DNA of 64,000 nt, from assembly GCA_028705565.1 (NCBI GenBank), contig JAQWDH010000005.1, positions 5,803 through 69,802 on the forward strand. The letters are read 5' to 3'. The translations under genes and the position numbers were made by a program. Under the pieces are notes generated by a model. It was not told the origin of the DNA, searched no databases, and was given only the letters and a program-made list of their open reading frames with translations. Position 1 is the stretch's first letter; every line of letters starts with the position of its first letter. The stretch is from Patescibacteria group bacterium. Lineage in GTDB: Bacteria; Patescibacteriota; Patescibacteriia; Magasanikbacterales; GWA2-37-8. Positions 1 through 64,000 of the stretch are shown piece after piece.

Positions 1-518
1 AAGTCCGCCGACTGCAAATGGAGCATGGCTTGGGTTTAGTGGTGATTGATTATTTGCAACTTATGGAAACGCGCGGAAACACTGAAAATCGCGTGCAAGA
101 AGTCGCGGAAATCACTCGCGGTCTCAAAAGCATAGCGCGCGAACTTAATGTTCCGGTAATCGCGCTGTCCCAGCTGTCGCGCGTGGTTGAACAAAGCAAG
201 CCGGCCATTCCGAAATTGTCGCATTTGCGCGAGTCCGGCTCAATTGAGCAGGACGCGGATGTTGTGATTTTTATTTATCGCAAAATGGCAGACCGCAATT
301 ATCGCGTGGAAGATATTCCTCCGGATGAAAAACGCATCGCCGAAATTCATATCGCCAAGCACCGCAATGGTCCGACAGGAATGATAAAACTTATTTTTGA
401 CGAAGAAAAAACGACTTTCAGAAATATGGATACTCGCTACAACGCTCCGCCTTCCGAGCCGGCGCTTAAGCCGAAGTCGGCTTTCGTTAAAACGAGCCCG
501 TCCATTCCGCCGATGTAA
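1..518 (+). CDS. dnaB: Replicative DNA helicase DnaB, C-terminal RecA-like domain (5'-partial, continues upstream of window)
   Basis: ORF track 18..518; motifs GLVVIDYLQLM, SIARELNVPVIALSQLSR, ESGSIEQDADVV, HIAKHRNGPTG typical of DnaB C-terminal ATPase domain. Confidence 0.85.
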   Translation, partial: VRRLQMEHGLGLVVIDYLQLMETRGNTENRVQEVAEITRGLKSIARELNVPVIALSQLSRVVEQSKPAIPKLSHLRESGSIEQDADVVIFIYRKMADRNYRVEDIPPDEKRIAEIHIAKHRNGPTGMIKLIFDEEKTTFRNMDTRYNAPPSEPALKPKSAFVKTSPSIPPM

Positions 519-557
519 ATGATGTAAATATAGCCGAAAACAAATCAATGCAATGCG

Positions 558-679
558 TTGTCATTGCGATCCCGACTTAGTCGGGAGAAGCAATCCCACG
601 GTTCGGTAGTGCCAATAATATATTTCTAAAACAATGGGATTGTTTCGTCGTTCGTTTCACTCACTCCTCGCAATGACAA
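558..679. repeat. GC-rich palindromic MITE-like element (termini ttgtcattgcga...tcgcaatgacaa; inner gcaatccca...tgggattg)
   Basis: Inverted-repeat termini and inner inverted repeat read directly; same family as in-frame copies inside leuS. Confidence 0.75.
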
Positions 680-718
680 CTAAGACAATAACAAAATAAT
701 TAATTAAATTTTTATACT

Positions 719-1021
719 ATGTCCGTATTTTCAAAACTAAAACAATTCAAGGACCTTCGCGAACAAGGCAAAAAACTGCAAGGCGCGATGGAAAAAGAAT
801 CAATAACAGTCAACGCGGCGGGAAATAAAATCGCTTTGACAATGGACGGCAATTTGCAAATCACAGGTCTAGCGATTGACGACGAAATGATGTCTCCGGA
901 TAAAAAAGAAAAATTGCAAAGCGCCATCAAGGACGCGCATTCAGAAGCGATTAAAAAAATACAAAGAATTATGGCCGGAAAAATGCAGGCCATGGGAGAA
1001 TTGCCGTGGCAAAAAAAATAA
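719..1021 (+). CDS. ybaB: Nucleoid-associated protein YbaB/EbfC
   Basis: 100 aa; conserved dnaX-ybaB-recR neighbourhood; sequence LQITGLAIDDEMMSPDKKEKLQSAIKDA typical of YbaB. Confidence 0.8.
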   Translation: MSVFSKLKQFKDLREQGKKLQGAMEKESITVNAAGNKIALTMDGNLQITGLAIDDEMMSPDKKEKLQSAIKDAHSEAIKKIQRIMAGKMQAMGELPWQKK

Positions 1022-1051
1022 TCTGAAAACACTTGATTAAAAAATCATTTC

Positions 1052-1648
1052 ATGTTTTCTCCTTCCATAGATAATTTAATCCGCGCGCTTAAAAACCTGC
1101 CTTCCGTCGGACAAAGAACGGCTGAAAGGTTTGTTTTTTATTGGCTCAAATCCGGAAAGAAAGAAGTGAATGATTTGCGCGAAGCTTTGGACAATCTTTT
1201 AAAAAATATTAAAAGCTGCGAAATTTGCTGGAATTTCGGAGATTCCAATCCTTGCCCGATTTGCCAAGACCAACGGCGAAACGCGGCCATTGTCGCAATT
1301 GTGGAAGACCCGCAAGACATTCCGGTGATAGAACAAACCGGAGAATTTAAAGGCCGCTACCATGTTTTGCGCGGACTTTTGGATTCCGGCGATGAAGAAA
1401 GTTTCAACAAAATAAAAATAAAAGAACTCCGGACGCGTTTGCAAACAGACAAGAACATCAAAGAAATAATTTTATCTTTAAACCCCAACCTGAACGGTGA
1501 AATGACAATGCTGTATCTGGAAAAAGAAATTAAAAAAAACAGGCCTGACATAAAAATCAGCCGGCTCGCGCGAGGATTGCCGATGGGCGCGGATTTGCAA
1601 TACGCGGATGAAATTACTCTTGGCAGCGCGATAAAAAACAGAAAATGA
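1052..1648 (+). CDS. recR: Recombination protein RecR
   Basis: 198 aa; C4 zinc finger CEICWNFGDSNPCPIC, Toprim domain; immediately follows ybaB. Confidence 0.9.
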   Translation: MFSPSIDNLIRALKNLPSVGQRTAERFVFYWLKSGKKEVNDLREALDNLLKNIKSCEICWNFGDSNPCPICQDQRRNAAIVAIVEDPQDIPVIEQTGEFKGRYHVLRGLLDSGDEESFNKIKIKELRTRLQTDKNIKEIILSLNPNLNGEMTMLYLEKEIKKNRPDIKISRLARGLPMGADLQYADEITLGSAIKNRK

Positions 1649-1726
1649 TTGAATTATTGGACAAAGATTCCACGTCTCCCCTCTCCACAGGCAAAGCGAA
1701 CCTCGCTCTCCGCCAAAGACGGATTA

Positions 1727-3055
1727 TCAGGAATGACAATTTGAAATTTGATTTTTGTCCACAATTCCAAGCCCTACAACAGCCCACCAAAATAAAATTC
1801 CAACACACAAACCAAAATAAAAATATTCAAAAAAACCGCCGACAAATAAAGTCGCCAAAACAGGCAGAAATAAAATGTTGCTTTTAAAAACATTTTTGGC
1901 AATCAAAAAAAGAAAGGTCATAAAAATCAAAAATCCGACAATGCCTGTTTCAGCCAAAATCATCAAATACATATTATGAACCGGCTGGTATTGCCACACC
2001 GGTAAATTGGACTTTTTTTGATAAAGAGTCAATGTATAATTACCAAGACCGACACCGAAAAACGGATGATTTTTCCAAATCTCCAACGACTCTTTAACCT
2101 GACTTTCTCTCGTTAAAATAGACATTGACTCAAGCCGATTAGTAAAATCAAAACGGGTAAAAAACAACGGCTTAAAAGCGAAAAAGAAAATAATTACGAT
2201 AAAAGCGTAAAAAATGAATTGTTTGAAAATGTTTTCCTTCACGCAAGGAATTTTTTCTTTTTTTAATAAAACCACTGCCCAAACCGCCGCCGCTCCGACA
2301 AGCGCCGCGAGCCACGCGCCGCGTGAAAAAGATAAAAGAAGACCGCTTAAAATAATCAACTGACCGAAAGAAATTAAAATTTTTATTTTAAAATTATTTT
2401 CACGCAAATACATTGTCAAACCAAGAACAAGCAAAACCGCCAAATAAATTCCCAATGGATTCGCGCCTCCCAAACTTCCATAAGCGCGCAGCCATCTTTC
2501 ATCGCCGAATTCAATCACATTCGCCCCCAAATCTGAAGAAATATGCCCGGAAAGCCCAAGCCACTTTGAAGCGAAAACATCTTGACTGAAAAATTGCCAA
2601 ACAGCCAAAATCCCTTGCGCGACTCCGCCCAACCATAACGCTCGCGCGAAACGCGATTTGTCGTTTAAACCAAAAAGAATGAAAAACAAAAAAATTCCTT
2701 CAATCAACCACATAAAATGCTGAGTGGCGATTTTCCAGTTTAAACTAAACTTAAAAATATAAAAACTTAAAAGTGATAAAATAACCGCGCAAAAAAATAA
2801 CAGAACACTTTTTTTGTTCATTGTCCATTGACGGATATTTCCTTTATTAAATTTTCCGACAGATGATAAAACAATCGCCGACAAAAGCAAAATTTCCGTT
2901 GCGTAAACGCAATAAGATCCGAATTCCCAAAATCCGCCGTTTAATTCTCCATAATGCCAAATCCACCTTGTTTGAAAAGGCAACAAAAAAAAGAAGGATA
3001 AAAAAATATAACCGCGAATTTTGTTTAAATTTAACATAATGCCGAAATTTGACAT
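1727..3055 (-). CDS. O-antigen ligase/Wzy-like polytopic membrane protein
   Basis: 442 aa, many TM helices, Wzy_C-like SFSRGAWLAALVG motif. Confidence 0.55.
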   Translation of the reverse strand: MSNFGIMLNLNKIRGYIFLSFFFLLPFQTRWIWHYGELNGGFWEFGSYCVYATEILLLSAIVLSSVGKFNKGNIRQWTMNKKSVLLFFCAVILSLLSFYIFKFSLNWKIATQHFMWLIEGIFLFFILFGLNDKSRFARALWLGGVAQGILAVWQFFSQDVFASKWLGLSGHISSDLGANVIEFGDERWLRAYGSLGGANPLGIYLAVLLVLGLTMYLRENNFKIKILISFGQLIILSGLLLSFSRGAWLAALVGAAAVWAVVLLKKEKIPCVKENIFKQFIFYAFIVIIFFFAFKPLFFTRFDFTNRLESMSILTRESQVKESLEIWKNHPFFGVGLGNYTLTLYQKKSNLPVWQYQPVHNMYLMILAETGIVGFLIFMTFLFLIAKNVFKSNILFLPVLATLFVGGFFEYFYFGLCVGILFWWAVVGLGIVDKNQISNCHS

Positions 3056-3097
3056 CCTTGTATTTTTTGCTCTTTTTCGGTATTATACAAGAAATTT

Positions 3098-4342
3098 ATG
3101 ACAGACACAAACTCGCGGATTTGGACAAAAATCAACAGCCGACTTGGCAAACATCGGTTTTTTTATGTATGCCGAGATTGGGAAAGAGCGGCGGCGATTT
3201 TAGGCGCGCAAAAATGCTTTATCATTACAAATTACGGACAGGAGGCTAAAAAAATTTCAGCGCGATATAAAAATATAATTTTAATTAAAGAAAAAAAATT
3301 GCTGGACACGAACGAATTGCTCGCGCGCGAAGAAATAAAATCACTCGTTAAAAAAAATGATTTTATAGTTGTATTTAAAAACACTCCTCAAATAGAAAAA
3401 ATATGCGCGCGCAATGGATGGAAATTGCTCAACCCACCGTCGGTTCTCGCTGAAAAAGTGGAGACCAAAATTTCGCAGGTGAAGTGGCTCGGCAATCTGT
3501 CAAGGTTCTTGCCTCCGCATAAAATAATTATTTGTAAAAATATAAAATGGAAACAGGAACGATTTATTTTGCAATTCAACCGAGCGCACACCGGCGGAGG
3601 CACCATACTCGTAAAAACAGAAAAACAACTCAACGAAATAAAAAATAAATTTCCTCTCCGCGAAGCTCGCGTCTCAGATTTTGTGGAAGGGCCAGTTTTT
3701 ACCAACAACAATATCGTTTGGAACGACAATGTTCTTTGCGGCAATATAAATTACCAAATAACCGGTCTCACGCCTTTTACCGACCGCCCTTTTGCCACTA
3801 TTGGCAATGATTGGGCTTTGCCGAATAAAATTTTGTCAAAAAAACAAATCAACGAATATCAAAAAATCGCTAATTTAATCGGAAAAAAACTATCAAGGGA
3901 CGGCTGGAAAGGATTATTCGGAATTGATATTGTAATGGATAAAAAAACCGGCAAACTTTATCTTCTGGAAATAAACGCCCGCCAGCCGGCATCAACGACT
4001 TATGAATCGCAACTGCAAAAAAAAGCGTCATCCGAAAATTATCTCACTACGTTTGAAGCGCATTTGGGAAGTTTGTTAAAAATCAAATACGACAACCCTG
4101 AATTGACAGAAATCAAAAATGGATCGCAGATTGTTCGCAGAATAACTGAAAACAAAAAAATCAATAATACAAAACTTAACGAAGCGAAAAAAAAACTGAT
4201 GAAAAATGGATTTAACGCCATCGCGTACGAAAATACCGAACCGGGCTCGGATTTATTGCGAATACAAATCAAAAACGGAATTATGACCGAACATAACAAA
4301 CTAAACGAAATCGGGAAATTAATAAAAAAATGTTTAAACTGA
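3098..4342 (+). CDS. ATP-grasp domain protein
   Basis: 414 aa; C-terminal ATP-grasp signature GLFGIDIVMDKKTGKLYLLEINARQPAST. Confidence 0.6.
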   Translation: MTDTNSRIWTKINSRLGKHRFFYVCRDWERAAAILGAQKCFIITNYGQEAKKISARYKNIILIKEKKLLDTNELLAREEIKSLVKKNDFIVVFKNTPQIEKICARNGWKLLNPPSVLAEKVETKISQVKWLGNLSRFLPPHKIIICKNIKWKQERFILQFNRAHTGGGTILVKTEKQLNEIKNKFPLREARVSDFVEGPVFTNNNIVWNDNVLCGNINYQITGLTPFTDRPFATIGNDWALPNKILSKKQINEYQKIANLIGKKLSRDGWKGLFGIDIVMDKKTGKLYLLEINARQPASTTYESQLQKKASSENYLTTFEAHLGSLLKIKYDNPELTEIKNGSQIVRRITENKKINNTKLNEAKKKLMKNGFNAIAYENTEPGSDLLRIQIKNGIMTEHNKLNEIGKLIKKCLN

Positions 4343-4345
4343 AAT

Positions 4346-5101
4346 ATGCTCTCTCCGCGAGCCGAACAACTTATAACTGAATATCTTAATCTCCCCTTTC
4401 CTGGCGTTATCGGCGCGCGCTGTCCGTATTTTAACAACATCCGCTCCAAGCAACGCGCCCAACTTGGGGTTTTAATCGGCAAAGGAAGTCCTCTGGAAAT
4501 AATTGAAGAAGCGCAAATTATCGCCACCCAATATCGCGCCAAAGAAATTTTGTCTTCAACCCCTGAAAAAATACGCGAGTTTCTAATCAATAATAATCTC
4601 GGGATTGAATGTTCCGGTTTTGTAACGCGCGTTTTATCCGCGCACTTCCGAGAAACCGCCGGCGTTGATTTAATTAAAAAATTATTTATCGTGTCGCCAA
4701 AATATTTTTTGCGCTGGATCATTACCAAATTAAGGCCGATTGAAAATATCAACGTAAATGTCTACGCGAACGATAAAAACACGAAAAAAATAAAATGGCG
4801 AGACGCGCGCGCCGGAGATGTGATAATATTTCTTGGTACGAACTCGCGTTACAATCGCAATCACATTATTTTAATAACCGAAAAAAACGACCAAACCGCG
4901 AAATATGCCCACGCGCGAGCTTGGGCAAGCGAAGGAAAATACGGACATGGGGTCTGCGAAGGTGAAATCAAAACCGTAAACCCAAACGGAGAAATCATTG
5001 AACAAACATGGGTTGAAAAAAACAAAATCGGATCGGAAAATGAAACTTATTTGGAAGCTGTACAGGCCAAAACCGTGGAAATAAGAAGAATTAAAATTTA
5101 A
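4346..5101 (+). CDS. Hypothetical protein, possible papain-like cysteine peptidase (NlpC/P60/CHAP-like?)
   Basis: 251 aa; candidate catalytic Cys in GIECSGFVTRVL and His in NRNHIILITE; family assignment weak. Confidence 0.3.
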   Translation: MLSPRAEQLITEYLNLPFPGVIGARCPYFNNIRSKQRAQLGVLIGKGSPLEIIEEAQIIATQYRAKEILSSTPEKIREFLINNNLGIECSGFVTRVLSAHFRETAGVDLIKKLFIVSPKYFLRWIITKLRPIENINVNVYANDKNTKKIKWRDARAGDVIIFLGTNSRYNRNHIILITEKNDQTAKYAHARAWASEGKYGHGVCEGEIKTVNPNGEIIEQTWVEKNKIGSENETYLEAVQAKTVEIRRIKI

Positions 5102-5121
5102 TTCTTATTGAATTTTAAACT

Positions 5122-6252
5122 ATGGACATCACGCCGTTTTCATTGGACCTTTTGAAGCTCGCGCTGATTTTTCTTTTTACATCAGCAATCGGGGCTTTTT
5201 TGTGGGCGCCGATTCTGACTAAAATTTTATATAAATACAAACTCGTCCGCGGCGCTGAATATGATTTTACGCTGAAATCCGGCGAACGGAAACAAAAAAT
5301 CGGCACGCCGATTATGGGTGGGCTTTTGGTTATTATCACGGTTACGATTATCACAATACTGTTCAATTGGCAAAGAAAATACACTTATGTTCCAATAGGC
5401 GTTATGGGCATATCTGCTCTTTTGGGCGCCGCTGATGATATCTTAAATATTTACGGTCAAAAAAGAAGAAACCGCGACTGGCAACACACTATTATTTTAA
5501 TCAAGGTGCACAAAAATTATCTGATGAGATTTTGGTATCTGCTTACTTTGCCGTGGACCGCTTTTAAACGCGTTGTTTCCGTATTCGGTTCGCATCCGGG
5601 TAAAGGAATACAAGTTCATGAAAAATTAATTTTTCAATTTATCGCCGGCGCGATTACCGCGTGGTGGATTTATTTCAAACTCGGGCCGTATTGGCATTCT
5701 TTACGCATACCGTTTGACGGACAGATGTTCGTCGGCTGGTGGATTATACCGATTATAATTTTTTTCGTAATATTCACGGCGAACGCGGTTAATATCGCCG
5801 ATGGTTTGGACGGTCTCGCCGGCGGTTCTCTTATCGCAACTTTTCTCGGACTTACAATCATCAGCTGGGCAGAGGGAAGACCGGCTTATACAATTCTTAA
5901 CGCCACGGTTTCTGGAGCGTTGTTGGCTTACACTTATTTCAACGTAAAACCGGCCAGATTTCAAATGGGCGATGTCGGCTCTTTGGGTTTGGGAGCGCTA
6001 TTCGCCATCAATACAATTGCAATCAACCATACGCTTTTGATACCTTTATTCGGATTTATTTTTTATTTGGAAATTTTTTCGGTTATTTTGCAGGTGTTTT
6101 CCAGGCGAATTTTTGGACGCAGATTGTTGAAAATGGCGCCGCTGCATCATCATTTTGAATTCAAGGGCTGGAACGAAGAAAAAATCGTAATGCGATTTTG
6201 GCTCATACATTTGTTTGTTGTTATCGTCGCGATTTGGATGTCTTTAAATTGA
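5122..6252 (+). CDS. mraY: Phospho-N-acetylmuramoyl-pentapeptide transferase MraY
   Basis: 376 aa polytopic; ANAVNIADGLDGLAGG and APLHHHFE motifs of MraY/WecA superfamily. Confidence 0.85.
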   Translation: MDITPFSLDLLKLALIFLFTSAIGAFLWAPILTKILYKYKLVRGAEYDFTLKSGERKQKIGTPIMGGLLVIITVTIITILFNWQRKYTYVPIGVMGISALLGAADDILNIYGQKRRNRDWQHTIILIKVHKNYLMRFWYLLTLPWTAFKRVVSVFGSHPGKGIQVHEKLIFQFIAGAITAWWIYFKLGPYWHSLRIPFDGQMFVGWWIIPIIIFFVIFTANAVNIADGLDGLAGGSLIATFLGLTIISWAEGRPAYTILNATVSGALLAYTYFNVKPARFQMGDVGSLGLGALFAINTIAINHTLLIPLFGFIFYLEIFSVILQVFSRRIFGRRLLKMAPLHHHFEFKGWNEEKIVMRFWLIHLFVVIVAIWMSLN

Positions 6253-6255
6253 TTT

Positions 6256-6903
6256 ATGTCTTCTTATTTGACTTGGGACAGAATTAAAAATACGGATTTT
6301 TCCGAAACAAAAATAAACTCGCTTTACAACGAAGGGTATCTTTTTACGCGAATCGGAAAAGGCATCATGGACCAAACAAGAAGCGCGCGGATTGATTTGA
6401 ATAAATTCAATTTATCAAGCGAAAACAAACGGATATTGAAAAAAATGGAAAACGCGCGAATGGAAATAAAACCGATTCCATTGCTTGATTATGAATGGTC
6501 GGTGCATAAAATGGGAAAAGATTTTTATGAAAAAAAATTCGGGCCCGAAATTTTCAGTGCGCAAAAAATAAAAGAATTGATTACTGACAAAGAAAAAAGC
6601 AATTTTAACCGGCTGTTCGTTTTTTCAATCAATGACAAACCGGCTGGTTATTGCATCACTCTTGAAACCGACGAAATTTTGCATTATTCTTATCCCTTTT
6701 ATCAGCTATCGCTCCACATCGGCATGGGCATGATGACCAAGGCGGTGGCATGGGCAAAAGAAAAAAACAAAAAATATGTTTATCTTGGTTCGGCGCAACG
6801 CCCGACTGACGTTTATAAATTTCAATTTGAAGGCATGGAGTGGTTTGACGGCAAACAATGGATGAATGACATTAAAAAACTTAAAGAAATATTAAAAAAT
6901 TAA
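6256..6903 (+). CDS. Aminoacyl-tRNA-dependent transferase-like protein (ATE_C/Bpt-like GNAT fold; Fem-like alternative)
   Basis: 215 aa; C-terminal YVYLGSAQRPTDVYKFQFEGMEWFDGKQW resembles ATE_C/Bpt signature; sits in peptidoglycan gene context. Confidence 0.4.
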   Translation: MSSYLTWDRIKNTDFSETKINSLYNEGYLFTRIGKGIMDQTRSARIDLNKFNLSSENKRILKKMENARMEIKPIPLLDYEWSVHKMGKDFYEKKFGPEIFSAQKIKELITDKEKSNFNRLFVFSINDKPAGYCITLETDEILHYSYPFYQLSLHIGMGMMTKAVAWAKEKNKKYVYLGSAQRPTDVYKFQFEGMEWFDGKQWMNDIKKLKEILKN

Positions 6904-6928
6904 TGATATAAATTATTTTGCATATAGA

Positions 6929-7017
6929 GCTAAAATATTTTTTTATCTTTTTATTACCAACCGCCCGCAGGCGGCGGTCCTGAAAGGCCGTTTAAAAAGA
7001 TAAAAAAATATTTTAGC
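6929..7017. repeat. Structured intergenic element: about 24-bp AT-rich inverted repeat enclosing GC-rich hairpins
   Basis: gctaaaatatttttttatcttttt ... aaaaagataaaaaaatattttagc are exact reverse complements; inner ccgcc-cgcag-gcggcgg and ggcc hairpins. Confidence 0.7.
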
Positions 7018-7041
7018 GATATCGCGGAATTCTAATAAATT

Positions 7042-8421
7042 ATGAAACACATTCACTTTATCGGAATATGCGGCGTGGGTATGAGCGCGCTGGCTATACT
7101 CTGGCAAAAAAAAGGGTGGAAAGTCACCGGTTCAGATGCCGGATTTTTTCCGCCGATTTCAACTCATCTGAAAAAACACGGGATTGAATTTTACCCGGGA
7201 TGGCATCCGGAAAAAATGACCGGACAAGAAGGGTCTCTGCCCGATTTGGTTGTAGTCGGCAACGTGGCGGCTTCTGAAAATCCGGAATGGAAATTCACGC
7301 TTGAAAATAAAATTCCTTATGTTTCTTATCCTGAACTTATAGCGAAAAACTTGGTTAAAAAAAATTCTATCATCTGCGCCGGAACTTACGGCAAAACTTC
7401 CACAACGGCCATACTCGCTTGGATTTTAAAAAACGCGAATTATAAACCTTCATATATGTTCGGCGGTTTGAGTTTGGATATGGAAGAAAGCGCCGACGAT
7501 TTAGGCGGAGATTGGAGCATATTGGAAGGAGACGAATATAAAGCAAGTAGATGGGACAACCGAGCCAAGTTTTTTTCTTATCAACCGACGCATCTTTTGC
7601 TTACGGCGACTGAATGGGACCACGCGGATATTTACCCGACTGAAAAAGATTATTTTAACGCTTTTCGCGAGTTGATAAAAATAATTCCGGAAAACGGATT
7701 GATTGTCATTTCGGAAAATGTTCCTGAGAGCATAATATCTTTGTCGCGCGCAAAAATTTTAAAATACGGAAAAAAAGAAAATTGCGATTATGGATATTCG
7801 GATGTTAAAATCGATAAAAACGGAATCGCTTTAAAAATAACTTTCGGAAATTCTCATTTTTTCGTTTCATCCAATGTAATTGGAGAATACATGGCTGAAA
7901 ATATCTGCGGAGCGTTCGCTTTGGCGCGCGAAATCGGAATCGCGCCGGAAACGATTATCAAATCGCTCGCCGATTTTAACGGGTTGAAAAGAAGGATGGA
8001 AAAAAGAGGAAAAACTCAATCTGGAGCGGATGTTTTTGACGATATCGCCCACTCGCCAGCGAAAGCCAAGTCGGTTCTGGAAACATTAAAAAAAATATAT
8101 AACGGCAAAATTTACGCGATTTTTGAGCCGAACACCGGAAACCGCCAGCCGCAATCCGCGCCGCAATACGATTACGCTTTTGCCGCGGCCGACGAAGTTA
8201 TAATTCCGCGCCTTACAAAAATAAAATCATCCGAGGAACAAAAACACTTGAATGGCGGCGAATTGGCCAACATTATATTTCGCTCGCATAGCGCGGTAAA
8301 ACACATTGAGGACGACGATTACTTGATAAATTACATAAAACAAAAAACACAGCCGCGAGACGCTGTCGTGTTTCTGGGTAGCCATGGTTTCAGAGGAATG
8401 ATTGAAAAAATATTAGATTGA
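7042..8421 (+). CDS. murC: Mur ligase family: UDP-N-acetylmuramate--L-alanine ligase MurC or murein peptide ligase Mpl
   Basis: 459 aa; N-terminal HFIGICGVGMSALA and central Mur ligase domain GTYGKTSTT. Confidence 0.7.
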   Translation: MKHIHFIGICGVGMSALAILWQKKGWKVTGSDAGFFPPISTHLKKHGIEFYPGWHPEKMTGQEGSLPDLVVVGNVAASENPEWKFTLENKIPYVSYPELIAKNLVKKNSIICAGTYGKTSTTAILAWILKNANYKPSYMFGGLSLDMEESADDLGGDWSILEGDEYKASRWDNRAKFFSYQPTHLLLTATEWDHADIYPTEKDYFNAFRELIKIIPENGLIVISENVPESIISLSRAKILKYGKKENCDYGYSDVKIDKNGIALKITFGNSHFFVSSNVIGEYMAENICGAFALAREIGIAPETIIKSLADFNGLKRRMEKRGKTQSGADVFDDIAHSPAKAKSVLETLKKIYNGKIYAIFEPNTGNRQPQSAPQYDYAFAAADEVIIPRLTKIKSSEEQKHLNGGELANIIFRSHSAVKHIEDDDYLINYIKQKTQPRDAVVFLGSHGFRGMIEKILD

Positions 8422-8435
8422 TGTTGAAGCTGAAT

Positions 8436-8600
8436 TCACTTGCCCTCGTCAACAACTTCTGTTTTTACTTCATCGCCGTCAATTGAAACAATCTGCAAAG
8501 TAATACCGCAAATATCGCATTCAATCACATGACCGGCGGCCAAATTCGGATAATTTGACAAATTGATTTCATTTTTACATTCTAAACAAATAAGTTTCAT
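8436..8600 (-). CDS. Small zinc-ribbon protein, LysW-like (not in ORF track; 54 aa)
   Basis: Own translation: MKLICLECKNEINLSNYPNLAAGHVIECDICGITLQIVSIDGDEVKTEVVDEGK; CxxC...CxxC with acidic tail, pattern like LysW/ArgW carrier proteins but ends in Lys, not Glu. Confidence 0.4.
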   Translation of the reverse strand: MKLICLECKNEINLSNYPNLAAGHVIECDICGITLQIVSIDGDEVKTEVVDEGK

Positions 8601-8662
8601 AAAAAAATGAATTATGAATATCCAACTAAAATAGTATATAATAAAAACGCAAAAAAGTAAAT

Positions 8663-9562
8663 ATGTTAACTCCTCAATTTAAAACTCCCCGACTCGCTAA
8701 AATAATTGGGTTAAAAAACGAATTATATCTTAAACGAGAGGACTTGCATCCTTATGGTTCGCACAAGGGACGCTCAATTCCTTTAATGATTGAAAAATAC
8801 GCCAAAGAAAAGCTGCGCGATTTTGTCGTTTCGTCTTCCGGCAACGCCGCGCTGGCCTCGGCTTTATATATTTCAGAATATAACAAACGGCATCCGCAAA
8901 AATCTCTTACTTTAAAAATATTCGTCGGAAAAAATATTGAAAAAGAAAAAATGAAAAATTTAAAAAGAACAATTCGCGGCAAAAAATTCATAATTCTATC
9001 GCAAACAGCGAACCCGAAACAATCGGCTTTTCAGATGGAAAAAAATAATTTGGCAAAAAACTTGCGGCAGTCAACGGATGATAGCGCTTTAATCGGCTAT
9101 AAAAAATTGGCCGCTGAATTATCAAAAATAAAAAATTTATCCGCCGTGTTCATCCCTACTTCCAGCGGCGCGACCGCGCAGGCGATTTATCTTAGTTTTA
9201 AAAAAATCGGAATCAATCCGCAAATTCACATTGTTCAAACTACCGCCTGTCACCCAATCGCCGATGAAATTAACAAAGACGAAGAACAAACGATTGAAAA
9301 TACAAAAAAATCTTTGGCATCCGCCATCGTTGATAAAATAGCTCACAGAAAAAAAGAGGTGTCGGAAGCGGTAAAAAAAAGCAACGGCGACGGCTGGATA
9401 ATAAATGACCAAGAAATAAAAACCGCGATAAAAATAACTGAAAAAACGACCGGCATTAAAATCTCGCCAAACAGCGCGTTGTCCATGGCCGGCCTATCGC
9501 AAGCCGTAAAACAAGGTCGTCAATTCTCCGGTTCGGTCGTTTGTCTGCTCACTGGAAAATAA
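8663..9562 (+). CDS. PLP-dependent enzyme, fold-type II (ThrC/CysK/TrpB-like)
   Basis: 299 aa; LHPYGSHKGRS with candidate PLP lysine, Gly-rich SSSGNAALA loop. Confidence 0.5.
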   Translation: MLTPQFKTPRLAKIIGLKNELYLKREDLHPYGSHKGRSIPLMIEKYAKEKLRDFVVSSSGNAALASALYISEYNKRHPQKSLTLKIFVGKNIEKEKMKNLKRTIRGKKFIILSQTANPKQSAFQMEKNNLAKNLRQSTDDSALIGYKKLAAELSKIKNLSAVFIPTSSGATAQAIYLSFKKIGINPQIHIVQTTACHPIADEINKDEEQTIENTKKSLASAIVDKIAHRKKEVSEAVKKSNGDGWIINDQEIKTAIKITEKTTGIKISPNSALSMAGLSQAVKQGRQFSGSVVCLLTGK

Positions 9563-9595
9563 TTAAAAAAGGAAGGTTTTGTCCTTCCTATGACT

Positions 9596-9778
9596 TTAAT
9601 TGTATTTTTTTTCTTCTCCTTCTTCCATATCCTCCCCTGCTTCTCCTGCATACTCCCTGAGCAGGGAGTCTTTGTTTTTAATTTTCTTTTCTTTTTCTTC
9701 TTTTTCTTCTTCTTTTTTTTCCGACGACCACGGGTCGTCATTTTCATTCAAAAAAATATTATTGTTGGGTTTGGTCAT
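9596..9778 (-). CDS. Small highly acidic Lys/Glu-rich protein (60 aa)
   Basis: Perfect SD aggagg 6 nt upstream of ATG on minus strand; low-complexity KE-rich product; three short hairpins in region. Confidence 0.4.
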   Translation of the reverse strand: MTKPNNNIFLNENDDPWSSEKKEEEKEEKEKKIKNKDSLLREYAGEAGEDMEEGEEKKYN

Positions 9779-9880
9779 TTTTTTCCTCCTTCCGCCAAAG
9801 GCGGATAAATATAAAATTTTTTATGCAAAGACCGTATAATTTTGTATTAAACTACATTTTTTATTTTTTGTCAATATCGC

Positions 9881-11941
9881 CTATTCTCTTATCATTACTA
9901 TCTCATCCGCGCCGTCAAAATTTACGTCAACGGCTTCCAAATAAATTTTATTCGCTCCGAAAAGCAATGGAGCGCCAAACTCTGATATTTTTTTGCCTTT
10001 TTGATTATAAACCATTATTAAAAAATTCTTGCCTGAATTAAAACCAGCTATTATCTCGTCCTTTCCATCTTTATTAACATCCCCGCTCGCCAACGCGAAA
10101 TTTTTATTGCCGCTTTTCGCTTTTTTCATATCAATCGTAAATTTTATTTTCAAACGCGCCAAAGAATTATCATATATGAAAATTTCGCCAGTGCTTTCTT
10201 TGCCGGCTATGAATTCCGCTGTCCCGTCGCCGTCTATGTCTCCGCTTGCTATTTTCACTGCTCCGACATATTTTTTTCCAACCGGATAAAATCCTTCGTT
10301 TAAAATAGCTCCGCTGTAATCGTATTTAATAATCTTTCCGCCGGTTGGGGAAGCCAAAAAAATTTCGTCAGTTTTTTGTTTTGTTTCCGTGTTCACCGCG
10401 AGCCCGATATCCCCTGCCATATTTCCGCTAAACGGATAATCGCTAAACCAACGTCCTCCAACACTGTTATAAATTTCCACTTTGCCTCCCTTGATGATTA
10501 TTTTTTCTTCCCTTCCGTCTCCGTTCAAATCTCCGCTATAAATTTTTACGCCTCCGGAAAACCCTTCTTCATAAATAAAAAATCCGTTACGCGCGCGTCT
10601 GCCTTTGATATCAAAAAAACTCGCGAATCCTCCATTGATAAATACTGTGTCTCGCGCCGTTTGAAAAGTTTTTAACAAAAGCAGTCCTTCTTTCGCGTTT
10701 AATTTTATTTTACTGACGATGGAACCGTCGTTGGCTTCCGCATCTTGCGAGCCGATTATTTTTTCGTATTCGCCTCCCAAATCCACCTCTGCGGATTTGT
10801 CGGACGAATTTACCAACACTATCCCGTTGGTAAAATCACGCCGCCAAACATCGCGTTGAAAATCCGTTTTACCTGACAAGGATCGCGCTTCGGATACTGC
10901 TTTGCCCAAATTTATCTCGTATTCGTCATACCACCAAACTTGACCGTGGTCCTTGTCGCCATAATCAAAAGAATAATACCCATTTCCCAAAAGCGCGCTC
11001 GCGAGTCCAAAACGCATTTCTTTGTAACTTTCTTTTCCGCCTTTATTGGCAGTATTATTGTTTATGATTAAAACTCTCGGCAATGGCTTTCCATTTTCAA
11101 ATGAAACGTATTTTTCCATGCTCGCCTGCCAATCGCCGGCTGAAAAATTTTCCACCATCAACCCGTTCAAATCATCCTTGTAAATCTCTCCGGCGCCATT
11201 GCCGACGATAATAAAATTATTTCCCGCCGACGCTCGCGTTTCATTAAAAAGAATTTTCATTCCGGCTCGCCAACGCTCATTCGCGTCCGCGTCAACTTTG
11301 CCGTCTTTGTCCAAATCAATTCCGGTAGAAAGCCAATTTACGCTATCCCACGAATTATCGTAAAAAATTCCGTCCCACAAACCGGTTGACAAAATTTCGT
11401 TCACCGCGAATTTCGCGAGATACTCGTTCCATCGCAATCCTCCGGCGCGCGGACAATTATCAGCAGGATTAAGCATCCATGTTTCCGGCCAAAAAACCAA
11501 ACGCTGTCCTTTCGTATCGGTCAAATACCATTTTTCGGAAATTCCGCTCGCCAATTTTCTTCTCATTTGACTGTAAGACGAAACAGCGTCTTGCCGTATT
11601 TCCTCTGTGGTGATATACGCCAAAATTTTTATATTCGGATTCAATTGCCTGATTTTTTTCAAAGTTTCTTTGCTTTTTATCTGCAGTTCCATATCTAAAA
11701 TCAGCAAGTCCCATTTTGCCAAATCCGAAGCGCGCGAAATATCAATCTCCCAAGTCAAATAATAATTCGCCCTTTTTGGAAAATTGTTTTTTTCCGCTGT
11801 AAAAACGCGCGTCGGTAAAAACAAAGACGCCGCGGCGAGAACCGCGAAAAAATAACTTAAAAAATATTTTTTTCGGATAAAAATCATGTTTTTAAATATC
11901 GTATTCTTTTTTAGACAACAAATCGTCATAAATTCTTTCAA
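9881..11941 (-). CDS. Secreted putative glycoside hydrolase (GH114/GHL-like TIM-barrel N-domain) with C-terminal FG-GAP repeats
   Basis: Signal peptide MIFIRKKYFLSYFFAVLAAASLF (true start likely near 11887); repeats GDLNGDGREE, GDIDGDGTAEF, GDVNKDGKDEI, VDVNFDGADEI. Confidence 0.55.
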   Translation of the reverse strand: MKEFMTICCLKKNTIFKNMIFIRKKYFLSYFFAVLAAASLFLPTRVFTAEKNNFPKRANYYLTWEIDISRASDLAKWDLLILDMELQIKSKETLKKIRQLNPNIKILAYITTEEIRQDAVSSYSQMRRKLASGISEKWYLTDTKGQRLVFWPETWMLNPADNCPRAGGLRWNEYLAKFAVNEILSTGLWDGIFYDNSWDSVNWLSTGIDLDKDGKVDADANERWRAGMKILFNETRASAGNNFIIVGNGAGEIYKDDLNGLMVENFSAGDWQASMEKYVSFENGKPLPRVLIINNNTANKGGKESYKEMRFGLASALLGNGYYSFDYGDKDHGQVWWYDEYEINLGKAVSEARSLSGKTDFQRDVWRRDFTNGIVLVNSSDKSAEVDLGGEYEKIIGSQDAEANDGSIVSKIKLNAKEGLLLLKTFQTARDTVFINGGFASFFDIKGRRARNGFFIYEEGFSGGVKIYSGDLNGDGREEKIIIKGGKVEIYNSVGGRWFSDYPFSGNMAGDIGLAVNTETKQKTDEIFLASPTGGKIIKYDYSGAILNEGFYPVGKKYVGAVKIASGDIDGDGTAEFIAGKESTGEIFIYDNSLARLKIKFTIDMKKAKSGNKNFALASGDVNKDGKDEIIAGFNSGKNFLIMVYNQKGKKISEFGAPLLFGANKIYLEAVDVNFDGADEIVMIRE

Positions 11942-13118
11942 TTTCGCGGATGTTTTTCTTTATGTCAAAATTTCCACGCGCGTATTCCCTGGCTTTTTCG
12001 CCCATTCTTTTGCCTTCGTCTTTACGCAAAAACAAAAACCTTACGGCATCTGCGATTTGCACCGCGCTTCCTGCTTTAACCAAAATGCCGGTTTCATCGG
12101 GTTTTATCAATTCTTCTCCTGCCGGAACGGACGCTACAACGCACCTGCCGGATGCCATGGCTTCCATTACAGCCAAACTTAATCCTTCCCACAAAGATGG
12201 CTGAATTACAACATCTATCCATTCGTAAAATCGCGTAATATCGTCAATATTTCCATGCCACGCGATTCTATTTTCAATCCCCAATTTTTTAGCTTCAATC
12301 TTCAATTTATCCCGCAAAGAGCCGTCTCCAAAAATTTCCAATCTCCACCAATCCATATTTTTAAGAGTTGAAAGAGCCCTGAAAAGATATATATGCCCTT
12401 TTTGCTGCTCCAATCTACCGACAATCGCCAAACGCAATGCTTTGTCTTGAAAAAAACATTCGGTCGGAACCGCCAAACATTTTTCCAAATCAATGCCGTT
12501 GCGTATCATTTTTATTTTATTTTCTTTTATATTAAAATTCGCGCGGCAATACACGCCCACTCCGTCTGACACTGCGATTATTTTATCGGCCGAGCGCAAA
12601 ATATATTTCCAAATAAAACGCCGTAAAAAAGAAGTTTGCCATTCAACATTATGCTGTGTGGAAACCCATTTAATTTTGCGTTTTGAAAAAAACAAAAGCA
12701 GGTAAGCGACAAGGTCTCCGCCAAAAAGATGACTGTGTATCAAATCGGGTTTAAATTCCTCAACATATTTTTTCAATGATTTGAAAACCGCCCATCTTCC
12801 GCCTTGTCTTGAACGCGAACCGACAAACAAATTAATGTCCAAACTTTCAAATTGCGGACGCAAACATCCATCTTCAACGGAGCTCGCGACGATTATCTCA
12901 TATTTTTCCTTATCCAAAAAACGCGCGTAATGCCAAACAACGCGTTCCGCTCCTCCGACATTGAACGCCGGTATGATATGCAAAATTTTTTTCTTTTTGA
13001 CTATCATATTTTTGAAACGAATTTCTTTTTTCGCGCGAAATTTATTCTTAAATTCGCGAACAACGTTTCGGAACTGTAAGCGATACTTTGCGCCACTGCC
13101 AAAGCGATGGGCACCCAC
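11892..13118 (-). CDS. Glycosyltransferase family 4 (GT-B fold)
   Basis: EGLSLAVMEAMASGRCVVAS motif; true start probably MIVKKKKILHIIP near 13007. Confidence 0.8.
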   Translation of the reverse strand: MGAHRFGSGAKYRLQFRNVVREFKNKFRAKKEIRFKNMIVKKKKILHIIPAFNVGGAERVVWHYARFLDKEKYEIIVASSVEDGCLRPQFESLDINLFVGSRSRQGGRWAVFKSLKKYVEEFKPDLIHSHLFGGDLVAYLLLFFSKRKIKWVSTQHNVEWQTSFLRRFIWKYILRSADKIIAVSDGVGVYCRANFNIKENKIKMIRNGIDLEKCLAVPTECFFQDKALRLAIVGRLEQQKGHIYLFRALSTLKNMDWWRLEIFGDGSLRDKLKIEAKKLGIENRIAWHGNIDDITRFYEWIDVVIQPSLWEGLSLAVMEAMASGRCVVASVPAGEELIKPDETGILVKAGSAVQIADAVRFLFLRKDEGKRMGEKAREYARGNFDIKKNIREIERIYDDLLSKKEYDI

Positions 13119-14479
13119 ATTTTGCTTGAATAAAACTGCGTGTTAAAAAGCTGAAAAACAAGCGGCGACAAAACCAAAAATAACGAAACGAAATAAGCCA
13201 AACGCGCCTCTTCGGTATAACGTTCGTCTCTATATCTTTTGTAAATAATAAAAACAATCCAACCGATAAACAAACCGAACGTCAAAAGACCGAATATTCC
13301 CTGCTCGGCCAAAAGTTTTTGCGCGATTCCGTGCGCGTCCAACGGGTCGCCGAATTCAAAACGAAACACGCCTATTTCTCCGGCGCGCGACAAAAAACTT
13401 CCTATACCTTGTCCGATAAACGGATGTTCTTTAAATAAAAACCAAGAAATGTTGGCGAGATACCAACGCGCCGCGGTTGAACTGCGGACAATCGGACTTG
13501 CTGTTAAAAAATACACGAGATAAACGAAAAGCGGAACAATAAAAAATGCGATTAAAAATTGAAATTTCCGCGCGTATTTTTTAAAATCTATTTTTTTACG
13601 CATCAAATAAACGAACACAACCGCCTCCACCGCCATTGTAAGCCAACCTGCGCGAGACAAAGTTAAAAGACCGATGATTAAAACAAATATCGTCGCCGCG
13701 CCGTAATATTTCCCACGCGCGGTGTTTTTATTTTTATACCAAAAATACAAAAATATCGGCAAGACGGAAGTTATCGTTTCGGCGAGAAAAATATGTTGGT
13801 CGCCGAAAGGCGCCCATCCGCCGATTGAGAACGGAGCGGCTCGGCGCATTCCGCCGGCTACAGCCCCCCATCCGAAAACGAAAGAAACAAATCCCATTGC
13901 CGCGCCCAAAAAACCGATTGACGCGAAAACAGCCAAACTTTTTTCCCAAATCTTTTTATCGTTCGCTATGTTCGCGCCGAGCATCACATAACCGAAATAA
14001 AATAATAAAAGAAAATGAAAAATATATTTTATTCCTCCAGCGATTTCAACAGACGACAAATTAATGAGCGACACGACAGCTGATAAAATAAAAAGCGCAA
14101 ACAAATGAAAACCCGGCAAGTTCACCTGTTCTGATTCGCCTTTGAAAAATCCACGAAATTTATTTATTACAAACGCGATTAAAAGCAAAATCGCCCAAAA
14201 TTCCACTGCCGGCGCGTTGACTTGTTCCAATCTGTAAAAACCTGAAAAAAAGGAAGGAAATTGTTCAAAACTTATAACCCAGTTGATGAGCGGTGAAATA
14301 AAAACCAAAATATACCAACCGATGTCTAAACGGTAAGAAACAGCCCAAGCCAAAAATAAAATGAAAAACACGGCCAAAGGCAAATATCCAACCCAAATAT
14401 AAAGCAGAACAAAACACAAAAACAGCAAAACAAAGCCAAAAAACTTGAAGGCCGTCTTTTTGTAAGAAATTTCCTTCAT
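13004..14479 (-). CDS. O-antigen ligase/Wzy-like polytopic membrane protein
   Basis: 491 aa, about 12 TM; Wzy_C-like LTLSRAGWLTMAVE motif. Confidence 0.55.
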   Translation of the reverse strand: MKEISYKKTAFKFFGFVLLFLCFVLLYIWVGYLPLAVFFILFLAWAVSYRLDIGWYILVFISPLINWVISFEQFPSFFSGFYRLEQVNAPAVEFWAILLLIAFVINKFRGFFKGESEQVNLPGFHLFALFILSAVVSLINLSSVEIAGGIKYIFHFLLLFYFGYVMLGANIANDKKIWEKSLAVFASIGFLGAAMGFVSFVFGWGAVAGGMRRAAPFSIGGWAPFGDQHIFLAETITSVLPIFLYFWYKNKNTARGKYYGAATIFVLIIGLLTLSRAGWLTMAVEAVVFVYLMRKKIDFKKYARKFQFLIAFFIVPLFVYLVYFLTASPIVRSSTAARWYLANISWFLFKEHPFIGQGIGSFLSRAGEIGVFRFEFGDPLDAHGIAQKLLAEQGIFGLLTFGLFIGWIVFIIYKRYRDERYTEEARLAYFVSLFLVLSPLVFQLFNTQFYSSKMWVPIALAVAQSIAYSSETLFANLRINFARKKKFVSKI

Positions 14480-14523
14480 ATATATCCATTATACCAAAAA
14501 TTTCGCATTTAGAGAAAAAGAAA

Positions 14524-14548
14524 GGGGGTTACACACAGGCAACCCCCA
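14524..14548. terminator. Bidirectional rho-independent terminator hairpin gggggtt-acacacaggc-aaccccc
   Basis: 7-bp GC stem with T-runs on both strands, downstream of the minus-strand gene ending at 14736. Confidence 0.6.
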
Positions 14549-14555
14549 AAAAATT

Positions 14556-14732
14556 TTGTCATTCCGATCCGCCCGGGGCGGAGAGAAATCTCTGCCGGTT
14601 ATTGTAAACCGGACAGAGATCCCTCGTTTCACTCGGGATGACACTTAAGTTTTTGTCATTCCGACGAAGGAGGAATCCCTGTCGGTTATTGTAAACCGGA
14701 CAGAGTTCCCTCGTTTCACTCGGGATGACACT
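14556..14732. repeat. Two tandem copies of palindromic MITE-like element (gtcattccga ... tcgggatgac termini; inner ctctg-ccggtt...aaccgg-acagag)
   Basis: Copy 1 14556-14645, copy 2 14653-14732, about 85% identical; termini and inner palindromes read directly. Confidence 0.8.
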
Positions 14733-14735
14733 TTC

Positions 14736-15875
14736 TTACAACCATCCACACTCCACCTTCCACCCCTCCTCCTCCTGGGGTGTCCATATGCATGGGTCTT
14801 GTTGACCTGTCTCGTCAACAAGACCATCGCAATCATTATCAAATGAATCGCCCGTGGTGTCGTGCATCCACGGGTTGTTCAATATTGACCCGTCGGTCCG
14901 GAAGAAAAAAAACGAACCTTCTGGACACTGGGTCTCTGTTAAAATAAATAATTTTCCAGTATCCTCTAGACACACTGTCCACTCCTCCAAATCGGTGGGG
15001 TCATCGTCGCAATCTCCACCCCACCAGACCTCGCACAACCTATTAACAGAATCAATGCACGGCGCCACCTCGCAGTGGCAATCTCCGTCATCGTCTGTAT
15101 TATCTTCACAATCTTCATCTGTATCATTATTACAATTACTATCAATATCATCTCCGCATATCTCTTCTGCGGCCGGGTTTATATTTGAATTAATATCGTC
15201 GCAATCCGGTCCTAACTCACAATTTTCTCCATAGTTATCGCCGTCGTTGTCTATGCATTCAAGAATAACAATTTCTCTTATACCGGCAAACATGAATGCC
15301 GGTTCATTATGAACTGTGGAGCACCTTGGGTCCACCCCGTCACAATTTTCATCAATTCCATTTCCGCATATTTCTGTTGCACTTGGATTGATAAAAAACG
15401 AAGTATCGTCGCAATCTTCCGGCGACAAAAAATTGTCGCCGTCACGGTCGCAAACATTGAGGTCGTCAACCTCAAGATTGCAATTATCATCAATTCCGTT
15501 ACCACATATTTCTGTTGCGCCGTGATGAATGCGTGGATTTCGCGGAGCACAATCAGTTTCGTTCGGATCTCCGTCATTATCAAAATCATCCGAAGGACAC
15601 GCGGCGACGATTCCGTCGCAGTCCTCGTCAATTCCATTTTCGCAGATTTCTGTTGCGCCAGGATTTATCTCTGAATCATTATCATCACAATCTGGTCCCA
15701 ACTCACAATCTTCACCATAATTATCACCGTCGTTGTCTATACAACTATTATTATCGCAGTTATTAGAGCCATAGCATGGCTCATAGCAGCTATTGATTGA
15801 GATCAATATACTCAACCCTACAAAAAAGAAAAACAAAAAAATAATACTGATAATAATATTTCTTTTTCCTATCAT
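14736..15875 (-). CDS. Membrane-anchored Cys-rich repeat protein, MopE-like putative metal-binding motif repeats
   Basis: N-terminal TM; at least 5 repeats of DNDGDNYGEDCELGPDCDD..INP.A.EICGNGIDE.CDG; codon usage visibly GC-richer than neighbours. Confidence 0.6.
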   Translation of the reverse strand: MIGKRNIIISIIFLFFFFVGLSILISINSCYEPCYGSNNCDNNSCIDNDGDNYGEDCELGPDCDDNDSEINPGATEICENGIDEDCDGIVAACPSDDFDNDGDPNETDCAPRNPRIHHGATEICGNGIDDNCNLEVDDLNVCDRDGDNFLSPEDCDDTSFFINPSATEICGNGIDENCDGVDPRCSTVHNEPAFMFAGIREIVILECIDNDGDNYGENCELGPDCDDINSNINPAAEEICGDDIDSNCNNDTDEDCEDNTDDDGDCHCEVAPCIDSVNRLCEVWWGGDCDDDPTDLEEWTVCLEDTGKLFILTETQCPEGSFFFFRTDGSILNNPWMHDTTGDSFDNDCDGLVDETGQQDPCIWTPQEEEGWKVECGWL

Positions 15876-15970
15876 AAAAAACCTCCCGCCCGTCCGCTTT
15901 TAAGCCGACGATACATTTGTTAAGGGCTAAACAACCCATAGAAAGGATGTGTTTAGCGCGAGCTTTCTTA

Positions 15971-15996
15971 TGTCTATAGTCTATAGACTATAGACT
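15971..15996. promoter_or_regulatory. Three closely spaced palindromic CTATAG hexamers upstream of the Cys-repeat gene
   Basis: t-ctatag-t-ctatag-a-ctatag-acta read directly, about 95 bp upstream of start at 15875. Confidence 0.4.
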
Positions 15997-16008
15997 ATTT
16001 AATTGTCA

Positions 16009-16173
16009 AAGAATACGCAAGTATAGCATATTTTAGCTGTCATCCTGAACACAGTGAAGGAACTCTGTCTGTTGTTGTTTAATCAATTGGACAGAGATTC
16101 TTCGCTTTGCTCAGAATGACAATTAACAAAACTCGCTAAAAGTTCAAAGAATACGCAAGTATAGCATATTTTG
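16009..16173. repeat. MITE-like palindromic element (gtcatcctgaac...tgctcagaatgac) flanked by 28-bp direct repeats caaagaatacgcaagtatagcatatttt
   Basis: Direct repeats at 16009-16036 and 16146-16173; inner element 16037-16131 has ctctgtc/gacagag inner palindrome like the 14556 family. Confidence 0.75.
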
Positions 16174-16289
16174 ACGATTTTGTCAAGTTTTTAAGCGCTT
16201 TTTTCGCTTGTTTTAAGCAAAAAACCGCCTTTTGGGCGGCAAATTTGGATGTTGATTTTACCTTATTTTGGTAAAATTTATTTTTTAAA

Positions 16290-17219
16290 TCAGAAACCGC
16301 GGCAATCAAAAAATTTTTTTCTTATTGCTAAACGACAATCGTTCTCGTGCAACTTAATAATTCCATCGCCAAAAATCACACCTTTGTCGCCGGCTACGGC
16401 TTTTTCTTTCACGGAAAATTTTATTTTTGCCAACTGCCATTCCCGCGCTTGTTTTTCAATCATATTTCCATACGCCACTGCCCACATTTTTTCCCACGCT
16501 TTTTTCCAACAAACGGCAAACAGTGTATCGGACACCGAAACTCTGCTTGTAAAATTCGCTTCTTTAAAGATATACGGCAAAAATTTTTCCACCCAATTAT
16601 TGGCATTTAAAAATTTTTGATAATAATTCAGCGGGTCATACAACGGAATCATTCGCCTCGTCCAATAAGCGAAATGTATATCGTCTTCCTCAATTCTGCA
16701 ACGCGATAAATCCAAATTGTCTTCGTCAATAAAAAACGAAAGACAAATTTTGTCGGCTTGTTTGGAGCCGTAAGTCCTCATTCCGAAAACGCGCAAAATA
16801 AGATTCGCGAAAAATCTCACAATCCAAACTCGCCCACGCGCCGCGACTATCAAAAAATCTATATCACTTTCCTTTGTCGCCTCTTCGGCGCCGACTGAAT
16901 TGCAAACGAACACCGCTCGTAAAAAAGGTATGGAACGAATTTTTTTAATCGCGCGTTTGGCTATTTTAATTTTTATTTCGCTCTCAACCAAAGCCGCCCG
17001 CCTTTTCTCCGTGATTTCATTTCTTCCTGGCAAAAAATAATATCCGCATTTCGTTTCCACCGAATTTTCATTTTTAATTTTTTCCAATTCATTTAAAAAA
17101 TCTTCATAACTTACTCGCGGCGGACGCCACAAAAATTCAAAAAGTTCCTCTTTTGTTAAGGGATAATCAAAAAAATTGAAGTATGACAATGTTTGAATTA
17201 TGGAAGATTTTAAATCCAT
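16290..17219 (-). CDS. Nucleotidyltransferase-domain protein (pol-beta-like minimal NTase)
   Basis: 309 aa; VFVCNSVGAEEATKESDIDFLIVAAR resembles G[SG]x9-13DxD NTase motif. Confidence 0.45.
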   Translation of the reverse strand: MDLKSSIIQTLSYFNFFDYPLTKEELFEFLWRPPRVSYEDFLNELEKIKNENSVETKCGYYFLPGRNEITEKRRAALVESEIKIKIAKRAIKKIRSIPFLRAVFVCNSVGAEEATKESDIDFLIVAARGRVWIVRFFANLILRVFGMRTYGSKQADKICLSFFIDEDNLDLSRCRIEEDDIHFAYWTRRMIPLYDPLNYYQKFLNANNWVEKFLPYIFKEANFTSRVSVSDTLFAVCWKKAWEKMWAVAYGNMIEKQAREWQLAKIKFSVKEKAVAGDKGVIFGDGIIKLHENDCRLAIRKKFFDCRGF

Positions 17220-17220
17220 C

Positions 17221-17571
17221 TTATTCGTTTTTACTCATCATTGCCCCGCCGAACGCGCCAACGGGAGCAGTATCTTTCACCGGCTCTGATTTTTCTTTTT
17301 CTTTTATTATGGCATCTTCAACCACGACTTTATCTGCGGTGATTTCTTTTACTTGGGGTGTTTTAATAAGATAAATCTGTTTGTTTAAAAAACTTTCCCT
17401 AACAGAGTATTCGGAAACCGCGTGCGTATTAACATCCAATTTAATATCAAAAATTTTACCCAGTTTGTCGCCGGATTCCGTGTAAACCGGCAAATCCATA
17501 AGTTTTTTAACATTGATGAACATATCATTTTCTTTTATTATTGGCAAAAATGAAGCCCATACTTTTATCAA
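17221..17571 (-). CDS. PRC-barrel domain protein
   Basis: 116 aa; INVKKLMDLPVYTESGDKLGKIFDIKLD typical of PRC barrel. Confidence 0.45.
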   Translation of the reverse strand: MIKVWASFLPIIKENDMFINVKKLMDLPVYTESGDKLGKIFDIKLDVNTHAVSEYSVRESFLNKQIYLIKTPQVKEITADKVVVEDAIIKEKEKSEPVKDTAPVGAFGGAMMSKNE

Positions 17572-18220
17572 ATTTGGAAGGAAAAACGCTCACTCCAAAT
17601 CCCCAACTTCTCAATTTTATTTCTATCTCTTTATGATTTCTGTTTTTATTGTTATGATATTCCAAAATTAAACAATCCATGGGCGACAAATCATTTTCAG
17701 ACAAACTTTCAAAAATTTCAAATTCCGCGCCTTCAATATCCATTTTCAACAAAGAAATTTTTTTGAGTTTGAATTTTTTAAAAAAATCCGGCAAACAGAA
17801 GACCTTGATTTTTATCTTTTCTCCATCCGTATTTTCGTCTTTTTCGCGCAAACGATGGTTGTGGCTGTCTTCGGAAATAAGCAAATCTCTCGCGCCGGTT
17901 TCATTAGACAAAGCCGCCGCAACGATTTCAACATTTTTTATGTTATTTTCTTTTAAATGTTTTTTCAACAATTCCAGATTGCGCGGCTCGGGCTCTACCG
18001 CGTAAATTTGCGAATTCTCGTTTAAAGCTCGGCAATAAATGGAAAACATCCCCGAATGCGCTCCCGCGTCAATTATCGGAAACAACGCCTCCGCGATTTT
18101 TTCTTCCGCCACCCTATATTCCCTTAATTTAAAAATTTCACGCATCACGCTTCTGTCCGCTTCATCGCGCAACCACAGCGTTATTTTTTTTCCTAAAAAA
18201 TTGATAATGGTTTTTTCCAT
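17525..18220 (-). CDS. FkbM-family SAM-dependent methyltransferase
   Basis: 231 aa; IDAGAHSGMFSIY and KMDIEGAEFEI motifs. Confidence 0.7.
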   Translation of the reverse strand: MEKTIINFLGKKITLWLRDEADRSVMREIFKLREYRVAEEKIAEALFPIIDAGAHSGMFSIYCRALNENSQIYAVEPEPRNLELLKKHLKENNIKNVEIVAAALSNETGARDLLISEDSHNHRLREKDENTDGEKIKIKVFCLPDFFKKFKLKKISLLKMDIEGAEFEIFESLSENDLSPMDCLILEYHNNKNRNHKEIEIKLRSWGFGVSVFPSKFDKSMGFIFANNKRK

Positions 18221-18230
18221 TTTATCAGAT

Positions 18231-18947
18231 TTATTTTTTCTTTCTGAATAAATACAGCTGTTGCAATCCCATTAAAACCGTGCTGAAAAACCAATATAAG
18301 GTTAATCCGGCAGGCAAGCTCAAACCGATAAACACTGTCATAACCGGCATAAAATACAGCATTTGTTTGTTCATTGTCGCCATCATGCCTTCGTCCTTGC
18401 CTCCGGCGCCGGCTTCTTTCGGCGGTTGTTTTTTTATAGTCATCCTCGCCTGCCAATATTGCGCCAACCCGGCCAGCGCTGCCAACGCAACGTTCGCTTT
18501 CGCCATATCAAAATAACCCAAAGAAATCGGATTGATTTGACCCGGATTGGAAACAAACGAGTATAAACTATCGGATAAATTCGCTGATGCCAAACCGTCG
18601 CGCAAAACCGCGTATAAAGCTATAAGTATCGGAAGCTGAACCAAAAGAGGCAAACACGAAGCGAACGGATTTACTTTATTGTTTTTATACATTTCCATTA
18701 TCGCCTGCGTTTGTTTTTGTTTGTCATCCGCGTATTGTTTTTTAATTTCATCCAATTTCGGCTGAATTTCTTGCATTGACTTTTGAGCTTTTATGGATGA
18801 ATTTGTAAGCGGGTAAACCGCCAAACGCACCAAAATCGTAACGACTAAAATTACCGCGCCGACATCGTGCCCCGGAATTAAATTATACAATCCGACAAAA
18901 GCGTTAAATATCGGCTGGTAAAGAATGACGTGAAAAAGATTTAACAT
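18231..18947 (-). CDS. yidC: Membrane protein insertase YidC/Oxa1 (short form)
   Basis: 238 aa; 5 TM core; sequence AVILVVTILVRLAVYPLT typical of YidC. Confidence 0.8.
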   Translation of the reverse strand: MLNLFHVILYQPIFNAFVGLYNLIPGHDVGAVILVVTILVRLAVYPLTNSSIKAQKSMQEIQPKLDEIKKQYADDKQKQTQAIMEMYKNNKVNPFASCLPLLVQLPILIALYAVLRDGLASANLSDSLYSFVSNPGQINPISLGYFDMAKANVALAALAGLAQYWQARMTIKKQPPKEAGAGGKDEGMMATMNKQMLYFMPVMTVFIGLSLPAGLTLYWFFSTVLMGLQQLYLFRKKK

Positions 18948-18961
18948 AGATATTATTTATT

Positions 18962-20266
18962 TTATTTTTCTTTTGTTTCTTTCGCTTTTTTTACTTTTTT
19001 CTTTTTGATCGTTTTTTCTTTGTCGGATTTTTTCAGTTCTTCATTTTTAACAGGAGCCGCTTCTTTATTTTCCGATTCAACAATTTCGTCAGTATTTTCT
19101 TCGCTGTCAATGCTTGAAACTTCGTTGTTCGTTCCGTCTTCTTTTACTTTTATATTCCAGCCGGTAAGCTGAGCCGCTAAGCGTACATTCTGTCCGCTAT
19201 GTCCGATTGCCAAAGAAAATTGATCCGGCGCGACAAACACATCGGCGTTTCTCGTTTTTTCGTTAAGCTCAACTTTCAATACCTTGGCTGGAGACAACGC
19301 GTTGGAAATATATTGTTTGGTGTCTTCGTTATATTGAATTATGTCAATTTTTTCTCCGCCAAGTTCCTCAATAATGGTATTGATTCTCCCTCCGCGCTGA
19401 CCAATACAAGAACCGATTGGGTCAATTGATTCGTCTTTTGAAGCGACAGCGACTTTTGAACGCCATCCGGCGTCTCTCGCGACGCCTTTGATTTCAATTT
19501 TGTCTTCGCCGACTTCGGGAATTTCCTGTTTAAAAATTTCGCGCACCAAACCTTCATTGCTGCGTGATAAAATTATCTCCGGTCCGCGCGGAGTCATATC
19601 CACGAATAAAATTAAAACTTTCACGCGGCTTCCTGGACGAAGCCGTTCTTTCATAATTTGTTCTTCCGGAGGAATAATGCCAGAAATTTTTCCCAAATCA
19701 ATCCGCGCTCTGTTGCCTTCAATCTGTTGAACGATGCCTGTGACAATTTTTCCTTCCTGCGATTTGTAATCGCCAAAAACCATATTTCTCTCCGCTTCTC
19801 TCAATTTTTGTATAACAACCTGTTTCGCTGTTTGCGCCGCCATGCGTCCGAAATCGCCTGGAATTTCAAGGGGAATTTCCAGCACATCGCCAATTTTAAC
19901 TTTTTTATCAATTTCTTTCGCAGCCGCGAACATAATCTCTGTTTTAATGTTGAATCGCGGCAAATCAGCTGTTTCTTCTTCCGTAAGTTCACGATTTTCT
20001 TCGCGGGCTTTTTCTCTTCTTGCTGTTAATTCCTCCTGAGCCGCGAGCAAATTTTCTTCGCTAACGTCATCAACAACAGTTTTTACATCCCAAACCTTAA
20101 TATCGCCCTTCTCGGGGTCAAATTTCGCCTTGATGTTTTGTTGTTTATTGCCAAAATCCTTGCGATAAGCAGCGGCCAAAGCCGTTTCTATGGTTTCAAG
20201 CACGGATTCATAAGATAAATTTTTCTCAGCGCAAATTGACTGAATCGCTTTTGTTATTTCCGACAT
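18962..20266 (-). CDS. nusA: Transcription termination/antitermination factor NusA
   Basis: 434 aa; S1 and tandem KH domains, acidic Lys-rich C-terminal tail. Confidence 0.9.
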   Translation of the reverse strand: MSEITKAIQSICAEKNLSYESVLETIETALAAAYRKDFGNKQQNIKAKFDPEKGDIKVWDVKTVVDDVSEENLLAAQEELTARREKAREENRELTEEETADLPRFNIKTEIMFAAAKEIDKKVKIGDVLEIPLEIPGDFGRMAAQTAKQVVIQKLREAERNMVFGDYKSQEGKIVTGIVQQIEGNRARIDLGKISGIIPPEEQIMKERLRPGSRVKVLILFVDMTPRGPEIILSRSNEGLVREIFKQEIPEVGEDKIEIKGVARDAGWRSKVAVASKDESIDPIGSCIGQRGGRINTIIEELGGEKIDIIQYNEDTKQYISNALSPAKVLKVELNEKTRNADVFVAPDQFSLAIGHSGQNVRLAAQLTGWNIKVKEDGTNNEVSSIDSEENTDEIVESENKEAAPVKNEELKKSDKEKTIKKKKVKKAKETKEK

Positions 20267-20424
20267 ATATTTAAGTTAAAATTATTAATAATATAATAGC
20301 ACAAATGACGTATTTAATGAAGAAAGAGCGTCGTATGAACGCTCTTAATAATATATAGAATAGCAAAAAATAAAATTTTTGTCAATATTGCTTGGGTTGT
20401 CCTACCGGCAAGCAGGTCTCTCCA

Positions 20425-20733
20425 TTACTGTAATTTGAGGAGTTCAGAGAGAGCTACTATTTCTCTTTCTAAAAATAGCTTTTTTTCCACATAATCGCTT
20501 TTTGCCTTTGGATCTTTCTCCTCCTTTATTTTTTCACATAACTCCTCTCGGAGTTTGTAAAGCTTTTCAATTTCTTCTTTATCTTTTTCGCCACTAGACC
20601 AAGAAATTGCTATGTCCAATTTTTCTTCCTCTACTTTATTTTTTGGATTTGGATTTAGCTCATCTAAATAATTTTTAAGTTCATCCTCAATCTCAATAAA
20701 ATCCTCTGTTTCATTTGGTTTTTTATTTGTCAT
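20425..20733 (-). CDS. Hypothetical acidic coiled-coil protein
   Basis: 102 aa ORF, no recognisable domain. Confidence 0.35.
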   Translation of the reverse strand: MTNKKPNETEDFIEIEDELKNYLDELNPNPKNKVEEEKLDIAISWSSGEKDKEEIEKLYKLREELCEKIKEEKDPKAKSDYVEKKLFLEREIVALSELLKLQ

Positions 20734-20862
20734 TTTTTTCTCCCTTTTTTAATCTTTTTTTTATATTTTAAAGGACCGCTTAATTTAAATTAAACCATAT
20801 TTAAAAAATTTGGTCAATCGCCTGTACAATACAGGACTGTCGCCGAATGTGTTTGTCATTCC

Positions 20863-20992
20863 GACCATAGCGAAGCGAAGTGGAGGAATCCCTCTTACGG
20901 TCAATGGACGACTGGCGACAGACGACGGACAGACAAAAGGGATTCCTCCACTCATTTCATTCGGTCGGAATGACAGAATGAAATGATTTTTG
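20863..20992. repeat. Palindromic MITE-like element (gtcattccgacc...ggtcggaatgac; inner gtggaggaatccc...gggattcctccac)
   Basis: Outer and inner inverted repeats read directly; ORF-track ORF 20785..21012 lies inside it. Confidence 0.8.
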
Positions 20993-21031
20993 TTATTCGG
21001 CGACAGCCTCAATACACATTCAGTGAAAGGT

Positions 21032-21877
21032 CTATCTTATCACAACATCCCCTTCTTCGTCTGTCCGCAAAATATCGGCTCCGGCGCGTTCAAGTCGGCG
21101 CATGGCCCTCAAAGAAGGATGACCGAATTTATTTTTACCGACTGAGATAATCGCCGTATCCGGACTTACAACTTCAAGTAAAATTTCGCCTGTTGAACTG
21201 TCGCTTCCGTGATGCCCGACTTTTAAAATCTCCGCTTCAAGTTCCGGACAATCGTCCGCCGACTCGCCGCAATATTTTTCAACCAACGCTTTTTCCAAAA
21301 TTTCTTCCATATCTCCGGCAAACAAAACCGACGTAAAAGAATTCGTAAATTTAAAAACCACCGACCGATTATTATTGTCCGCGTTTTTCAAATCCAAACT
21401 CAACGAATCGTCAGGAGCCAAAAATTCAAATTTATTTCCTTCCAAATTCCAAACTTCCGGCTTTATTATTGTTGTAATTTTTTCAACTTCTTTTTTAGCC
21501 GTATTGTCCCACGCCACCCAAAATTGGTCGTCTTTTTTTTCTGTTCCGTTGGTAACAATATTTTTTACTTCGTATCTTTTTAAAACATCAACGCATCCTC
21601 CGTAATGGTCGGTGTCAGGATGGGAAATTATCAAATAATCAATTTCTCTGTCAAAAAAAGGCAGGTACTTGCCAAGCTTGGATAAAATTTTTCTGTCCTG
21701 TCCGCAGTCAACCAAAATTTTTGTTCCGCTTTCCAAACGAATCAAAGCCGCGTCTCCCTGTCCAACATTAAAAAATACGATGCTGAATTTTTTATCGCCT
21801 GAAAAAAAATGAATATACGTCAAAAGCCCGATTGTGAGTAATAATAAAATCAATAAAACGATAGGTATTTTACGCAT
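21032..21877 (-). CDS. Metallo-beta-lactamase fold protein, ComEC C-terminal-domain-like, with own N-terminal TM anchor
   Basis: 281 aa; HPDTDHYGG and GHHGSDSS MBL motifs; signal/TM MRKIPIVLLILLLLTIGLL. Confidence 0.7.
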   Translation of the reverse strand: MRKIPIVLLILLLLTIGLLTYIHFFSGDKKFSIVFFNVGQGDAALIRLESGTKILVDCGQDRKILSKLGKYLPFFDREIDYLIISHPDTDHYGGCVDVLKRYEVKNIVTNGTEKKDDQFWVAWDNTAKKEVEKITTIIKPEVWNLEGNKFEFLAPDDSLSLDLKNADNNNRSVVFKFTNSFTSVLFAGDMEEILEKALVEKYCGESADDCPELEAEILKVGHHGSDSSTGEILLEVVSPDTAIISVGKNKFGHPSLRAMRRLERAGADILRTDEEGDVVIR

Positions 21878-21892
21878 AATTCATTATAAGTT

Positions 21893-22498
21893 TCACTTTC
21901 TTGCCACTATTATTTGGTTTATCCATACGCCGCTTTCCTTAATAAAAATTTCTTTTTCAATTTTAAAAGCCAACAATTCCAAAATTTCTATAATTCTATC
22001 CGGACGATGATAAAATGATTCAATTTTAATTTTGCCATCTTTTGTATTAATCTCAGGAGGGTCTTTTTGATTGATGTTCGTAATGAGCAGACGACCTCTG
22101 TTTTTTAACACGCGATACGCTTCATCAAAAAATCTTTTTGGATTTTTCAAATGCACGATTAGAAATTCCGCAGCCACCAAATCAAATTCTTCATCCGCAA
22201 AAGGCATGCTCTCCGCACCTCCCAACGCGGTGATGATTTTTTTATTTTTTCTTTGCAAAATTTTAAGCATTTGTTCCGAAACGTCCAAAGCCGTAACTAT
22301 CGCGCCTTTTTTTGCCAATTCAACAGCCAACCTCCCTGTTCCGGCTCCGACATCAAGAATTTTTTTGCCATTAACATCTTCAAACAAAGGAACTGTTTTT
22401 CCTTGTTCAAAACTGTTAAGATATTTTTCTTTTTTATCATAGTTCTCGGCCGCCAAATCATATCCTGCGCGAGAAGATAAAAATTTAATTTTTGACAT
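21893..22498 (-). CDS. Class I SAM-dependent methyltransferase
   Basis: 201 aa; motif I ILDVGAGTGRLAVELAKKGAIVTALDVSEQM. Confidence 0.75.
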   Translation of the reverse strand: MSKIKFLSSRAGYDLAAENYDKKEKYLNSFEQGKTVPLFEDVNGKKILDVGAGTGRLAVELAKKGAIVTALDVSEQMLKILQRKNKKIITALGGAESMPFADEEFDLVAAEFLIVHLKNPKRFFDEAYRVLKNRGRLLITNINQKDPPEINTKDGKIKIESFYHRPDRIIEILELLAFKIEKEIFIKESGVWINQIIVARK

Positions 22499-23999
22499 AT
22501 AATAATTTGTTTACCACCCAAACAATAAACCCGTATATTGCGACCATTCCCCACCACGGAAGAAAAAAATCCATCGCGGATAAATTCCAACCGCCTATTT
22601 TTTCCGCTATCATTATAACATAATTCAAACCGATGCCCACAATCCAGGCGACAACTTGCCCGAAAGGAAACCAAACAAAACTCAAAACAACAGCCAAAAA
22701 ACCGAAAAACATCAAATAAGGAACAATCCACAAAATCAAAACATTGGCTACCGGAGCGATCGCGGATAATCGACCGAATTGAAATAAAATCAGAGGCAAG
22801 GTGGCGATAATGGCGGAAAAAGTCGGAGCTAAAATTTGTTTAAACAACGAGGATTTGTTTTTTCCACCTAAAAACGGACTTAGATAAACGATTCCGGCGG
22901 TTGCCAAAAAAGACAACTGAAATCCCGCGTCCCAAACAAGAACATACGGATTAAACAAAAGCATCAACGCCGCCGCCAAAGCCAAAACATATCCTACGCG
23001 CGATAATCTGCCTAAACGCTCGGCGATTAAAAGCACAACACCCATAATTCCGGCGCGCATAACCGAAGCTGAAGCGCCAGTAAAAATGACAAAAACGCAA
23101 ATACCAAAAATCGCAAGCCAAAAAGCTTGACGCCTGTATAATCCGGCTGAAACCAAAAAAATCATAAAAGCCGCGGCAATAATGTTTATATTATAACCTG
23201 ACACAGCGACAATATGCGAAATGCCGGCTCTATTAAAATTTTCTTTCAAATCATCGGGTATTCCGGAACGCGCGCCGTAAAGCAATCCTGATAAAAGTCC
23301 GCTGTCCGGTTCAGGCCATAATTTTTCTATCTGTTCGTTTATCCTAGTTTTTAACCGTAAAATATTTTTTAAAACAAAATTTCCCTCGTCCGCGCCGATT
23401 TTTTCAATTTTCGCGTTTACGCATATTGACCAAATTCCGTCTTTCGCCAAATATCTGTCGTATCTGAAATTTCCATCAGGACTGTTTCGCGGACTTTTCA
23501 AATCGCACGATATTTTTAACTTATCTCCATATTCGTAGCGTGGATACAACAGGCCTTCAACTAACGCGCGTCCGGAAACTTTTTTATTGGAAGACGCTTC
23601 TAAATCATAAATAAATTCTGTTTTAATAATATATTTAACGCTGTCAGGACGGATGTCCGGCTCGCCCACCACCCAACCTATGATTTTTCCTCTCTCTCCG
23701 TTGTAATATAAAATGTTTTTCGCGTCTCCGGATGGAACGCTAATAAAAAAACGAATAGCTCCCAAAACAAAAAATAAAACGCAAAAAAACAAAAATCTGC
23801 TGTTTATATTTTTCCAAAAAATCGCAATCGCGAAAACCAAACACCAAAAAACAACAAATAAATAAAATAAAATATTTTTTTCAATGTCCGAATAAGAAAA
23901 AATGCCGACTCCTGAAATAAAACAAAAACAGAGCATAAGAAATGCCCCGCTTTTTGAATTGATAATTTTTTCAACAACATTCTCTTTCCGAAATGTCAT
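22485..23999 (-). CDS. comEC: ComEC/Rec2 DNA-uptake channel, membrane domains only (DUF4131 + competence domain)
   Basis: 504 aa polytopic; OB-fold-like N-region and competence-domain helices; MBL domain encoded separately at 21032..21877. Confidence 0.65.
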   Translation of the reverse strand: MTFRKENVVEKIINSKSGAFLMLCFCFISGVGIFSYSDIEKNILFYLFVVFWCLVFAIAIFWKNINSRFLFFCVLFFVLGAIRFFISVPSGDAKNILYYNGERGKIIGWVVGEPDIRPDSVKYIIKTEFIYDLEASSNKKVSGRALVEGLLYPRYEYGDKLKISCDLKSPRNSPDGNFRYDRYLAKDGIWSICVNAKIEKIGADEGNFVLKNILRLKTRINEQIEKLWPEPDSGLLSGLLYGARSGIPDDLKENFNRAGISHIVAVSGYNINIIAAAFMIFLVSAGLYRRQAFWLAIFGICVFVIFTGASASVMRAGIMGVVLLIAERLGRLSRVGYVLALAAALMLLFNPYVLVWDAGFQLSFLATAGIVYLSPFLGGKNKSSLFKQILAPTFSAIIATLPLILFQFGRLSAIAPVANVLILWIVPYLMFFGFLAVVLSFVWFPFGQVVAWIVGIGLNYVIMIAEKIGGWNLSAMDFFLPWWGMVAIYGFIVWVVNKLLYVKN

Positions 24000-26900
24000 A
24001 CCACAATGCTAACCAATTTTCCTTTTACATAAATTATTTTTTTCGGCTCTTTGCCTTCCAGCCATTTTTGAATTTTTTCACTCGCGAGCGCTTGTTTTTT
24101 AGCTTCTTCTTCGCTTATCTCCGCTGGCGCGATTAAACTATCGCGAACCTTGCCGTTCACCTGCACAACCAAAATAATTTCGTTCTCCATTGCCGATTTG
24201 GCGTCATATTCAGGCCATTTTTCAAAAATTACGCTTTTTTTATGCCCCAACAAACTCCAGATTTCTTCGCAAAAATGCGGGGCGAACGGCGATAATATCT
24301 TAATAAATAAAGAATAATGTTCAATTGATATTGTTTCTTGTTTTGATAATTCATTTGCTAACTCCATCATTTTCGCGATAGCCGTGTTAAAGCGCATCGC
24401 TTCAATGTCTTCGGTGACTTTTTTTATTGTTTGATGAAGCACAGATGTTATTTTGTCATTGCGAGGATTCGCCCAGGGCGAAGATGAAGCAATCCCGTCA
24501 TTTTTTTGTTTAGTTTTGCTTTTAACGACACGGTCAAAAAGAAACCACACTTTCTCCAAAAATCTTTTAGTTCCAACCAATCCGTTGGTATTCCAAGCGC
24601 ACGGCTGACTGAAGGGACCCATAAACATTTCATAAACGCGCATCGCGTCAGCTCCAAATTCCTTTACCACATCGTCCGGGTTTATCACGTTTCCCCAACG
24701 TTTGCTCATCTTGCGACCGTCTTCGGCTAAAATCAATCCGACGCTTTGTAATTTTTCAAACGGCTCTTCTTTATTAACAACGCCGATATCATATAAAAAT
24801 TTATGCCAAAAACGAGCGTAAATAAGATGACGCGTGGCGTGCTCGGCTCCACCGACATAAAAATCAACCGGAAGCCACCAATCAAACGCTTTACTGTAAT
24901 TGGAAATTGGAAAATTGCCTGCCTGCCGGTAGGCAGGGAAATTGGAAATTTTTTTCATGATATACGCGAGATAATACCAACACGACCCAGCCCATTGGGG
25001 CATCGTGTTGGTTTCTCGTTTCGCCGGTCCTCCGCATTTAGGACATTTTACGTTCACCCATTTTTGAATTCCGGCAAGCGGCGACTCGCCCGTGCCTGTC
25101 GGAACATAAGATTTCACATTAGGAAGCTTTATCGGCAATTTATCTTCCGGTATCGCCATCCAACCCGGATTTAATCGTTCACCATTGGAAATTGTCTCCT
25201 TTCGGGAGATATCCTGTGGGAGAAAATTTTCCATTGATTTTTTACACGCTGGGCAAAAAATCAATGGTATTGGTTCTCCCCAATAACGTTGTCTGGAAAA
25301 AACCCAATCGCGCAATTTATAATTTATTTTCCGTTCCCCATATTTTTTGTCTTCCAACCATTTGATTATTTTTTCTTTCGCCTCTTTGGTTGATAAACCG
25401 TCCAAAAATGTTGAATTAACCGACAGTCCATCGCCCGTATAAGCGCTATTTTTTACGAATTTTTCAAAAAGATAATGATGCAGAGGGTCTTTTACTTTTT
25501 CATCCGCTTCTTTTTCAGTTATCCATTCCAATTTGAATTTGTCTTTTTCCTTATCTGTTAAATTTTGCCCTCCATTTTTTTCGTCAGACAATTCAAAAAA
25601 CAAACCGACTGCTTCTATTTCACGATTTACATTTTTAGAGGCGGCAAAATAATGATGATGAATTTTTTCCGATTCGGCTATTAATTTTACATTTTTATAT
25701 CCTGTTTCTTCTTCAATTTCCCTTTGAGCGCATTTAACCGCGTCCTCTCCGTCTTTTAATCCTCCGCCGATAAATAAATTTCCTCCAAATTTTTCGCCCC
25801 AATTCAAAGAAAGAAGTTTATTGTTTTTTGGGTCGCGCACCAATGCCACGATACTGCGACGAAATTCCTCATTGTCTTTTTTCTGTCCGGTAATCGGCTC
25901 TACCACGGTTTTAATCGGCAATCCGTATTTTTTCGCGAATTCCATATCTCTGTCGTCATGCGCCGGCACGGCCATAACAGCTCCGGCGCCATAACCTCCG
26001 ATTACATAATCGGCGACAAAAATAGGCAATTCCTCGCCGTTGACCGGATTTATCGCTTTAATACCTTTAATTTCAACGCCGGTTTTGTCTTTTTGCAGTT
26101 CGCTTCGTTCCAAAACCGTTTTGTGTTTTGCTTTTTCAACATACGCGGCTATGTCAGCGAAATTTTCAATTTTCCTGCCTACCGGTTTACATACCGTAGG
26201 TATGTTTACATACCGTAGGTATGCAGGGAGACAATTTTCAATTAAAGAATGCTCAGGGGCGACAACAACATAAGTCGCGCCGAATAAAGTATCCGGACGA
26301 GTGGTAAAAACCTCCAAAATGTCATTGCGAGGAATTCCCGAAGGGGATGACGAAGCAATCCCACTGTTACCATTATAATTGTTATAAGATTGCTTCGCTT
26401 CACTCGCAATGACAAAACGCACTGTCGCTCCTTCGCTTCTGCCAATCCAATTTTTTTGCATTTCCTTAATCGCTTCAGGCCAATTTTTCAATTTATCCAA
26501 ATCATTTAACAGCCGTTCGGCGTAATCGGTAATTTTTAACACCCATTGTCTCATTGGCTTCTGCTCAACAGCGGAACCGCAACGCTCGCATTTTCCATCC
26601 TCCAAATCCTCATTTGCCAAACCTGTCTGGCACGACGGACACCAATTTATCGGAGCGTATGATTCATAAGCCAAACCTTTTTTAAACATTTGCAAAAACA
26701 TCCATTGCGTCCATTTATAATATTCCGGATCCGTTGTATTTATTTCCCTGCTCCAATCATAAGTAAAACCCAAAAGTCCAAGCTGTTTTTTGAATATCTT
26801 GATATTTTTTTCAGTCGCTACGCGTGGATGAACTTTATTTTTAATGGCGTAATTTTCCGCCGGCAAACCGAAAGCGTCCCATCCCATCGGATGCAAAACA

Positions 26901-27115
26901 TTAAACCCCTGCATTTGTTTCATTCTGGCGATGACATCGGTGGCGATATAACCTTTCGGATGCCCGACATGCAAACCGGCTCCGGAAGGATACGGAAACA
27001 TATCCAAAATATAATACTTCGGCTTGTCAAAAGTTTTTTTGGTTTGAAAAAGTTTTTTCTTTTCCCAATATCTCTGCCACTTTTTCTCAATTTTTTCCGG
27101 ATTATAATTTTTCAT
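23996..27115 (-). CDS. leuS: Leucyl-tRNA synthetase with NUDIX-domain insertion and two in-frame palindromic-element insertions
   Basis: HVGHP, NWIGRSEGATVRF, AHDDRDMEFAKKYGLPI, KLRDWVFSRQRYWGEPIP, VGGAEHATRHLIYARFW, KMSKRWGN motifs; 1039 aa vs typical about 820-860. Confidence 0.9.
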   Translation of the reverse strand: MKNYNPEKIEKKWQRYWEKKKLFQTKKTFDKPKYYILDMFPYPSGAGLHVGHPKGYIATDVIARMKQMQGFNVLHPMGWDAFGLPAENYAIKNKVHPRVATEKNIKIFKKQLGLLGFTYDWSREINTTDPEYYKWTQWMFLQMFKKGLAYESYAPINWCPSCQTGLANEDLEDGKCERCGSAVEQKPMRQWVLKITDYAERLLNDLDKLKNWPEAIKEMQKNWIGRSEGATVRFVIASEAKQSYNNYNGNSGIASSSPSGIPRNDILEVFTTRPDTLFGATYVVVAPEHSLIENCLPAYLRYVNIPTVCKPVGRKIENFADIAAYVEKAKHKTVLERSELQKDKTGVEIKGIKAINPVNGEELPIFVADYVIGGYGAGAVMAVPAHDDRDMEFAKKYGLPIKTVVEPITGQKKDNEEFRRSIVALVRDPKNNKLLSLNWGEKFGGNLFIGGGLKDGEDAVKCAQREIEEETGYKNVKLIAESEKIHHHYFAASKNVNREIEAVGLFFELSDEKNGGQNLTDKEKDKFKLEWITEKEADEKVKDPLHHYLFEKFVKNSAYTGDGLSVNSTFLDGLSTKEAKEKIIKWLEDKKYGERKINYKLRDWVFSRQRYWGEPIPLIFCPACKKSMENFLPQDISRKETISNGERLNPGWMAIPEDKLPIKLPNVKSYVPTGTGESPLAGIQKWVNVKCPKCGGPAKRETNTMPQWAGSCWYYLAYIMKKISNFPAYRQAGNFPISNYSKAFDWWLPVDFYVGGAEHATRHLIYARFWHKFLYDIGVVNKEEPFEKLQSVGLILAEDGRKMSKRWGNVINPDDVVKEFGADAMRVYEMFMGPFSQPCAWNTNGLVGTKRFLEKVWFLFDRVVKSKTKQKNDGIASSSPWANPRNDKITSVLHQTIKKVTEDIEAMRFNTAIAKMMELANELSKQETISIEHYSLFIKILSPFAPHFCEEIWSLLGHKKSVIFEKWPEYDAKSAMENEIILVVQVNGKVRDSLIAPAEISEEEAKKQALASEKIQKWLEGKEPKKIIYVKGKLVSIVV
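24455..24496. repeat. Palindromic element inserted in-frame in leuS, 42 bp, encodes GIASSSPWANPRND
   Basis: gtcattgcgagg-attcgcccagggcgaa-gatgaagcaatccc; length divisible by 3; ORF continuous through it. Confidence 0.75.
25440..25860 (-). other. NUDIX hydrolase domain embedded in LeuRS between the editing domain and the KLRDW segment
   Basis: Nudix box GGLKDGEDAVKCAQREIEEETGY fits Gx5Ex7REUxEExGU, at about 25698-25769; preceded by RSIVALVRDPKNNKLLSL. Confidence 0.7.
26321..26413. repeat. Palindromic element inserted in-frame in leuS, 93 bp, encodes ...YNGNSGIASSSPSGIPRNDI
   Basis: gtcattgcgag...cgaagcaatc / gattgcttcg...ctcgcaatgac inverted repeats; 31 codons; sits just after the NWIGRSEGATVRF start of the CP1 domain. 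Confidence 0.8.
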
Positions 27116-27251
27116 GCAATTAATGTTATCTTTTTAATTTTATCCAAAATAAACAAAAAAAGCAACCCTTATATTGACAACGCCCAATTTATATGCCAAA
27201 ATTAAATAGCTCTTTAAAAAAATAAATAGCTTGCCTACCAAGGAGGAAAAA

Positions 27252-27356
27252 ATGAATACAACGACAGCATTACTCTATTTCCTTTTAATCTTAACAATTG
27301 CCGCCCTACTTACATTGGCGACGATTGAAATTTACAACACATATTTTCTTTATTAG
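27252..27356 (+). CDS. Small single-TM peptide 1 (34 aa) MNTTTALLYFLLILTIAALLTLATIEIYNTYFLY
   Basis: Own translation; perfect SD aaggagg 6 nt upstream; below 60-aa ORF-track cutoff. Confidence 0.5.
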   Translation: MNTTTALLYFLLILTIAALLTLATIEIYNTYFLY

Positions 27357-27366
27357 GAGGTAAAAA

Positions 27367-27516
27367 ATGAAAAAGGTGTTAAAAGGAATACTTATTTTTT
27401 TTGCTTTTTTATTATTAACAATTCCGATTGTCCTTATATACTGGGTATTCTGCCCTGTATATAGTAAACGTCTATTGGAAGAATTAGAATTAGACAAGGA
27501 GGAAAGAAATGTTTGA
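27367..27516 (+). CDS. Small single-TM peptide 2 (49 aa) MKKVLKGILIFFAFLLLTIPIVLIYWVFCPVYSKRLLEELELDKEERNV
   Basis: SD taggagg upstream; TM helix plus charged C-terminal tail. Confidence 0.55.
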   Translation: MKKVLKGILIFFAFLLLTIPIVLIYWVFCPVYSKRLLEELELDKEERNV

Positions 27517-27667
27517 TAATATTTACACAAATTTTGTTTTTATTTTAACTGCTGTTAGTATTATTTCTTACATTATTTTCAAAGCCGTATCATATATTGC
27601 GGCTTGGAGAATAAAAAAATTCACTGAAAAAATAATTAAAGAGGAGGAAAAAAATGCCTCCAAATAA
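27509..27667 (+). CDS. Small single-TM peptide 3 (52 aa) MFDNIYTNFVFILTAVSIISYIIFKAVSYIAAWRIKKFTEKIIKEEEKNASK
   Basis: SD aaggagg at 27496-27502; start overlaps stop of peptide 2 (atgtttga), translational coupling. Confidence 0.55.
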   Translation: MFDNIYTNFVFILTAVSIISYIIFKAVSYIAAWRIKKFTEKIIKEEEKNASK

Positions 27668-27797
27668 TAATATAAATTTAATTTTTAATTCTCTAGTAGA
27701 GGTTTCTAAAAACCTCTTAATGGGGATAATCGTAATTATTGCCGCGATTATTGTGATGGTCGCGGTAATAACTATCATGGAAAAAATTAAAAATTAA
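27654..27797 (+). CDS. Small single-TM peptide 4 (47 aa) MPPNNNINLIFNSLVEVSKNLLMGIIVIIAAIIVMVAVITIMEKIKN
   Basis: SD gaggagg at 27641-27647; start overlaps the 3' end of peptide 3. Confidence 0.55.
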   Translation: MPPNNNINLIFNSLVEVSKNLLMGIIVIIAAIIVMVAVITIMEKIKN

Positions 27798-27806
27798 ATA
27801 ACAAAA

Positions 27807-27836
27807 AGCGAGCCAAGGTCGGCTCGCTCTTTTAAT
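27807..27836. terminator. Rho-independent terminator agcgagcc-aaggtc-ggctcgct followed by T-run; bidirectional (gdhA ends at 27843)
   Basis: 8-bp GC-rich stem followed by cttttaatt. Confidence 0.7.
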
Positions 27837-27842
27837 TATATT

Positions 27843-29111
27843 TTAAAATTTTATCGCTTTCGCCACTCTGTCTATCGCCAACGCGAACGCGGCTGTCCGC
27901 ATATCAACACCGTGTTTTTCTTTCATCTCCCAAATTTCAGCGAAAGCTCCTGTCATTTTTTCTTCCAATTTTTTCAAAACTTCCACTTCGGTCCAATGTT
28001 CATTTTTAAGATTTTGTTCCCACTCAAAACAGCTTACGGTAACTCCTCCGGCGTTCGCGAGCACATCCGGAACGACTGTTATGCCTTTGGCTTTTAAAAT
28101 TTCATCGGCTTCCGGAGTCGTCGGACCGTTCGCCATTTCCATAATGGCTTTGGCTTTGACGCGCGGAGCGTTATCCGCCCTGATTTGATTTTCCAAAGCG
28201 GCCGGCACGAGAATATCAACATCCAATTCCAAAATTTCTTCATTGGAAATAAAACGGCACGGACCATCTTTGGAAATTTGATTGAGAGTGCAGACCGAAC
28301 CGAGGCAATAACACCCGAGCATCCCGCCGGCTTTTTTAATTTTTTCCGCTTTATACGGGTCAACTCCGTCTTCATTAAAAACTCCGCCTTGCGAATCGCT
28401 CAAAGCCACAATTTTAAATCCCATTTTATGTAAAATTTTCGCGACATAACCTCCGACATTTCCAAATCCCTGCACCGCGACTGTTATTTGCTTTCCTTCC
28501 CAGCCCATTTTTTTTACAAGCTCGCGCGCGCAATAAGCCCCGCCTTGTCCGGTCGCCGATTCCCTGCCTTCACTCCCGCCGTCCGCTATCGGCTTGCCGG
28601 TGACAACGCCCGGGTCGGAATGGCCTGATAATTTTTCGTATTCGTTTCTCATCCACGCCATTATTTTCGCGTTTGTGTACACATCGGGAGCCGGCACATC
28701 TTTGTCCGAACCGATTTCACGCCAAATTTTTTGGATATAACCGCGCGATAACCTTTCCAATTCGCCCTCTGATAAATCTTTCGGGTTCACAATCACGCCG
28801 CCCTTGCCTCCGCCCATCGGTATCCCGACTGTCGCGCATTTTATCATCATCCAAAATGACAAAGCCATAACCTCGTCCAAACTCACATTCGAATGGTAAC
28901 GAATTCCGCCCTTATACGGCCCCAGCGCGTTATTGTATTGCGAACGATAACCTGTAAAAACTTTTATTTCCCCATCGTCCATTTTTACCGGAATATAAAC
29001 GGTTAAAATCTTATCCGGATTTTTTAAAATTTCATGTATATTTTTATCCAAATTTATGACTTTTGCCGCTTTGTCCAGTTGCGACAAACAATTTACAAAA
29101 AGCGCAGACAT
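27843..29111 (-). CDS. gdhA: Glutamate dehydrogenase (Glu/Leu/Phe/Val DH family)
   Basis: 422 aa; KGGIRYH..., GFGNVGG Rossmann motif. Confidence 0.85.
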   Translation of the reverse strand: MSALFVNCLSQLDKAAKVINLDKNIHEILKNPDKILTVYIPVKMDDGEIKVFTGYRSQYNNALGPYKGGIRYHSNVSLDEVMALSFWMMIKCATVGIPMGGGKGGVIVNPKDLSEGELERLSRGYIQKIWREIGSDKDVPAPDVYTNAKIMAWMRNEYEKLSGHSDPGVVTGKPIADGGSEGRESATGQGGAYCARELVKKMGWEGKQITVAVQGFGNVGGYVAKILHKMGFKIVALSDSQGGVFNEDGVDPYKAEKIKKAGGMLGCYCLGSVCTLNQISKDGPCRFISNEEILELDVDILVPAALENQIRADNAPRVKAKAIMEMANGPTTPEADEILKAKGITVVPDVLANAGGVTVSCFEWEQNLKNEHWTEVEVLKKLEEKMTGAFAEIWEMKEKHGVDMRTAAFALAIDRVAKAIKF

Positions 29112-29144
29112 AAAAAAACAACACTTAAAAATTATAATAAATTT

Positions 29145-29471
29145 TTAACCGTTAATATATTTTTCAATCATCTCTTCCAATTTTTCTTTCGGCACGCCGC
29201 CGACAATTTGGTCAACCGGCTCTCCGTTTTTGAAGATTGTAAAATTCGGAATGCTCATAACATTATACGCCACGGCTGTTTCACCGTTTTCATCCGCGTT
29301 GCATTTTCCAATTTTAATGTTTTTTCCTTCGTATTTTTCCGCCAATTCCGCCACTATCGGTCCCATCATTTGGCATGGTCCGCACCACGTCGCCCAAAAA
29401 TCAACAAAAACCGGAACCGATGAATTTAAAACTTCTTCTTTAAAATTCGCGTCGTTGAATATATACTCCAT
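29145..29471 (-). CDS. trxA: Thioredoxin
   Basis: 108 aa; WATWCGPC active site. Confidence 0.9.
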   Translation of the reverse strand: MEYIFNDANFKEEVLNSSVPVFVDFWATWCGPCQMMGPIVAELAEKYEGKNIKIGKCNADENGETAVAYNVMSIPNFTIFKNGEPVDQIVGGVPKEKLEEMIEKYING

Positions 29472-29493
29472 ATTAAAAAATAATTTATATTGA

Positions 29494-29519
29494 TTGTCAT
29501 TCCTCGGGATGACAATTTT
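29494..29519. repeat. Short palindrome ttgtcattcctcgggatgacaa: minimal copy of the GTCATYSCGA element family, possible terminator
   Basis: Read directly between trxA and infB. Confidence 0.6.
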
Positions 29520-29556
29520 TTGAAAGAATAATTTATATTATTTGTTAATATATTTT

Positions 29557-31617
29557 TTAATTTCGCAACACGAGTTTTTTGAATTTCTTTTCTTCTTTAA
29601 ACGCTTCCAAAACATCGCCAATTTCCAACTTTGTTTTGCCGATAAAATTCGCTCCGCACTCGCTTCCTTCCGGCACTTCGCTCATCGCTTGCTGGCCTAT
29701 TTGCAGTTTGGCTATCTGCCCCTTTCCTATAATTTCTCCGCTTCGTTTCACTCTTGCTTGGCAATCTTTAATCAGTTTCCCGTCTTCCACTCTGCCGCCA
29801 ACTATCATTGAGCCGCTTTCAGCTCGAAAAATGGCGACAATTTTTAAAATGCCAAACTCTGTAACCACCAATTCTGGAATCAACAATTTTTCCAATTCTT
29901 CTTTTACAAAATCCAACAAATCATAAATTATATGAAATTCTTGAAAATTAATTTCTGACTCTTCCATCATTTCTCTCGCATTCGCAGGAGCGATAACATT
30001 AAATCCTAAAATCAGCGCCTTACCCGCAACCGCCGTAGAAACATCGTCGGCGGTTATATTGCCCAAACCTTTACCGACAACTTTTATGCCGACCTCGCCG
30101 TGTTGAATTTTACCCAAAGAACCAACAATCGCTTCCAATGACCCGAGCACATCGGCTTTGACTACAACATTAAGATAAATTTTTTCACTTTCTTTGTCTT
30201 GTTCAATCGCAATAGCCGATTGTTTTTCCGCGCCTGTTTGTTTTATTTTTTTCACTCTAACGTCCACTTGCGTCGCGTTTTCCGCGGAACCCACATCAAG
30301 CACATCGCCGACTTGCGGAGCGACTTTAAATCCGAGAATCCGCGCCGGACAACTTGGAGACGCTGTTCGCAAAACCTCGCCTTTATAATTTTTCATTGCT
30401 CTTACTTTTCCGTAAATTTCTCCGTTTATAACTAACGGGTCGTTAATGTTTAAAGTTCCGGTTTGAACCAAAATCGTGGCAACCGGCCCTTCGCCTTTAT
30501 CAACATGCGCTTCAATAATCGTTCCGGCCGCTGGACGGTCGGCATTAGCTTTTATATTTTCCGCGTTCATATCCCCGACCAAAAGCAGTGTGTCCAAAAG
30601 TTTGTCTATATTTAATTTTTTCAAAGCGGAAATTTCCACCATTGGCGTATCCCCTCCCCAATCATCACTCAAAACATTGTATTGGGACAAATCGGCTTTT
30701 ACTTTTTTAACATCCGCGCCTTCCTTGTCCATTTTATTAATCGCCACGACCATTGGTAATTTGGCGGCTTTTATAATGTTAATCGCTTCCACTGTTTGCG
30801 GTTTAACGCTGTCATCTGCTGCCACAACCAAAATGGCGATGTCCGCGACTTTCGCTCCTCTGCTTCTCATCACAGTGAAGGCCTCGTGTCCCGGAGTGTC
30901 AATAAATGTAAGCGGGGTGATTTCTTTTGTTTTCGGATTAGTCCACATCACCTGATACGCGCCTATATGCTGTGTGATTCCTCCGGCTTCCTGCGCCACG
31001 ACATTCGCGCTGCGGATGGCATCCAATAATTTCGTTTTGCCGTGGTCCACGTGCCCCATTACGACTACAACCGGCGGACGCGAAGATTTTCCTTCGTCGT
31101 CTTCGGACAAAATCTTTTCCAAAGCTTCCGTGTGCGCCGCGAGTTCAATGCTATTTTCTTTTTTGCTTTCGGTTTTAAAACCGAATTCCTGCGCGATAAG
31201 CGCGGCAGTATCGTAATCTATATTTTCATTTTGATTCGCCAGCACTCCGTTTTTGATAAGTTCCATTATAACTTTTGTCACAGGAATTTGCATCAAATCG
31301 GCCAAAACGCGCACGGTTACGGTTTGTGGAATAACAACCGTCGCCCCACTCTCCCCTCTTACTTTTTTTTCAAGCTCTTTTTGTTTTTCTTTTTCAATGA
31401 TTTCCCTTTTATCAAGCGTCGCTTTAATGTTTCTCCACGCGCGCCGTATCTGTTCCGCCACCCTGTCGTCAATTTTTACAGCCCTTGCGCCGACATCATA
31501 ACCGAACTCCGGCAAAATTTGCAGGAGCTTTTGTGGATTTACTTTTAATTGTCTGGCTAATTCCGATACATTCATGTTATTTAAACTTAAAATGATTTGT
31601 AAAATCAATTCAATCAA
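29557..31617 (-). CDS. infB: Translation initiation factor IF-2
   Basis: 686 aa; GHVDHGKT, DTPGH, NKMD G-domain motifs. Confidence 0.9.
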   Translation of the reverse strand: MIELILQIILSLNNMNVSELARQLKVNPQKLLQILPEFGYDVGARAVKIDDRVAEQIRRAWRNIKATLDKREIIEKEKQKELEKKVRGESGATVVIPQTVTVRVLADLMQIPVTKVIMELIKNGVLANQNENIDYDTAALIAQEFGFKTESKKENSIELAAHTEALEKILSEDDEGKSSRPPVVVVMGHVDHGKTKLLDAIRSANVVAQEAGGITQHIGAYQVMWTNPKTKEITPLTFIDTPGHEAFTVMRSRGAKVADIAILVVAADDSVKPQTVEAINIIKAAKLPMVVAINKMDKEGADVKKVKADLSQYNVLSDDWGGDTPMVEISALKKLNIDKLLDTLLLVGDMNAENIKANADRPAAGTIIEAHVDKGEGPVATILVQTGTLNINDPLVINGEIYGKVRAMKNYKGEVLRTASPSCPARILGFKVAPQVGDVLDVGSAENATQVDVRVKKIKQTGAEKQSAIAIEQDKESEKIYLNVVVKADVLGSLEAIVGSLGKIQHGEVGIKVVGKGLGNITADDVSTAVAGKALILGFNVIAPANAREMMEESEINFQEFHIIYDLLDFVKEELEKLLIPELVVTEFGILKIVAIFRAESGSMIVGGRVEDGKLIKDCQARVKRSGEIIGKGQIAKLQIGQQAMSEVPEGSECGANFIGKTKLEIGDVLEAFKEEKKFKKLVLRN

Positions 31618-31713
31618 ATTAAGTATAAATTAAATAAAACGAAAAGTCAATAATTTGTAATGGGTCAAGACATCTGACACGCTTTTCCAACGGCACAAAC
31701 AATTGTCTAAATT

Positions 31714-31742
31714 TGACACAAAAACAAATAGGTGCTACTATT
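31714..31742 (+). promoter_or_regulatory. Candidate sigma70-like promoter (ttgaca-17 nt-tactat) heading an about 280-nt leader before rny
   Basis: Hexamers read directly; no experimental support. Confidence 0.3.
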
Positions 31743-32026
31743 TACATAGTAAATTTTATTATTAACTTGATCTTTGAGGGATTAAGGAAAGCGAAAAACG
31801 CGAAATTTGGCTGAAAATGGTGTTTTTCGGAAGCATTGGCACAGCGTAAACGGCTTAAAAATATGGTTAATTTCGTCTCTAATTTTAAAAAAACATATAC
31901 TTCTTCCGCGCTTGTTATTTTCGGACGATTCGTAAAAATTTTTGAGACAAAGACCCGTTAAAAAGGCCTGTTTTTCGTTATATTATTATTTTGAATTAAA
32001 AGCGTTTTACAGCTTTTTATTCCTTA

Positions 32027-33595
32027 ATGCGCCCTCAAAATCTTTTGAGGTTTTTTATTATGGAAACTATATTTATTACAATCGCGGTGGTCGCCGTTGT
32101 TGCTGGAATGGGCGTTGGCATCGCTTTGGGTTATGTTTTGCGCAAAAAAATAGCTCAGGCGCAGGCCAACTCTATTGAAGCCAAAGCGGAAAAAATACTC
32201 ACTGACGCGAAAAACAAACAACAGGAGTATATTATTGAGGCAAAAGAAAAAGCGAATAAAATCGTTGACGACGCAAAACGCGAAGAAAAACAAACACGCC
32301 AGGAATTACACGGGTTGCAACAACGTTTGGAACGGCGTGAAAATATGTTTGACCAAAAACTTATTGAGTTACAAGACAGGCAGCAAAAAATGCAAGAAAA
32401 AGTTGAACAAATAAACAAGGTGAAACAAGACATAGAACAACTGCGCGAACAGGAATTCGCGAAACTGCAAAATATCGCAGGCTTAAACAAAGAAGAGGCG
32501 CGCAATATTTTAATTAAAAAAGTTGAAGAACAAAGCAAAGAAGATTTGGCGATAAGAACAATGAAATTGGAAAAAGAATCGTCAGAGGTTTTTGAAGAAA
32601 AAGCGCGTGATATTATCGTGACGGCCATTCAACGTTGCGCGTCTTCGCATGCCGCCGAAACGACTTCCACTTTGGTTAATTTAACCAACGAGGAAATGAA
32701 AGGACGCATTATCGGCAAAGAAGGAAGAAACATAAAAACGATTGAAAAACTCACCGGCTGTGAATTGATAATTGATGAAACTCCTGATGTGATAACCGTG
32801 TCCGGCTTCTCCCCTATTCGCAGACAAATCGCGAAATTGGCTTTGGAAAAATTAATGGCCGATGGACGCATCCAACCCGCGCGCATTGAAGAATTCGTTG
32901 AAAAAGCCAAAGAAGATTTATCGCTTGATATAAAAAAATCCGGCGAAGAAGCGTTATACAAAACAGGCATCACGGGAATTGACCCAAAACTCGTAAGCAT
33001 TTTCGGAAGATTAAAATATCGCACAAGTTTCGGTCAAAATATTTTAAACCATTCAATTGAAGTTGGTTTTCTTTCAGCTTTAATAGCAACGGAATTAAAT
33101 TTAGACGCAGGTAAAGCAAAAAGATGCGGTCTTTTTCATGACATCGGAAAATCCGTTGACCACGAAACACAAGGCTCTCATCCTGAAATCGGACACATGA
33201 TTCTCAAAAAATTCAACATGGACGAAGATGCCGCGCAGTCAGCTCTTACCCACCACGCAGACAAACCGTATAATGTCTATGCGTCCATTGTTAAAGCCGC
33301 GGACGCGATTTCCAGCTCGCGCATTGGAGCCCGCAAAGACACCTACGAACAATTTATCGCGCGTTTGGAAGAATTGGAAAAAACAGTCAATTCTTTCCCG
33401 GGTATTGATAAAGTATATGCCATTCAAGCAGGACGAGAGGTGCGCGTTTTCGTAAAACCGAACGAAATTGATGATTACGCCGCGTTTCAAATGGCAAAAG
33501 ATGTGGCTCGCAAAATAGAACAAGAATTGCAATATCCTGGCGAAATCCGCGTCACGATTATCCGCGAAACACGAGTAATTGAATACGCGAAATAA
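32027..33595 (+). CDS. rny: Ribonuclease Y
   Basis: 522 aa; N-terminal TM, coiled coil, KH domain, HD domain with LFHDIGK. Confidence 0.9.
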   Translation: MRPQNLLRFFIMETIFITIAVVAVVAGMGVGIALGYVLRKKIAQAQANSIEAKAEKILTDAKNKQQEYIIEAKEKANKIVDDAKREEKQTRQELHGLQQRLERRENMFDQKLIELQDRQQKMQEKVEQINKVKQDIEQLREQEFAKLQNIAGLNKEEARNILIKKVEEQSKEDLAIRTMKLEKESSEVFEEKARDIIVTAIQRCASSHAAETTSTLVNLTNEEMKGRIIGKEGRNIKTIEKLTGCELIIDETPDVITVSGFSPIRRQIAKLALEKLMADGRIQPARIEEFVEKAKEDLSLDIKKSGEEALYKTGITGIDPKLVSIFGRLKYRTSFGQNILNHSIEVGFLSALIATELNLDAGKAKRCGLFHDIGKSVDHETQGSHPEIGHMILKKFNMDEDAAQSALTHHADKPYNVYASIVKAADAISSSRIGARKDTYEQFIARLEELEKTVNSFPGIDKVYAIQAGREVRVFVKPNEIDDYAAFQMAKDVARKIEQELQYPGEIRVTIIRETRVIEYAK

Positions 33596-33622
33596 TTATT
33601 GTGCTAAAGCCACACAACACTT

Positions 33623-33732
33623 CCAGCAGGGTCGAATGACCCTGCCAGCCAGGTCGCTCAATCCTGCCAGCAGGGTCGAATGATACTGCCAGCAGGGTCG
33701 AATGATACTGCCAGCAGGGTCGAATGACCCTG
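33623..33732. repeat. Five abutting tandem 22-bp units ccagcagggtcgaatgaccctg, each containing a 7-bp stem hairpin
   Basis: Units at 33623, 33645 (degenerate), 33667, 33689, 33711; no spacers. Confidence 0.85.
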
Positions 33733-33835
33733 TGGATAAGTTGTTTTGCCTTATTGTAGCGGAATAATAATAAGTATGGTAAGATAAGAAAGTAAAAGTC
33801 ATTATTTTATCTTTATAAAGAGAGGGGGTGAATTT

Positions 33836-34111
33836 ATGAACAAAGCAGAATTATCACAAGCATTAGCGGAAAAATTAAGCGCTTCCAAAAAAGAAGCCGA
33901 GGATATGATAAATGGTTTTATTGAAATCGTCACATCTTCTTTAAAGAAGGGCGAAGAAGTGGTTTTAACAGGTTTCGGCGCTTTCAGCGCTAAAATGCGC
34001 GCCGCTCGCGTAGGTGTTAACCCACAAAATCCTTCAGTAAAAATTCAGATCCCGGCCGTGAAAGTACCGAAATTTAAAGCAGGAAAGGCGTTAAAAGACG
34101 CTTTGAAATAA
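33836..34111 (+). CDS. hup: DNA-binding protein HU
   Basis: 91 aa; MNKAELSQALAEKLSASKKEAEDMINGF and GFGAFS, RAARVGVNPQNP HU signature; SD agggggtg. Confidence 0.9.
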   Translation: MNKAELSQALAEKLSASKKEAEDMINGFIEIVTSSLKKGEEVVLTGFGAFSAKMRAARVGVNPQNPSVKIQIPAVKVPKFKAGKALKDALK

Positions 34112-34120
34112 TCTTCACCA

Positions 34121-34162
34121 AAAACAAAACATCCCGACCAAATCGGGATGTTTTGTTTTGTG
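34121..34162 (+). terminator. Rho-independent terminator aaaacaaaacatcccga-ccaaa-tcgggatgttttgtttt
   Basis: Long perfect stem plus T-run immediately after hup. Confidence 0.8.
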
Positions 34163-34255
34163 TAGACGCAATGGGGCTAGGGTGGAACACCGTAGTTGAA
34201 ATAATCAAAGCGCGACTATTAAACGCATCCTTGTAAATTGCTGTGAATGTAGAAT

Positions 34256-35251
34256 TTATTTCTTATTTTTCTTTCCATTTAAATATCTCTTCATTGTTTT
34301 ATCAAAATCAGAAATAAGATTTTTGTTCTGTTCTTTTTTGTATTTTTCAAATTCTGCATTAGCCACCAGTACGGCTTGCTCGGCGCTTACTTTACCTGAA
34401 TTAACTAGAAGTTTTTTCTCGCTCAGTTTCAAAAAATCATCAAGTTTACCAATCCAGTCAGTCATTTTCATAAATCGACCGTTTGTTGCTTGTAATTCAG
34501 CAAAATCTAAATAAAGTGAAACAATTAAATTGAGTTGTTTTAGCTCGTTCTCCGACAAATAATTCTTGGCAATTTTTATATCTTGAGCGGTGACGTATTT
34601 ACCCTTGAAATTAGTTAGCCCCATCATCAGTTTTTTGCTATTCGCCCGATTGGCCACAATTTCTGCTGCCGTTTGTCCATGAACAGCAAAATGCATTTTG
34701 TTTTGAACAATAGCAAAAAAATCTTTTGTTAGTTCGTCGTCCTTTTTATAATCAATGCTAGTGGCGTAAATGTCGGTTACTTTTTGATAAAAATTGCGTT
34801 CACTACTCCGGATATCTCTAATTCTTTGGAGCAGTTCTTCAAAATAACGCGATTTATTATCGCCCTGTTTTAATCGTTCATCGTCTAACACAAACCCTTT
34901 TATAATATATTCCTTAAGCCGCTGTGTTGCCCAAATTCTAAACTGTGTTCCACGCAATGATTTAACTCGATAGCCGACGGAAATAATGATATCAAGATTA
35001 TAATAATTTGTCGGTTTAGTAGAAAATTCGGAATTTCCGAATTTTCTCATTGTTTGTGCTAAAACAAGCTCTTTTTCATCATAAATATTCTGAATGTGCT
35101 CATTTACCGTAGATTTTGATTTATCAAAAAGAACAGTCATTTCATCTTGGGTAAGCCAAACAGTTCCATCTTCCATTTTCACTTGCAGTTTTGCTTCCCC
35201 GTCATCAGTGGTGTAAATAATTATTTGTGACTTATGGTTGTTTTTTTTCAT
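34256..35251 (-). CDS. RhuM-family (virulence protein RhuM-like) protein
   Basis: 331 aa; N-terminus IIIYTTDDGEAKLQVKMEDGTVWLTQDEMTVLFDKSKSTVNEHIQNIYDEKEL matches the conserved RhuM-family N-region. Confidence 0.6.
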   Translation of the reverse strand: MKKNNHKSQIIIYTTDDGEAKLQVKMEDGTVWLTQDEMTVLFDKSKSTVNEHIQNIYDEKELVLAQTMRKFGNSEFSTKPTNYYNLDIIISVGYRVKSLRGTQFRIWATQRLKEYIIKGFVLDDERLKQGDNKSRYFEELLQRIRDIRSSERNFYQKVTDIYATSIDYKKDDELTKDFFAIVQNKMHFAVHGQTAAEIVANRANSKKLMMGLTNFKGKYVTAQDIKIAKNYLSENELKQLNLIVSLYLDFAELQATNGRFMKMTDWIGKLDDFLKLSEKKLLVNSGKVSAEQAVLVANAEFEKYKKEQNKNLISDFDKTMKRYLNGKKNKK

Positions 35252-35380
35252 ACATTCATGAGAATTCAGGCATTATTTTGGTCATGCGCAGATATTGGAT
35301 AATGTTTATTATAATATACTTTTTTCGTTGTTTGTACATCAATTCAAAGTAAGTGCATCAATGGAACATAAAATCCGCTA

Positions 35381-35455
35381 TGGTAGCCCCAACGGGAATC
35401 GAACCCGTATTACCACATTGAAAGCGTGGTGTCCTAGCCATTAGACGATGGGGCC
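35381..35455 (-). tRNA. tRNA-Glu (anticodon UUC), CCA encoded
   Basis: Cloverleaf folded by hand: acceptor GGCCCCA/TGGGGCT, anticodon stem CCACG/TGTGG, loop CTTTCAA, T-loop GGTTCGATTCC. Confidence 0.85.
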
Positions 35456-35557
35456 AGAAAAAATTTAAAAGCGTAATTATTATATGTTATTTTTAATCAA
35501 AAGTCAAGGGATAACATTGACATTTGCTGAATTTTTTGATAAAATTATTTTAACTTT

Positions 35558-35631
35558 GTCAGGGTAGCTCAGATGGTTAGAGCACGGGATTCATAACCCC
35601 GAGGTCGGGAGTTCGATTCTCCCCCCTGACA
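35558..35631 (+). tRNA. tRNA-Met (anticodon CAU; elongator or Ile-lysidine type, 1-72 paired)
   Basis: Acceptor GTCAGGG/CCCTGAC, D-arm GCTCAGATGGTTAGAGC, anticodon loop TTCATAA, T-arm GGGAGTTCGATTCTCCC. Confidence 0.85.
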
Positions 35632-35676
35632 CTAAAAATCGTTCTTTAAAATCTGCCGATTGGCGGAAGGAGGAAA

Positions 35677-36261
35677 ATGATGGAAGGAGAACTTATACGT
35701 GTTGGAGACGAAGTTATCATTACAATTCCGAAGGAGAATCGGGATTGGGGCTGCAACCCATGCCCTGATGGTTCAAAAGCGACCGTCCTCGGCTTCTCAG
35801 AAATCCACTATGGACGGCTCACAAATTGTGACATCAAACCCGGGGTGTACACCAACTACTATTGGGTGAAGCTACGTATAGAAGACGGCCGTGAGCTCAC
35901 GGTACCGGACCGCTTCCTTGAACTCTCTGACAAGTCCGTGTACGAACAACGGCTGGAGGCATTCCAAAAATACCAACGGGAAAATCCCGACAACTGGTAT
36001 AAAAACGAGGAATTTATTCGGGAACTTCCAGATACTCCATTCTGTGAAGGCGATCTCGTTTGCGTCCGTGACAGTTACTTAATCAGGAGCGCACGACGAA
36101 ACAACTTCCAAGTTATGGGGATTGACTATGACAGTAGAGAAAAAATAATGTATTGGCTCGCTTCCGACATATCGCATGTGAAGTCCTTAATTGTATATGA
36201 AGACGATATAGAGCTCGTCGAACACGGCTCTGTGTGGAAGAAGCTCCATAATAAAGAATAA
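35677..36261 (+). CDS. Hypothetical protein, GC-richer than surroundings (likely horizontally acquired)
   Basis: 194 aa ORF with SD ggaaggagg; codon usage visibly higher GC; adjacent to tRNA genes. Confidence 0.5.
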   Translation: MMEGELIRVGDEVIITIPKENRDWGCNPCPDGSKATVLGFSEIHYGRLTNCDIKPGVYTNYYWVKLRIEDGRELTVPDRFLELSDKSVYEQRLEAFQKYQRENPDNWYKNEEFIRELPDTPFCEGDLVCVRDSYLIRSARRNNFQVMGIDYDSREKIMYWLASDISHVKSLIVYEDDIELVEHGSVWKKLHNKE

Positions 36262-36275
36262 AAAATTTTTAACAT

Positions 36276-36310
36276 ATTCGCCGATGATATCATCGGCGAA
36301 TATTTAATTT
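36276..36310 (+). terminator. Rho-independent terminator attcgccgatgat-atcatcggcgaat + T-run
   Basis: Perfect 26-bp palindrome then atttaattt. Confidence 0.75.
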
Positions 36311-36414
36311 AATGTCAAAAATCATTTTCTTGAAAAAAATTCTACAATAAGTTATGATTCATTTAATAAACTCGCCACACGGTATTCGCGAGATTCTAAT
36401 AAACAAACTTTGCT

Positions 36415-37503
36415 ATGTTAGTTCTCGGTGTTGAAAGCTCTTGCGACGATACTTCCGTGGCCCTTTTGGAATGTTCCAAACAGGGCTGTTTTGTTGTAAA
36501 CGAACTTACGGCTTCTCAAATTGAAATCCACAAAAAATACGGGGGCGTTGTTCCTGAAATTGCAGGCAGGATGCATGCGGAAAAAATCATTCCTTTGATT
36601 GAAGAAGTTTTAAAAGACGGCGCAAAACCGGACGCCATCGCCGTGACTGCCGGACCTGGACTTATGACAGGACTTATTATTGGTGTGGAAGCGGCAAAAA
36701 CTTTATCCTATGCTTTAAATGTTCCGCTGATTGCGGTGAACCATATTGAGGGACACATTCATTCTGTTGAAATTTCCAAACAAACTCCAAATTCCAATAG
36801 CCAAATTACAAAAACCGACGACAAAATTTTGCCCATTCGGAAAAGTCCAAAAATAATTTATCCGGCGTTGGCGCTTGTTGCGAGCGGAGGACACACGGAA
36901 TTGATCTTGGCAAAAAAACAAGGCCGATACAAAAAAATCGGCGCCACGCGCGATGATGCCGCCGGCGAATGTTTTGATAAAGTTGCCAAGATATTGGACC
37001 TCCCATATCCGGGCGGACCGCAAATTTCCAAGCTCGCGATTGAAGGCGACCCGAAAGCGATAAATTTTCCCAGACCGATGTTGAAAAATAAAAATTCTTC
37101 ATCTAAAAACGGACTATCTTGGGATTTCAGTTTCGCCGGATTAAAAACCGCCGCGCTTTATTGGTTGCGCGACCATAAAAAAATAAATAAAAATGACTTT
37201 TGCTCTTCTTTTGAACAGGCGATTATAGATGTGTTGGTCGGAAAAACAATGAAAGCCGTTGAAAAATTCAAACCGAAAACCATAATCTTGGCAGGCGGCG
37301 TTTCAGCAAATAAAAAACTTCGCGAAACTTTAATTAAAGAGGTAAAAAACCAAGCTCTAAAATACTCGGTCCTGCTGCCAAAATCCGAATACTGTATGGA
37401 CAACGCGGCGATGATTGCCACGGCCGGTTATCACCACGCCTTGAAAAAAGATTATGTTTTATGGCAAAATATAAAGGCGGACCCGAATTGGGAAATCGCT
37501 TAA
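36415..37503 (+). CDS. tsaD: tRNA N6-adenosine threonylcarbamoyltransferase TsaD (Kae1/YgjD)
   Basis: 362 aa; MLVLGVESSCDDTSVAL N-terminus, HIEGH metal site, GGVSAN. Confidence 0.9.
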   Translation: MLVLGVESSCDDTSVALLECSKQGCFVVNELTASQIEIHKKYGGVVPEIAGRMHAEKIIPLIEEVLKDGAKPDAIAVTAGPGLMTGLIIGVEAAKTLSYALNVPLIAVNHIEGHIHSVEISKQTPNSNSQITKTDDKILPIRKSPKIIYPALALVASGGHTELILAKKQGRYKKIGATRDDAAGECFDKVAKILDLPYPGGPQISKLAIEGDPKAINFPRPMLKNKNSSSKNGLSWDFSFAGLKTAALYWLRDHKKINKNDFCSSFEQAIIDVLVGKTMKAVEKFKPKTIILAGGVSANKKLRETLIKEVKNQALKYSVLLPKSEYCMDNAAMIATAGYHHALKKDYVLWQNIKADPNWEIA

Positions 37504-37530
37504 TTTAACTAATTTATAACATATCTTTTT

Positions 37531-37998
37531 ATGACATTTTTAAAAGAACTTTGGGCTGAAAAATCAAGCGGGGAAAAAACAGGAAAAACAATTGAGGAAA
37601 ATAAAACTGCGCATGAATTATTAATTTGGAATAAATTGGAAAGAGAAATTAAAGAAATAATCAGTAACGCTGAATCGCAAAAAAATAAAGAACAATCAGA
37701 AACACTGTTTGAAGATTTAAAAAAATCAATTATATATTACGCGAATCTGGTAAAAAATACCCCGAATAATAAATTGATAGGAGTGGAGTCGCGAGAAGAA
37801 TATGAAAAAATAATAAAGGATAACGACAAAAGACGTTTAGCGCACAACGCGCTGATTGACAATCTGAATATACTTTCCCGTTTGTGCAAAAAATACGGCT
37901 ATGATAATAATTGGAGAGAAGAAATGGGAAATGATAGAGAAAGAATTACCGAATGGGCGCTGGCGATATGCGAAACAATAAAAAATAATCCCGTTTAA
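37531..37998 (+). CDS. Hypothetical protein
   Basis: 155 aa ORF, no recognisable domain. Confidence 0.35.
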   Translation: MTFLKELWAEKSSGEKTGKTIEENKTAHELLIWNKLEREIKEIISNAESQKNKEQSETLFEDLKKSIIYYANLVKNTPNNKLIGVESREEYEKIIKDNDKRRLAHNALIDNLNILSRLCKKYGYDNNWREEMGNDRERITEWALAICETIKNNPV

Positions 37999-40900
37999 TC
38001 CGGGATTATTTTTTTTAATTCTTCTTTAATCTCTTTTCCTTCTCCTATTGTATACGAAGTTTTAATTTTTTTGTCTCCGACTACCAAATACACTGGCTTT
38101 GAACCCTGATATTTTTTTAACACTGTTTTTATTTCGTCCGCTTTGGATTTTACAACCGAGGCCGGAATTTTAATTTCTATTCTGTCGGTGAAAACTTCAA
38201 AAAAATTTTTATCATCGCCGGTTTGCGGCTTTTGACTATTCAGTCCGAGCTGTCTCGCGATTGAAACCGCGTTTTCTTTCGTCAAAATATACGCCTTTTC
38301 AACAAAAAATTTGTCATCATTTTCTTCTTCCGATGTTTTTCCGAGCACGCACACTGTTTTGCCTTCTTGCCACACGTCTTTCGTGGTTTCATAAGTGCGA
38401 GGAAAAACCAAAAGTTCCAGCAAACCGGTTGTGTCTTCCAATGTAGCAAACATCATCGGCTTGCCGTTTCTGGTTATTTTCTTTTGAATTGAATCAATCA
38501 CTCCGCCCACCGCGACCCAGCGCCCGCGCGGTTGCGCCGGAAGGTCGTTTATTGAAGTCAAACAACCTGCCATCAATTTTTCAAAAATCGTAAAAGGGTG
38601 CGCTGTCACGAACAAACCCAACAGCTCTTTTTCCCATTTTAATTTTTCTTCCTCAACGGCTTGCGCCGCCGGTTCCAATCTTATTTTGCTTGACATATCC
38701 ATTTTCGTGCCGATAAAAAGAGAATTTTGTTTCGTGTTTTTCGCTTCCTGCGTTTGTCTGGTGAATGAAAGTAAATTTTCTATATTGGCAAGCAAAATTC
38801 CCCTGTCTTGATTAAAGCTATCCAACGCGCCGCATTTTATCAAACTTTCCAATGATTTTTTGTTTAAATCTTTGTCTTGCACGCGCGCCAAAAAATCTTC
38901 CAGATTTTTATATTCGCCTCTTTCTTTTCTTTCACGATAAATAACATCCGCGATATGTTCGCCTAAATTTTTAACGCCGTTTAACCCGAAACGAATATGC
39001 TGTTCGTTATTTTCCCATCCTACCATGGCGAAATTTTTAAAACTTTCATTGATATCCGGCGGTAAAACACGAATACCCATTTTTTCGCATTCGCGTATAA
39101 TTTCAGGCACTTTTTCTATATCCCCGCTTTCCGCTATAAGCACGGCTGTCATAAATTGCACCGGAAAATTCGCTTTCATAAACGCGGTTTGATAAGCCAC
39201 TACAGCATAACTCGCCGCGTGCGCCTTGTTAAAACCATACGCCGCGAACGGTTCAATCCTTTCCCAAAGCTGATTGATTTTAGTTTCCGACAATTTACCA
39301 AACTCTTTGCAACCTTTATAAAATTTGTCCTTTTGCTTCGCCATCACTTCAGGAATTTTTTTGCCCATGGCTTTTCTGAATTTGTCCGCTTCTTCCCAAT
39401 TATACCCAGCTAAATTTATCGCAGTAAGCAAAACATCATCCTGATATACAATTAAACCAAGCGACTGATCCAAATAATCTTGCATGCGAGAATCTAAATA
39501 TTCCACGTTTTCAAGATGATTTTTACGACGAATATAATCCGGAATTGAATCCATCGGACCGGGCCTGAAAAGCGCAACCATTGCCATAATATCAAGGATT
39601 GATTCCGGCTTAAGTTCTTTCAAATATCTCGTCATGCCTGAACCGGATAGTTGAAACACTCCAACTGTTTCTCCGCGCGCCAACATCTCATAAGTTTTTT
39701 TATCGTCCCACGGATATAAATTATAAATATCAACTTTTTTACCTGTCGTTTTTTCAACGATTTCTACAGCATGCCCCAAAATTGATAAATTGCGTATACC
39801 GAGAAAATCCATTTTTAAAACACCCGATGCTTCAACCGCGTGCATCTCGTATTGAGTGATAATTTTATCTCCTCCAACTTCGTATTGCACCGGCGTAAAG
39901 TCAGTGAGGGGGGTCGGTGAAATAACCACACCGGCCGCGTGAATGGAAGTGTGTCGCCCGCAACCCTCAATTTTTTGCGCCAAATCCAAAAGTCTCTTCA
40001 CTTGAGAATTTTTTTCATAAAGCGATTTTAACTCCGGTTCCAATTCCAACGCTCTGGCGAGTGTCATTTGAAAACCTTGCGCTCCGAAAGGAATAAGCTT
40101 GGCGACATGGTCGCAAAAAGAATAAGTATAACCAAGCGCCCGCCCGACATCGCGCACAGCTCCGCGAGCCATCATCGTGCCGAAAGTTATAATCTGCGCA
40201 ACTTTATCCGCTCCATATTTCCGCGTTACATAAGCAATCATATCGTCTCTGCGGTCATCGGCAAAATCCGCGTCAATATCCGGCGGACTTGGACGAAAAG
40301 GATTTAAAAACCTTTCAAAAGGAAGTTTGAAAAACAAAGGATTTACAGTGGTAATGCCCATCGCGTAAGCAACGAGTGAACCGGCTGCCGAACCCCTGGT
40401 AGTTTCCACGATGCCGTTCTCGCGCGCGTAATTCACATAATCCGCGACAACAATAAAATACGGAGAATATCCTTTTTTTGCGATAATTTCCAGTTCATAA
40501 TCCAATCTCTTTTTTTCTTCTTCCCCCACTTTTATCAAATCGGGCAAACGTTTATATGCCTGCTCTTTCAGATATTCATCGGCAGTAACGCCGGGCGGTA
40601 TTTCAATCGGAGGAAAATTCCATTTATTAAGCTCTATTTTTAAATCAACTCGTTCGGCGATTTTCACCGTATTTTCCATAACTTCCGGAATGTGTTTGAA
40701 CCTTTTGGCTATTTCTTCTCCTGTGGCGAGCGAGCAGTCAATTCCTGCCATCGTTTGTCTGTCCTGTTCTTCAATCGTGCGTCCGTCGCGAATGCAAGTT
40801 AAAATATCTTGAGCTTCAGAGTCTTCGGGATTCAAATAATGCGCGTCGCGCGTCACGACCAAAGGCGCTCCGGTGTCTTTAGACAATTGAACTAATTTTG

Positions 40901-41483
40901 TGTTCAATTCCATTTGCCCTTCCAAAGCCGGCAAATCCATCAGCTCCAAATAAAAATTTTCCTTTCCAAAAATGTCCTGATATTCTTTAACAGCCGATTC
41001 GGCTTTTTTTATATCGTTTTCTTTATTCAAAATCCAAGGAATTTCTCCCCGCAGGCACGCGGATAAAGCGATTATACCTTCATGATATTGCCGCAATAAT
41101 TCTTTATCCAAACGAGGCTTATAATAAAATCCTTCCAAATGCGCCAAAGAGGATAATTTCATCAAATTTTTATAACCTGTATAATCCAACGCCAATAAAA
41201 CCAAATGAAAATATTTCTGGTCATGCGCATTTTTTTCAAACCTGTTGTTCGGCGCCAAATACGCTTCCATTCCGATTATCGGTTTGATTCCTTCTTTCAG
41301 GCACTCCTGATAAAATTCAATCGCCCCATACATATTGCCGTGGTCGGTCAAAGCGAGCGCGCTAAAACCTCTCGCTTTGGCGGCTTTCACAAGTTCGGGA
41401 ATTTTTGGCAAACCATCCAACAAAGAATAGTGGCTATGAACATGAAGATGAACAAATTTTGACATATTGTCGTTATAACTCAT
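37995..41483 (-). CDS. dnaE: DNA polymerase III alpha subunit
   Basis: 1162 aa; N-terminal PHP domain HLHVHSHYSLLDG, polymerase core, OB fold. Confidence 0.9.
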   Translation of the reverse strand: MSYNDNMSKFVHLHVHSHYSLLDGLPKIPELVKAAKARGFSALALTDHGNMYGAIEFYQECLKEGIKPIIGMEAYLAPNNRFEKNAHDQKYFHLVLLALDYTGYKNLMKLSSLAHLEGFYYKPRLDKELLRQYHEGIIALSACLRGEIPWILNKENDIKKAESAVKEYQDIFGKENFYLELMDLPALEGQMELNTKLVQLSKDTGAPLVVTRDAHYLNPEDSEAQDILTCIRDGRTIEEQDRQTMAGIDCSLATGEEIAKRFKHIPEVMENTVKIAERVDLKIELNKWNFPPIEIPPGVTADEYLKEQAYKRLPDLIKVGEEEKKRLDYELEIIAKKGYSPYFIVVADYVNYARENGIVETTRGSAAGSLVAYAMGITTVNPLFFKLPFERFLNPFRPSPPDIDADFADDRRDDMIAYVTRKYGADKVAQIITFGTMMARGAVRDVGRALGYTYSFCDHVAKLIPFGAQGFQMTLARALELEPELKSLYEKNSQVKRLLDLAQKIEGCGRHTSIHAAGVVISPTPLTDFTPVQYEVGGDKIITQYEMHAVEASGVLKMDFLGIRNLSILGHAVEIVEKTTGKKVDIYNLYPWDDKKTYEMLARGETVGVFQLSGSGMTRYLKELKPESILDIMAMVALFRPGPMDSIPDYIRRKNHLENVEYLDSRMQDYLDQSLGLIVYQDDVLLTAINLAGYNWEEADKFRKAMGKKIPEVMAKQKDKFYKGCKEFGKLSETKINQLWERIEPFAAYGFNKAHAASYAVVAYQTAFMKANFPVQFMTAVLIAESGDIEKVPEIIRECEKMGIRVLPPDINESFKNFAMVGWENNEQHIRFGLNGVKNLGEHIADVIYRERKERGEYKNLEDFLARVQDKDLNKKSLESLIKCGALDSFNQDRGILLANIENLLSFTRQTQEAKNTKQNSLFIGTKMDMSSKIRLEPAAQAVEEEKLKWEKELLGLFVTAHPFTIFEKLMAGCLTSINDLPAQPRGRWVAVGGVIDSIQKKITRNGKPMMFATLEDTTGLLELLVFPRTYETTKDVWQEGKTVCVLGKTSEEENDDKFFVEKAYILTKENAVSIARQLGLNSQKPQTGDDKNFFEVFTDRIEIKIPASVVKSKADEIKTVLKKYQGSKPVYLVVGDKKIKTSYTIGEGKEIKEELKKIIPD

Positions 41484-41527
41484 TAAAAGGCAATGTATTT
41501 TAACCTAAAATAACAAAAAAAAGCAAA

Positions 41528-41557
41528 CAAAAATCCCGACTGTATGTCGGGATTTTT
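41528..41557 (-). terminator. Rho-independent terminator aaaaatcccgac-tgtatg-tcgggattttt
   Basis: Stem-loop followed by T-run on minus strand, just downstream of the 41569 stop. Confidence 0.7.
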
Positions 41558-41568
41558 GCTTTAATTTT

Positions 41569-41952
41569 CTATTTCGCGGAATCTGTTATCTTCTTTATTT
41601 TCTTTGCCGCGGATTCAACCGCTTTATTCACTGCTTCCTTGGCGGTTTTATTCGCGCTTTCCGCGCCTCTGTCCAGCCACTCCTCGGCTTTGCGCGAAAC
41701 CACTTTCTTTACCAGTCCGGTCGCGCCCTCAGCCGCGAATGTCATTAAATTTGATATTTGTTCAACTCTGTTTTTCACATGATTGATTGATTCAGTGAGA
41801 GACTGCAAACGCACCCTGAATTCTTCAGCGATTTTGCTGGCATTTTTTAAAATTCTAATCGCGTAAAAAAACATCCAACATAAAAATACGGTCACCCATA
41901 AAATACAAAAAGAAATAACTATATATAAAATGTCTTTTGAAGTGAATAGCAT
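41569..41952 (-). CDS. DUF948-like membrane protein (N-terminal TM + helical Ala/Lys-rich domain)
   Basis: 127 aa; TM ILYIVISFCILWVTVFLCWMFFYAI followed by amphipathic helical region. Confidence 0.45.
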   Translation of the reverse strand: MLFTSKDILYIVISFCILWVTVFLCWMFFYAIRILKNASKIAEEFRVRLQSLTESINHVKNRVEQISNLMTFAAEGATGLVKKVVSRKAEEWLDRGAESANKTAKEAVNKAVESAAKKIKKITDSAK

Positions 41953-42042
41953 GTTTTTCCTCCTACTTTCAATCTCGACTGAATGCCGAAATTGAAATTA
42001 ATTAATAAGCGAGCTTATTTATTTTTGTTATTGGTCACTTGT

Positions 42043-42098
42043 CATTGGACATTGGACATTGGACATTGGACATTGGACATTGGACATTGGACATTGGA
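42043..42098. repeat. Heptanucleotide tandem repeat (cattgga) x 8
   Basis: Read directly; between pheT stop and the start of the 41952 gene. Confidence 0.9.
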
Positions 42099-42146
42099 AT
42101 TTATACGGAAGTATTATATCACTTTTAACGAAAATACTGAAATTTT

Positions 42147-44606
42147 TTAACGCCTGACTTCCGCCCCAAATGTTTCTTCCAAAATTCGCGATGCTTTATT
42201 ACGCGCTTCGTCAACTTCTCCGGCTGTTAATGTTTTGGAAATATCTCCAAAAACAAATCTGTAGGCCATACTTTTGTATCCTTGTCCTATCTTTTCCCCT
42301 TCATAAACATCAAACAATTTTATTTCTTTTAACAAATGAACATTGCCTGAAATCGCGGAAAAAATTTCAGCGTGCGATATTTCTTTTTTTACGATAAACG
42401 CTATGTCTCTTACTGCTTCCGGATATTCGGAGATCGTTGAATAGGTTTTTGCCTTAATGCCTTTTTCCGACAATTTATTAAGATTCAACTCCAAAACACC
42501 GATTCTCACTTCCAAACCGAATTTTTCTCCGGTCAAAGGATTAATTTCATAAACGCATCCAATTTCTTCTCCGTCTTTTTTAACAACGGCCGCGCGTTCC
42601 GGATGTTGCCACTTCTTCGGAGATGGCTCCGCGGAAATTTCAAAATCGCAACCAAGACAATCATCAATGGTTTCCAACGCTTTTCTCGCTTGCGTAAACG
42701 GCATTTTGTCTTTTTTGGAAGCGTAAACCAAAGTTAACCATGTGTCCTGCCTTGGTAAAAGCTCATCGTCTTTTGCCGAAGTTCTGGCTCCCGGTTCTTC
42801 CATAAGATAAGTTTTGCCGGTTTCAAATAATCTTATCTCGTCGCAATATTCAATGTTTTTTTTCAAATTCCCCAACAAATTTATTACCAAATTTCTGCGT
42901 ACGAACGGACGATCTTTGGAAAGCGGGCTGTCTAATTCTATATATTTTTCCACTTCATCTTCAATTTCTTCAATATCACGCAAACTCACAAACGAATAAT
43001 TATACGCTTCAGTAAAATTAAGCCGACCGACCAATGTATTTTTAATTTCTCGTTCCAATTTTCCGATTCCGCTAATTTCCGGCGGAATGATTGAAAAAAA
43101 CGGAGACTGCGAAGGCGCTCTGTGATAACCGTAAATTCTCAAAACCTCTTCAACCAAATCTTCCGCCACCGAAATGTCTTTTGTCGCTCTCCAAGTTGGA
43201 ATTTTAACTGAAAGAATGTCTTTATTTGTTTTTACTTCAAACCCCAGTCTCTGCAAAATATCAATTATAATTTTTGCAGGAATTTCAACTCCAATTTTTT
43301 TGCCGAAAACATCTAGAGGAATTTTAATCGGCCCGACTGGCAATATAAAATCCGACACATCTTCAACCGCGCTCGCCACTTTCGCGCCCGGGCACAAATC
43401 AAGCGCAAGCTCAACAGCGCGTCGTAAAGCCGTTTCGCATAAATTCGGGTCCAAACTTTTTTCAAATCTCATTGAAGCGTCAGTGCGTAAACCGAGTTTA
43501 ACGGAAGTTTTGCGAATCACTGACGCGTCAAAATTCGCTGATTCAAAAACAACTGTTTCCGTTGTTTCGTTCACTTCGCTGTTTTTGCCTCCCATCACAC
43601 CGGCCAAAGCCAATGGTTTGTTTTCGTCCGCGATTACAAGCATGCTTGAATAAATTTTGTGTTCATTGCCATCTATCATTTTTAAAACCTCTTCGTCTTT
43701 CGCTCGTCTCACTATTATTTTCAGTCGTCCACCGTCAATCAATTTTTTCGCGTCAAACGCGTGCATCGGTTGTCCCAAATCCAACATCACATAATTTGTA
43801 ATATCCACTATATTGTTAATCGGACGCATACCGACGGAAATTAAACTTTTTTTCAGCCAATCAGGCGACTCCACGATTTTTACTCCGGAAATAGCCACTG
43901 CCATATAACGCGGACATAATTTTTGGTCTTCAACTTTAATTTCCAATTTTATATCCTTGCCTTTTATAATTTTCGGCGCGGCGTAAGGAACTAATTTTTT
44001 TTCAAACAAAACAGCGACTTCGCGCGCGATTCCGTAATGCCCCCATAAATCAGGTCTGTGCGAAAGCGACTTGTTGTCAATTTCCAAAATCGCGTCATCT
44101 AAATTCAAAGCTTTCGCCAACGGCAATCCAATGAAAGAATTTTTATCTTTCCGCAAAAAACTCAAATCCAAAATTTCTTTTTCCTCCTTCGGAGGGAACA
44201 TTTCTCCCAATCCGATTTCAATGGAAGAGCAAATCATACCGCGCGATTCAACGCCGCGAATCTTAGTCGGTTGCAGCTCAATCAAGTCCCCTTCCCCGTG
44301 CCAACGCACATTCGCGCCGATTTTTGCCAAAGCCACCAACATACCTTCGGACAAATTAGACCCACCGCATACAACAGTTATTTTTTCATTACTTACATCA
44401 ACTTCACAAACTTTCAACTTATCCGCGTTCGGATGTTTTTCAACTTTAATTATTTTTCCAACCGCGATATTTTCCAAATCCTTCGCTTTATTTTCTATTT
44501 TTTCAACCTCAACGGTGCTCATTTTCAATTTTTCGGCTATTTCTTCCGGAGTTATGGAATCCGGCAAGTCCGCGTATTTTTTTAACCAAGATAAAGATAT
44601 CAACAT
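42147..44606 (-). CDS. pheT: Phenylalanyl-tRNA synthetase beta subunit
   Basis: 819 aa; tRNA-binding, B3/B4, B5, FDX-ACB domains. Confidence 0.9.
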   Translation of the reverse strand: MLISLSWLKKYADLPDSITPEEIAEKLKMSTVEVEKIENKAKDLENIAVGKIIKVEKHPNADKLKVCEVDVSNEKITVVCGGSNLSEGMLVALAKIGANVRWHGEGDLIELQPTKIRGVESRGMICSSIEIGLGEMFPPKEEKEILDLSFLRKDKNSFIGLPLAKALNLDDAILEIDNKSLSHRPDLWGHYGIAREVAVLFEKKLVPYAAPKIIKGKDIKLEIKVEDQKLCPRYMAVAISGVKIVESPDWLKKSLISVGMRPINNIVDITNYVMLDLGQPMHAFDAKKLIDGGRLKIIVRRAKDEEVLKMIDGNEHKIYSSMLVIADENKPLALAGVMGGKNSEVNETTETVVFESANFDASVIRKTSVKLGLRTDASMRFEKSLDPNLCETALRRAVELALDLCPGAKVASAVEDVSDFILPVGPIKIPLDVFGKKIGVEIPAKIIIDILQRLGFEVKTNKDILSVKIPTWRATKDISVAEDLVEEVLRIYGYHRAPSQSPFFSIIPPEISGIGKLEREIKNTLVGRLNFTEAYNYSFVSLRDIEEIEDEVEKYIELDSPLSKDRPFVRRNLVINLLGNLKKNIEYCDEIRLFETGKTYLMEEPGARTSAKDDELLPRQDTWLTLVYASKKDKMPFTQARKALETIDDCLGCDFEISAEPSPKKWQHPERAAVVKKDGEEIGCVYEINPLTGEKFGLEVRIGVLELNLNKLSEKGIKAKTYSTISEYPEAVRDIAFIVKKEISHAEIFSAISGNVHLLKEIKLFDVYEGEKIGQGYKSMAYRFVFGDISKTLTAGEVDEARNKASRILEETFGAEVRR

Positions 44607-44609
44607 ATG

Positions 44610-45641
44610 TTAAAATTGTTTCAAAAATCTTATGTCTCCGCTTTCCAACAAACGAATGTCATCTATGCCGTATTTAAGCATTGCCAAACGAGTGAGTCCG
44701 AAACCGAAAGCGAATCCCTGATATTTTTTCGAGTCAACATCGCCCTCGCGCAATACATTCGGATGAATCATGCCGGCGCCCAAAATTTCCAGCCATCCTG
44801 TTTCTTTGCACAATCGGCACCCTTTGCCTTTGCACAAAAAGCAAGTTACTTCGCCATTCACGCCCGGTTCAACAAAAGGATAAAACTTTGGCCTCAACCG
44901 AACTTCTGTGTCTTTTCCATATAAATGTTTGGCGACTATTTCCAAAACGCCTTTCATATGTCCGAAGTTTATATTTTCATCAATTACAACACCTTCCAGC
45001 TGATAAAATGTGTGCTCGTGCCGCACGTCGGTTGCCTCATTGCGAAAACATTTCCCCGGCGATATCATGCGCAAAGGCGCGCCGTATTTTTGCATCGCGC
45101 GAACTTGCACCGAGGATGTCTGCGTGCGCATAAGCCAATTCGGATGATTTTTAATATAAAAAGAATCCTGCGAATCGCGAGCCGGATGGTCAACCGGTAT
45201 GTTGACGGCCGTAAAATTATAATATTCGCTTTCAAGCTCCGGACCGTCCAAAATCAAAAAACCCATTGAAGAAAATAAATCTTCCAGGTCGCGCTGAACA
45301 ATCGTATTCGGATGAAAATGCCCTCTCTCAAACGGAGGCAGGGATGGAGCCGTAATGTCAATTTTTTCTTTTGCCAAAGATTTTTGCCAATCAGATTCCG
45401 ACAATTCGCGTTTTTTTTGTTCCAACGCGGACTCTATTTCCTTTTTCACTTCATTGGCAATTTGTCCGACGGCTTTTTTAGCTTCCGCGTTCATATCTTT
45501 AAGTTCCTTCATCAAATCGGTAAGCTCTCCGCTTTTGCGTCCCAAAATTTTATTTTCCAAACTTTCCAAATCAATTTTGTCTTTAACAGCCTTCAACGCC
45601 ATTATCGCCTCTTCTTTAAGTTTTTTAAATTTTGATTCCAT
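44610..45641 (-). CDS. pheS: Phenylalanyl-tRNA synthetase alpha subunit
   Basis: 343 aa; class II motifs, FRNE..., GFAFGFGLTRLAML. Confidence 0.9.
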   Translation of the reverse strand: MESKFKKLKEEAIMALKAVKDKIDLESLENKILGRKSGELTDLMKELKDMNAEAKKAVGQIANEVKKEIESALEQKKRELSESDWQKSLAKEKIDITAPSLPPFERGHFHPNTIVQRDLEDLFSSMGFLILDGPELESEYYNFTAVNIPVDHPARDSQDSFYIKNHPNWLMRTQTSSVQVRAMQKYGAPLRMISPGKCFRNEATDVRHEHTFYQLEGVVIDENINFGHMKGVLEIVAKHLYGKDTEVRLRPKFYPFVEPGVNGEVTCFLCKGKGCRLCKETGWLEILGAGMIHPNVLREGDVDSKKYQGFAFGFGLTRLAMLKYGIDDIRLLESGDIRFLKQF

Positions 45642-45649
45642 ATTTTTAT

Positions 45650-45755
45650 GGTATGTAACGAATTACGAAAATAAAATATATGACGAACTACGAAAGGTAC
45701 GAAAATACGAAATGAGAGTGAGAATATGTAACGAACTGCGGAAGGTATAAAAAAT
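45650..45755. repeat. Repeat copy A (cgaactacgaaaggtacgaaaatacgaaatgagagtgagaatatgt) plus degenerate acgaa-type partial repeats
   Basis: Matches copies at 47764-47800 (direct) and 48227-48291 (inverted). Confidence 0.75.
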
Positions 45756-45761
45756 TATTTT

Positions 45762-47060
45762 TTAAAATATCCTTCCTAAAAATCCAATGATTGTTGATTT
45801 GAACACGCTTACGTCTCTCACTGTGATAAAAATCGCGAACGCCATTATCAAAGCGAATCCTACAGTATGCACCCATTGTTCAACTCTTGTGGAAACCGGC
45901 CGTCTGGTTATTTTATTTATAAACAGGAAAAACAATCGTCCGCCGTCTAAAGATGGAAAAGGCAAAATGTTAAAAATCGCGAGGTTTAAAGAAAGAAGCG
46001 CGGCAAACTGCATTAAATAAGCGAAGCCGAGTCGCGCGAACCTGCCTGTCATTACAGCTATTCCGACAGGTCCGGAAACCGCGCCCCCAACGCCGGCGCC
46101 CGTTATTAATCCTTTAATAAGAAAATAAAAAGCTAAAAATATTTCTTTCAAATAAATAAACGCTTCAATAAACCCGTGGTAAAAAGCTTCGTACCAAGGG
46201 TAACTCACAATGCCGGTTTCGGCGATTGACACGCCCAAACCGCCCTTTCCGCTGTCTTGATAAACCATCGGATGAATTTTTTTCTCAAATGTTTCATTAC
46301 CGCGTTTTACGCTCACGGCTAATTCCTTATCTTTGTTTTCATTTACATAATTTTGTATTTCTTTAAGTCGCGGGTTTTCCAAAACGTCAATTTTTATTAT
46401 CGCGTCACCGGCCATAAGTTCGGATTTTTCAGCCGGAGAATCGGCTATGACTTGCATTATCTCAACCCGCCAATCGCGCACTTTGCTCACATCATTCAAA
46501 TTTTCCGTCGTCTGCGGCAAACCGAACATAAAACCGATTGAAAGCAAAATTATCGCGACAAAAATATTCATTATCACGCCGGCTGACATAAATATGGCGC
46601 GACGCCACGGAGCCTTGTTCGCCAAACTGTCCGCTTCTTCAGAGTTATCGCCTGTTTCTCCTTTTATTTTTACAAAACCGCCAAGAGGAATAAAATTCAA
46701 CGAATAAACCGTGCCACCGCCCTCAATCGGCTCTATTTCTTTATTGCCAAAAATAAAACGATATTTTTTAATCGGCGCGACAATATCAATTTCTTTTTTT
46801 ACATCTGTAATCGTTTCTTGTATTATCTCTCGCCCGTCTTGCGATTTAATATCAGATGTTTGAACACTAATCGTTTCTTTTTCCGCGATTTTTTCCAATT
46901 TATTTCCGCGCAAAATTTGCACGCCGAAAATTCTCGGAGGAAATCCGAAACCGAATTCATCCACTCTTACTCCATTTTTACGCGCGGCGATAAAATGCCC
47001 GTATTCGTGCGAGATAACAAGCAAGGCGAGAATTGCGATAAAAGTGATGATTGTAAACAT
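45762..47060 (-). CDS. rseP: RseP-like site-2 protease (M50 family) with PDZ domain
   Basis: 432 aa; HEYGHFIAARKNGV HExxH motif in TM1, PDZ, LDGG. Confidence 0.75.
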   Translation of the reverse strand: MFTIITFIAILALLVISHEYGHFIAARKNGVRVDEFGFGFPPRIFGVQILRGNKLEKIAEKETISVQTSDIKSQDGREIIQETITDVKKEIDIVAPIKKYRFIFGNKEIEPIEGGGTVYSLNFIPLGGFVKIKGETGDNSEEADSLANKAPWRRAIFMSAGVIMNIFVAIILLSIGFMFGLPQTTENLNDVSKVRDWRVEIMQVIADSPAEKSELMAGDAIIKIDVLENPRLKEIQNYVNENKDKELAVSVKRGNETFEKKIHPMVYQDSGKGGLGVSIAETGIVSYPWYEAFYHGFIEAFIYLKEIFLAFYFLIKGLITGAGVGGAVSGPVGIAVMTGRFARLGFAYLMQFAALLSLNLAIFNILPFPSLDGGRLFFLFINKITRRPVSTRVEQWVHTVGFALIMAFAIFITVRDVSVFKSTIIGFLGRIF

Positions 47061-47196
47061 AATTCAATAAAAATTATAATTCGCGCGATAACCTTGTCTT
47101 TTCTCCATTATTTGTTCTATAATAACACAACAAACCCGATATAATCTCCAAAGATATTTATCGGACAAACTTTAATTCTTAAATCATATCAATTAT

Positions 47197-47763
47197 ATGA
47201 TAATAGTTTATATCATTTTAGGCGCAGTGGCAATAGGAGCTTTATGGATTATCGCCACATACAACGGTTTAATACGATCAAAAAACAGGGTGGATGAATC
47301 TTATAGCGACATTGATGTCCAACTCAAACGCAGGTATGATTTGATACCGAATTTGGTGGAAACCGTGAGAGGATATATGACACACGAAAGAGAAACATTG
47401 GTAAAACTCACCGAAGCGCGAACCGCGGCGATGTCAACGCGCGAAAACAAAACCGCTTCTTTGGCTGAAAAAGAAAACGCGGAAAACGCGTTGAGCCAAA
47501 CATTGAAAAGTTTGTTCGCGGTTACGGAAAATTATCCGGCGTTGCGGGCAAGCGAAAATTTTTTACAGCTGCAAAATGAGCTGTCAGACACGGAAAACAA
47601 GATTCAAGCCGCGCGCCGATTTTACAACGGCAATGTCCGCGATTTCAATATAAAAATTCAAATCTTTCCGACAAACATTATCGCCAACATGCTAAAATTC
47701 AACAAATACGATTTTTTTCAAGCCAATGATGGTGAACGACAAAATATACAGGTAAAATTATAA
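47197..47763 (+). CDS. lemA: LemA family protein
   Basis: 188 aa; N-terminal TM then LemA helical domain; canonical partner htpX downstream. Confidence 0.8.
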   Translation: MIIVYIILGAVAIGALWIIATYNGLIRSKNRVDESYSDIDVQLKRRYDLIPNLVETVRGYMTHERETLVKLTEARTAAMSTRENKTASLAEKENAENALSQTLKSLFAVTENYPALRASENFLQLQNELSDTENKIQAARRFYNGNVRDFNIKIQIFPTNIIANMLKFNKYDFFQANDGERQNIQVKL

Positions 47764-47800
47764 TTACGTACGAACTACGAAAGGTACGAAAATACGAAAA
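47764..47800. repeat. Repeat copy B (cgaactacgaaaggtacgaaaatacgaaa), left flank of GxxExxY cassette
   Basis: Direct match to copy A. Confidence 0.75.
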
Positions 47801-47815
47801 AAATTAATTACAAAT

Positions 47816-48214
47816 ATGGAACGGCGCCAATTAAAACGTACTGACCTTTTATATCCTGATTTATCTTATAAAATTAATGGTATTTTATTTGATGTTTTTA
47901 AAGAACTTGGCGGCGGACATCTAGAAAGATACTACCAAAAAGCTACTGCCTTGGGATTTCGGAACAACGGATTAAAATTTATTGAACAATACCACGTTCC
48001 TTTAGTATACTCCGGGGAAAAAATTGGAAAATACTTCATCGATTTTCTTGTTGAGGATAAAATCGTTTTGGAATTAAAACGAGGAGTATTTATTCCGGCT
48101 AACATTCTGCATCAAGTTAAAAAATATCTGATTTCAACTAATTTAAAACTGGCTCTTATCGCTTGTTTTACAAATAAAGGCGTGGTGGTAAAAAGAATAC
48201 TTAATATATATTAA
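47816..48214 (+). CDS. GxxExxY family protein (PD-(D/E)xK-like)
   Basis: 132 aa; GGHLERYY matches the GxxExxY signature; flanked by inverted repeats. Confidence 0.7.
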   Translation: MERRQLKRTDLLYPDLSYKINGILFDVFKELGGGHLERYYQKATALGFRNNGLKFIEQYHVPLVYSGEKIGKYFIDFLVEDKIVLELKRGVFIPANILHQVKKYLISTNLKLALIACFTNKGVVVKRILNIY

Positions 48215-48226
48215 CTGTATAATAAA

Positions 48227-48291
48227 TTTCGTACTTTCGCATTTCATCACATATTCTCATTTCGTACTTTCGTACCTTTCGTAGTTCGTAC
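48227..48291. repeat. Repeat copy C, inverted orientation (reverse complement of copy A), right flank of GxxExxY cassette
   Basis: Reverse complement gtacgaactacgaaaggtacgaaagtacgaaatgagaatatgt matches copy A. Confidence 0.8.
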
Positions 48292-48298
48292 ATAAATT

Positions 48299-49192
48299 AT
48301 GTATTCTCAAATTTCTTCCAATAAACGCAATTCGGTTTTGCTGATGATGGCAGCGATCGCGATACTCATCTCTTTAGGTTATGTTTTTGATTTGGCATCA
48401 GGACGACAGAATTACGGAGGCGTGGCAATCGCCGTATTTTTTTCTTTTATAATGACTGCTGTGTCATATTTTCAAGGCGATAAAATCGCGCTTTGGTCAA
48501 CTGGCGCTAAACCTGTTTTACACGATGAAAATCAATATCTTTACCACTTGGTGGAAAATCTTTGCATAACTTCCGGTTCTCCGATGCCGAAAATTTATGT
48601 TATTAACGACCCGGCAATCAACGCTTTCGCAACCGGCAGAAAACCAGAACTCGCTTCAGTGGCGATAACACGTGGGGCAATGGAAAAATTAAACAAAGAA
48701 GAATTGGAAGGCGTGCTCGCGCACGAACTTTCGCATATCAAAAATTATGATATCCGTTTTATGACGCTTGTTGCCGTAATAGTCGGCGCAGTGTCTATTC
48801 TTTCAAATATATTTTTGCGTTCCAGATGGTTTTCAGGAGGACGCGACAGCGACCGCGACAACGGAGGCGGACAATTGGCGGCGATTTTTATGATTATAGG
48901 AATTATTTTCGCCATACTTTCCCCTCTTATCGCGGAACTTATCAAACTCGCCGTTTCTCGCCGACGCGAATATCTCGCGGACGCGTCCGGCGCGCTGTTG
49001 ACCCGATATCCGGAAGGGCTCGCTCGAGCGTTGAAAAAAATCGCGTCTGAAAATCTACCTTTGCGTTCCGCTTCTTCAGCAACGGCGCACTTATTCATCG
49101 CCAACCCGTTCAACGGAAAAAAACTATCAGCAATGTTTTCCACTCATCCGCCAGTTGAAGACAGAATAAAAAAATTAAGAGAAATGGCGTAA
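48299..49192 (+). CDS. htpX: Protease HtpX (M48 family)
   Basis: 297 aa; HELSHIKNYD HExxH, 4 TM. Confidence 0.85.
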   Translation: MYSQISSNKRNSVLLMMAAIAILISLGYVFDLASGRQNYGGVAIAVFFSFIMTAVSYFQGDKIALWSTGAKPVLHDENQYLYHLVENLCITSGSPMPKIYVINDPAINAFATGRKPELASVAITRGAMEKLNKEELEGVLAHELSHIKNYDIRFMTLVAVIVGAVSILSNIFLRSRWFSGGRDSDRDNGGGQLAAIFMIIGIIFAILSPLIAELIKLAVSRRREYLADASGALLTRYPEGLARALKKIASENLPLRSASSATAHLFIANPFNGKKLSAMFSTHPPVEDRIKKLREMA

Positions 49193-49214
49193 AAATTCAA
49201 AATTTGTTTGTCGT

Positions 49215-50585
49215 CTATCGTCCATTGACCGGCTCAATCAAATCTGAAACTTCTTTAACTTTTTCATCCATTATTTCTTTTTTTCTCGCTTCCAAATTCA
49301 AACGCAAAAGCGATTCTGTGTTGGACGCGCGAACATTAAACCAAAAATCCGGATAAGTGAAAGTCAAACCGTCCAAATCGTTTATTTCCGCGTCCGCGTA
49401 TTTTTCTTTGAGCGCGGACAAAACATTTTCTTTGTTTTCCACGCGAAAATTTATTTCGCCGGAATGAAAATATCTTTTCAGCGGTTTTATGTAATCCGAC
49501 AAACTTTGGTTTGTTTCCGACAATTCCTGCAATAATTTCAAAATTACGACCATCGGCGCCTCATAAACTCCATGCGGAAATTTGACGAAAAAATGTCCTG
49601 ACGATTCACCTCCGAAAACCGCGCCGGTTTCCAACATTTGTTTTTTGATAAGAGAATGCCCGACGCGCGTAACCGACGGCGCTCCCCCATTTTCCAAAAT
49701 CATATCTTCGGTGATTTTTCCCGGACGAATATCATAACAAATCACGGCGCCTGGATTTTCGCGTAAAAACAATTTTGCCATAATTCCCCTGAGCATCGCA
49801 GGTTCCAATACCTCGCCTTTATCGTCAATAAAAAAAATCCTGTCGCCATCGCCATCCGTTGAAATTCCCAAATCGGCTTTTTCGCTTAAAACTTTTTCTT
49901 TCAAATCTTTCACATTTTTTTCTTGAAACGGGTCCGGCTGATGCGCTGGAAACGAACCGTCCAAATCAAAATTCATTTTTACAAAATCCACTTGCGGCAA
50001 ATCCGCGAATAATTTTTCCAAATACAAAGCGCCCATTGAATTGGCAGCGTCCGCAATAATTTTAAATTGTTTGATTTTGGCGATGTCCGCGTATTTTTCG
50101 CAAAAATTTTTTTCTTCTTCCAACGCCGTGTCAATGCTGATTATCATTTCTTTTTTTTCACTCGCCGGCGAAAAATTATCAGCCGAAACCGTCTCTCGTA
50201 ATTCCTCCATCCCGGTTCCCTGTCCGAACGGAATCGCTCGGTCGCGAATTATTTTTATTCCATTGTATTCTTTCGGGTTATGCGATGCTGAAATTAAAAG
50301 CCCTCCGTCATAACCGTAATATGAAACCGCGAAATAAAAAGTTGGGGTTGAAGCCAAACCGATATCAATAATCTCCGCGCCTGCGTCTATCAAACCGCGT
50401 TTTACGGCCTCAAACAAAGACGGGGAAGAAATCCGCATATCGCGTCCGATAACCAATTTGATTCCAATTTTTCCTGTTTCTTTTTTACGCGTTTCAGCGA
50501 ACGCGCGAGCGATTTTGTACGCCAAATCCTCATTTAATTCCTCGGGATAAACCCCGCGCACATCGTATGCCTTGAAAATTGACAT
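49215..50585 (-). CDS. Phosphoglucomutase/phosphomannomutase family protein
   Basis: 456 aa; ASHNPKEYNGIK phosphoserine loop, DGDGDR metal loop. Confidence 0.8.
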   Translation of the reverse strand: MSIFKAYDVRGVYPEELNEDLAYKIARAFAETRKKETGKIGIKLVIGRDMRISSPSLFEAVKRGLIDAGAEIIDIGLASTPTFYFAVSYYGYDGGLLISASHNPKEYNGIKIIRDRAIPFGQGTGMEELRETVSADNFSPASEKKEMIISIDTALEEEKNFCEKYADIAKIKQFKIIADAANSMGALYLEKLFADLPQVDFVKMNFDLDGSFPAHQPDPFQEKNVKDLKEKVLSEKADLGISTDGDGDRIFFIDDKGEVLEPAMLRGIMAKLFLRENPGAVICYDIRPGKITEDMILENGGAPSVTRVGHSLIKKQMLETGAVFGGESSGHFFVKFPHGVYEAPMVVILKLLQELSETNQSLSDYIKPLKRYFHSGEINFRVENKENVLSALKEKYADAEINDLDGLTFTYPDFWFNVRASNTESLLRLNLEARKKEIMDEKVKEVSDLIEPVNGR

Positions 50586-50635
50586 AAAATATTAAATTAC
50601 AAATTACAAATCAAGCCAAAAATCCAAATGTCAAA

Positions 50636-50745
50636 TTGTCATTGCGCTTCGCTCGTAATGACAATATTGTCCATTATCCGTTAATGTCACAAGACAGGGA
50701 TCCCTCTCCGCCCTTGGCGGATCGGGATGACAGCATCGTCCGTAA
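50636..50745. repeat. Two partial palindromic element copies (ttgtcattgcg...taatgacaa; inverted left end of the 14556-family element)
   Basis: Reverse complement of 50716-50745 equals gctgtcatcccgatccgccaagggcggaga, matching the start of copy 14556. Confidence 0.65.
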
Positions 50746-50894
50746 TCCATAGCCCATAGTCCGCCATCGTCCGCTTTGACTCTTTGCTGTAAATATCATA
50801 TAATATAACCGTAAATTAAAGCAAATTTTTATTTCGCCTTAACCTGTCAGTTTATCGTAAACGGATAAACAAAAAGGCCTAAATTTTTAATTTT

Positions 50895-53429
50895 ATGGAC
50901 ATTCTTGACCGTTTTTCAACTCATTTGCGGGAGACGCTTACGCGGGGAATCGGGACGGCAACCGAATTGTATAATTCGGAAGTGGAGCCAATCCACCTTT
51001 TTTTTGCTTTACTCGCGCAAAAAGGTTCAATCGCGTCAGAAATAATGAATCGCCTGAAAATAGACAAAAAAAAAGTTGAACAAATAATTGTAAATTTGCC
51101 GAAAAATTTTCAAGAAAAAATAATTCCAACCGGCAAACACAACCAAACCGCGGAGAATGTATTGCCCGCTATGTCGGTCGCGAGCCGTTTCGCTTTGGAA
51201 AAAGCCATGTCAATCGCGCATAAAAATCAACATAATTATATAGGAACCGAACACCTTTTGGCCGCGCTTGTTCAATCGGACGACGCTTTAATAAAACAAG
51301 CTCTCAAGGAAAGCGGAGTTAAAGCCGATAATTTGGAAAAACAATTGGAAACGGTTTTAAACAACGCCACTCAATTTCCAAAAATAGCCGAGATGACCGA
51401 AGCGCTGGAAAAAATTCAAGGACAGTTAATCGGCGACTCTTTGCTCTCCGGATTATCGGAAAACGAAGAAAAACAACCGCGCAAAACATCTCACAAAAAA
51501 AAGCAGGAATCGGCTTTGGATTATTTTGCCACCAATCTCACAAGTACGGAAAACCAAAAAAATATTGACCCTGTCATAGGACGCGAGATGGAAATTGAAC
51601 GGCTCGTGCAAATACTTTGCAGACGGACAAAAAATAATCCCGTGCTTTTGGGAGAGCCAGGTGTCGGTAAGACAGCCATAGTGGAAGGTTTGGCGAAAAA
51701 AATTTTTGAAAACAAGGAACCGGCTCTCGCCGGCAAAAAAATTTACGCTTTGGATATGGGGCTTCTCATTGCCGGCACCATTTATAGAGGCGAATTTGAA
51801 GCGCGTCTGAAACAAGTGATAGATGAGATTTCAGAAGATAAAAGCATTATTCTTTTCATAGACGAAATTCACAACATCGTCGGCGCGGGTTCAAATCAAG
51901 GAACAATGGACGCGGCGAACATCTTAAAACCCGCTCTAGCGCGCGGTCTCATTCATTGCATCGGCGCCACTACTCCGACCGAATTCAAAAAACACATTGA
52001 AAACGACCCGGCCCTTGAAAGACGTTTTCAGCCGATATTTACGCGCGAATCCGGAATTGAAGAATCAATAAAAATTTTAAACGGCATAAAAGAAAATTAC
52101 GAAAAATTCCACAATGTAAAAATTACAAACGAGGCCGTGGAAGCCGCGGTTAAACTTTCTGAACGTTATATTCCAAATAAATTTTTACCGGATAAAGCCA
52201 TTGATATTTTGGACGAAACCGCCTCAGCTTTGCGTTTGCGAAAAAAACCGACCCTGAATGAAAATAAACTTTTACGGCTTAAACAAAAACTTGAACAAGT
52301 TTTGATTTCCAAGGAAAAATCCGCCGCGTCTGATAATTTTTCAGAAGCCGCAAAATGGAAAGACGAAGAAAAAAAACTCGCGGAAGAAATCAAAATAACG
52401 GAAAACATAATTTCTAAAAACAAAAAAATCATCGGCGAAATAGGCGCGTTGGAAATCGCGGAACAAGTTGCTAAAATCTGCGGGACAAAACCCCAAGAAC
52501 TTCTGATGGGAGAAAAAGAACGAATGAATGGTTTAAAAAACGATTTAAAAAAATACATTTTGGGACAAGACGAGGTTTTGGAAGAAGTAAGCCAAGGCAT
52601 AATTCGCTCTCAATTAGGCATCGCGGACGCGAACAAACCGACCGCTTCGTTCTTTTTTGTCGGAGAAAGCGGCTCGGGCAAAACCGAACTGGCGAAATCA
52701 ATCACCAAGGCGCTCTATCCCGCGCACGACGCTCTCATACGTCTTGACATGAGCGAATTCAATGAAAGTTTCGGTGTGTCAAAACTTTTAGGTTCGCCTG
52801 CCGGATATATCGGCTACAAAGAAAGCAACCAATTCACGGACAGGGTGAAAATGAATCCTCACAGCGTTATACTTTTTGATGAAATAGACAAGGCGCATCG
52901 CGATGTCGTCAAACTTTTATTGCAAATTCTGGAAAGCGGCGAGATTACGGATTCAACCGGTAAAAAAATTTCTTTGCGTCAATCAATTATAATCCTTACT
53001 GCCACAACCGGAGTTGAAGAAACAAAAAACGGATGCATCGGTTTCGGAAACTCCTCACAAAAAAAAGAAGACCGCGTAAAAATCGCGGTAGAAAAATTAA
53101 AAGAACATTTTTCCGCCGAACTTATCAATCGTATTGATAAAATTTGTTTATTTAACCATATTTCTCCGGAAATTCTTTCGGAAATAGCAGATTTGGAAAT
53201 AAAACAAATCAACGAACGGCTGAAAAAATATAAAACCGCCGTGCAAACCGACAAACAAATTTTGGATTGGCTCGCTCGGCAATTGCCCGCGTCGGAAACA
53301 AACGCGCGTTCCATTCGCCGGCTCGCGCGCGAAGAAATAGAAAAAATAATGTCTGAAATAATATTGAAAGGAAAAATAAAATCCAATTTCAAATTAACCG
53401 TTGAAAAAGAAAAATTAATGGCGAGGTAA
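50895..53429 (+). CDS. clpC: ATP-dependent Clp protease ATP-binding subunit ClpC-like (class I AAA+)
   Basis: 844 aa; Clp_N repeats, two Walker A sites [15 protein letters not shown] and [13 protein letters not shown], middle UVR-like segment. Confidence 0.8.
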
Positions 53430-53475
53430 GTTAGCAAGAACCGCTTTTAATTTCCAATTTATATTTTAACAATTA

Positions 53476-53573
53476 ACAACACAAAATTTTTAATTTTATA
53501 ATTTTTAAATAAATCTTGATGCTTAAATTTTTAAACATTAAAAATTATAAAATTAAAAATTGATACTTGTGTT
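53476..53573. repeat. AT-rich inverted repeat (about 28-bp arms) upstream of the 53580 gene
   Basis: acacaaaatttttaattttataattttt vs reverse complement of aaaaattataaaattaaaaattgatacttgtgt. Confidence 0.7.
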
Positions 53574-53579
53574 TTATAT

Positions 53580-54314
53580 ATGTCTCCATTTGAAAAACAA
53601 AATTTTAGCTCACCTCCTCCGCAGCTGCCAGAAAACGAACAACATTCCGCGGCTGACGAATTGGCGAGCGCGAGATCCGCAAAACCCGCCGGGGTTGACC
53701 CTTCCGGATTTTTAAATCAACGCCCGCGAGAAGAATTCGCGTCTCTTGTTCCGTCTGAAGAAATCGGAGCGGCAGAAGAAATGGAAAACGAAAAAGCGCA
53801 AGCGAGAATGGAAAAAGAAAACGAAGAAAGCGCTCCGAATGAAGTTAATGAATATCTGGAAGAAATGGGAGGTATGGCGAATTTTGGAGGGCAAGGACAA
53901 GAACGCGGATGGACAAATCAGATAAACAACGCTCTGAAAGAAATAGGCGGCATGAAGTCAGACCAAAATAAACTGGAAAAAATGAACAGATTGGTTACTA
54001 AATTGAAAAAACTTGAAAAAGCGGCGCGCGCAGTTGATGCCATCTCCACCATCAAAAATTACCTAGCCATAATGGTTGAAATATGGTGGTGGACGATAAT
54101 TGGAGCTATAATAGATATAGTAATTGTCATCCCTGCGATTTTTCTCGCTTACTGGCTCGGTTTTGTCAAAGGCAAATTCGCGAAACAAATGGAGGCGCTG
54201 AGAAAAACCGCGGAAAAAGCGAAAAACAAAATATCCGCGATTATAAAAATAAAAAATTTGCAAAAAATCAGCCTTGCGGAAGCGGCGACTTTATATGGAA
54301 AAAATAAATTATAA
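53580..54314 (+). CDS. Hypothetical membrane protein (acidic N-region, C-terminal TM)
   Basis: 244 aa; TM IMVEIWWWTIIGAIIDIVIVIPAIFLAYWLGFV. Confidence 0.4.
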   Translation: MSPFEKQNFSSPPPQLPENEQHSAADELASARSAKPAGVDPSGFLNQRPREEFASLVPSEEIGAAEEMENEKAQARMEKENEESAPNEVNEYLEEMGGMANFGGQGQERGWTNQINNALKEIGGMKSDQNKLEKMNRLVTKLKKLEKAARAVDAISTIKNYLAIMVEIWWWTIIGAIIDIVIVIPAIFLAYWLGFVKGKFAKQMEALRKTAEKAKNKISAIIKIKNLQKISLAEAATLYGKNKL

Positions 54315-54324
54315 ATTTTAATCT

Positions 54325-55563
54325 ATGTTTTTCAATTTCAAAAAAATAATTTTAATCGTCATCGTCGTCATAATCGCCGGTCTTATCGGTTTCGCTCTTT
54401 ATTATATGTTTACCAAAACGGCCCCAATTCAAAAAACAACAGAAACAGGGGAAGTCACGCCGTCAGGACAACTCCCATCGTCCGGAGAAATGCCGGCCGG
54501 CGCGACAGGGGCTGAAACCGAAGGAGAAATACCGTCAGGACAACTGCCGTCGGGAATATCCGTTCCGGGCGCGGGAAGCGCGTCCTATTATCAGCCGAAA
54601 GCCGTAATAAAAATCAGCGACGATTACGCGGTCCATTCTTCTTTAAATTCAAAAAATGGAAATTATCGCTACTACAATTCAGGCAACGGAAAATTTTACC
54701 GCGTTCAAGCCGACGGAACGATAAAAGAATTAACCGACCAAGTTTTTTACAATGTCAAAAATGTAACTTGGGCGAAAAACAACGATAAGGCGGTTTTGGA
54801 GTATCCGGACGGCTCAAAAATAATTTATAATTTTGAAATCAAAAAACAAGTCACTTTGCCAAAACATTGGGAAGAATTTTCCTTTTCCTCGGATGGAACG
54901 CAGGTCGCCGCCAAAAGCATCGGATTGTCGCCGGAAAATCGATGGCTCGTGACGATAAACGACGACGGAACCGGAACGAAACTTGTGGAGCCGATGGGAA
55001 ATAACGCCGACCGCGTGCAAATCGCATGGTCTCCGAGCAACCAAACAGTCGCTTTTTCGCAAACCGGCGAACCGCTTGGAGCCGAACGACGCGAAGTGCT
55101 TTTTGTCGGATTAAACAATGAAAATTTCAAATCAACGATTGTTGAAGGCATGGGGTTTACTCCGCAATGGTCAAATACGGGAAAAAAGTTGCTATACAGC
55201 GTTTACAGCTCACGCACCGATTACAAACCGGAAATTTGGGTTGTTAATTCTTATGGAGATGAAATCGGCTCGGACAGACAAGAGCTAAAAATAAATACAT
55301 GGGCTGATAAATGCGCTTTCGGAGACGACAACACTCTTTTTTGCGCTATACCGCAAAACCTTCCCCGCGGAGCTGGAATGTCGCGTGAAATAGCGAACAG
55401 CTCGTATGATACGCTTTATAAAATTGACTTAAAAACAGGCCTCAAAACCAATATACCATTGGAGGAAAACTATAACATTCAAAACATTTCTTACGACCAA
55501 TCCAACAATAAACTTTTTTTTAACGACTTAAATAAAAACGGAATTTTTGAAGCGCAATTATAA
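54325..55563 (+). CDS. Membrane-anchored TolB-like beta-propeller protein
   Basis: 412 aa; N-terminal TM; repeats resembling PD40/WD40-like beta-propeller blades (LEYPDGSKIIY, IAWSPSNQTVAFS, QWSNTGKKLLYS). Confidence 0.5.
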   Translation: MFFNFKKIILIVIVVIIAGLIGFALYYMFTKTAPIQKTTETGEVTPSGQLPSSGEMPAGATGAETEGEIPSGQLPSGISVPGAGSASYYQPKAVIKISDDYAVHSSLNSKNGNYRYYNSGNGKFYRVQADGTIKELTDQVFYNVKNVTWAKNNDKAVLEYPDGSKIIYNFEIKKQVTLPKHWEEFSFSSDGTQVAAKSIGLSPENRWLVTINDDGTGTKLVEPMGNNADRVQIAWSPSNQTVAFSQTGEPLGAERREVLFVGLNNENFKSTIVEGMGFTPQWSNTGKKLLYSVYSSRTDYKPEIWVVNSYGDEIGSDRQELKINTWADKCAFGDDNTLFCAIPQNLPRGAGMSREIANSSYDTLYKIDLKTGLKTNIPLEENYNIQNISYDQSNNKLFFNDLNKNGIFEAQL

Positions 55564-56209
55564 TATGAAAAAATTATATTTGATTCTTTTTATTACAGCG
55601 GCTTTGGCAGGAGTTTTCTTTTTTACGCAATACAAAAAAATGCGCGGCATCACAATCACGCATAAAACCACCGATATCATTAGCCAACAAATTTATAACA
55701 TTCCAATTTCCAACAGCGAAGAACCATACGGAAACCCGGGCGCGCCTATGACGATTGTTGAATTTATTGATTTGAACAATCGCGACAGTCGCGATATTCA
55801 TCTCGCTCTGGTTGCTTTTATAAATAAAAACACTCAATCGGCAAGATTATTTTGGAAAGACGCTCCATATAAAGGGATTATTTTTCAAAATGATATAATT
55901 GCTCATAAAGCGGTCTTTTGCGCCGCTAAACAAAAAAAAGGATGGGAGTTCGCGAATAAAATAGCGACTGAGAAAAAAATAAATGAAGCGATTTTACAAA
56001 AAGTAGGACAGAGTGTTGATTTCAACATTGGCAACTGGTGGCTATGCGCCAATTCGCAAGAAGCGAAAGATTATATTGACGCGTCAGCTGCTTTAAGCAA
56101 AGCTCTCGGCGTAAATTCCGCTCCGGCGATTTTTGTAAACAATCGCCGTTTGAATTTGGACACCGAAATCCCATTGGAAGAAATTTTAAATAAATTCATT
56201 GTCAAATAA
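55547..56209 (+). CDS. DsbA-like thioredoxin-fold protein lacking a CxxC motif
   Basis: 220 aa; N-terminal TM; GNPGAPMTIVEFIDL resembles DsbA N-region but no CxxC follows. Confidence 0.4.
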   Translation: MKRNYNMKKLYLILFITAALAGVFFFTQYKKMRGITITHKTTDIISQQIYNIPISNSEEPYGNPGAPMTIVEFIDLNNRDSRDIHLALVAFINKNTQSARLFWKDAPYKGIIFQNDIIAHKAVFCAAKQKKGWEFANKIATEKKINEAILQKVGQSVDFNIGNWWLCANSQEAKDYIDASAALSKALGVNSAPAIFVNNRRLNLDTEIPLEEILNKFIVK

Positions 56210-56211
56210 TT

Positions 56212-58119
56212 ATGCGTGAAATTAAAAAACTCGGAATATCCTGCGTATTAAGCTTGTTTTTGCTGTTATTTTTTTGCGCGCCGGTTTACGCCGGATCGTG
56301 TAAATGCCTGCAAACAAGCGATACTGGTTCGGAAGAAATGTGTTATGAAGAAAAAAACAGCGCCAGCGATTGTCCTTCTGGAACTTTGGGAAATCTCACT
56401 ATCGCTTCATGCAATTTTTTTTCAGGAGCCAATTGTCAAACCGCGTCCACTGAAACAACTCCAGCCGTTACGGATGTCACGGAAGATTTACAAATTAACA
56501 AGCCCATATTGGAAATAAACATTCCGCAACTTCAATTGAGCGACGTTGGCGCCGAGCTGGATGAAGAGGGCTACATGCATTTGCCGTGGATAGGAGAATA
56601 TCTGTCCGCGATTTATAAATTCGGACTTATAGCCATAAGCATTGTCGCGGTGGTTTTGATTATTTTAACAGGAGCAAAAATAATCGTTTCTGACGAAAAA
56701 GAAAAAAATGAAGGACTAAAACGCGTCGGACAAATTGTTATCGGCCTTTTCATCGCCTGGGGTTCCTACGCCATTCTTTACAACATCAATCCCGATTTGG
56801 TGACTTTTAAACCGTTAAAAGTAAGGTATATACCGCGCACAAGTTTTGACCAACTGATATTTGATAAGGGAAATGAAAACGAATCCTTTGCAACTTCCAA
56901 CCTTTCGCCATCCGAGCTAGACGGTCTGTTCCGATCATATGCGTCTTGCTATGGCATGGATTGGAAAATTTTAAAAGTTATAGCTCAAACAGAAAGTAAC
57001 CTAAATCCGAATGTGGTTAACAGGTTTGGTTTTCAAGGCCTGTTTCAAATGAAAAGGGCGTATTGCGAAGGTTCCATGGAAATTGAACCGAGATTACAAT
57101 CTTCGGGTTTAAATATAAATTGCGAAAATTTATTGGATCCTGAAACAAATACCGCTCTTGCGGCTGCCGGCATCAACCATGATCTTGGTAGAATTATAAA
57201 TAAATGCGGACAAAATATCAACGGCGCCGATGCGGTAAGATTAATATATATAGGGCATAACAATGGCGCCGGAGTTTTAAGAAGCATATTAAACAGAGTG
57301 ACAAGCGGTCAATGCCAAGGAAATAATATAAGAGCCATTGTTGAACAAGTTTATAGAAGCGGGGAATTCCATAGTAATATCACAGTGGAAGAAGCATTGC
57401 GAAGATTTGATAATGCCATAACCAGAACAGCTCAAAGAGCCCAATCAGCCGGAATTTCCAATGTCTATCCTAACGGTCCAGATACGAACACTTGCCCGCT
57501 TTCAACAGGCAGAAGATACGCCGGTATAACAAATAATATAACCACAAATAATATTTTAGCTATCGGCGATTCTATCACAGCCGATTCTTCTTCATACGCG
57601 CGTGTTTTGACAATACCTGAATCAAATATAAAAGCGCAAGTTGGCAGAAAAGTTGATATCCCGGGCGAAGGCAGCTGCCCGGGAGAAACATGCGATATGC
57701 GCGCTTCAATAAAAAATCTTAATTTATCCGGTTTTACTTCAGTAATCGTTTTAGGAGGAATTAATGATCTGGCCTCTGTAAAAAATGCCCAAACCGTAAT
57801 TAACAGATTAACCAGTTTATATAATGATATAAAAAATAAAAACAACAATATTAAAATAATAGGTATTACAATACCTCCGTGGGGAAATTGGACTGGCAAC
57901 AGTGACGCCGCAAATTTACAAGACGAAACGCAAACAATAAATAATTGGATTAAATCAAACGCGGACATAGCTGTTGATTTTTACAGTTTGATACTTGAAC
58001 CGAATAGCGCCCCTCCAGCGCAACAACAAAGATATAAAGGCGACGGTTTGCACCCGAATTCCGCGGCTCACCAAGTTCTGGCAAACGAAATAAGACAGCG
58101 AGCTTTTCCAAACCAATAA
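56212..58119 (+). CDS. Secreted/membrane-anchored fusion: Cys-rich N-domain + 2 TM + lytic transglycosylase (SLT) + SGNH/GDSL hydrolase
   Basis: Signal peptide; SLT motif VIAQTESNLNPNVVNRFGFQGLFQM; SGNH blocks ILAIGDSITADS, VLGGINDL, DGLHPN. Confidence 0.65.
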   Translation: MREIKKLGISCVLSLFLLLFFCAPVYAGSCKCLQTSDTGSEEMCYEEKNSASDCPSGTLGNLTIASCNFFSGANCQTASTETTPAVTDVTEDLQINKPILEINIPQLQLSDVGAELDEEGYMHLPWIGEYLSAIYKFGLIAISIVAVVLIILTGAKIIVSDEKEKNEGLKRVGQIVIGLFIAWGSYAILYNINPDLVTFKPLKVRYIPRTSFDQLIFDKGNENESFATSNLSPSELDGLFRSYASCYGMDWKILKVIAQTESNLNPNVVNRFGFQGLFQMKRAYCEGSMEIEPRLQSSGLNINCENLLDPETNTALAAAGINHDLGRIINKCGQNINGADAVRLIYIGHNNGAGVLRSILNRVTSGQCQGNNIRAIVEQVYRSGEFHSNITVEEALRRFDNAITRTAQRAQSAGISNVYPNGPDTNTCPLSTGRRYAGITNNITTNNILAIGDSITADSSSYARVLTIPESNIKAQVGRKVDIPGEGSCPGETCDMRASIKNLNLSGFTSVIVLGGINDLASVKNAQTVINRLTSLYNDIKNKNNNIKIIGITIPPWGNWTGNSDAANLQDETQTINNWIKSNADIAVDFYSLILEPNSAPPAQQQRYKGDGLHPNSAAHQVLANEIRQRAFPNQ

Positions 58120-58149
58120 TTTTATACCAAAAAACGATTTAAAACAGCT

Positions 58150-59508
58150 ATGAGCAAACAAGCTGCGATGTTTATTTGTTCCAATTGCGACGCTCAATAT
58201 ACCAAATGGGTTGGGCGGTGTTTGGAATGCGGAAAATGGGGAACTGTTGAATCCGCCAGAGGCGGATTCGCCTTAAGCGAAAAATCACAAAAGGAAACGG
58301 CTGAATTTTCCCCGATAAAAACATTAACTTTAAACGAAATTGAAGGTAAAAACGCGATAAGAATTAAAACAAATATAAATGAACTGGATAGGGTTTTGGG
58401 TGGCGGCATCGTGCCTGGAAGTTTAATACTTTTGGGCGGAGAACCGGGCGTTGGAAAATCCACTTTAGCGATTCAACTCTCGTCAATTCTCCCGAATTCA
58501 TTATATATTTCAGGGGAGGAGTCAACGGAACAGATAAAATTACGAGCGGAAAGGTTGGATATAAAAGCGCCGAATTTGCGTTTGGCGAATGAAACGAATG
58601 TTGAAAATATCTCCGCGACCATAAAACAAAAATTTTCGCTTGCCGTGATTGATTCAATCCAAACAATTTATTCCGAAGAAATTGATAGCGAGCCGGGCAA
58701 TCCGAACCAGCTCCGCGCCTGCGCCGTAAAACTTATGGAAACCGCGAAATCATCAAACACTGCGGTAATCATTATTGGACATGTCACAAAAGAAGGAGTT
58801 GTGGCAGGTCCAAAAACTTTGGAGCATTTGGTTGACACGGTGCTCTACTTGGAAGGCGATCAGCGCCATCAGTATAGAATTTTGCGCGCGGTAAAAAATC
58901 GTTTCGGCCCGACAAATGAAGTAGGAATTTTTTCAATGGAAGAAAACGGACTCGCGGAAGTAAAAAATCCTTCGGCGAGTTTTCTTTCAGAAAGAGCCAA
59001 CGACCTCGCCGGAAATGTAATCACTTGCTTGATGGAAGGGACGCGCCCGATTCTTGTTGAAATACAAGCGCTCGTGACCAAAACCGCTTTCGGATATCCG
59101 ACGCGCAAAGCCAATGGTTTTGACATAAATCGCCTGCATATGATTATCGCGGTTTTGCAAAAACGAGCAGGTTTGCGTTTGGAACAATACGATATACATT
59201 TGAATGTAGCCGGCGGATTGCGCGCGGAAGAACCGGCGGCCGACCTCGCGGTTGCTTTGGCGATTGCGAGCGCCTGCAAAGATAAGGTGCTGGGATTTGA
59301 CATCGCGGCTTTCGGTGAAATCGGATTGGGCGGAGAAATCAGAACGGTTGCCAACGCGGAAAAAAGAATCAAAGAATGCGAACAATTGGGACTCAAAAAA
59401 ATAATCATGGCGCGCGGAACAAATCCAAACAAAAAATCGTCTGAAAAACAAAAAATCGCCGATATTAAAATTATGGAAATTAAAACCATCGGCGAAGTTT
59501 TCAAATGA
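58150..59508 (+). CDS. radA: DNA repair protein RadA/Sms
   Basis: 452 aa; Zn finger CSNCDAQYTKWVGRCLECGKW, Walker A GEPGVGKST, KNRFG, Lon-like C-domain. Confidence 0.9.
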   Translation: MSKQAAMFICSNCDAQYTKWVGRCLECGKWGTVESARGGFALSEKSQKETAEFSPIKTLTLNEIEGKNAIRIKTNINELDRVLGGGIVPGSLILLGGEPGVGKSTLAIQLSSILPNSLYISGEESTEQIKLRAERLDIKAPNLRLANETNVENISATIKQKFSLAVIDSIQTIYSEEIDSEPGNPNQLRACAVKLMETAKSSNTAVIIIGHVTKEGVVAGPKTLEHLVDTVLYLEGDQRHQYRILRAVKNRFGPTNEVGIFSMEENGLAEVKNPSASFLSERANDLAGNVITCLMEGTRPILVEIQALVTKTAFGYPTRKANGFDINRLHMIIAVLQKRAGLRLEQYDIHLNVAGGLRAEEPAADLAVALAIASACKDKVLGFDIAAFGEIGLGGEIRTVANAEKRIKECEQLGLKKIIMARGTNPNKKSSEKQKIADIKIMEIKTIGEVFK

Positions 59509-59523
59509 AAAACAACTGTTCTA

Positions 59524-61947
59524 TTATTTTTTCTTCAAATTTTTAAAGGCCGCGTCGTGAATCGGTTTTCCGTAAATTCCGACTGGAAAAAGAAGCTCAA
59601 TCAAAGACCTTAATCCTTTTGTTTTATAAAGACGGTCGTCTCCGTATCTTTTGTCGTCTTCTTTTTTTTGCCGTTCAAAATAAAAACCGCTGTGTCCATC
59701 TTCGCTCGGAGCGAACACCTGTATTTCTTCGTAATAAACATTGTTTCCGCCAGTATATTGAATATAAAATTTCGCGAACCGTATATCGCCTCCGCTTCCG
59801 ACGCTTCTTTTTTTCGCCTGATTTCCATTTCCGCCGGTTGGCTTGTAATCAAAAATTTTTATTCCATGATGTTTGGCTATCTCTGAAATCAATTCCAAAA
59901 TTGCCGGAACCTCTTCTCCATCTTTTTGTTTTATTTCTTTTTCAATCAAAATCGGAAAACCGCCGTTCATTTCCAGCTTACCTTCTTTGTCCCTTTTCGC
60001 TTCAAAAATTTTAATGTCTGAAAAATCTTTTTTTAAATCCGCGAATTTTTTCATTTCACCCATCTTTTTCAAATCCGCGTCCAAAGGATGTAAAACGATT
60101 TCTCTTCTAAAAATATCTATTATGTTTTTCGGGTCGTCCAGTCCCCTTTCAACCGCTTTGCGATAAACCGATTCAATTTTTTTCGTGTCGGTTTCAATTG
60201 ACGCCAAATAATTTTTATTTTTAAATTTTCGCAATTCCGCTTTTTGTCTTCCTAATAATACGTCGTCTTTCACTTCCACATCTTCCAAAATTTCATTGTC
60301 TTTTTTGTAATCCAAAAATTTATTGACGGTCGCGCCTTTAAAAACATCGGAAAACACTTTTTCAATCGGCGCGTTGCCAAGATTTTTACGTTCTTCATAA
60401 TGTTTGTCCGTTTCCGCGAAAAGATATAAAAGAACTAGCTGTCTTCTCGCCTCAAAAACCACTTCCTTGATTTTTCTTTTCAATTCTTCTTTACTGAAAT
60501 TTTCGTCCTTAAATCTTTCTTTCCATTCTTCGTCTCCGGCCGGAAAAGCCATTTTGATAATACCCTCCAAATCAAAATTTCTCACTTCATTTAAAGTTTT
60601 AACCAGCGAATGGTGAAAATCAATATCAATTTTCGGGCTGATGGCGCTATCAACCAAATAATCCAAAAACGAATTTATCCTGTCAAATTTTGAAAAAAGC
60701 GCGTCTTTTTCCACGCCAAAAGATTCCATAAAATCTTCCTCTATTTGTTTCGCCGTGTCCATATCGCGCGTTAATTCTCCTATTTTTTTAATCTTTCCAA
60801 AAAAACTTTTTTCAGAAGAAGAAATTTTATTGGCAAACATTTCCAATTTACCGATAAATTTGGAAAGTTTTTTGTTCTTTTTGGCGATTTCTAGATATTT
60901 ATCGGATAAATACGAAGTTTCCAAAAGCGCGTAAATACAACGCAAAACCGCTTCTATCTCGGATTTTCCCGCGCGTTCTCCGCCGACTTCTTCTTCAAAA
61001 TTACTCAAGTCCGCCGCCTCGCAAAACAAACCACGAGCGTTTTTTCCGTCTTTATTTTTAAAATCGCCATATTTTTTCCAAAAATCTTTTATCACTGTTT
61101 GCGTTCCCCATAAACCCTCACCTAATCCTTTTTTATCAACGGATGACGCGAGACGGCGCTTCCATTTATTTTTTTCTTCTTCATGCGCGCCCGACAAATC
61201 AAGAAAATGCGTTAAAACATTTATTTTTTTATTTGCTTCCTTTTCTTCCATAATTGACAGAAGTTCTCCTGAAATTTCACTCGCCGAATCGGAATCCGCG
61301 TCCAACAAATTTTCTTCTTTCTTGCCTTCCGCTGTAATATTCAGACTGTCCAACAAAAAAACTGTCTTTTTTTCCGGCTCAATTTCAAATTTTCCTTTCG
61401 TAAAAAGTTCAGCTGTTTGTTTTAAATCCAAGTGATGAAAATCTTCAACTTTATCTTCCGCCGGATTCAATGGATACGCTTCGTCCAGCGGCGGAACATT
61501 GCCGACAAAAAAAGACGCTTCTATCGGTATTTTTTCTTTTTTTCGGCTGTGAAAAATTTTATAATCCATTTTTCCGATAAATTTTAAATCAACATCAAGC
61601 GGACGCAGGTGCGTTTCTTCCAACATTTCCCTTTGCGCGGTTTCTTCTATTTTTTCCCAATCTTTCTTTTTTCCGCCGACAGGCATAACCTGCCCCGGAT
61701 TTACGCTTTCACTATTTTTTTCCATCCACATCGCGGTCGTAAAAAAAACATCCGATGGCTCGGCTCCTGATTCAATTTCTTTTTTAATTTCGTTTGTCGG
61801 ACGCGAACGCAAAATGAACACTCTGGCGACTTCACGCTTTTTTTCCGACTCTTTTTCTAAATTTAAACCTTCCTTGAACATAAACGATAATGAATTATAA
61901 ATATTAAGCCATAGTCCGTAGTACAAAGTCCGTAGTCCGTAGTCCAC
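59524..61947 (-). CDS. Large hypothetical protein with N-terminal Nudix-like domain
   Basis: 807 aa; GGKKKDWEKIEETAQREMLEETHL fits Gx5Ex7REUxEExGU except G to H at the penultimate position; remainder has no recognised domain. Confidence 0.4.
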   Translation of the reverse strand: MDYGLRTLYYGLWLNIYNSLSFMFKEGLNLEKESEKKREVARVFILRSRPTNEIKKEIESGAEPSDVFFTTAMWMEKNSESVNPGQVMPVGGKKKDWEKIEETAQREMLEETHLRPLDVDLKFIGKMDYKIFHSRKKEKIPIEASFFVGNVPPLDEAYPLNPAEDKVEDFHHLDLKQTAELFTKGKFEIEPEKKTVFLLDSLNITAEGKKEENLLDADSDSASEISGELLSIMEEKEANKKINVLTHFLDLSGAHEEEKNKWKRRLASSVDKKGLGEGLWGTQTVIKDFWKKYGDFKNKDGKNARGLFCEAADLSNFEEEVGGERAGKSEIEAVLRCIYALLETSYLSDKYLEIAKKNKKLSKFIGKLEMFANKISSSEKSFFGKIKKIGELTRDMDTAKQIEEDFMESFGVEKDALFSKFDRINSFLDYLVDSAISPKIDIDFHHSLVKTLNEVRNFDLEGIIKMAFPAGDEEWKERFKDENFSKEELKRKIKEVVFEARRQLVLLYLFAETDKHYEERKNLGNAPIEKVFSDVFKGATVNKFLDYKKDNEILEDVEVKDDVLLGRQKAELRKFKNKNYLASIETDTKKIESVYRKAVERGLDDPKNIIDIFRREIVLHPLDADLKKMGEMKKFADLKKDFSDIKIFEAKRDKEGKLEMNGGFPILIEKEIKQKDGEEVPAILELISEIAKHHGIKIFDYKPTGGNGNQAKKRSVGSGGDIRFAKFYIQYTGGNNVYYEEIQVFAPSEDGHSGFYFERQKKEDDKRYGDDRLYKTKGLRSLIELLFPVGIYGKPIHDAAFKNLKKK

Positions 61948-61957
61948 GCAACATCTT

Positions 61958-63991
61958 TCATTCCAAATGCGCGGTTTCCAATTCTTTCATCTTTTTCGCC
62001 AAAATCGGATATTTTTCCGCTTCAGGCGCCAAAAGCCGCGCCGCTTCTTTCGCTTTCTTTATTATACCAATATCCGTAAGTTTTGCCAGCCGCAGGTTCA
62101 TCATCCCGCTTTGCTCGGTTCCATACACTTCTCCAGGCCCGCGCATCTCCAAATCCTTGTCAGCCAATTTAAACCCGTTATTTTCTTTTTCAAAATATCG
62201 CAAACGCTCCGTTGCTTTCACCGCGTCCGATTCAGTAAAAAGCAAACAATAAGATTGATGCTCGGCGCGTCCGACCCGTCCGCGAAATTGATGCAATTGC
62301 GCCAAACCGAATCTGTCGGCGTTTTCAATCATCATTACCGAGGCGTTGGATATATCAACGCCGACCTCAACTACGGAAGTTGAAACGAGTATATCAATTT
62401 CCTTGTTTTTAAATTTTGCCATCGTATCTTCTTTTTCTTTCGCCTTTTGTTTGCCATGCAAATATCCGATTTTTAAATCCGTAAAAATTTTTTTGGACAA
62501 TTTTTCATATTCCGCCATCACTGATTTTTTTTCTTCCGCGCCAACGGCTCGCGGCTCCAAATTCAAATTGCAAGTTTCTGATTCGGAATCGCAAAAAATT
62601 AGCGGACAAATAACAAATGCCTGCCTGCCTGCTTTTATTTGTTCGCGGATGAATTGATACGCTTTTTCACGTTTTACCGGCTCCACCAAACGAGTCAAAA
62701 CTTTTTTCCTGCCAAGAGGCAATTCGTCAATGATTGAAACATCCAAATCGCCATAAATCGTGAGCGCCAAAGAACGCGGAATCGGTGTCGCGGTCATGCT
62801 TAAAAAATGTATTCCTTTCTTATTTGATGAAGCGCCGCCTTTTTCTTTTATTATTTTCCTTTGTTCAACTCCAAACCTGTGCTGTTCGTCAACAACCACC
62901 AAACCCAATTTTTCAAATTCAACTTTCTCACTCAAAAGCGCGTGCGTTCCGATAATAATGCTAACTTTTTTGTTTCTAATTTCTTTTAATAATACATTCT
63001 TTGATATTTTGATTTTGTCATTGATTGGAAATTGTAAATTGGAAATTTGACATTGCGAGCGTGTTAATAAACATAAACGCGCTTTATCTCCCAGCAATCC
63101 AACCATTGTATTGTAATGCTGTGTCGCCAAAATTTCAGTCGGCGCCATTATCGCCGCCTGATATCCGTTCAAAAAAGCGCTATATGCCGCCATCGCCGCC
63201 ACCACTGTTTTACCCGAACCGACATCTCCTGAAAGCAAACGATTCATTGGTTTGCCCTTCGTGATGTCTTGTAAAATTTCCCACGCGGATATTTTTTGCG
63301 ATTTGGTAAGCGTAAAAGGCAACGCTTTCACGAAATCTTGAATTTCTTTTTCTTTAAATTTCAAAATCGGAGCTGATTCAAAATTTCTTTTCATTCTCGC
63401 CGTTTCCGCCTTAAACTGCAATAAAAACCATTCATTGAATTTAAGCCGCTCAACGCTTTGCTTTAAATCATTGTCATCCTCTGGAAAATGTATTCCTCGC
63501 AACGCTTCGGAAATCGGAGCTAAGTCAAACTTTTCCAAAATAATTTCCGGTATCCATTCGGAAATATTTTGAGACAAACCGACAATTTGACTCTCAAGAA
63601 AACGAGTCTGTTTTTGAGTAAGCCCTGCTGTCAAAGGATAAATCGGAACAAGCCGCGCGGTATGCGTGGTCGCGTCTTTATTGGCTTTTTCGTAAACAGG
63701 ACTTACAAATTGCAACCCGAGCATGTCCGCCTGTGTTTTTCCTGATAAAAAAACAACATCGCCAATTTTCAAAATTTTAGTCAAAAACGGCTGATTAAAC
63801 CATACGACGCGAACGCTTCCGCTTTCGTCCGAAATCAGCGCCTCAGTGATGATTTTTCTTTTCTTAAAACTTCGCTTGTTGGCTATAAGTTCAACTCGCC
63901 CGCGAATTGTGATTGTTTCCCCGTCTTTTAGTTCGCTAATTGGAACCAAACGGCGAAAATCTTCATAACGGAATGGAAAAAAATACAACAA
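61958..63991 (-). CDS. recG: ATP-dependent DNA helicase RecG
   Basis: 677 aa; wedge domain, GDVGSGKT, DEQHRFG, QLHQFRGRVGR. Confidence 0.9.
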   Translation of the reverse strand: MLYFFPFRYEDFRRLVPISELKDGETITIRGRVELIANKRSFKKRKIITEALISDESGSVRVVWFNQPFLTKILKIGDVVFLSGKTQADMLGLQFVSPVYEKANKDATTHTARLVPIYPLTAGLTQKQTRFLESQIVGLSQNISEWIPEIILEKFDLAPISEALRGIHFPEDDNDLKQSVERLKFNEWFLLQFKAETARMKRNFESAPILKFKEKEIQDFVKALPFTLTKSQKISAWEILQDITKGKPMNRLLSGDVGSGKTVVAAMAAYSAFLNGYQAAIMAPTEILATQHYNTMVGLLGDKARLCLLTRSQCQISNLQFPINDKIKISKNVLLKEIRNKKVSIIIGTHALLSEKVEFEKLGLVVVDEQHRFGVEQRKIIKEKGGASSNKKGIHFLSMTATPIPRSLALTIYGDLDVSIIDELPLGRKKVLTRLVEPVKREKAYQFIREQIKAGRQAFVICPLIFCDSESETCNLNLEPRAVGAEEKKSVMAEYEKLSKKIFTDLKIGYLHGKQKAKEKEDTMAKFKNKEIDILVSTSVVEVGVDISNASVMMIENADRFGLAQLHQFRGRVGRAEHQSYCLLFTESDAVKATERLRYFEKENNGFKLADKDLEMRGPGEVYGTEQSGMMNLRLAKLTDIGIIKKAKEAARLLAPEAEKYPILAKKMKELETAHLE

Positions 63992-64000
63992 ATCAAGCGC

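Follow-up and report, generated by a model that had tools for sequence, protein, structure and literature searches.

A pilin-like anchor with exchangeable enzyme heads in a putative envelope operon of Candidatus Magasanikbacteria

Results

A four-gene block between clpC and radA

In the window, by which we mean the whole 64,000-nt stretch that was analysed, four plus-strand ORFs (g1–g4, 53580–58119) are flanked by clpC and radA (Table 1). An earlier note had described four co-directional, closely spaced genes after clpC, and this was borne out, with gaps of 10 nt (g1–g2), 1 nt (g2–g3) and 2 nt (g3–g4), followed by 30 nt between g4 and radA. The note placed the block at 53476–58119; the end coincides with the g4 stop codon, but position 53476 lies in the clpC–g1 spacer, where there is no gene. 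This spacer is 150 nt long and holds the AT-rich inverted repeat that had been noticed downstream of clpC, which has perfect arms, scores z = −3.55 for RNA folding and is overlapped by a promoter-like TTAACA-18-TATAAT (53473–53502). The repeat is retained in strain L001 and is lineage-specific; in most relatives (e.g. L010–L012 and L017), clpC and g1 are just 4–6 nt apart. Together with the gaps of 1–30 nt observed here, these short distances suggest one transcript, and g1–g4 are probably co-transcribed as a conserved envelope operon of Candidatus Magasanikbacteria, which are ultra-small CPR bacteria.

Table 1 Features of the clpC–radA region, in window coordinates.
Feature	Position	Strand	Description
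clpC	50895..53429	+	Upstream neighbour; Clp_N, AAA, AAA_2 and ClpB_D2-small Pfam domains; synteny in relatives
AT-only inverted repeat	53485..53561	.	24-nt perfect arms (53485–53508 and 53538–53561), 29-nt loop
g1	53580..54314	+	244 aa; acidic low-complexity N-terminal region, hydrophobic hairpin, basic helical tail
g2	54325..55563	+	412 aa; N-terminal TM helix, disordered linker, extracytoplasmic seven-bladed beta-propeller
g3	55565..56209	+	214 aa from ATG (220 aa from TTG at 55547); TM-anchored thioredoxin/DsbA fold
g4	56212..58119	+	635 aa; signal sequence, Cys-rich region, pilin-like module, SLT, SGNH
g4 signal peptide	56212..56292	+	Residues 1–27; n-h-c pattern, cleavage predicted from sequence between VYA and GS; AF2 helix 2–21
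g4 Cys-rich N-terminal region	56293..56460	+	Residues 28–83, six Cys; AF2 pLDDT <50
g4 VirB2-like pilin module	56461..56832	+	Residues 84–207; PF18895 in relatives; AF2 pLDDT ~90
g4 SLT/GH23 domain	56899..57471	+	Residues ~230–420; PF01464 1.1e-10; predicted catalytic E261
g4 SGNH/GDSL domain	57544..58116	+	Residues ~445–635; PF13472 7.3e-18; S454, N518, D611, H614
radA/sms	58150..59508	+	Downstream neighbour, 30 nt past g4

Elsewhere in the window there are many polysaccharide genes (including two Wzy_C, GT4 and GHL15), and the presence of a Mur ligase together with the GT4 enzyme indicates that the organism builds its own peptidoglycan. No O-acetyltransferase gene was found among the window ORFs scanned (about one-third of the smaller ORFs lay outside the scan). 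VirB4, VirB6, VirD4 and other T4SS genes were found neither in the window nor in the flanking sequence retrieved for related loci (up to 10 kb).

The accessory proteins g1–g3

The acidic character proposed for g1 holds for its first 150 residues (pI 4.9), but the entire protein has a pI of 6.7. It had also been described as C-tail-anchored; with a 45-residue basic tail behind its 38-residue hydrophobic stretch (162–199), a hairpin is the better-fitting description. The protein is highly variable across species in both sequence and length (244 to ~765 aa), and there are 14 amino acid changes among near-identical strains.

In g2, a TM helix (3–31) and a disordered linker of ~55 residues precede the propeller (AF2 pLDDT 85.5; Foldseek), which carries a conserved Cys pair (C330/C340) and a PD40 match of 23.5 bits. 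The TM anchor and the beta-propeller of the TolB-like protein proposed earlier thus stood, but g2 was rejected as a TolB orthologue, as TIGR02800 scored 17.3 bits against a cut-off of 343 and the seven-bladed fold is generic. No tol or pal genes lie near g2, and the organism is a monoderm. There are 2104 homologues of g2, and its identity across the clade (~60%) is on par with that of ClpC and RadA (57–60%).

A DsbA fold that has lost its CxxC had been proposed for g3, and both parts were confirmed. The protein matches Thioredoxin_4 (5.5e-7, 30.3 bits, cut-off 23.2) and has N-R-D-S at the CxxC site, while retaining a second Cys pair (C119/C161). CxxC is retained in 25/29 orthologues.

A probable VirB2-like anchor module in g4

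The signal peptide and Cys-rich N-terminal domain described earlier for g4 are both present, with the six Cys falling between residues 30 and 75. Across the g4 family, this N-terminal region spans 0–370 aa with 0–30 Cys, and the proteins are Cys-rich outside the pilin-like module. The two-helix membrane hairpin, mentioned merely in passing before, proved to be the conserved core of the protein. Hydrophobic helices were found at 130–162 and 172–190 (AF2 helices at 127–159 and 162–192), and the surrounding module (~84–207) consists of a conserved extracytoplasmic lead-in, the two TM helices with a short charged loop, and a IAWGSYAILYNINPDLV motif. It is the best-conserved part of g4, with 50–66% identity to the family; the enzymes are less conserved.

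PF18895 (T4SS_pilin) matched 31/50 family members, with secondary TrbC/VirB2 matches, and in a control 5/5 forward modules but 0/5 reversed ones scored above the Pfam cut-off. The g4 module itself reached 16.6 bits, below the cut-off of 26.6, and homologues that are 50–66% identical to it reached 29.9–37.9 bits. On the basis of sequence similarity to these homologues, the hairpin is probably a VirB2-like T4SS_pilin (PF18895) module. The combination of a signal peptide with two hydrophobic helices and a short charged loop between them is shared with the VirB2-like pilins of Patescibacteria, and PF18895 recognises members of the family above its threshold. However, canonical pilins are small and occur in arrays near virB4 (PMC12102498), whereas g4 has 635 residues; members of its family, which lie away from virB4, carry in addition a conserved ~40-aa lead-in, an N-terminus that is Cys-rich and variable, and a ~250–430-aa head. 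In 211/212 family proteins, the module is followed by at least 60 aa of head sequence. In g4, the linker from TM2 to the SLT domain is only ~25 residues (AF2), which would keep the enzyme close to the producer's own membrane.

A DsbA-like gene also adjoins PF18895-module proteins in two more, unrelated contexts (L029 and L040). Assembly of F-type pili is assisted by two thioredoxin-fold partners, TrbB with CXXC and TraF without it (PMC11315126). Similarly, g3 is a thioredoxin-fold partner encoded with a pilin-family protein, and redox-active and CXXC-less forms both exist among its orthologues. It differs in being a TM-anchored protein of the DsbA/Thioredoxin_4 type, so the likeness is an analogy of shared fold only.

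Two enzyme domains follow the anchor

The SLT and SGNH domains claimed for g4 were upheld by both HMMs and predicted structure. SLT (PF01464, residues 239–360) scored 41.6 bits (cut-off 21.3), its motifs are intact (AQTE261S; GLFQM, 276–280; GHNNGAG, 348–354), and a goose-lysozyme-like fold is predicted with pLDDT >90 over 230–420, with Foldseek matches to MltE, MltC and Slt70 at probability 1.0. These E. coli family 1 (GH23) enzymes share the fold and the catalytic E-S motif. They are only ~17–22% identical to g4, are lipoprotein-anchored or soluble in a diderm, and have neither an esterase nor a hairpin anchor.

For the SGNH domain, Lipase_GDSL_2 (PF13472) scored 66.1 bits against 32.9 and PF00657 29 bits against 23.6. 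Blocks I, III and V are intact (GDS454IT, GGIN518D and D611GLH614PN); the block II region (469–493) has pLDDT <50 and no clear motif. The SGNH fold and the Ser/Asn/Asp-His blocks are shared with Ape1 of Neisseria and Campylobacter and with SGNH-type carbohydrate esterases (CE3, PbeAcXE, sialate O-acetylesterase), and the matches include sialate O-acetylesterase, acetyl-xylan esterase, CE3 and Ape1. Since general carbohydrate O-acetylesterases (sialate and xylan) rank first and C. jejuni Ape1 only 38th, the description "Ape-like" in the earlier note is kept as a proposed chemistry but not as family membership. Ape1 stands alone as a periplasmic protein whose gene accompanies patA and patB, whereas the g4 esterase is fused to a transglycosylase, and neither patA nor patB was found in the block or the scanned window ORFs (not every small ORF was scanned).

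Relatives keep the anchor and exchange the head

The four genes were expected to co-occur in relatives. For g2, g3 and the pilin-module protein(s), the order is kept in 27/27 other Magasanikbacteria loci with enough sequence, usually with ClpC upstream and RadA or RecG downstream. The head at the g4 position varies, with SLT, SLT+GDSL, VanY/M15, M23, Amidase_2, C39/CHAP, metallophosphatase and unannotated types. GDSL is present in only 2/39 proteins in this position, and SLT in 5/39. In the wider family, GDSL was found in five members, four of which (P0001, P0002, P0004 and P0005) have SLT in the same polypeptide; the fifth (P0034) has GDSL on the same anchor type with no SLT match on record. 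At least 22 head clusters follow the conserved N-terminal module, tandem genes with different heads are common in related species, and the gene that comes next there is radA or another gene with a pilin module. The earlier note had read a dedicated peptidoglycan-remodelling machine from the SLT–SGNH pairing. The folds and the co-occurrence agree with that proposal, but, as judged from these comparisons, what relatives conserve is the anchor rather than the fusion.

Discussion

We propose that the block encodes a wall-remodelling complex tethered to the membrane, in which anchor and scaffold are fixed and the hydrolase is exchangeable, with the cell's own wall as its target, and assign this a probability of roughly 0.5. 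The g4 product would be exported by Sec and held in the cytoplasmic membrane through its VirB2/T4SS_pilin-like helical hairpin, so that the Cys-rich N-terminal part and the C-terminal enzymes both face outward and the enzymes work on peptidoglycan beside the producing cell's own membrane. The pilin-like module would be a fixed docking and anchoring unit, g2 a scaffold or regulator outside the membrane, g3 an oxidase in most species and a redox-inactive chaperone here, and g1 the link to the cytoplasm. Gene adjacency and co-conservation are what suggests that g1–g4 form a complex.

Lytic transglycosylases are blocked by O-acetylated MurNAc, and Ape-type esterases lift this block. In g4, the SGNH domain would first strip O-acetyl groups from the glycan, and SLT (E261) would then cut MurNAc–GlcNAc bonds to yield 1,6-anhydro-MurNAc. 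As SLT cleavage needs a free C6-OH, prior O-acetyl removal by the esterase would let the transglycosylase cut. The role proposed for the g4 SGNH domain is the known role of Ape1, which frees the MurNAc C6-OH for lytic transglycosylases, and an esterase that licenses a lytic transglycosylase is a chemically coherent idea. We infer both the O-acetylated substrate and the own wall as target.

Head exchange between positional orthologues also marks polymorphic effectors aimed at other cells, and an anchor from a pilin family is odd for a purely housekeeping autolysin; both count against the own wall as target. The module may instead deliver or display the head at the episymbiont–host interface as a weapon or feeding tool, with the head breaching the host sacculus. 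We consider this unlikely, although it survives better than the other alternatives. This might involve release of the head, or a module that leaves the membrane to join a VirB2-type filament; a head of ~430 aa per subunit is hard to fit in a helical filament of this type. In a cultured Patescibacterium, VirB2-like pilins are essential (PMC10633639; PMC12857230). An attack on the host envelope has been proposed for surface lytic transglycosylases of Patescibacteria (PMC11665869), and VirB4, TrsD and PrgI are encoded elsewhere in Magasanikbacteria genomes; T4SS ATPase and channel genes are nevertheless absent from the window and the related flanks. With its conserved N-terminal module, swapped C-terminal enzymes and tandem paralogues, the family resembles polymorphic toxins and effectors, from which it differs in its core-genome position and in the lack of dedicated secretion genes in its vicinity. 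Directly 3' of g4 comes radA, with no sign of an immunity-like gene. Heads do evolve faster than the module (33–39% versus 51% identity to L004), yet they are swapped between species-level lineages rather than among close strains, and g4 is identical in three assemblies. If the head did act on hosts, its diversity would track host wall chemistry, and SLT with an esterase would suit hosts with O-acetylated peptidoglycan. Against this, the locus lies in a housekeeping neighbourhood and is found throughout the clade.

Less probable still is that g4 acts as a dedicated VirB1-, PrgK- or TraG-type gateway enzyme, opening the producer's wall locally for assembly of a trans-envelope machine (a T4SS encoded elsewhere, type IV pili or a competence apparatus) to which the pilin-like module docks it. 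A membrane anchor with SLT and a second hydrolase domain is the classic hydrolase architecture of monoderm conjugation systems (PMC12102498), and g4 has this layout with SGNH as its second domain. PrgK (pCF10), TraG (pIP501), CwlT (ICEBs1) and TcpG, the VirB1 analogues of monoderms, are likewise single polypeptides in which an N-terminal membrane anchor is joined to an extracytoplasmic muramidase or SLT domain and to another domain active on the wall. This other domain is CHAP, NlpC/P60 or LytM rather than an SGNH esterase, however, and the g4 anchor is a two-helix pilin-family hairpin whose gene sits in the clpC–radA housekeeping block rather than in a T4SS or conjugation locus. The probable homology of the anchor to T4SS pilins and the parallel between g3 and TrbB/TraF are in keeping with a gateway role. 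For class ABY1, a survey places T4SS genes near recG and radA, and three loci have a PilB-type ATPase downstream of recG, but the block adjoins virB4 in no locus examined. In GCA_000992085.1, the T4SS core is genes 794–796, and the survey's table of T4SS components does not list the block protein KKQ40794.1. Metallophosphatase and unannotated heads also misfit simple hole-punching.

The nearest structures to the SGNH domain being sialate and xylan O-acetylesterases, and the scanned ORFs holding no O-acetyltransferase, likewise count against the own-wall reading. Still, we find it improbable that the domain serves another acetylated envelope glycan, lipids or a PatB/OatA-like acetyl transfer, with the SLT pairing just one of many head combinations without mechanistic coupling: its nearest relatives in sequence and structure (these xylan and sialate enzymes and, in Caulobacter and Actinoplanes, "lysophospholipase L1-like" proteins of ~420 aa), P0034 and the window's polysaccharide genes favour it, but GDSL shares its polypeptide with SLT in most GDSL-bearing members, the chemical logic of esterase–SLT coupling is strong, and neither acyltransferase-3 nor MBOAT, as the partner of a transferase, occurs among the scanned ORFs.

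For remodelling of the cell's own wall, the pace of evolution is informative: g2 (~60% identity) and the module (50–63%) are as conserved as ClpC and RadA, which fits housekeeping better than an arms race. The enzymatic head of such a complex would be an exchangeable cartridge, with peptidase, amidase and phosphoesterase heads carried on the same anchor in relatives.

Layout and conservation of the gene block

As the earlier note had described, four same-direction, tightly spaced ORFs lie 3′ of clpC; radA comes after them. These encode a membrane protein (g1), a TM-anchored beta-propeller (g2), a DsbA-like protein (g3) and a 635-aa SLT-SGNH protein (g4), with intergenic gaps of 10, 1 and 2 nt and a further 30 nt between g4 and radA. 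The start that the note had placed at 53476 is not a gene start; it falls inside the 150-nt clpC-g1 spacer. The AT-rich inverted repeat that it had described is present, with perfect 24-nt AT-only arms (53485-53508 and 53538-53561) in a window of ~40% GC. The repeat has an RNA fold z-score of -3.55 and overlaps a promoter-like match. As clpC and g1 are only 4-6 nt apart in relatives, we consider the inverted-repeat spacer specific to the window lineage. The block is present in three independent assemblies, and NCBI lists a protein identical to g4 under MDD4477021.1 (‘GDSL-type esterase/lipase family protein [Patescibacteria group bacterium]’).

Coordinates of the four genes of the block in the window
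Gene	Position	Strand	Description
g1	53580-54314	+	ORF after clpC
g2	54325-55563	+	ORF after clpC
g3	55565-56209	+	ORF after clpC
g4	56212-58119	+	ORF after clpC

Related loci came from two sources: exact-protein look-up, and a scan of species-representative genomes that gave 28 loci, nearly all of them in Candidatus Magasanikbacteria. The block genes co-occur in these relatives: the order g2, g3, then one or two genes with the pilin module (the VirB2-like two-helix hairpin and lead-in at g4 residues 84-207) was observed in 27/27 other loci with upstream sequence. The usual neighbours are PGM (minus strand) and ClpC upstream and RadA and RecG (minus strand) downstream. Exceptions were L015, L019 and L029, where recG directly follows the slot (the g4 position in related loci), and L013 (Magasanikbacteria GW2011_GWA2_37_8, LBTN01000012.1), where the block stands without clpC (PGM on the minus strand, g1, g2, g3, g4, radA). 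Identity to the window proteins is ~60% for g2, ~57% for ClpC, ~60% for RadA, 50-63% for the module and ~37% for g3, while g1 is barely alignable. The block holds a fixed core-genome position across the whole candidate phylum-level lineage. In the clpC operon of Bacillus subtilis, clpC lies next to radA, so the block looks to have been inserted into a clpC-radA unit of ancestral origin.

Several observations concern the loci themselves. Window positions 50895-59508 were compared with strain L001 (4684-13297). Across g2-g3-g4-radA the two strains show only 0-3 mismatches per kb, against 36 per kb in clpC and 43 in g1, a pattern suggestive of a recombination breakpoint close to where g1 meets g2. 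Of the 244 residues of g1, 14 are changed, while the ClpC proteins remain 99% identical. Several block-carrying MAGs (L014, L022, L023, L025, L028, L029, L035, L036, L038, L040) bear the title ‘uncultured Gammaproteobacteria bacterium’, and L034 is recorded as ‘Candidatus Udaeobacter sp.’; considering the gene content and synteny of a Magasanikbacteria-type block, these record titles are likely wrong. Between radA and recG, the window encodes an 807-aa ORF (59524-61947, minus strand) that is unannotated apart from a weak N-terminal NUDIX match (1.4e-5), with orthologues of 33-35% identity at the same position in L018 (2600-5020) and L024 (14738-17149). Directly downstream of recG, three related loci (L032, at 14620-19249 on the minus strand, and two more) encode a PilB-type T2SSE ATPase, a 321-aa ORF that lacks annotation, and FtsH.

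Elsewhere in the window, a leucyl-tRNA synthetase (1039 aa, 23996-27115, minus strand) has a NUDIX domain (residues 418-544, E 3e-13) inserted just behind the editing domain. A RhuM-family gene (E 4e-106) beside divergent tRNA-Glu (35381-35455, minus strand) and tRNA-Met (35558-35632, plus strand) genes may mark a small mobile-element remnant (34256-35632). An envelope-glycan region (1727-15875) encodes two Wzy_C (O-antigen-ligase-like) proteins, a GT4 glycosyltransferase, a Glycos_transf_4 (MraY/WecA-type) protein, a Mur ligase, a 686-aa GHL15 and FG-GAP protein, and a protein with four MopE-type metal-binding motifs.

A pilin-like anchor module with exchangeable heads

The SLT and SGNH domains proposed for g4 were confirmed by Pfam scores above threshold (SLT, 41.6 bits; Lipase_GDSL_2, 66.1 bits), by motifs (catalytic E261-S, GLFQM and GHNNGAG for SLT; GDS454, GGIN518D and D611xxH614 for SGNH) and by predicted structure. 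The AlphaFold2 model has a mean pLDDT of 74.7, rising to more than 90 in the SLT domain and about 90 in the hairpin. Structural matches of the SLT domain include MltE, MltC and Slt70, and those of the esterase include sialate O-acetylesterase, the acetyl-xylan esterase PbeAcXE and CE3; matches of this kind were also obtained from sequence comparison. Membership of the Ape1 family was not supported, as C. jejuni Ape1 appeared only far down the structural match list. With the SLT and SGNH part as the sole query, both domains together were found only within the g4 family, in a word-index-dependent search that is not proof of uniqueness.

What g4 homologues share is mainly residues ~84-207 (50-66% identity), comprising the membrane hairpin, a conserved lead-in and the motif IAWGSYAILYNINPDLV. 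PF18895 (T4SS_pilin) was matched by 31 of the 50 g4 homologues. Five isolated modules exceeded the cut-off of 26.6 bits, at 29.9-37.9 bits, and gave secondary TrbC/VirB2 matches; their reversed sequences gave no PF18895 match, which rejects a composition artefact. As the window g4 itself reaches 16.6 bits against the same cut-off, its family membership rests on close homology to members that pass the threshold. A family profile run against PDB sequences for solved pilins found no match even at E<=10. Since several family members exceed the PF18895 threshold, Pfam-based surveys may count some of them as VirB2 pilins.

In an exhaustive phmmer search, the module matched 4,153 representatives at E<=1e-3 and 108 at the stricter E<=1e-30. 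The 150 best, which were examined, are hydrolase fusions, almost all of 350-830 aa. A head (the C-terminal enzyme part) of at least 60 aa follows the module in all but one of 212 family proteins (median ~245 aa), and these heads fall into at least 22 sequence clusters. Annotated types include SLT, GDSL, VanY/M15, M15_4, M23, Amidase_2, C39_2/CHAP, NlpC/P60 and metallophosphatase. Among slot proteins, GDSL occurs in only 2/39 and SLT in 5/39, and where a slot holds two genes their heads differ.

Partner proteins

In g1, an acidic N-terminal part of low complexity is followed by a hydrophobic hairpin of 38 residues and then by a basic tail; g1 had no significant family match. g2, with one PD40 match, comprises a seven-bladed propeller that a disordered linker joins to a TM helix. 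Of its earlier description as a TM-anchored TolB-like beta-propeller, the anchor and the propeller stand; TolB orthology was rejected given the lack of a TolB equivalog match and the generic seven-bladed fold.

g3 is a TM-anchored Thioredoxin_4/DsbA-fold protein with NRDS at the CxxC position, in agreement with the loss of CxxC noted before. Of 29 g3 orthologues, 25 retain CxxC. The motif has become N/SxxS in the window, L026 and L039, and it is also missing from L019. A relation between this loss and Cys loss in g4 was tested across lineages and not found: pilin-module partners remain rich in Cys outside the module in every lineage, also where CxxC is gone. In the window lineage g3 therefore cannot be the oxidase, and a role as chaperone or scaffold is probable. 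Redox-active and CXXC-less thioredoxin-fold partners have a precedent in F-type T4SSs, where pilus assembly is served both by TrbB, which has CXXC, and by TraF, which lacks it (PMC11315126). A DsbA-like gene adjoins genes for PF18895-module proteins not only in the main block but also at two unrelated sites outside clpC-radA: a pair beside uvrA and a response regulator in L029 (18492-20695, minus strand), and genes interleaved with 2-oxoacid:ferredoxin oxidoreductase subunit genes in L040 (3656-9415).

Competing readings of function

Once its signal peptide is cleaved, g4 would expose its Cys-rich part outside, pass inward through TM1, turn at a short charged loop (SDEKEKNEGLKR) inside and return outward through TM2, placing the SLT and SGNH domains outside on a ~25-residue linker. 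With this predicted topology and linker, the enzymes would sit beside the producer’s own membrane and sacculus. The Mur ligase encoded in the window indicates that the organism makes peptidoglycan. Lytic transglycosylases need a free MurNAc C6-OH, and O-acetylation blocks cleavage; a fused O-acetylesterase would lift this block. For these reasons we favour, at roughly even odds (about 0.5), a tethered wall-remodelling complex in which a fixed anchor and scaffold carry an exchangeable head. That g2 and the module evolve slowly, and that the block sits in the core genome, argues for a housekeeping role.

The same two features speak against a host-directed role, which we consider less likely; in its favour are the head exchange among slot proteins, the pilin ancestry of the anchor and published proposals that patescibacterial lytic transglycosylases attack hosts (PMC11665869). 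No candidate immunity ORF turned up at the window or related loci, and a polymorphic toxin with an immunity gene was rejected.

A VirB1-like gateway role appears less likely still. The T4SS of Patescibacteria is of the monoderm type; its VirB2-like pilins (PF18895) are often encoded as arrays close to virB4, and its VirB1-like hydrolases often have extra wall-related domains (PMC12102498). In Southlakia epibionticum the pilin array is essential (PMC10633639; PMC12857230). The survey of T4SS genes also notes that, in class ABY1, recG and radA are often part of loci carrying such genes, a remark that may or may not concern g1-g4 (PMC12102498). With VirB4, VirD4 and VirB6 as targets, we found no T4SS gene among the scanned window ORFs or in flanks of up to 10 kb of related loci, where all unassigned ORFs of >=300 aa were covered and no T4SS ATPase was present; these flanks hold FtsH, a PilB-type ATPase, LytR-CpsA-Psr, EngA and UvrA. 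The outlier loci (the second pair of L029, and L040) also showed no T4SS context. The block was therefore rejected as a T4SS locus. GCA_000992085.1, the source of L013, encodes VirB4-TrsD-PrgI at genes 794-796, and its slot protein KKQ40794.1 is absent from the survey’s T4SS component table (PMC12102498; one genome checked).

It is improbable, slightly more so than a gateway role, that the module proteins are true T4SS-type pilin subunits (minor or tip, or released after processing) extracted from the membrane by VirB4 machinery encoded elsewhere in the genome. The VirB2-like filament that Magasanikbacteria would then build would carry interchangeable wall-degrading enzymes to the surface of a host, with g2 and g3 as assembly chaperones, giving an enzyme-armed pilus for episymbiotic attachment or feeding. 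An SGNH role uncoupled from SLT ranks as the least probable reading. The remodelling, host-directed, gateway and uncoupled-SGNH readings are not fully exclusive.

Significance

The individual domains of the block are ordinary, and membrane-anchored bifunctional wall hydrolases are already known. In open-access papers, we did not find a pilin-family anchor on a wall hydrolase, conserved g1-g2-g3 partners of such a hydrolase, a fixed clpC-radA position of such a block (including in Magasanikbacteria) or head exchange among positional orthologues. In the candidate system, a single conserved anchor of the pilin family is combined with swappable wall enzymes and with conserved partners, a propeller and a thioredoxin-fold protein. 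Its SLT-SGNH fusion is a directly testable case of esterase-licensed glycan cleavage in a single polypeptide. If the anchor were a real pilus subunit, it would represent a novel route for enzyme delivery from cell to cell. The block is a concrete, widespread candidate for how Patescibacteria remodel their own wall or breach that of a host.
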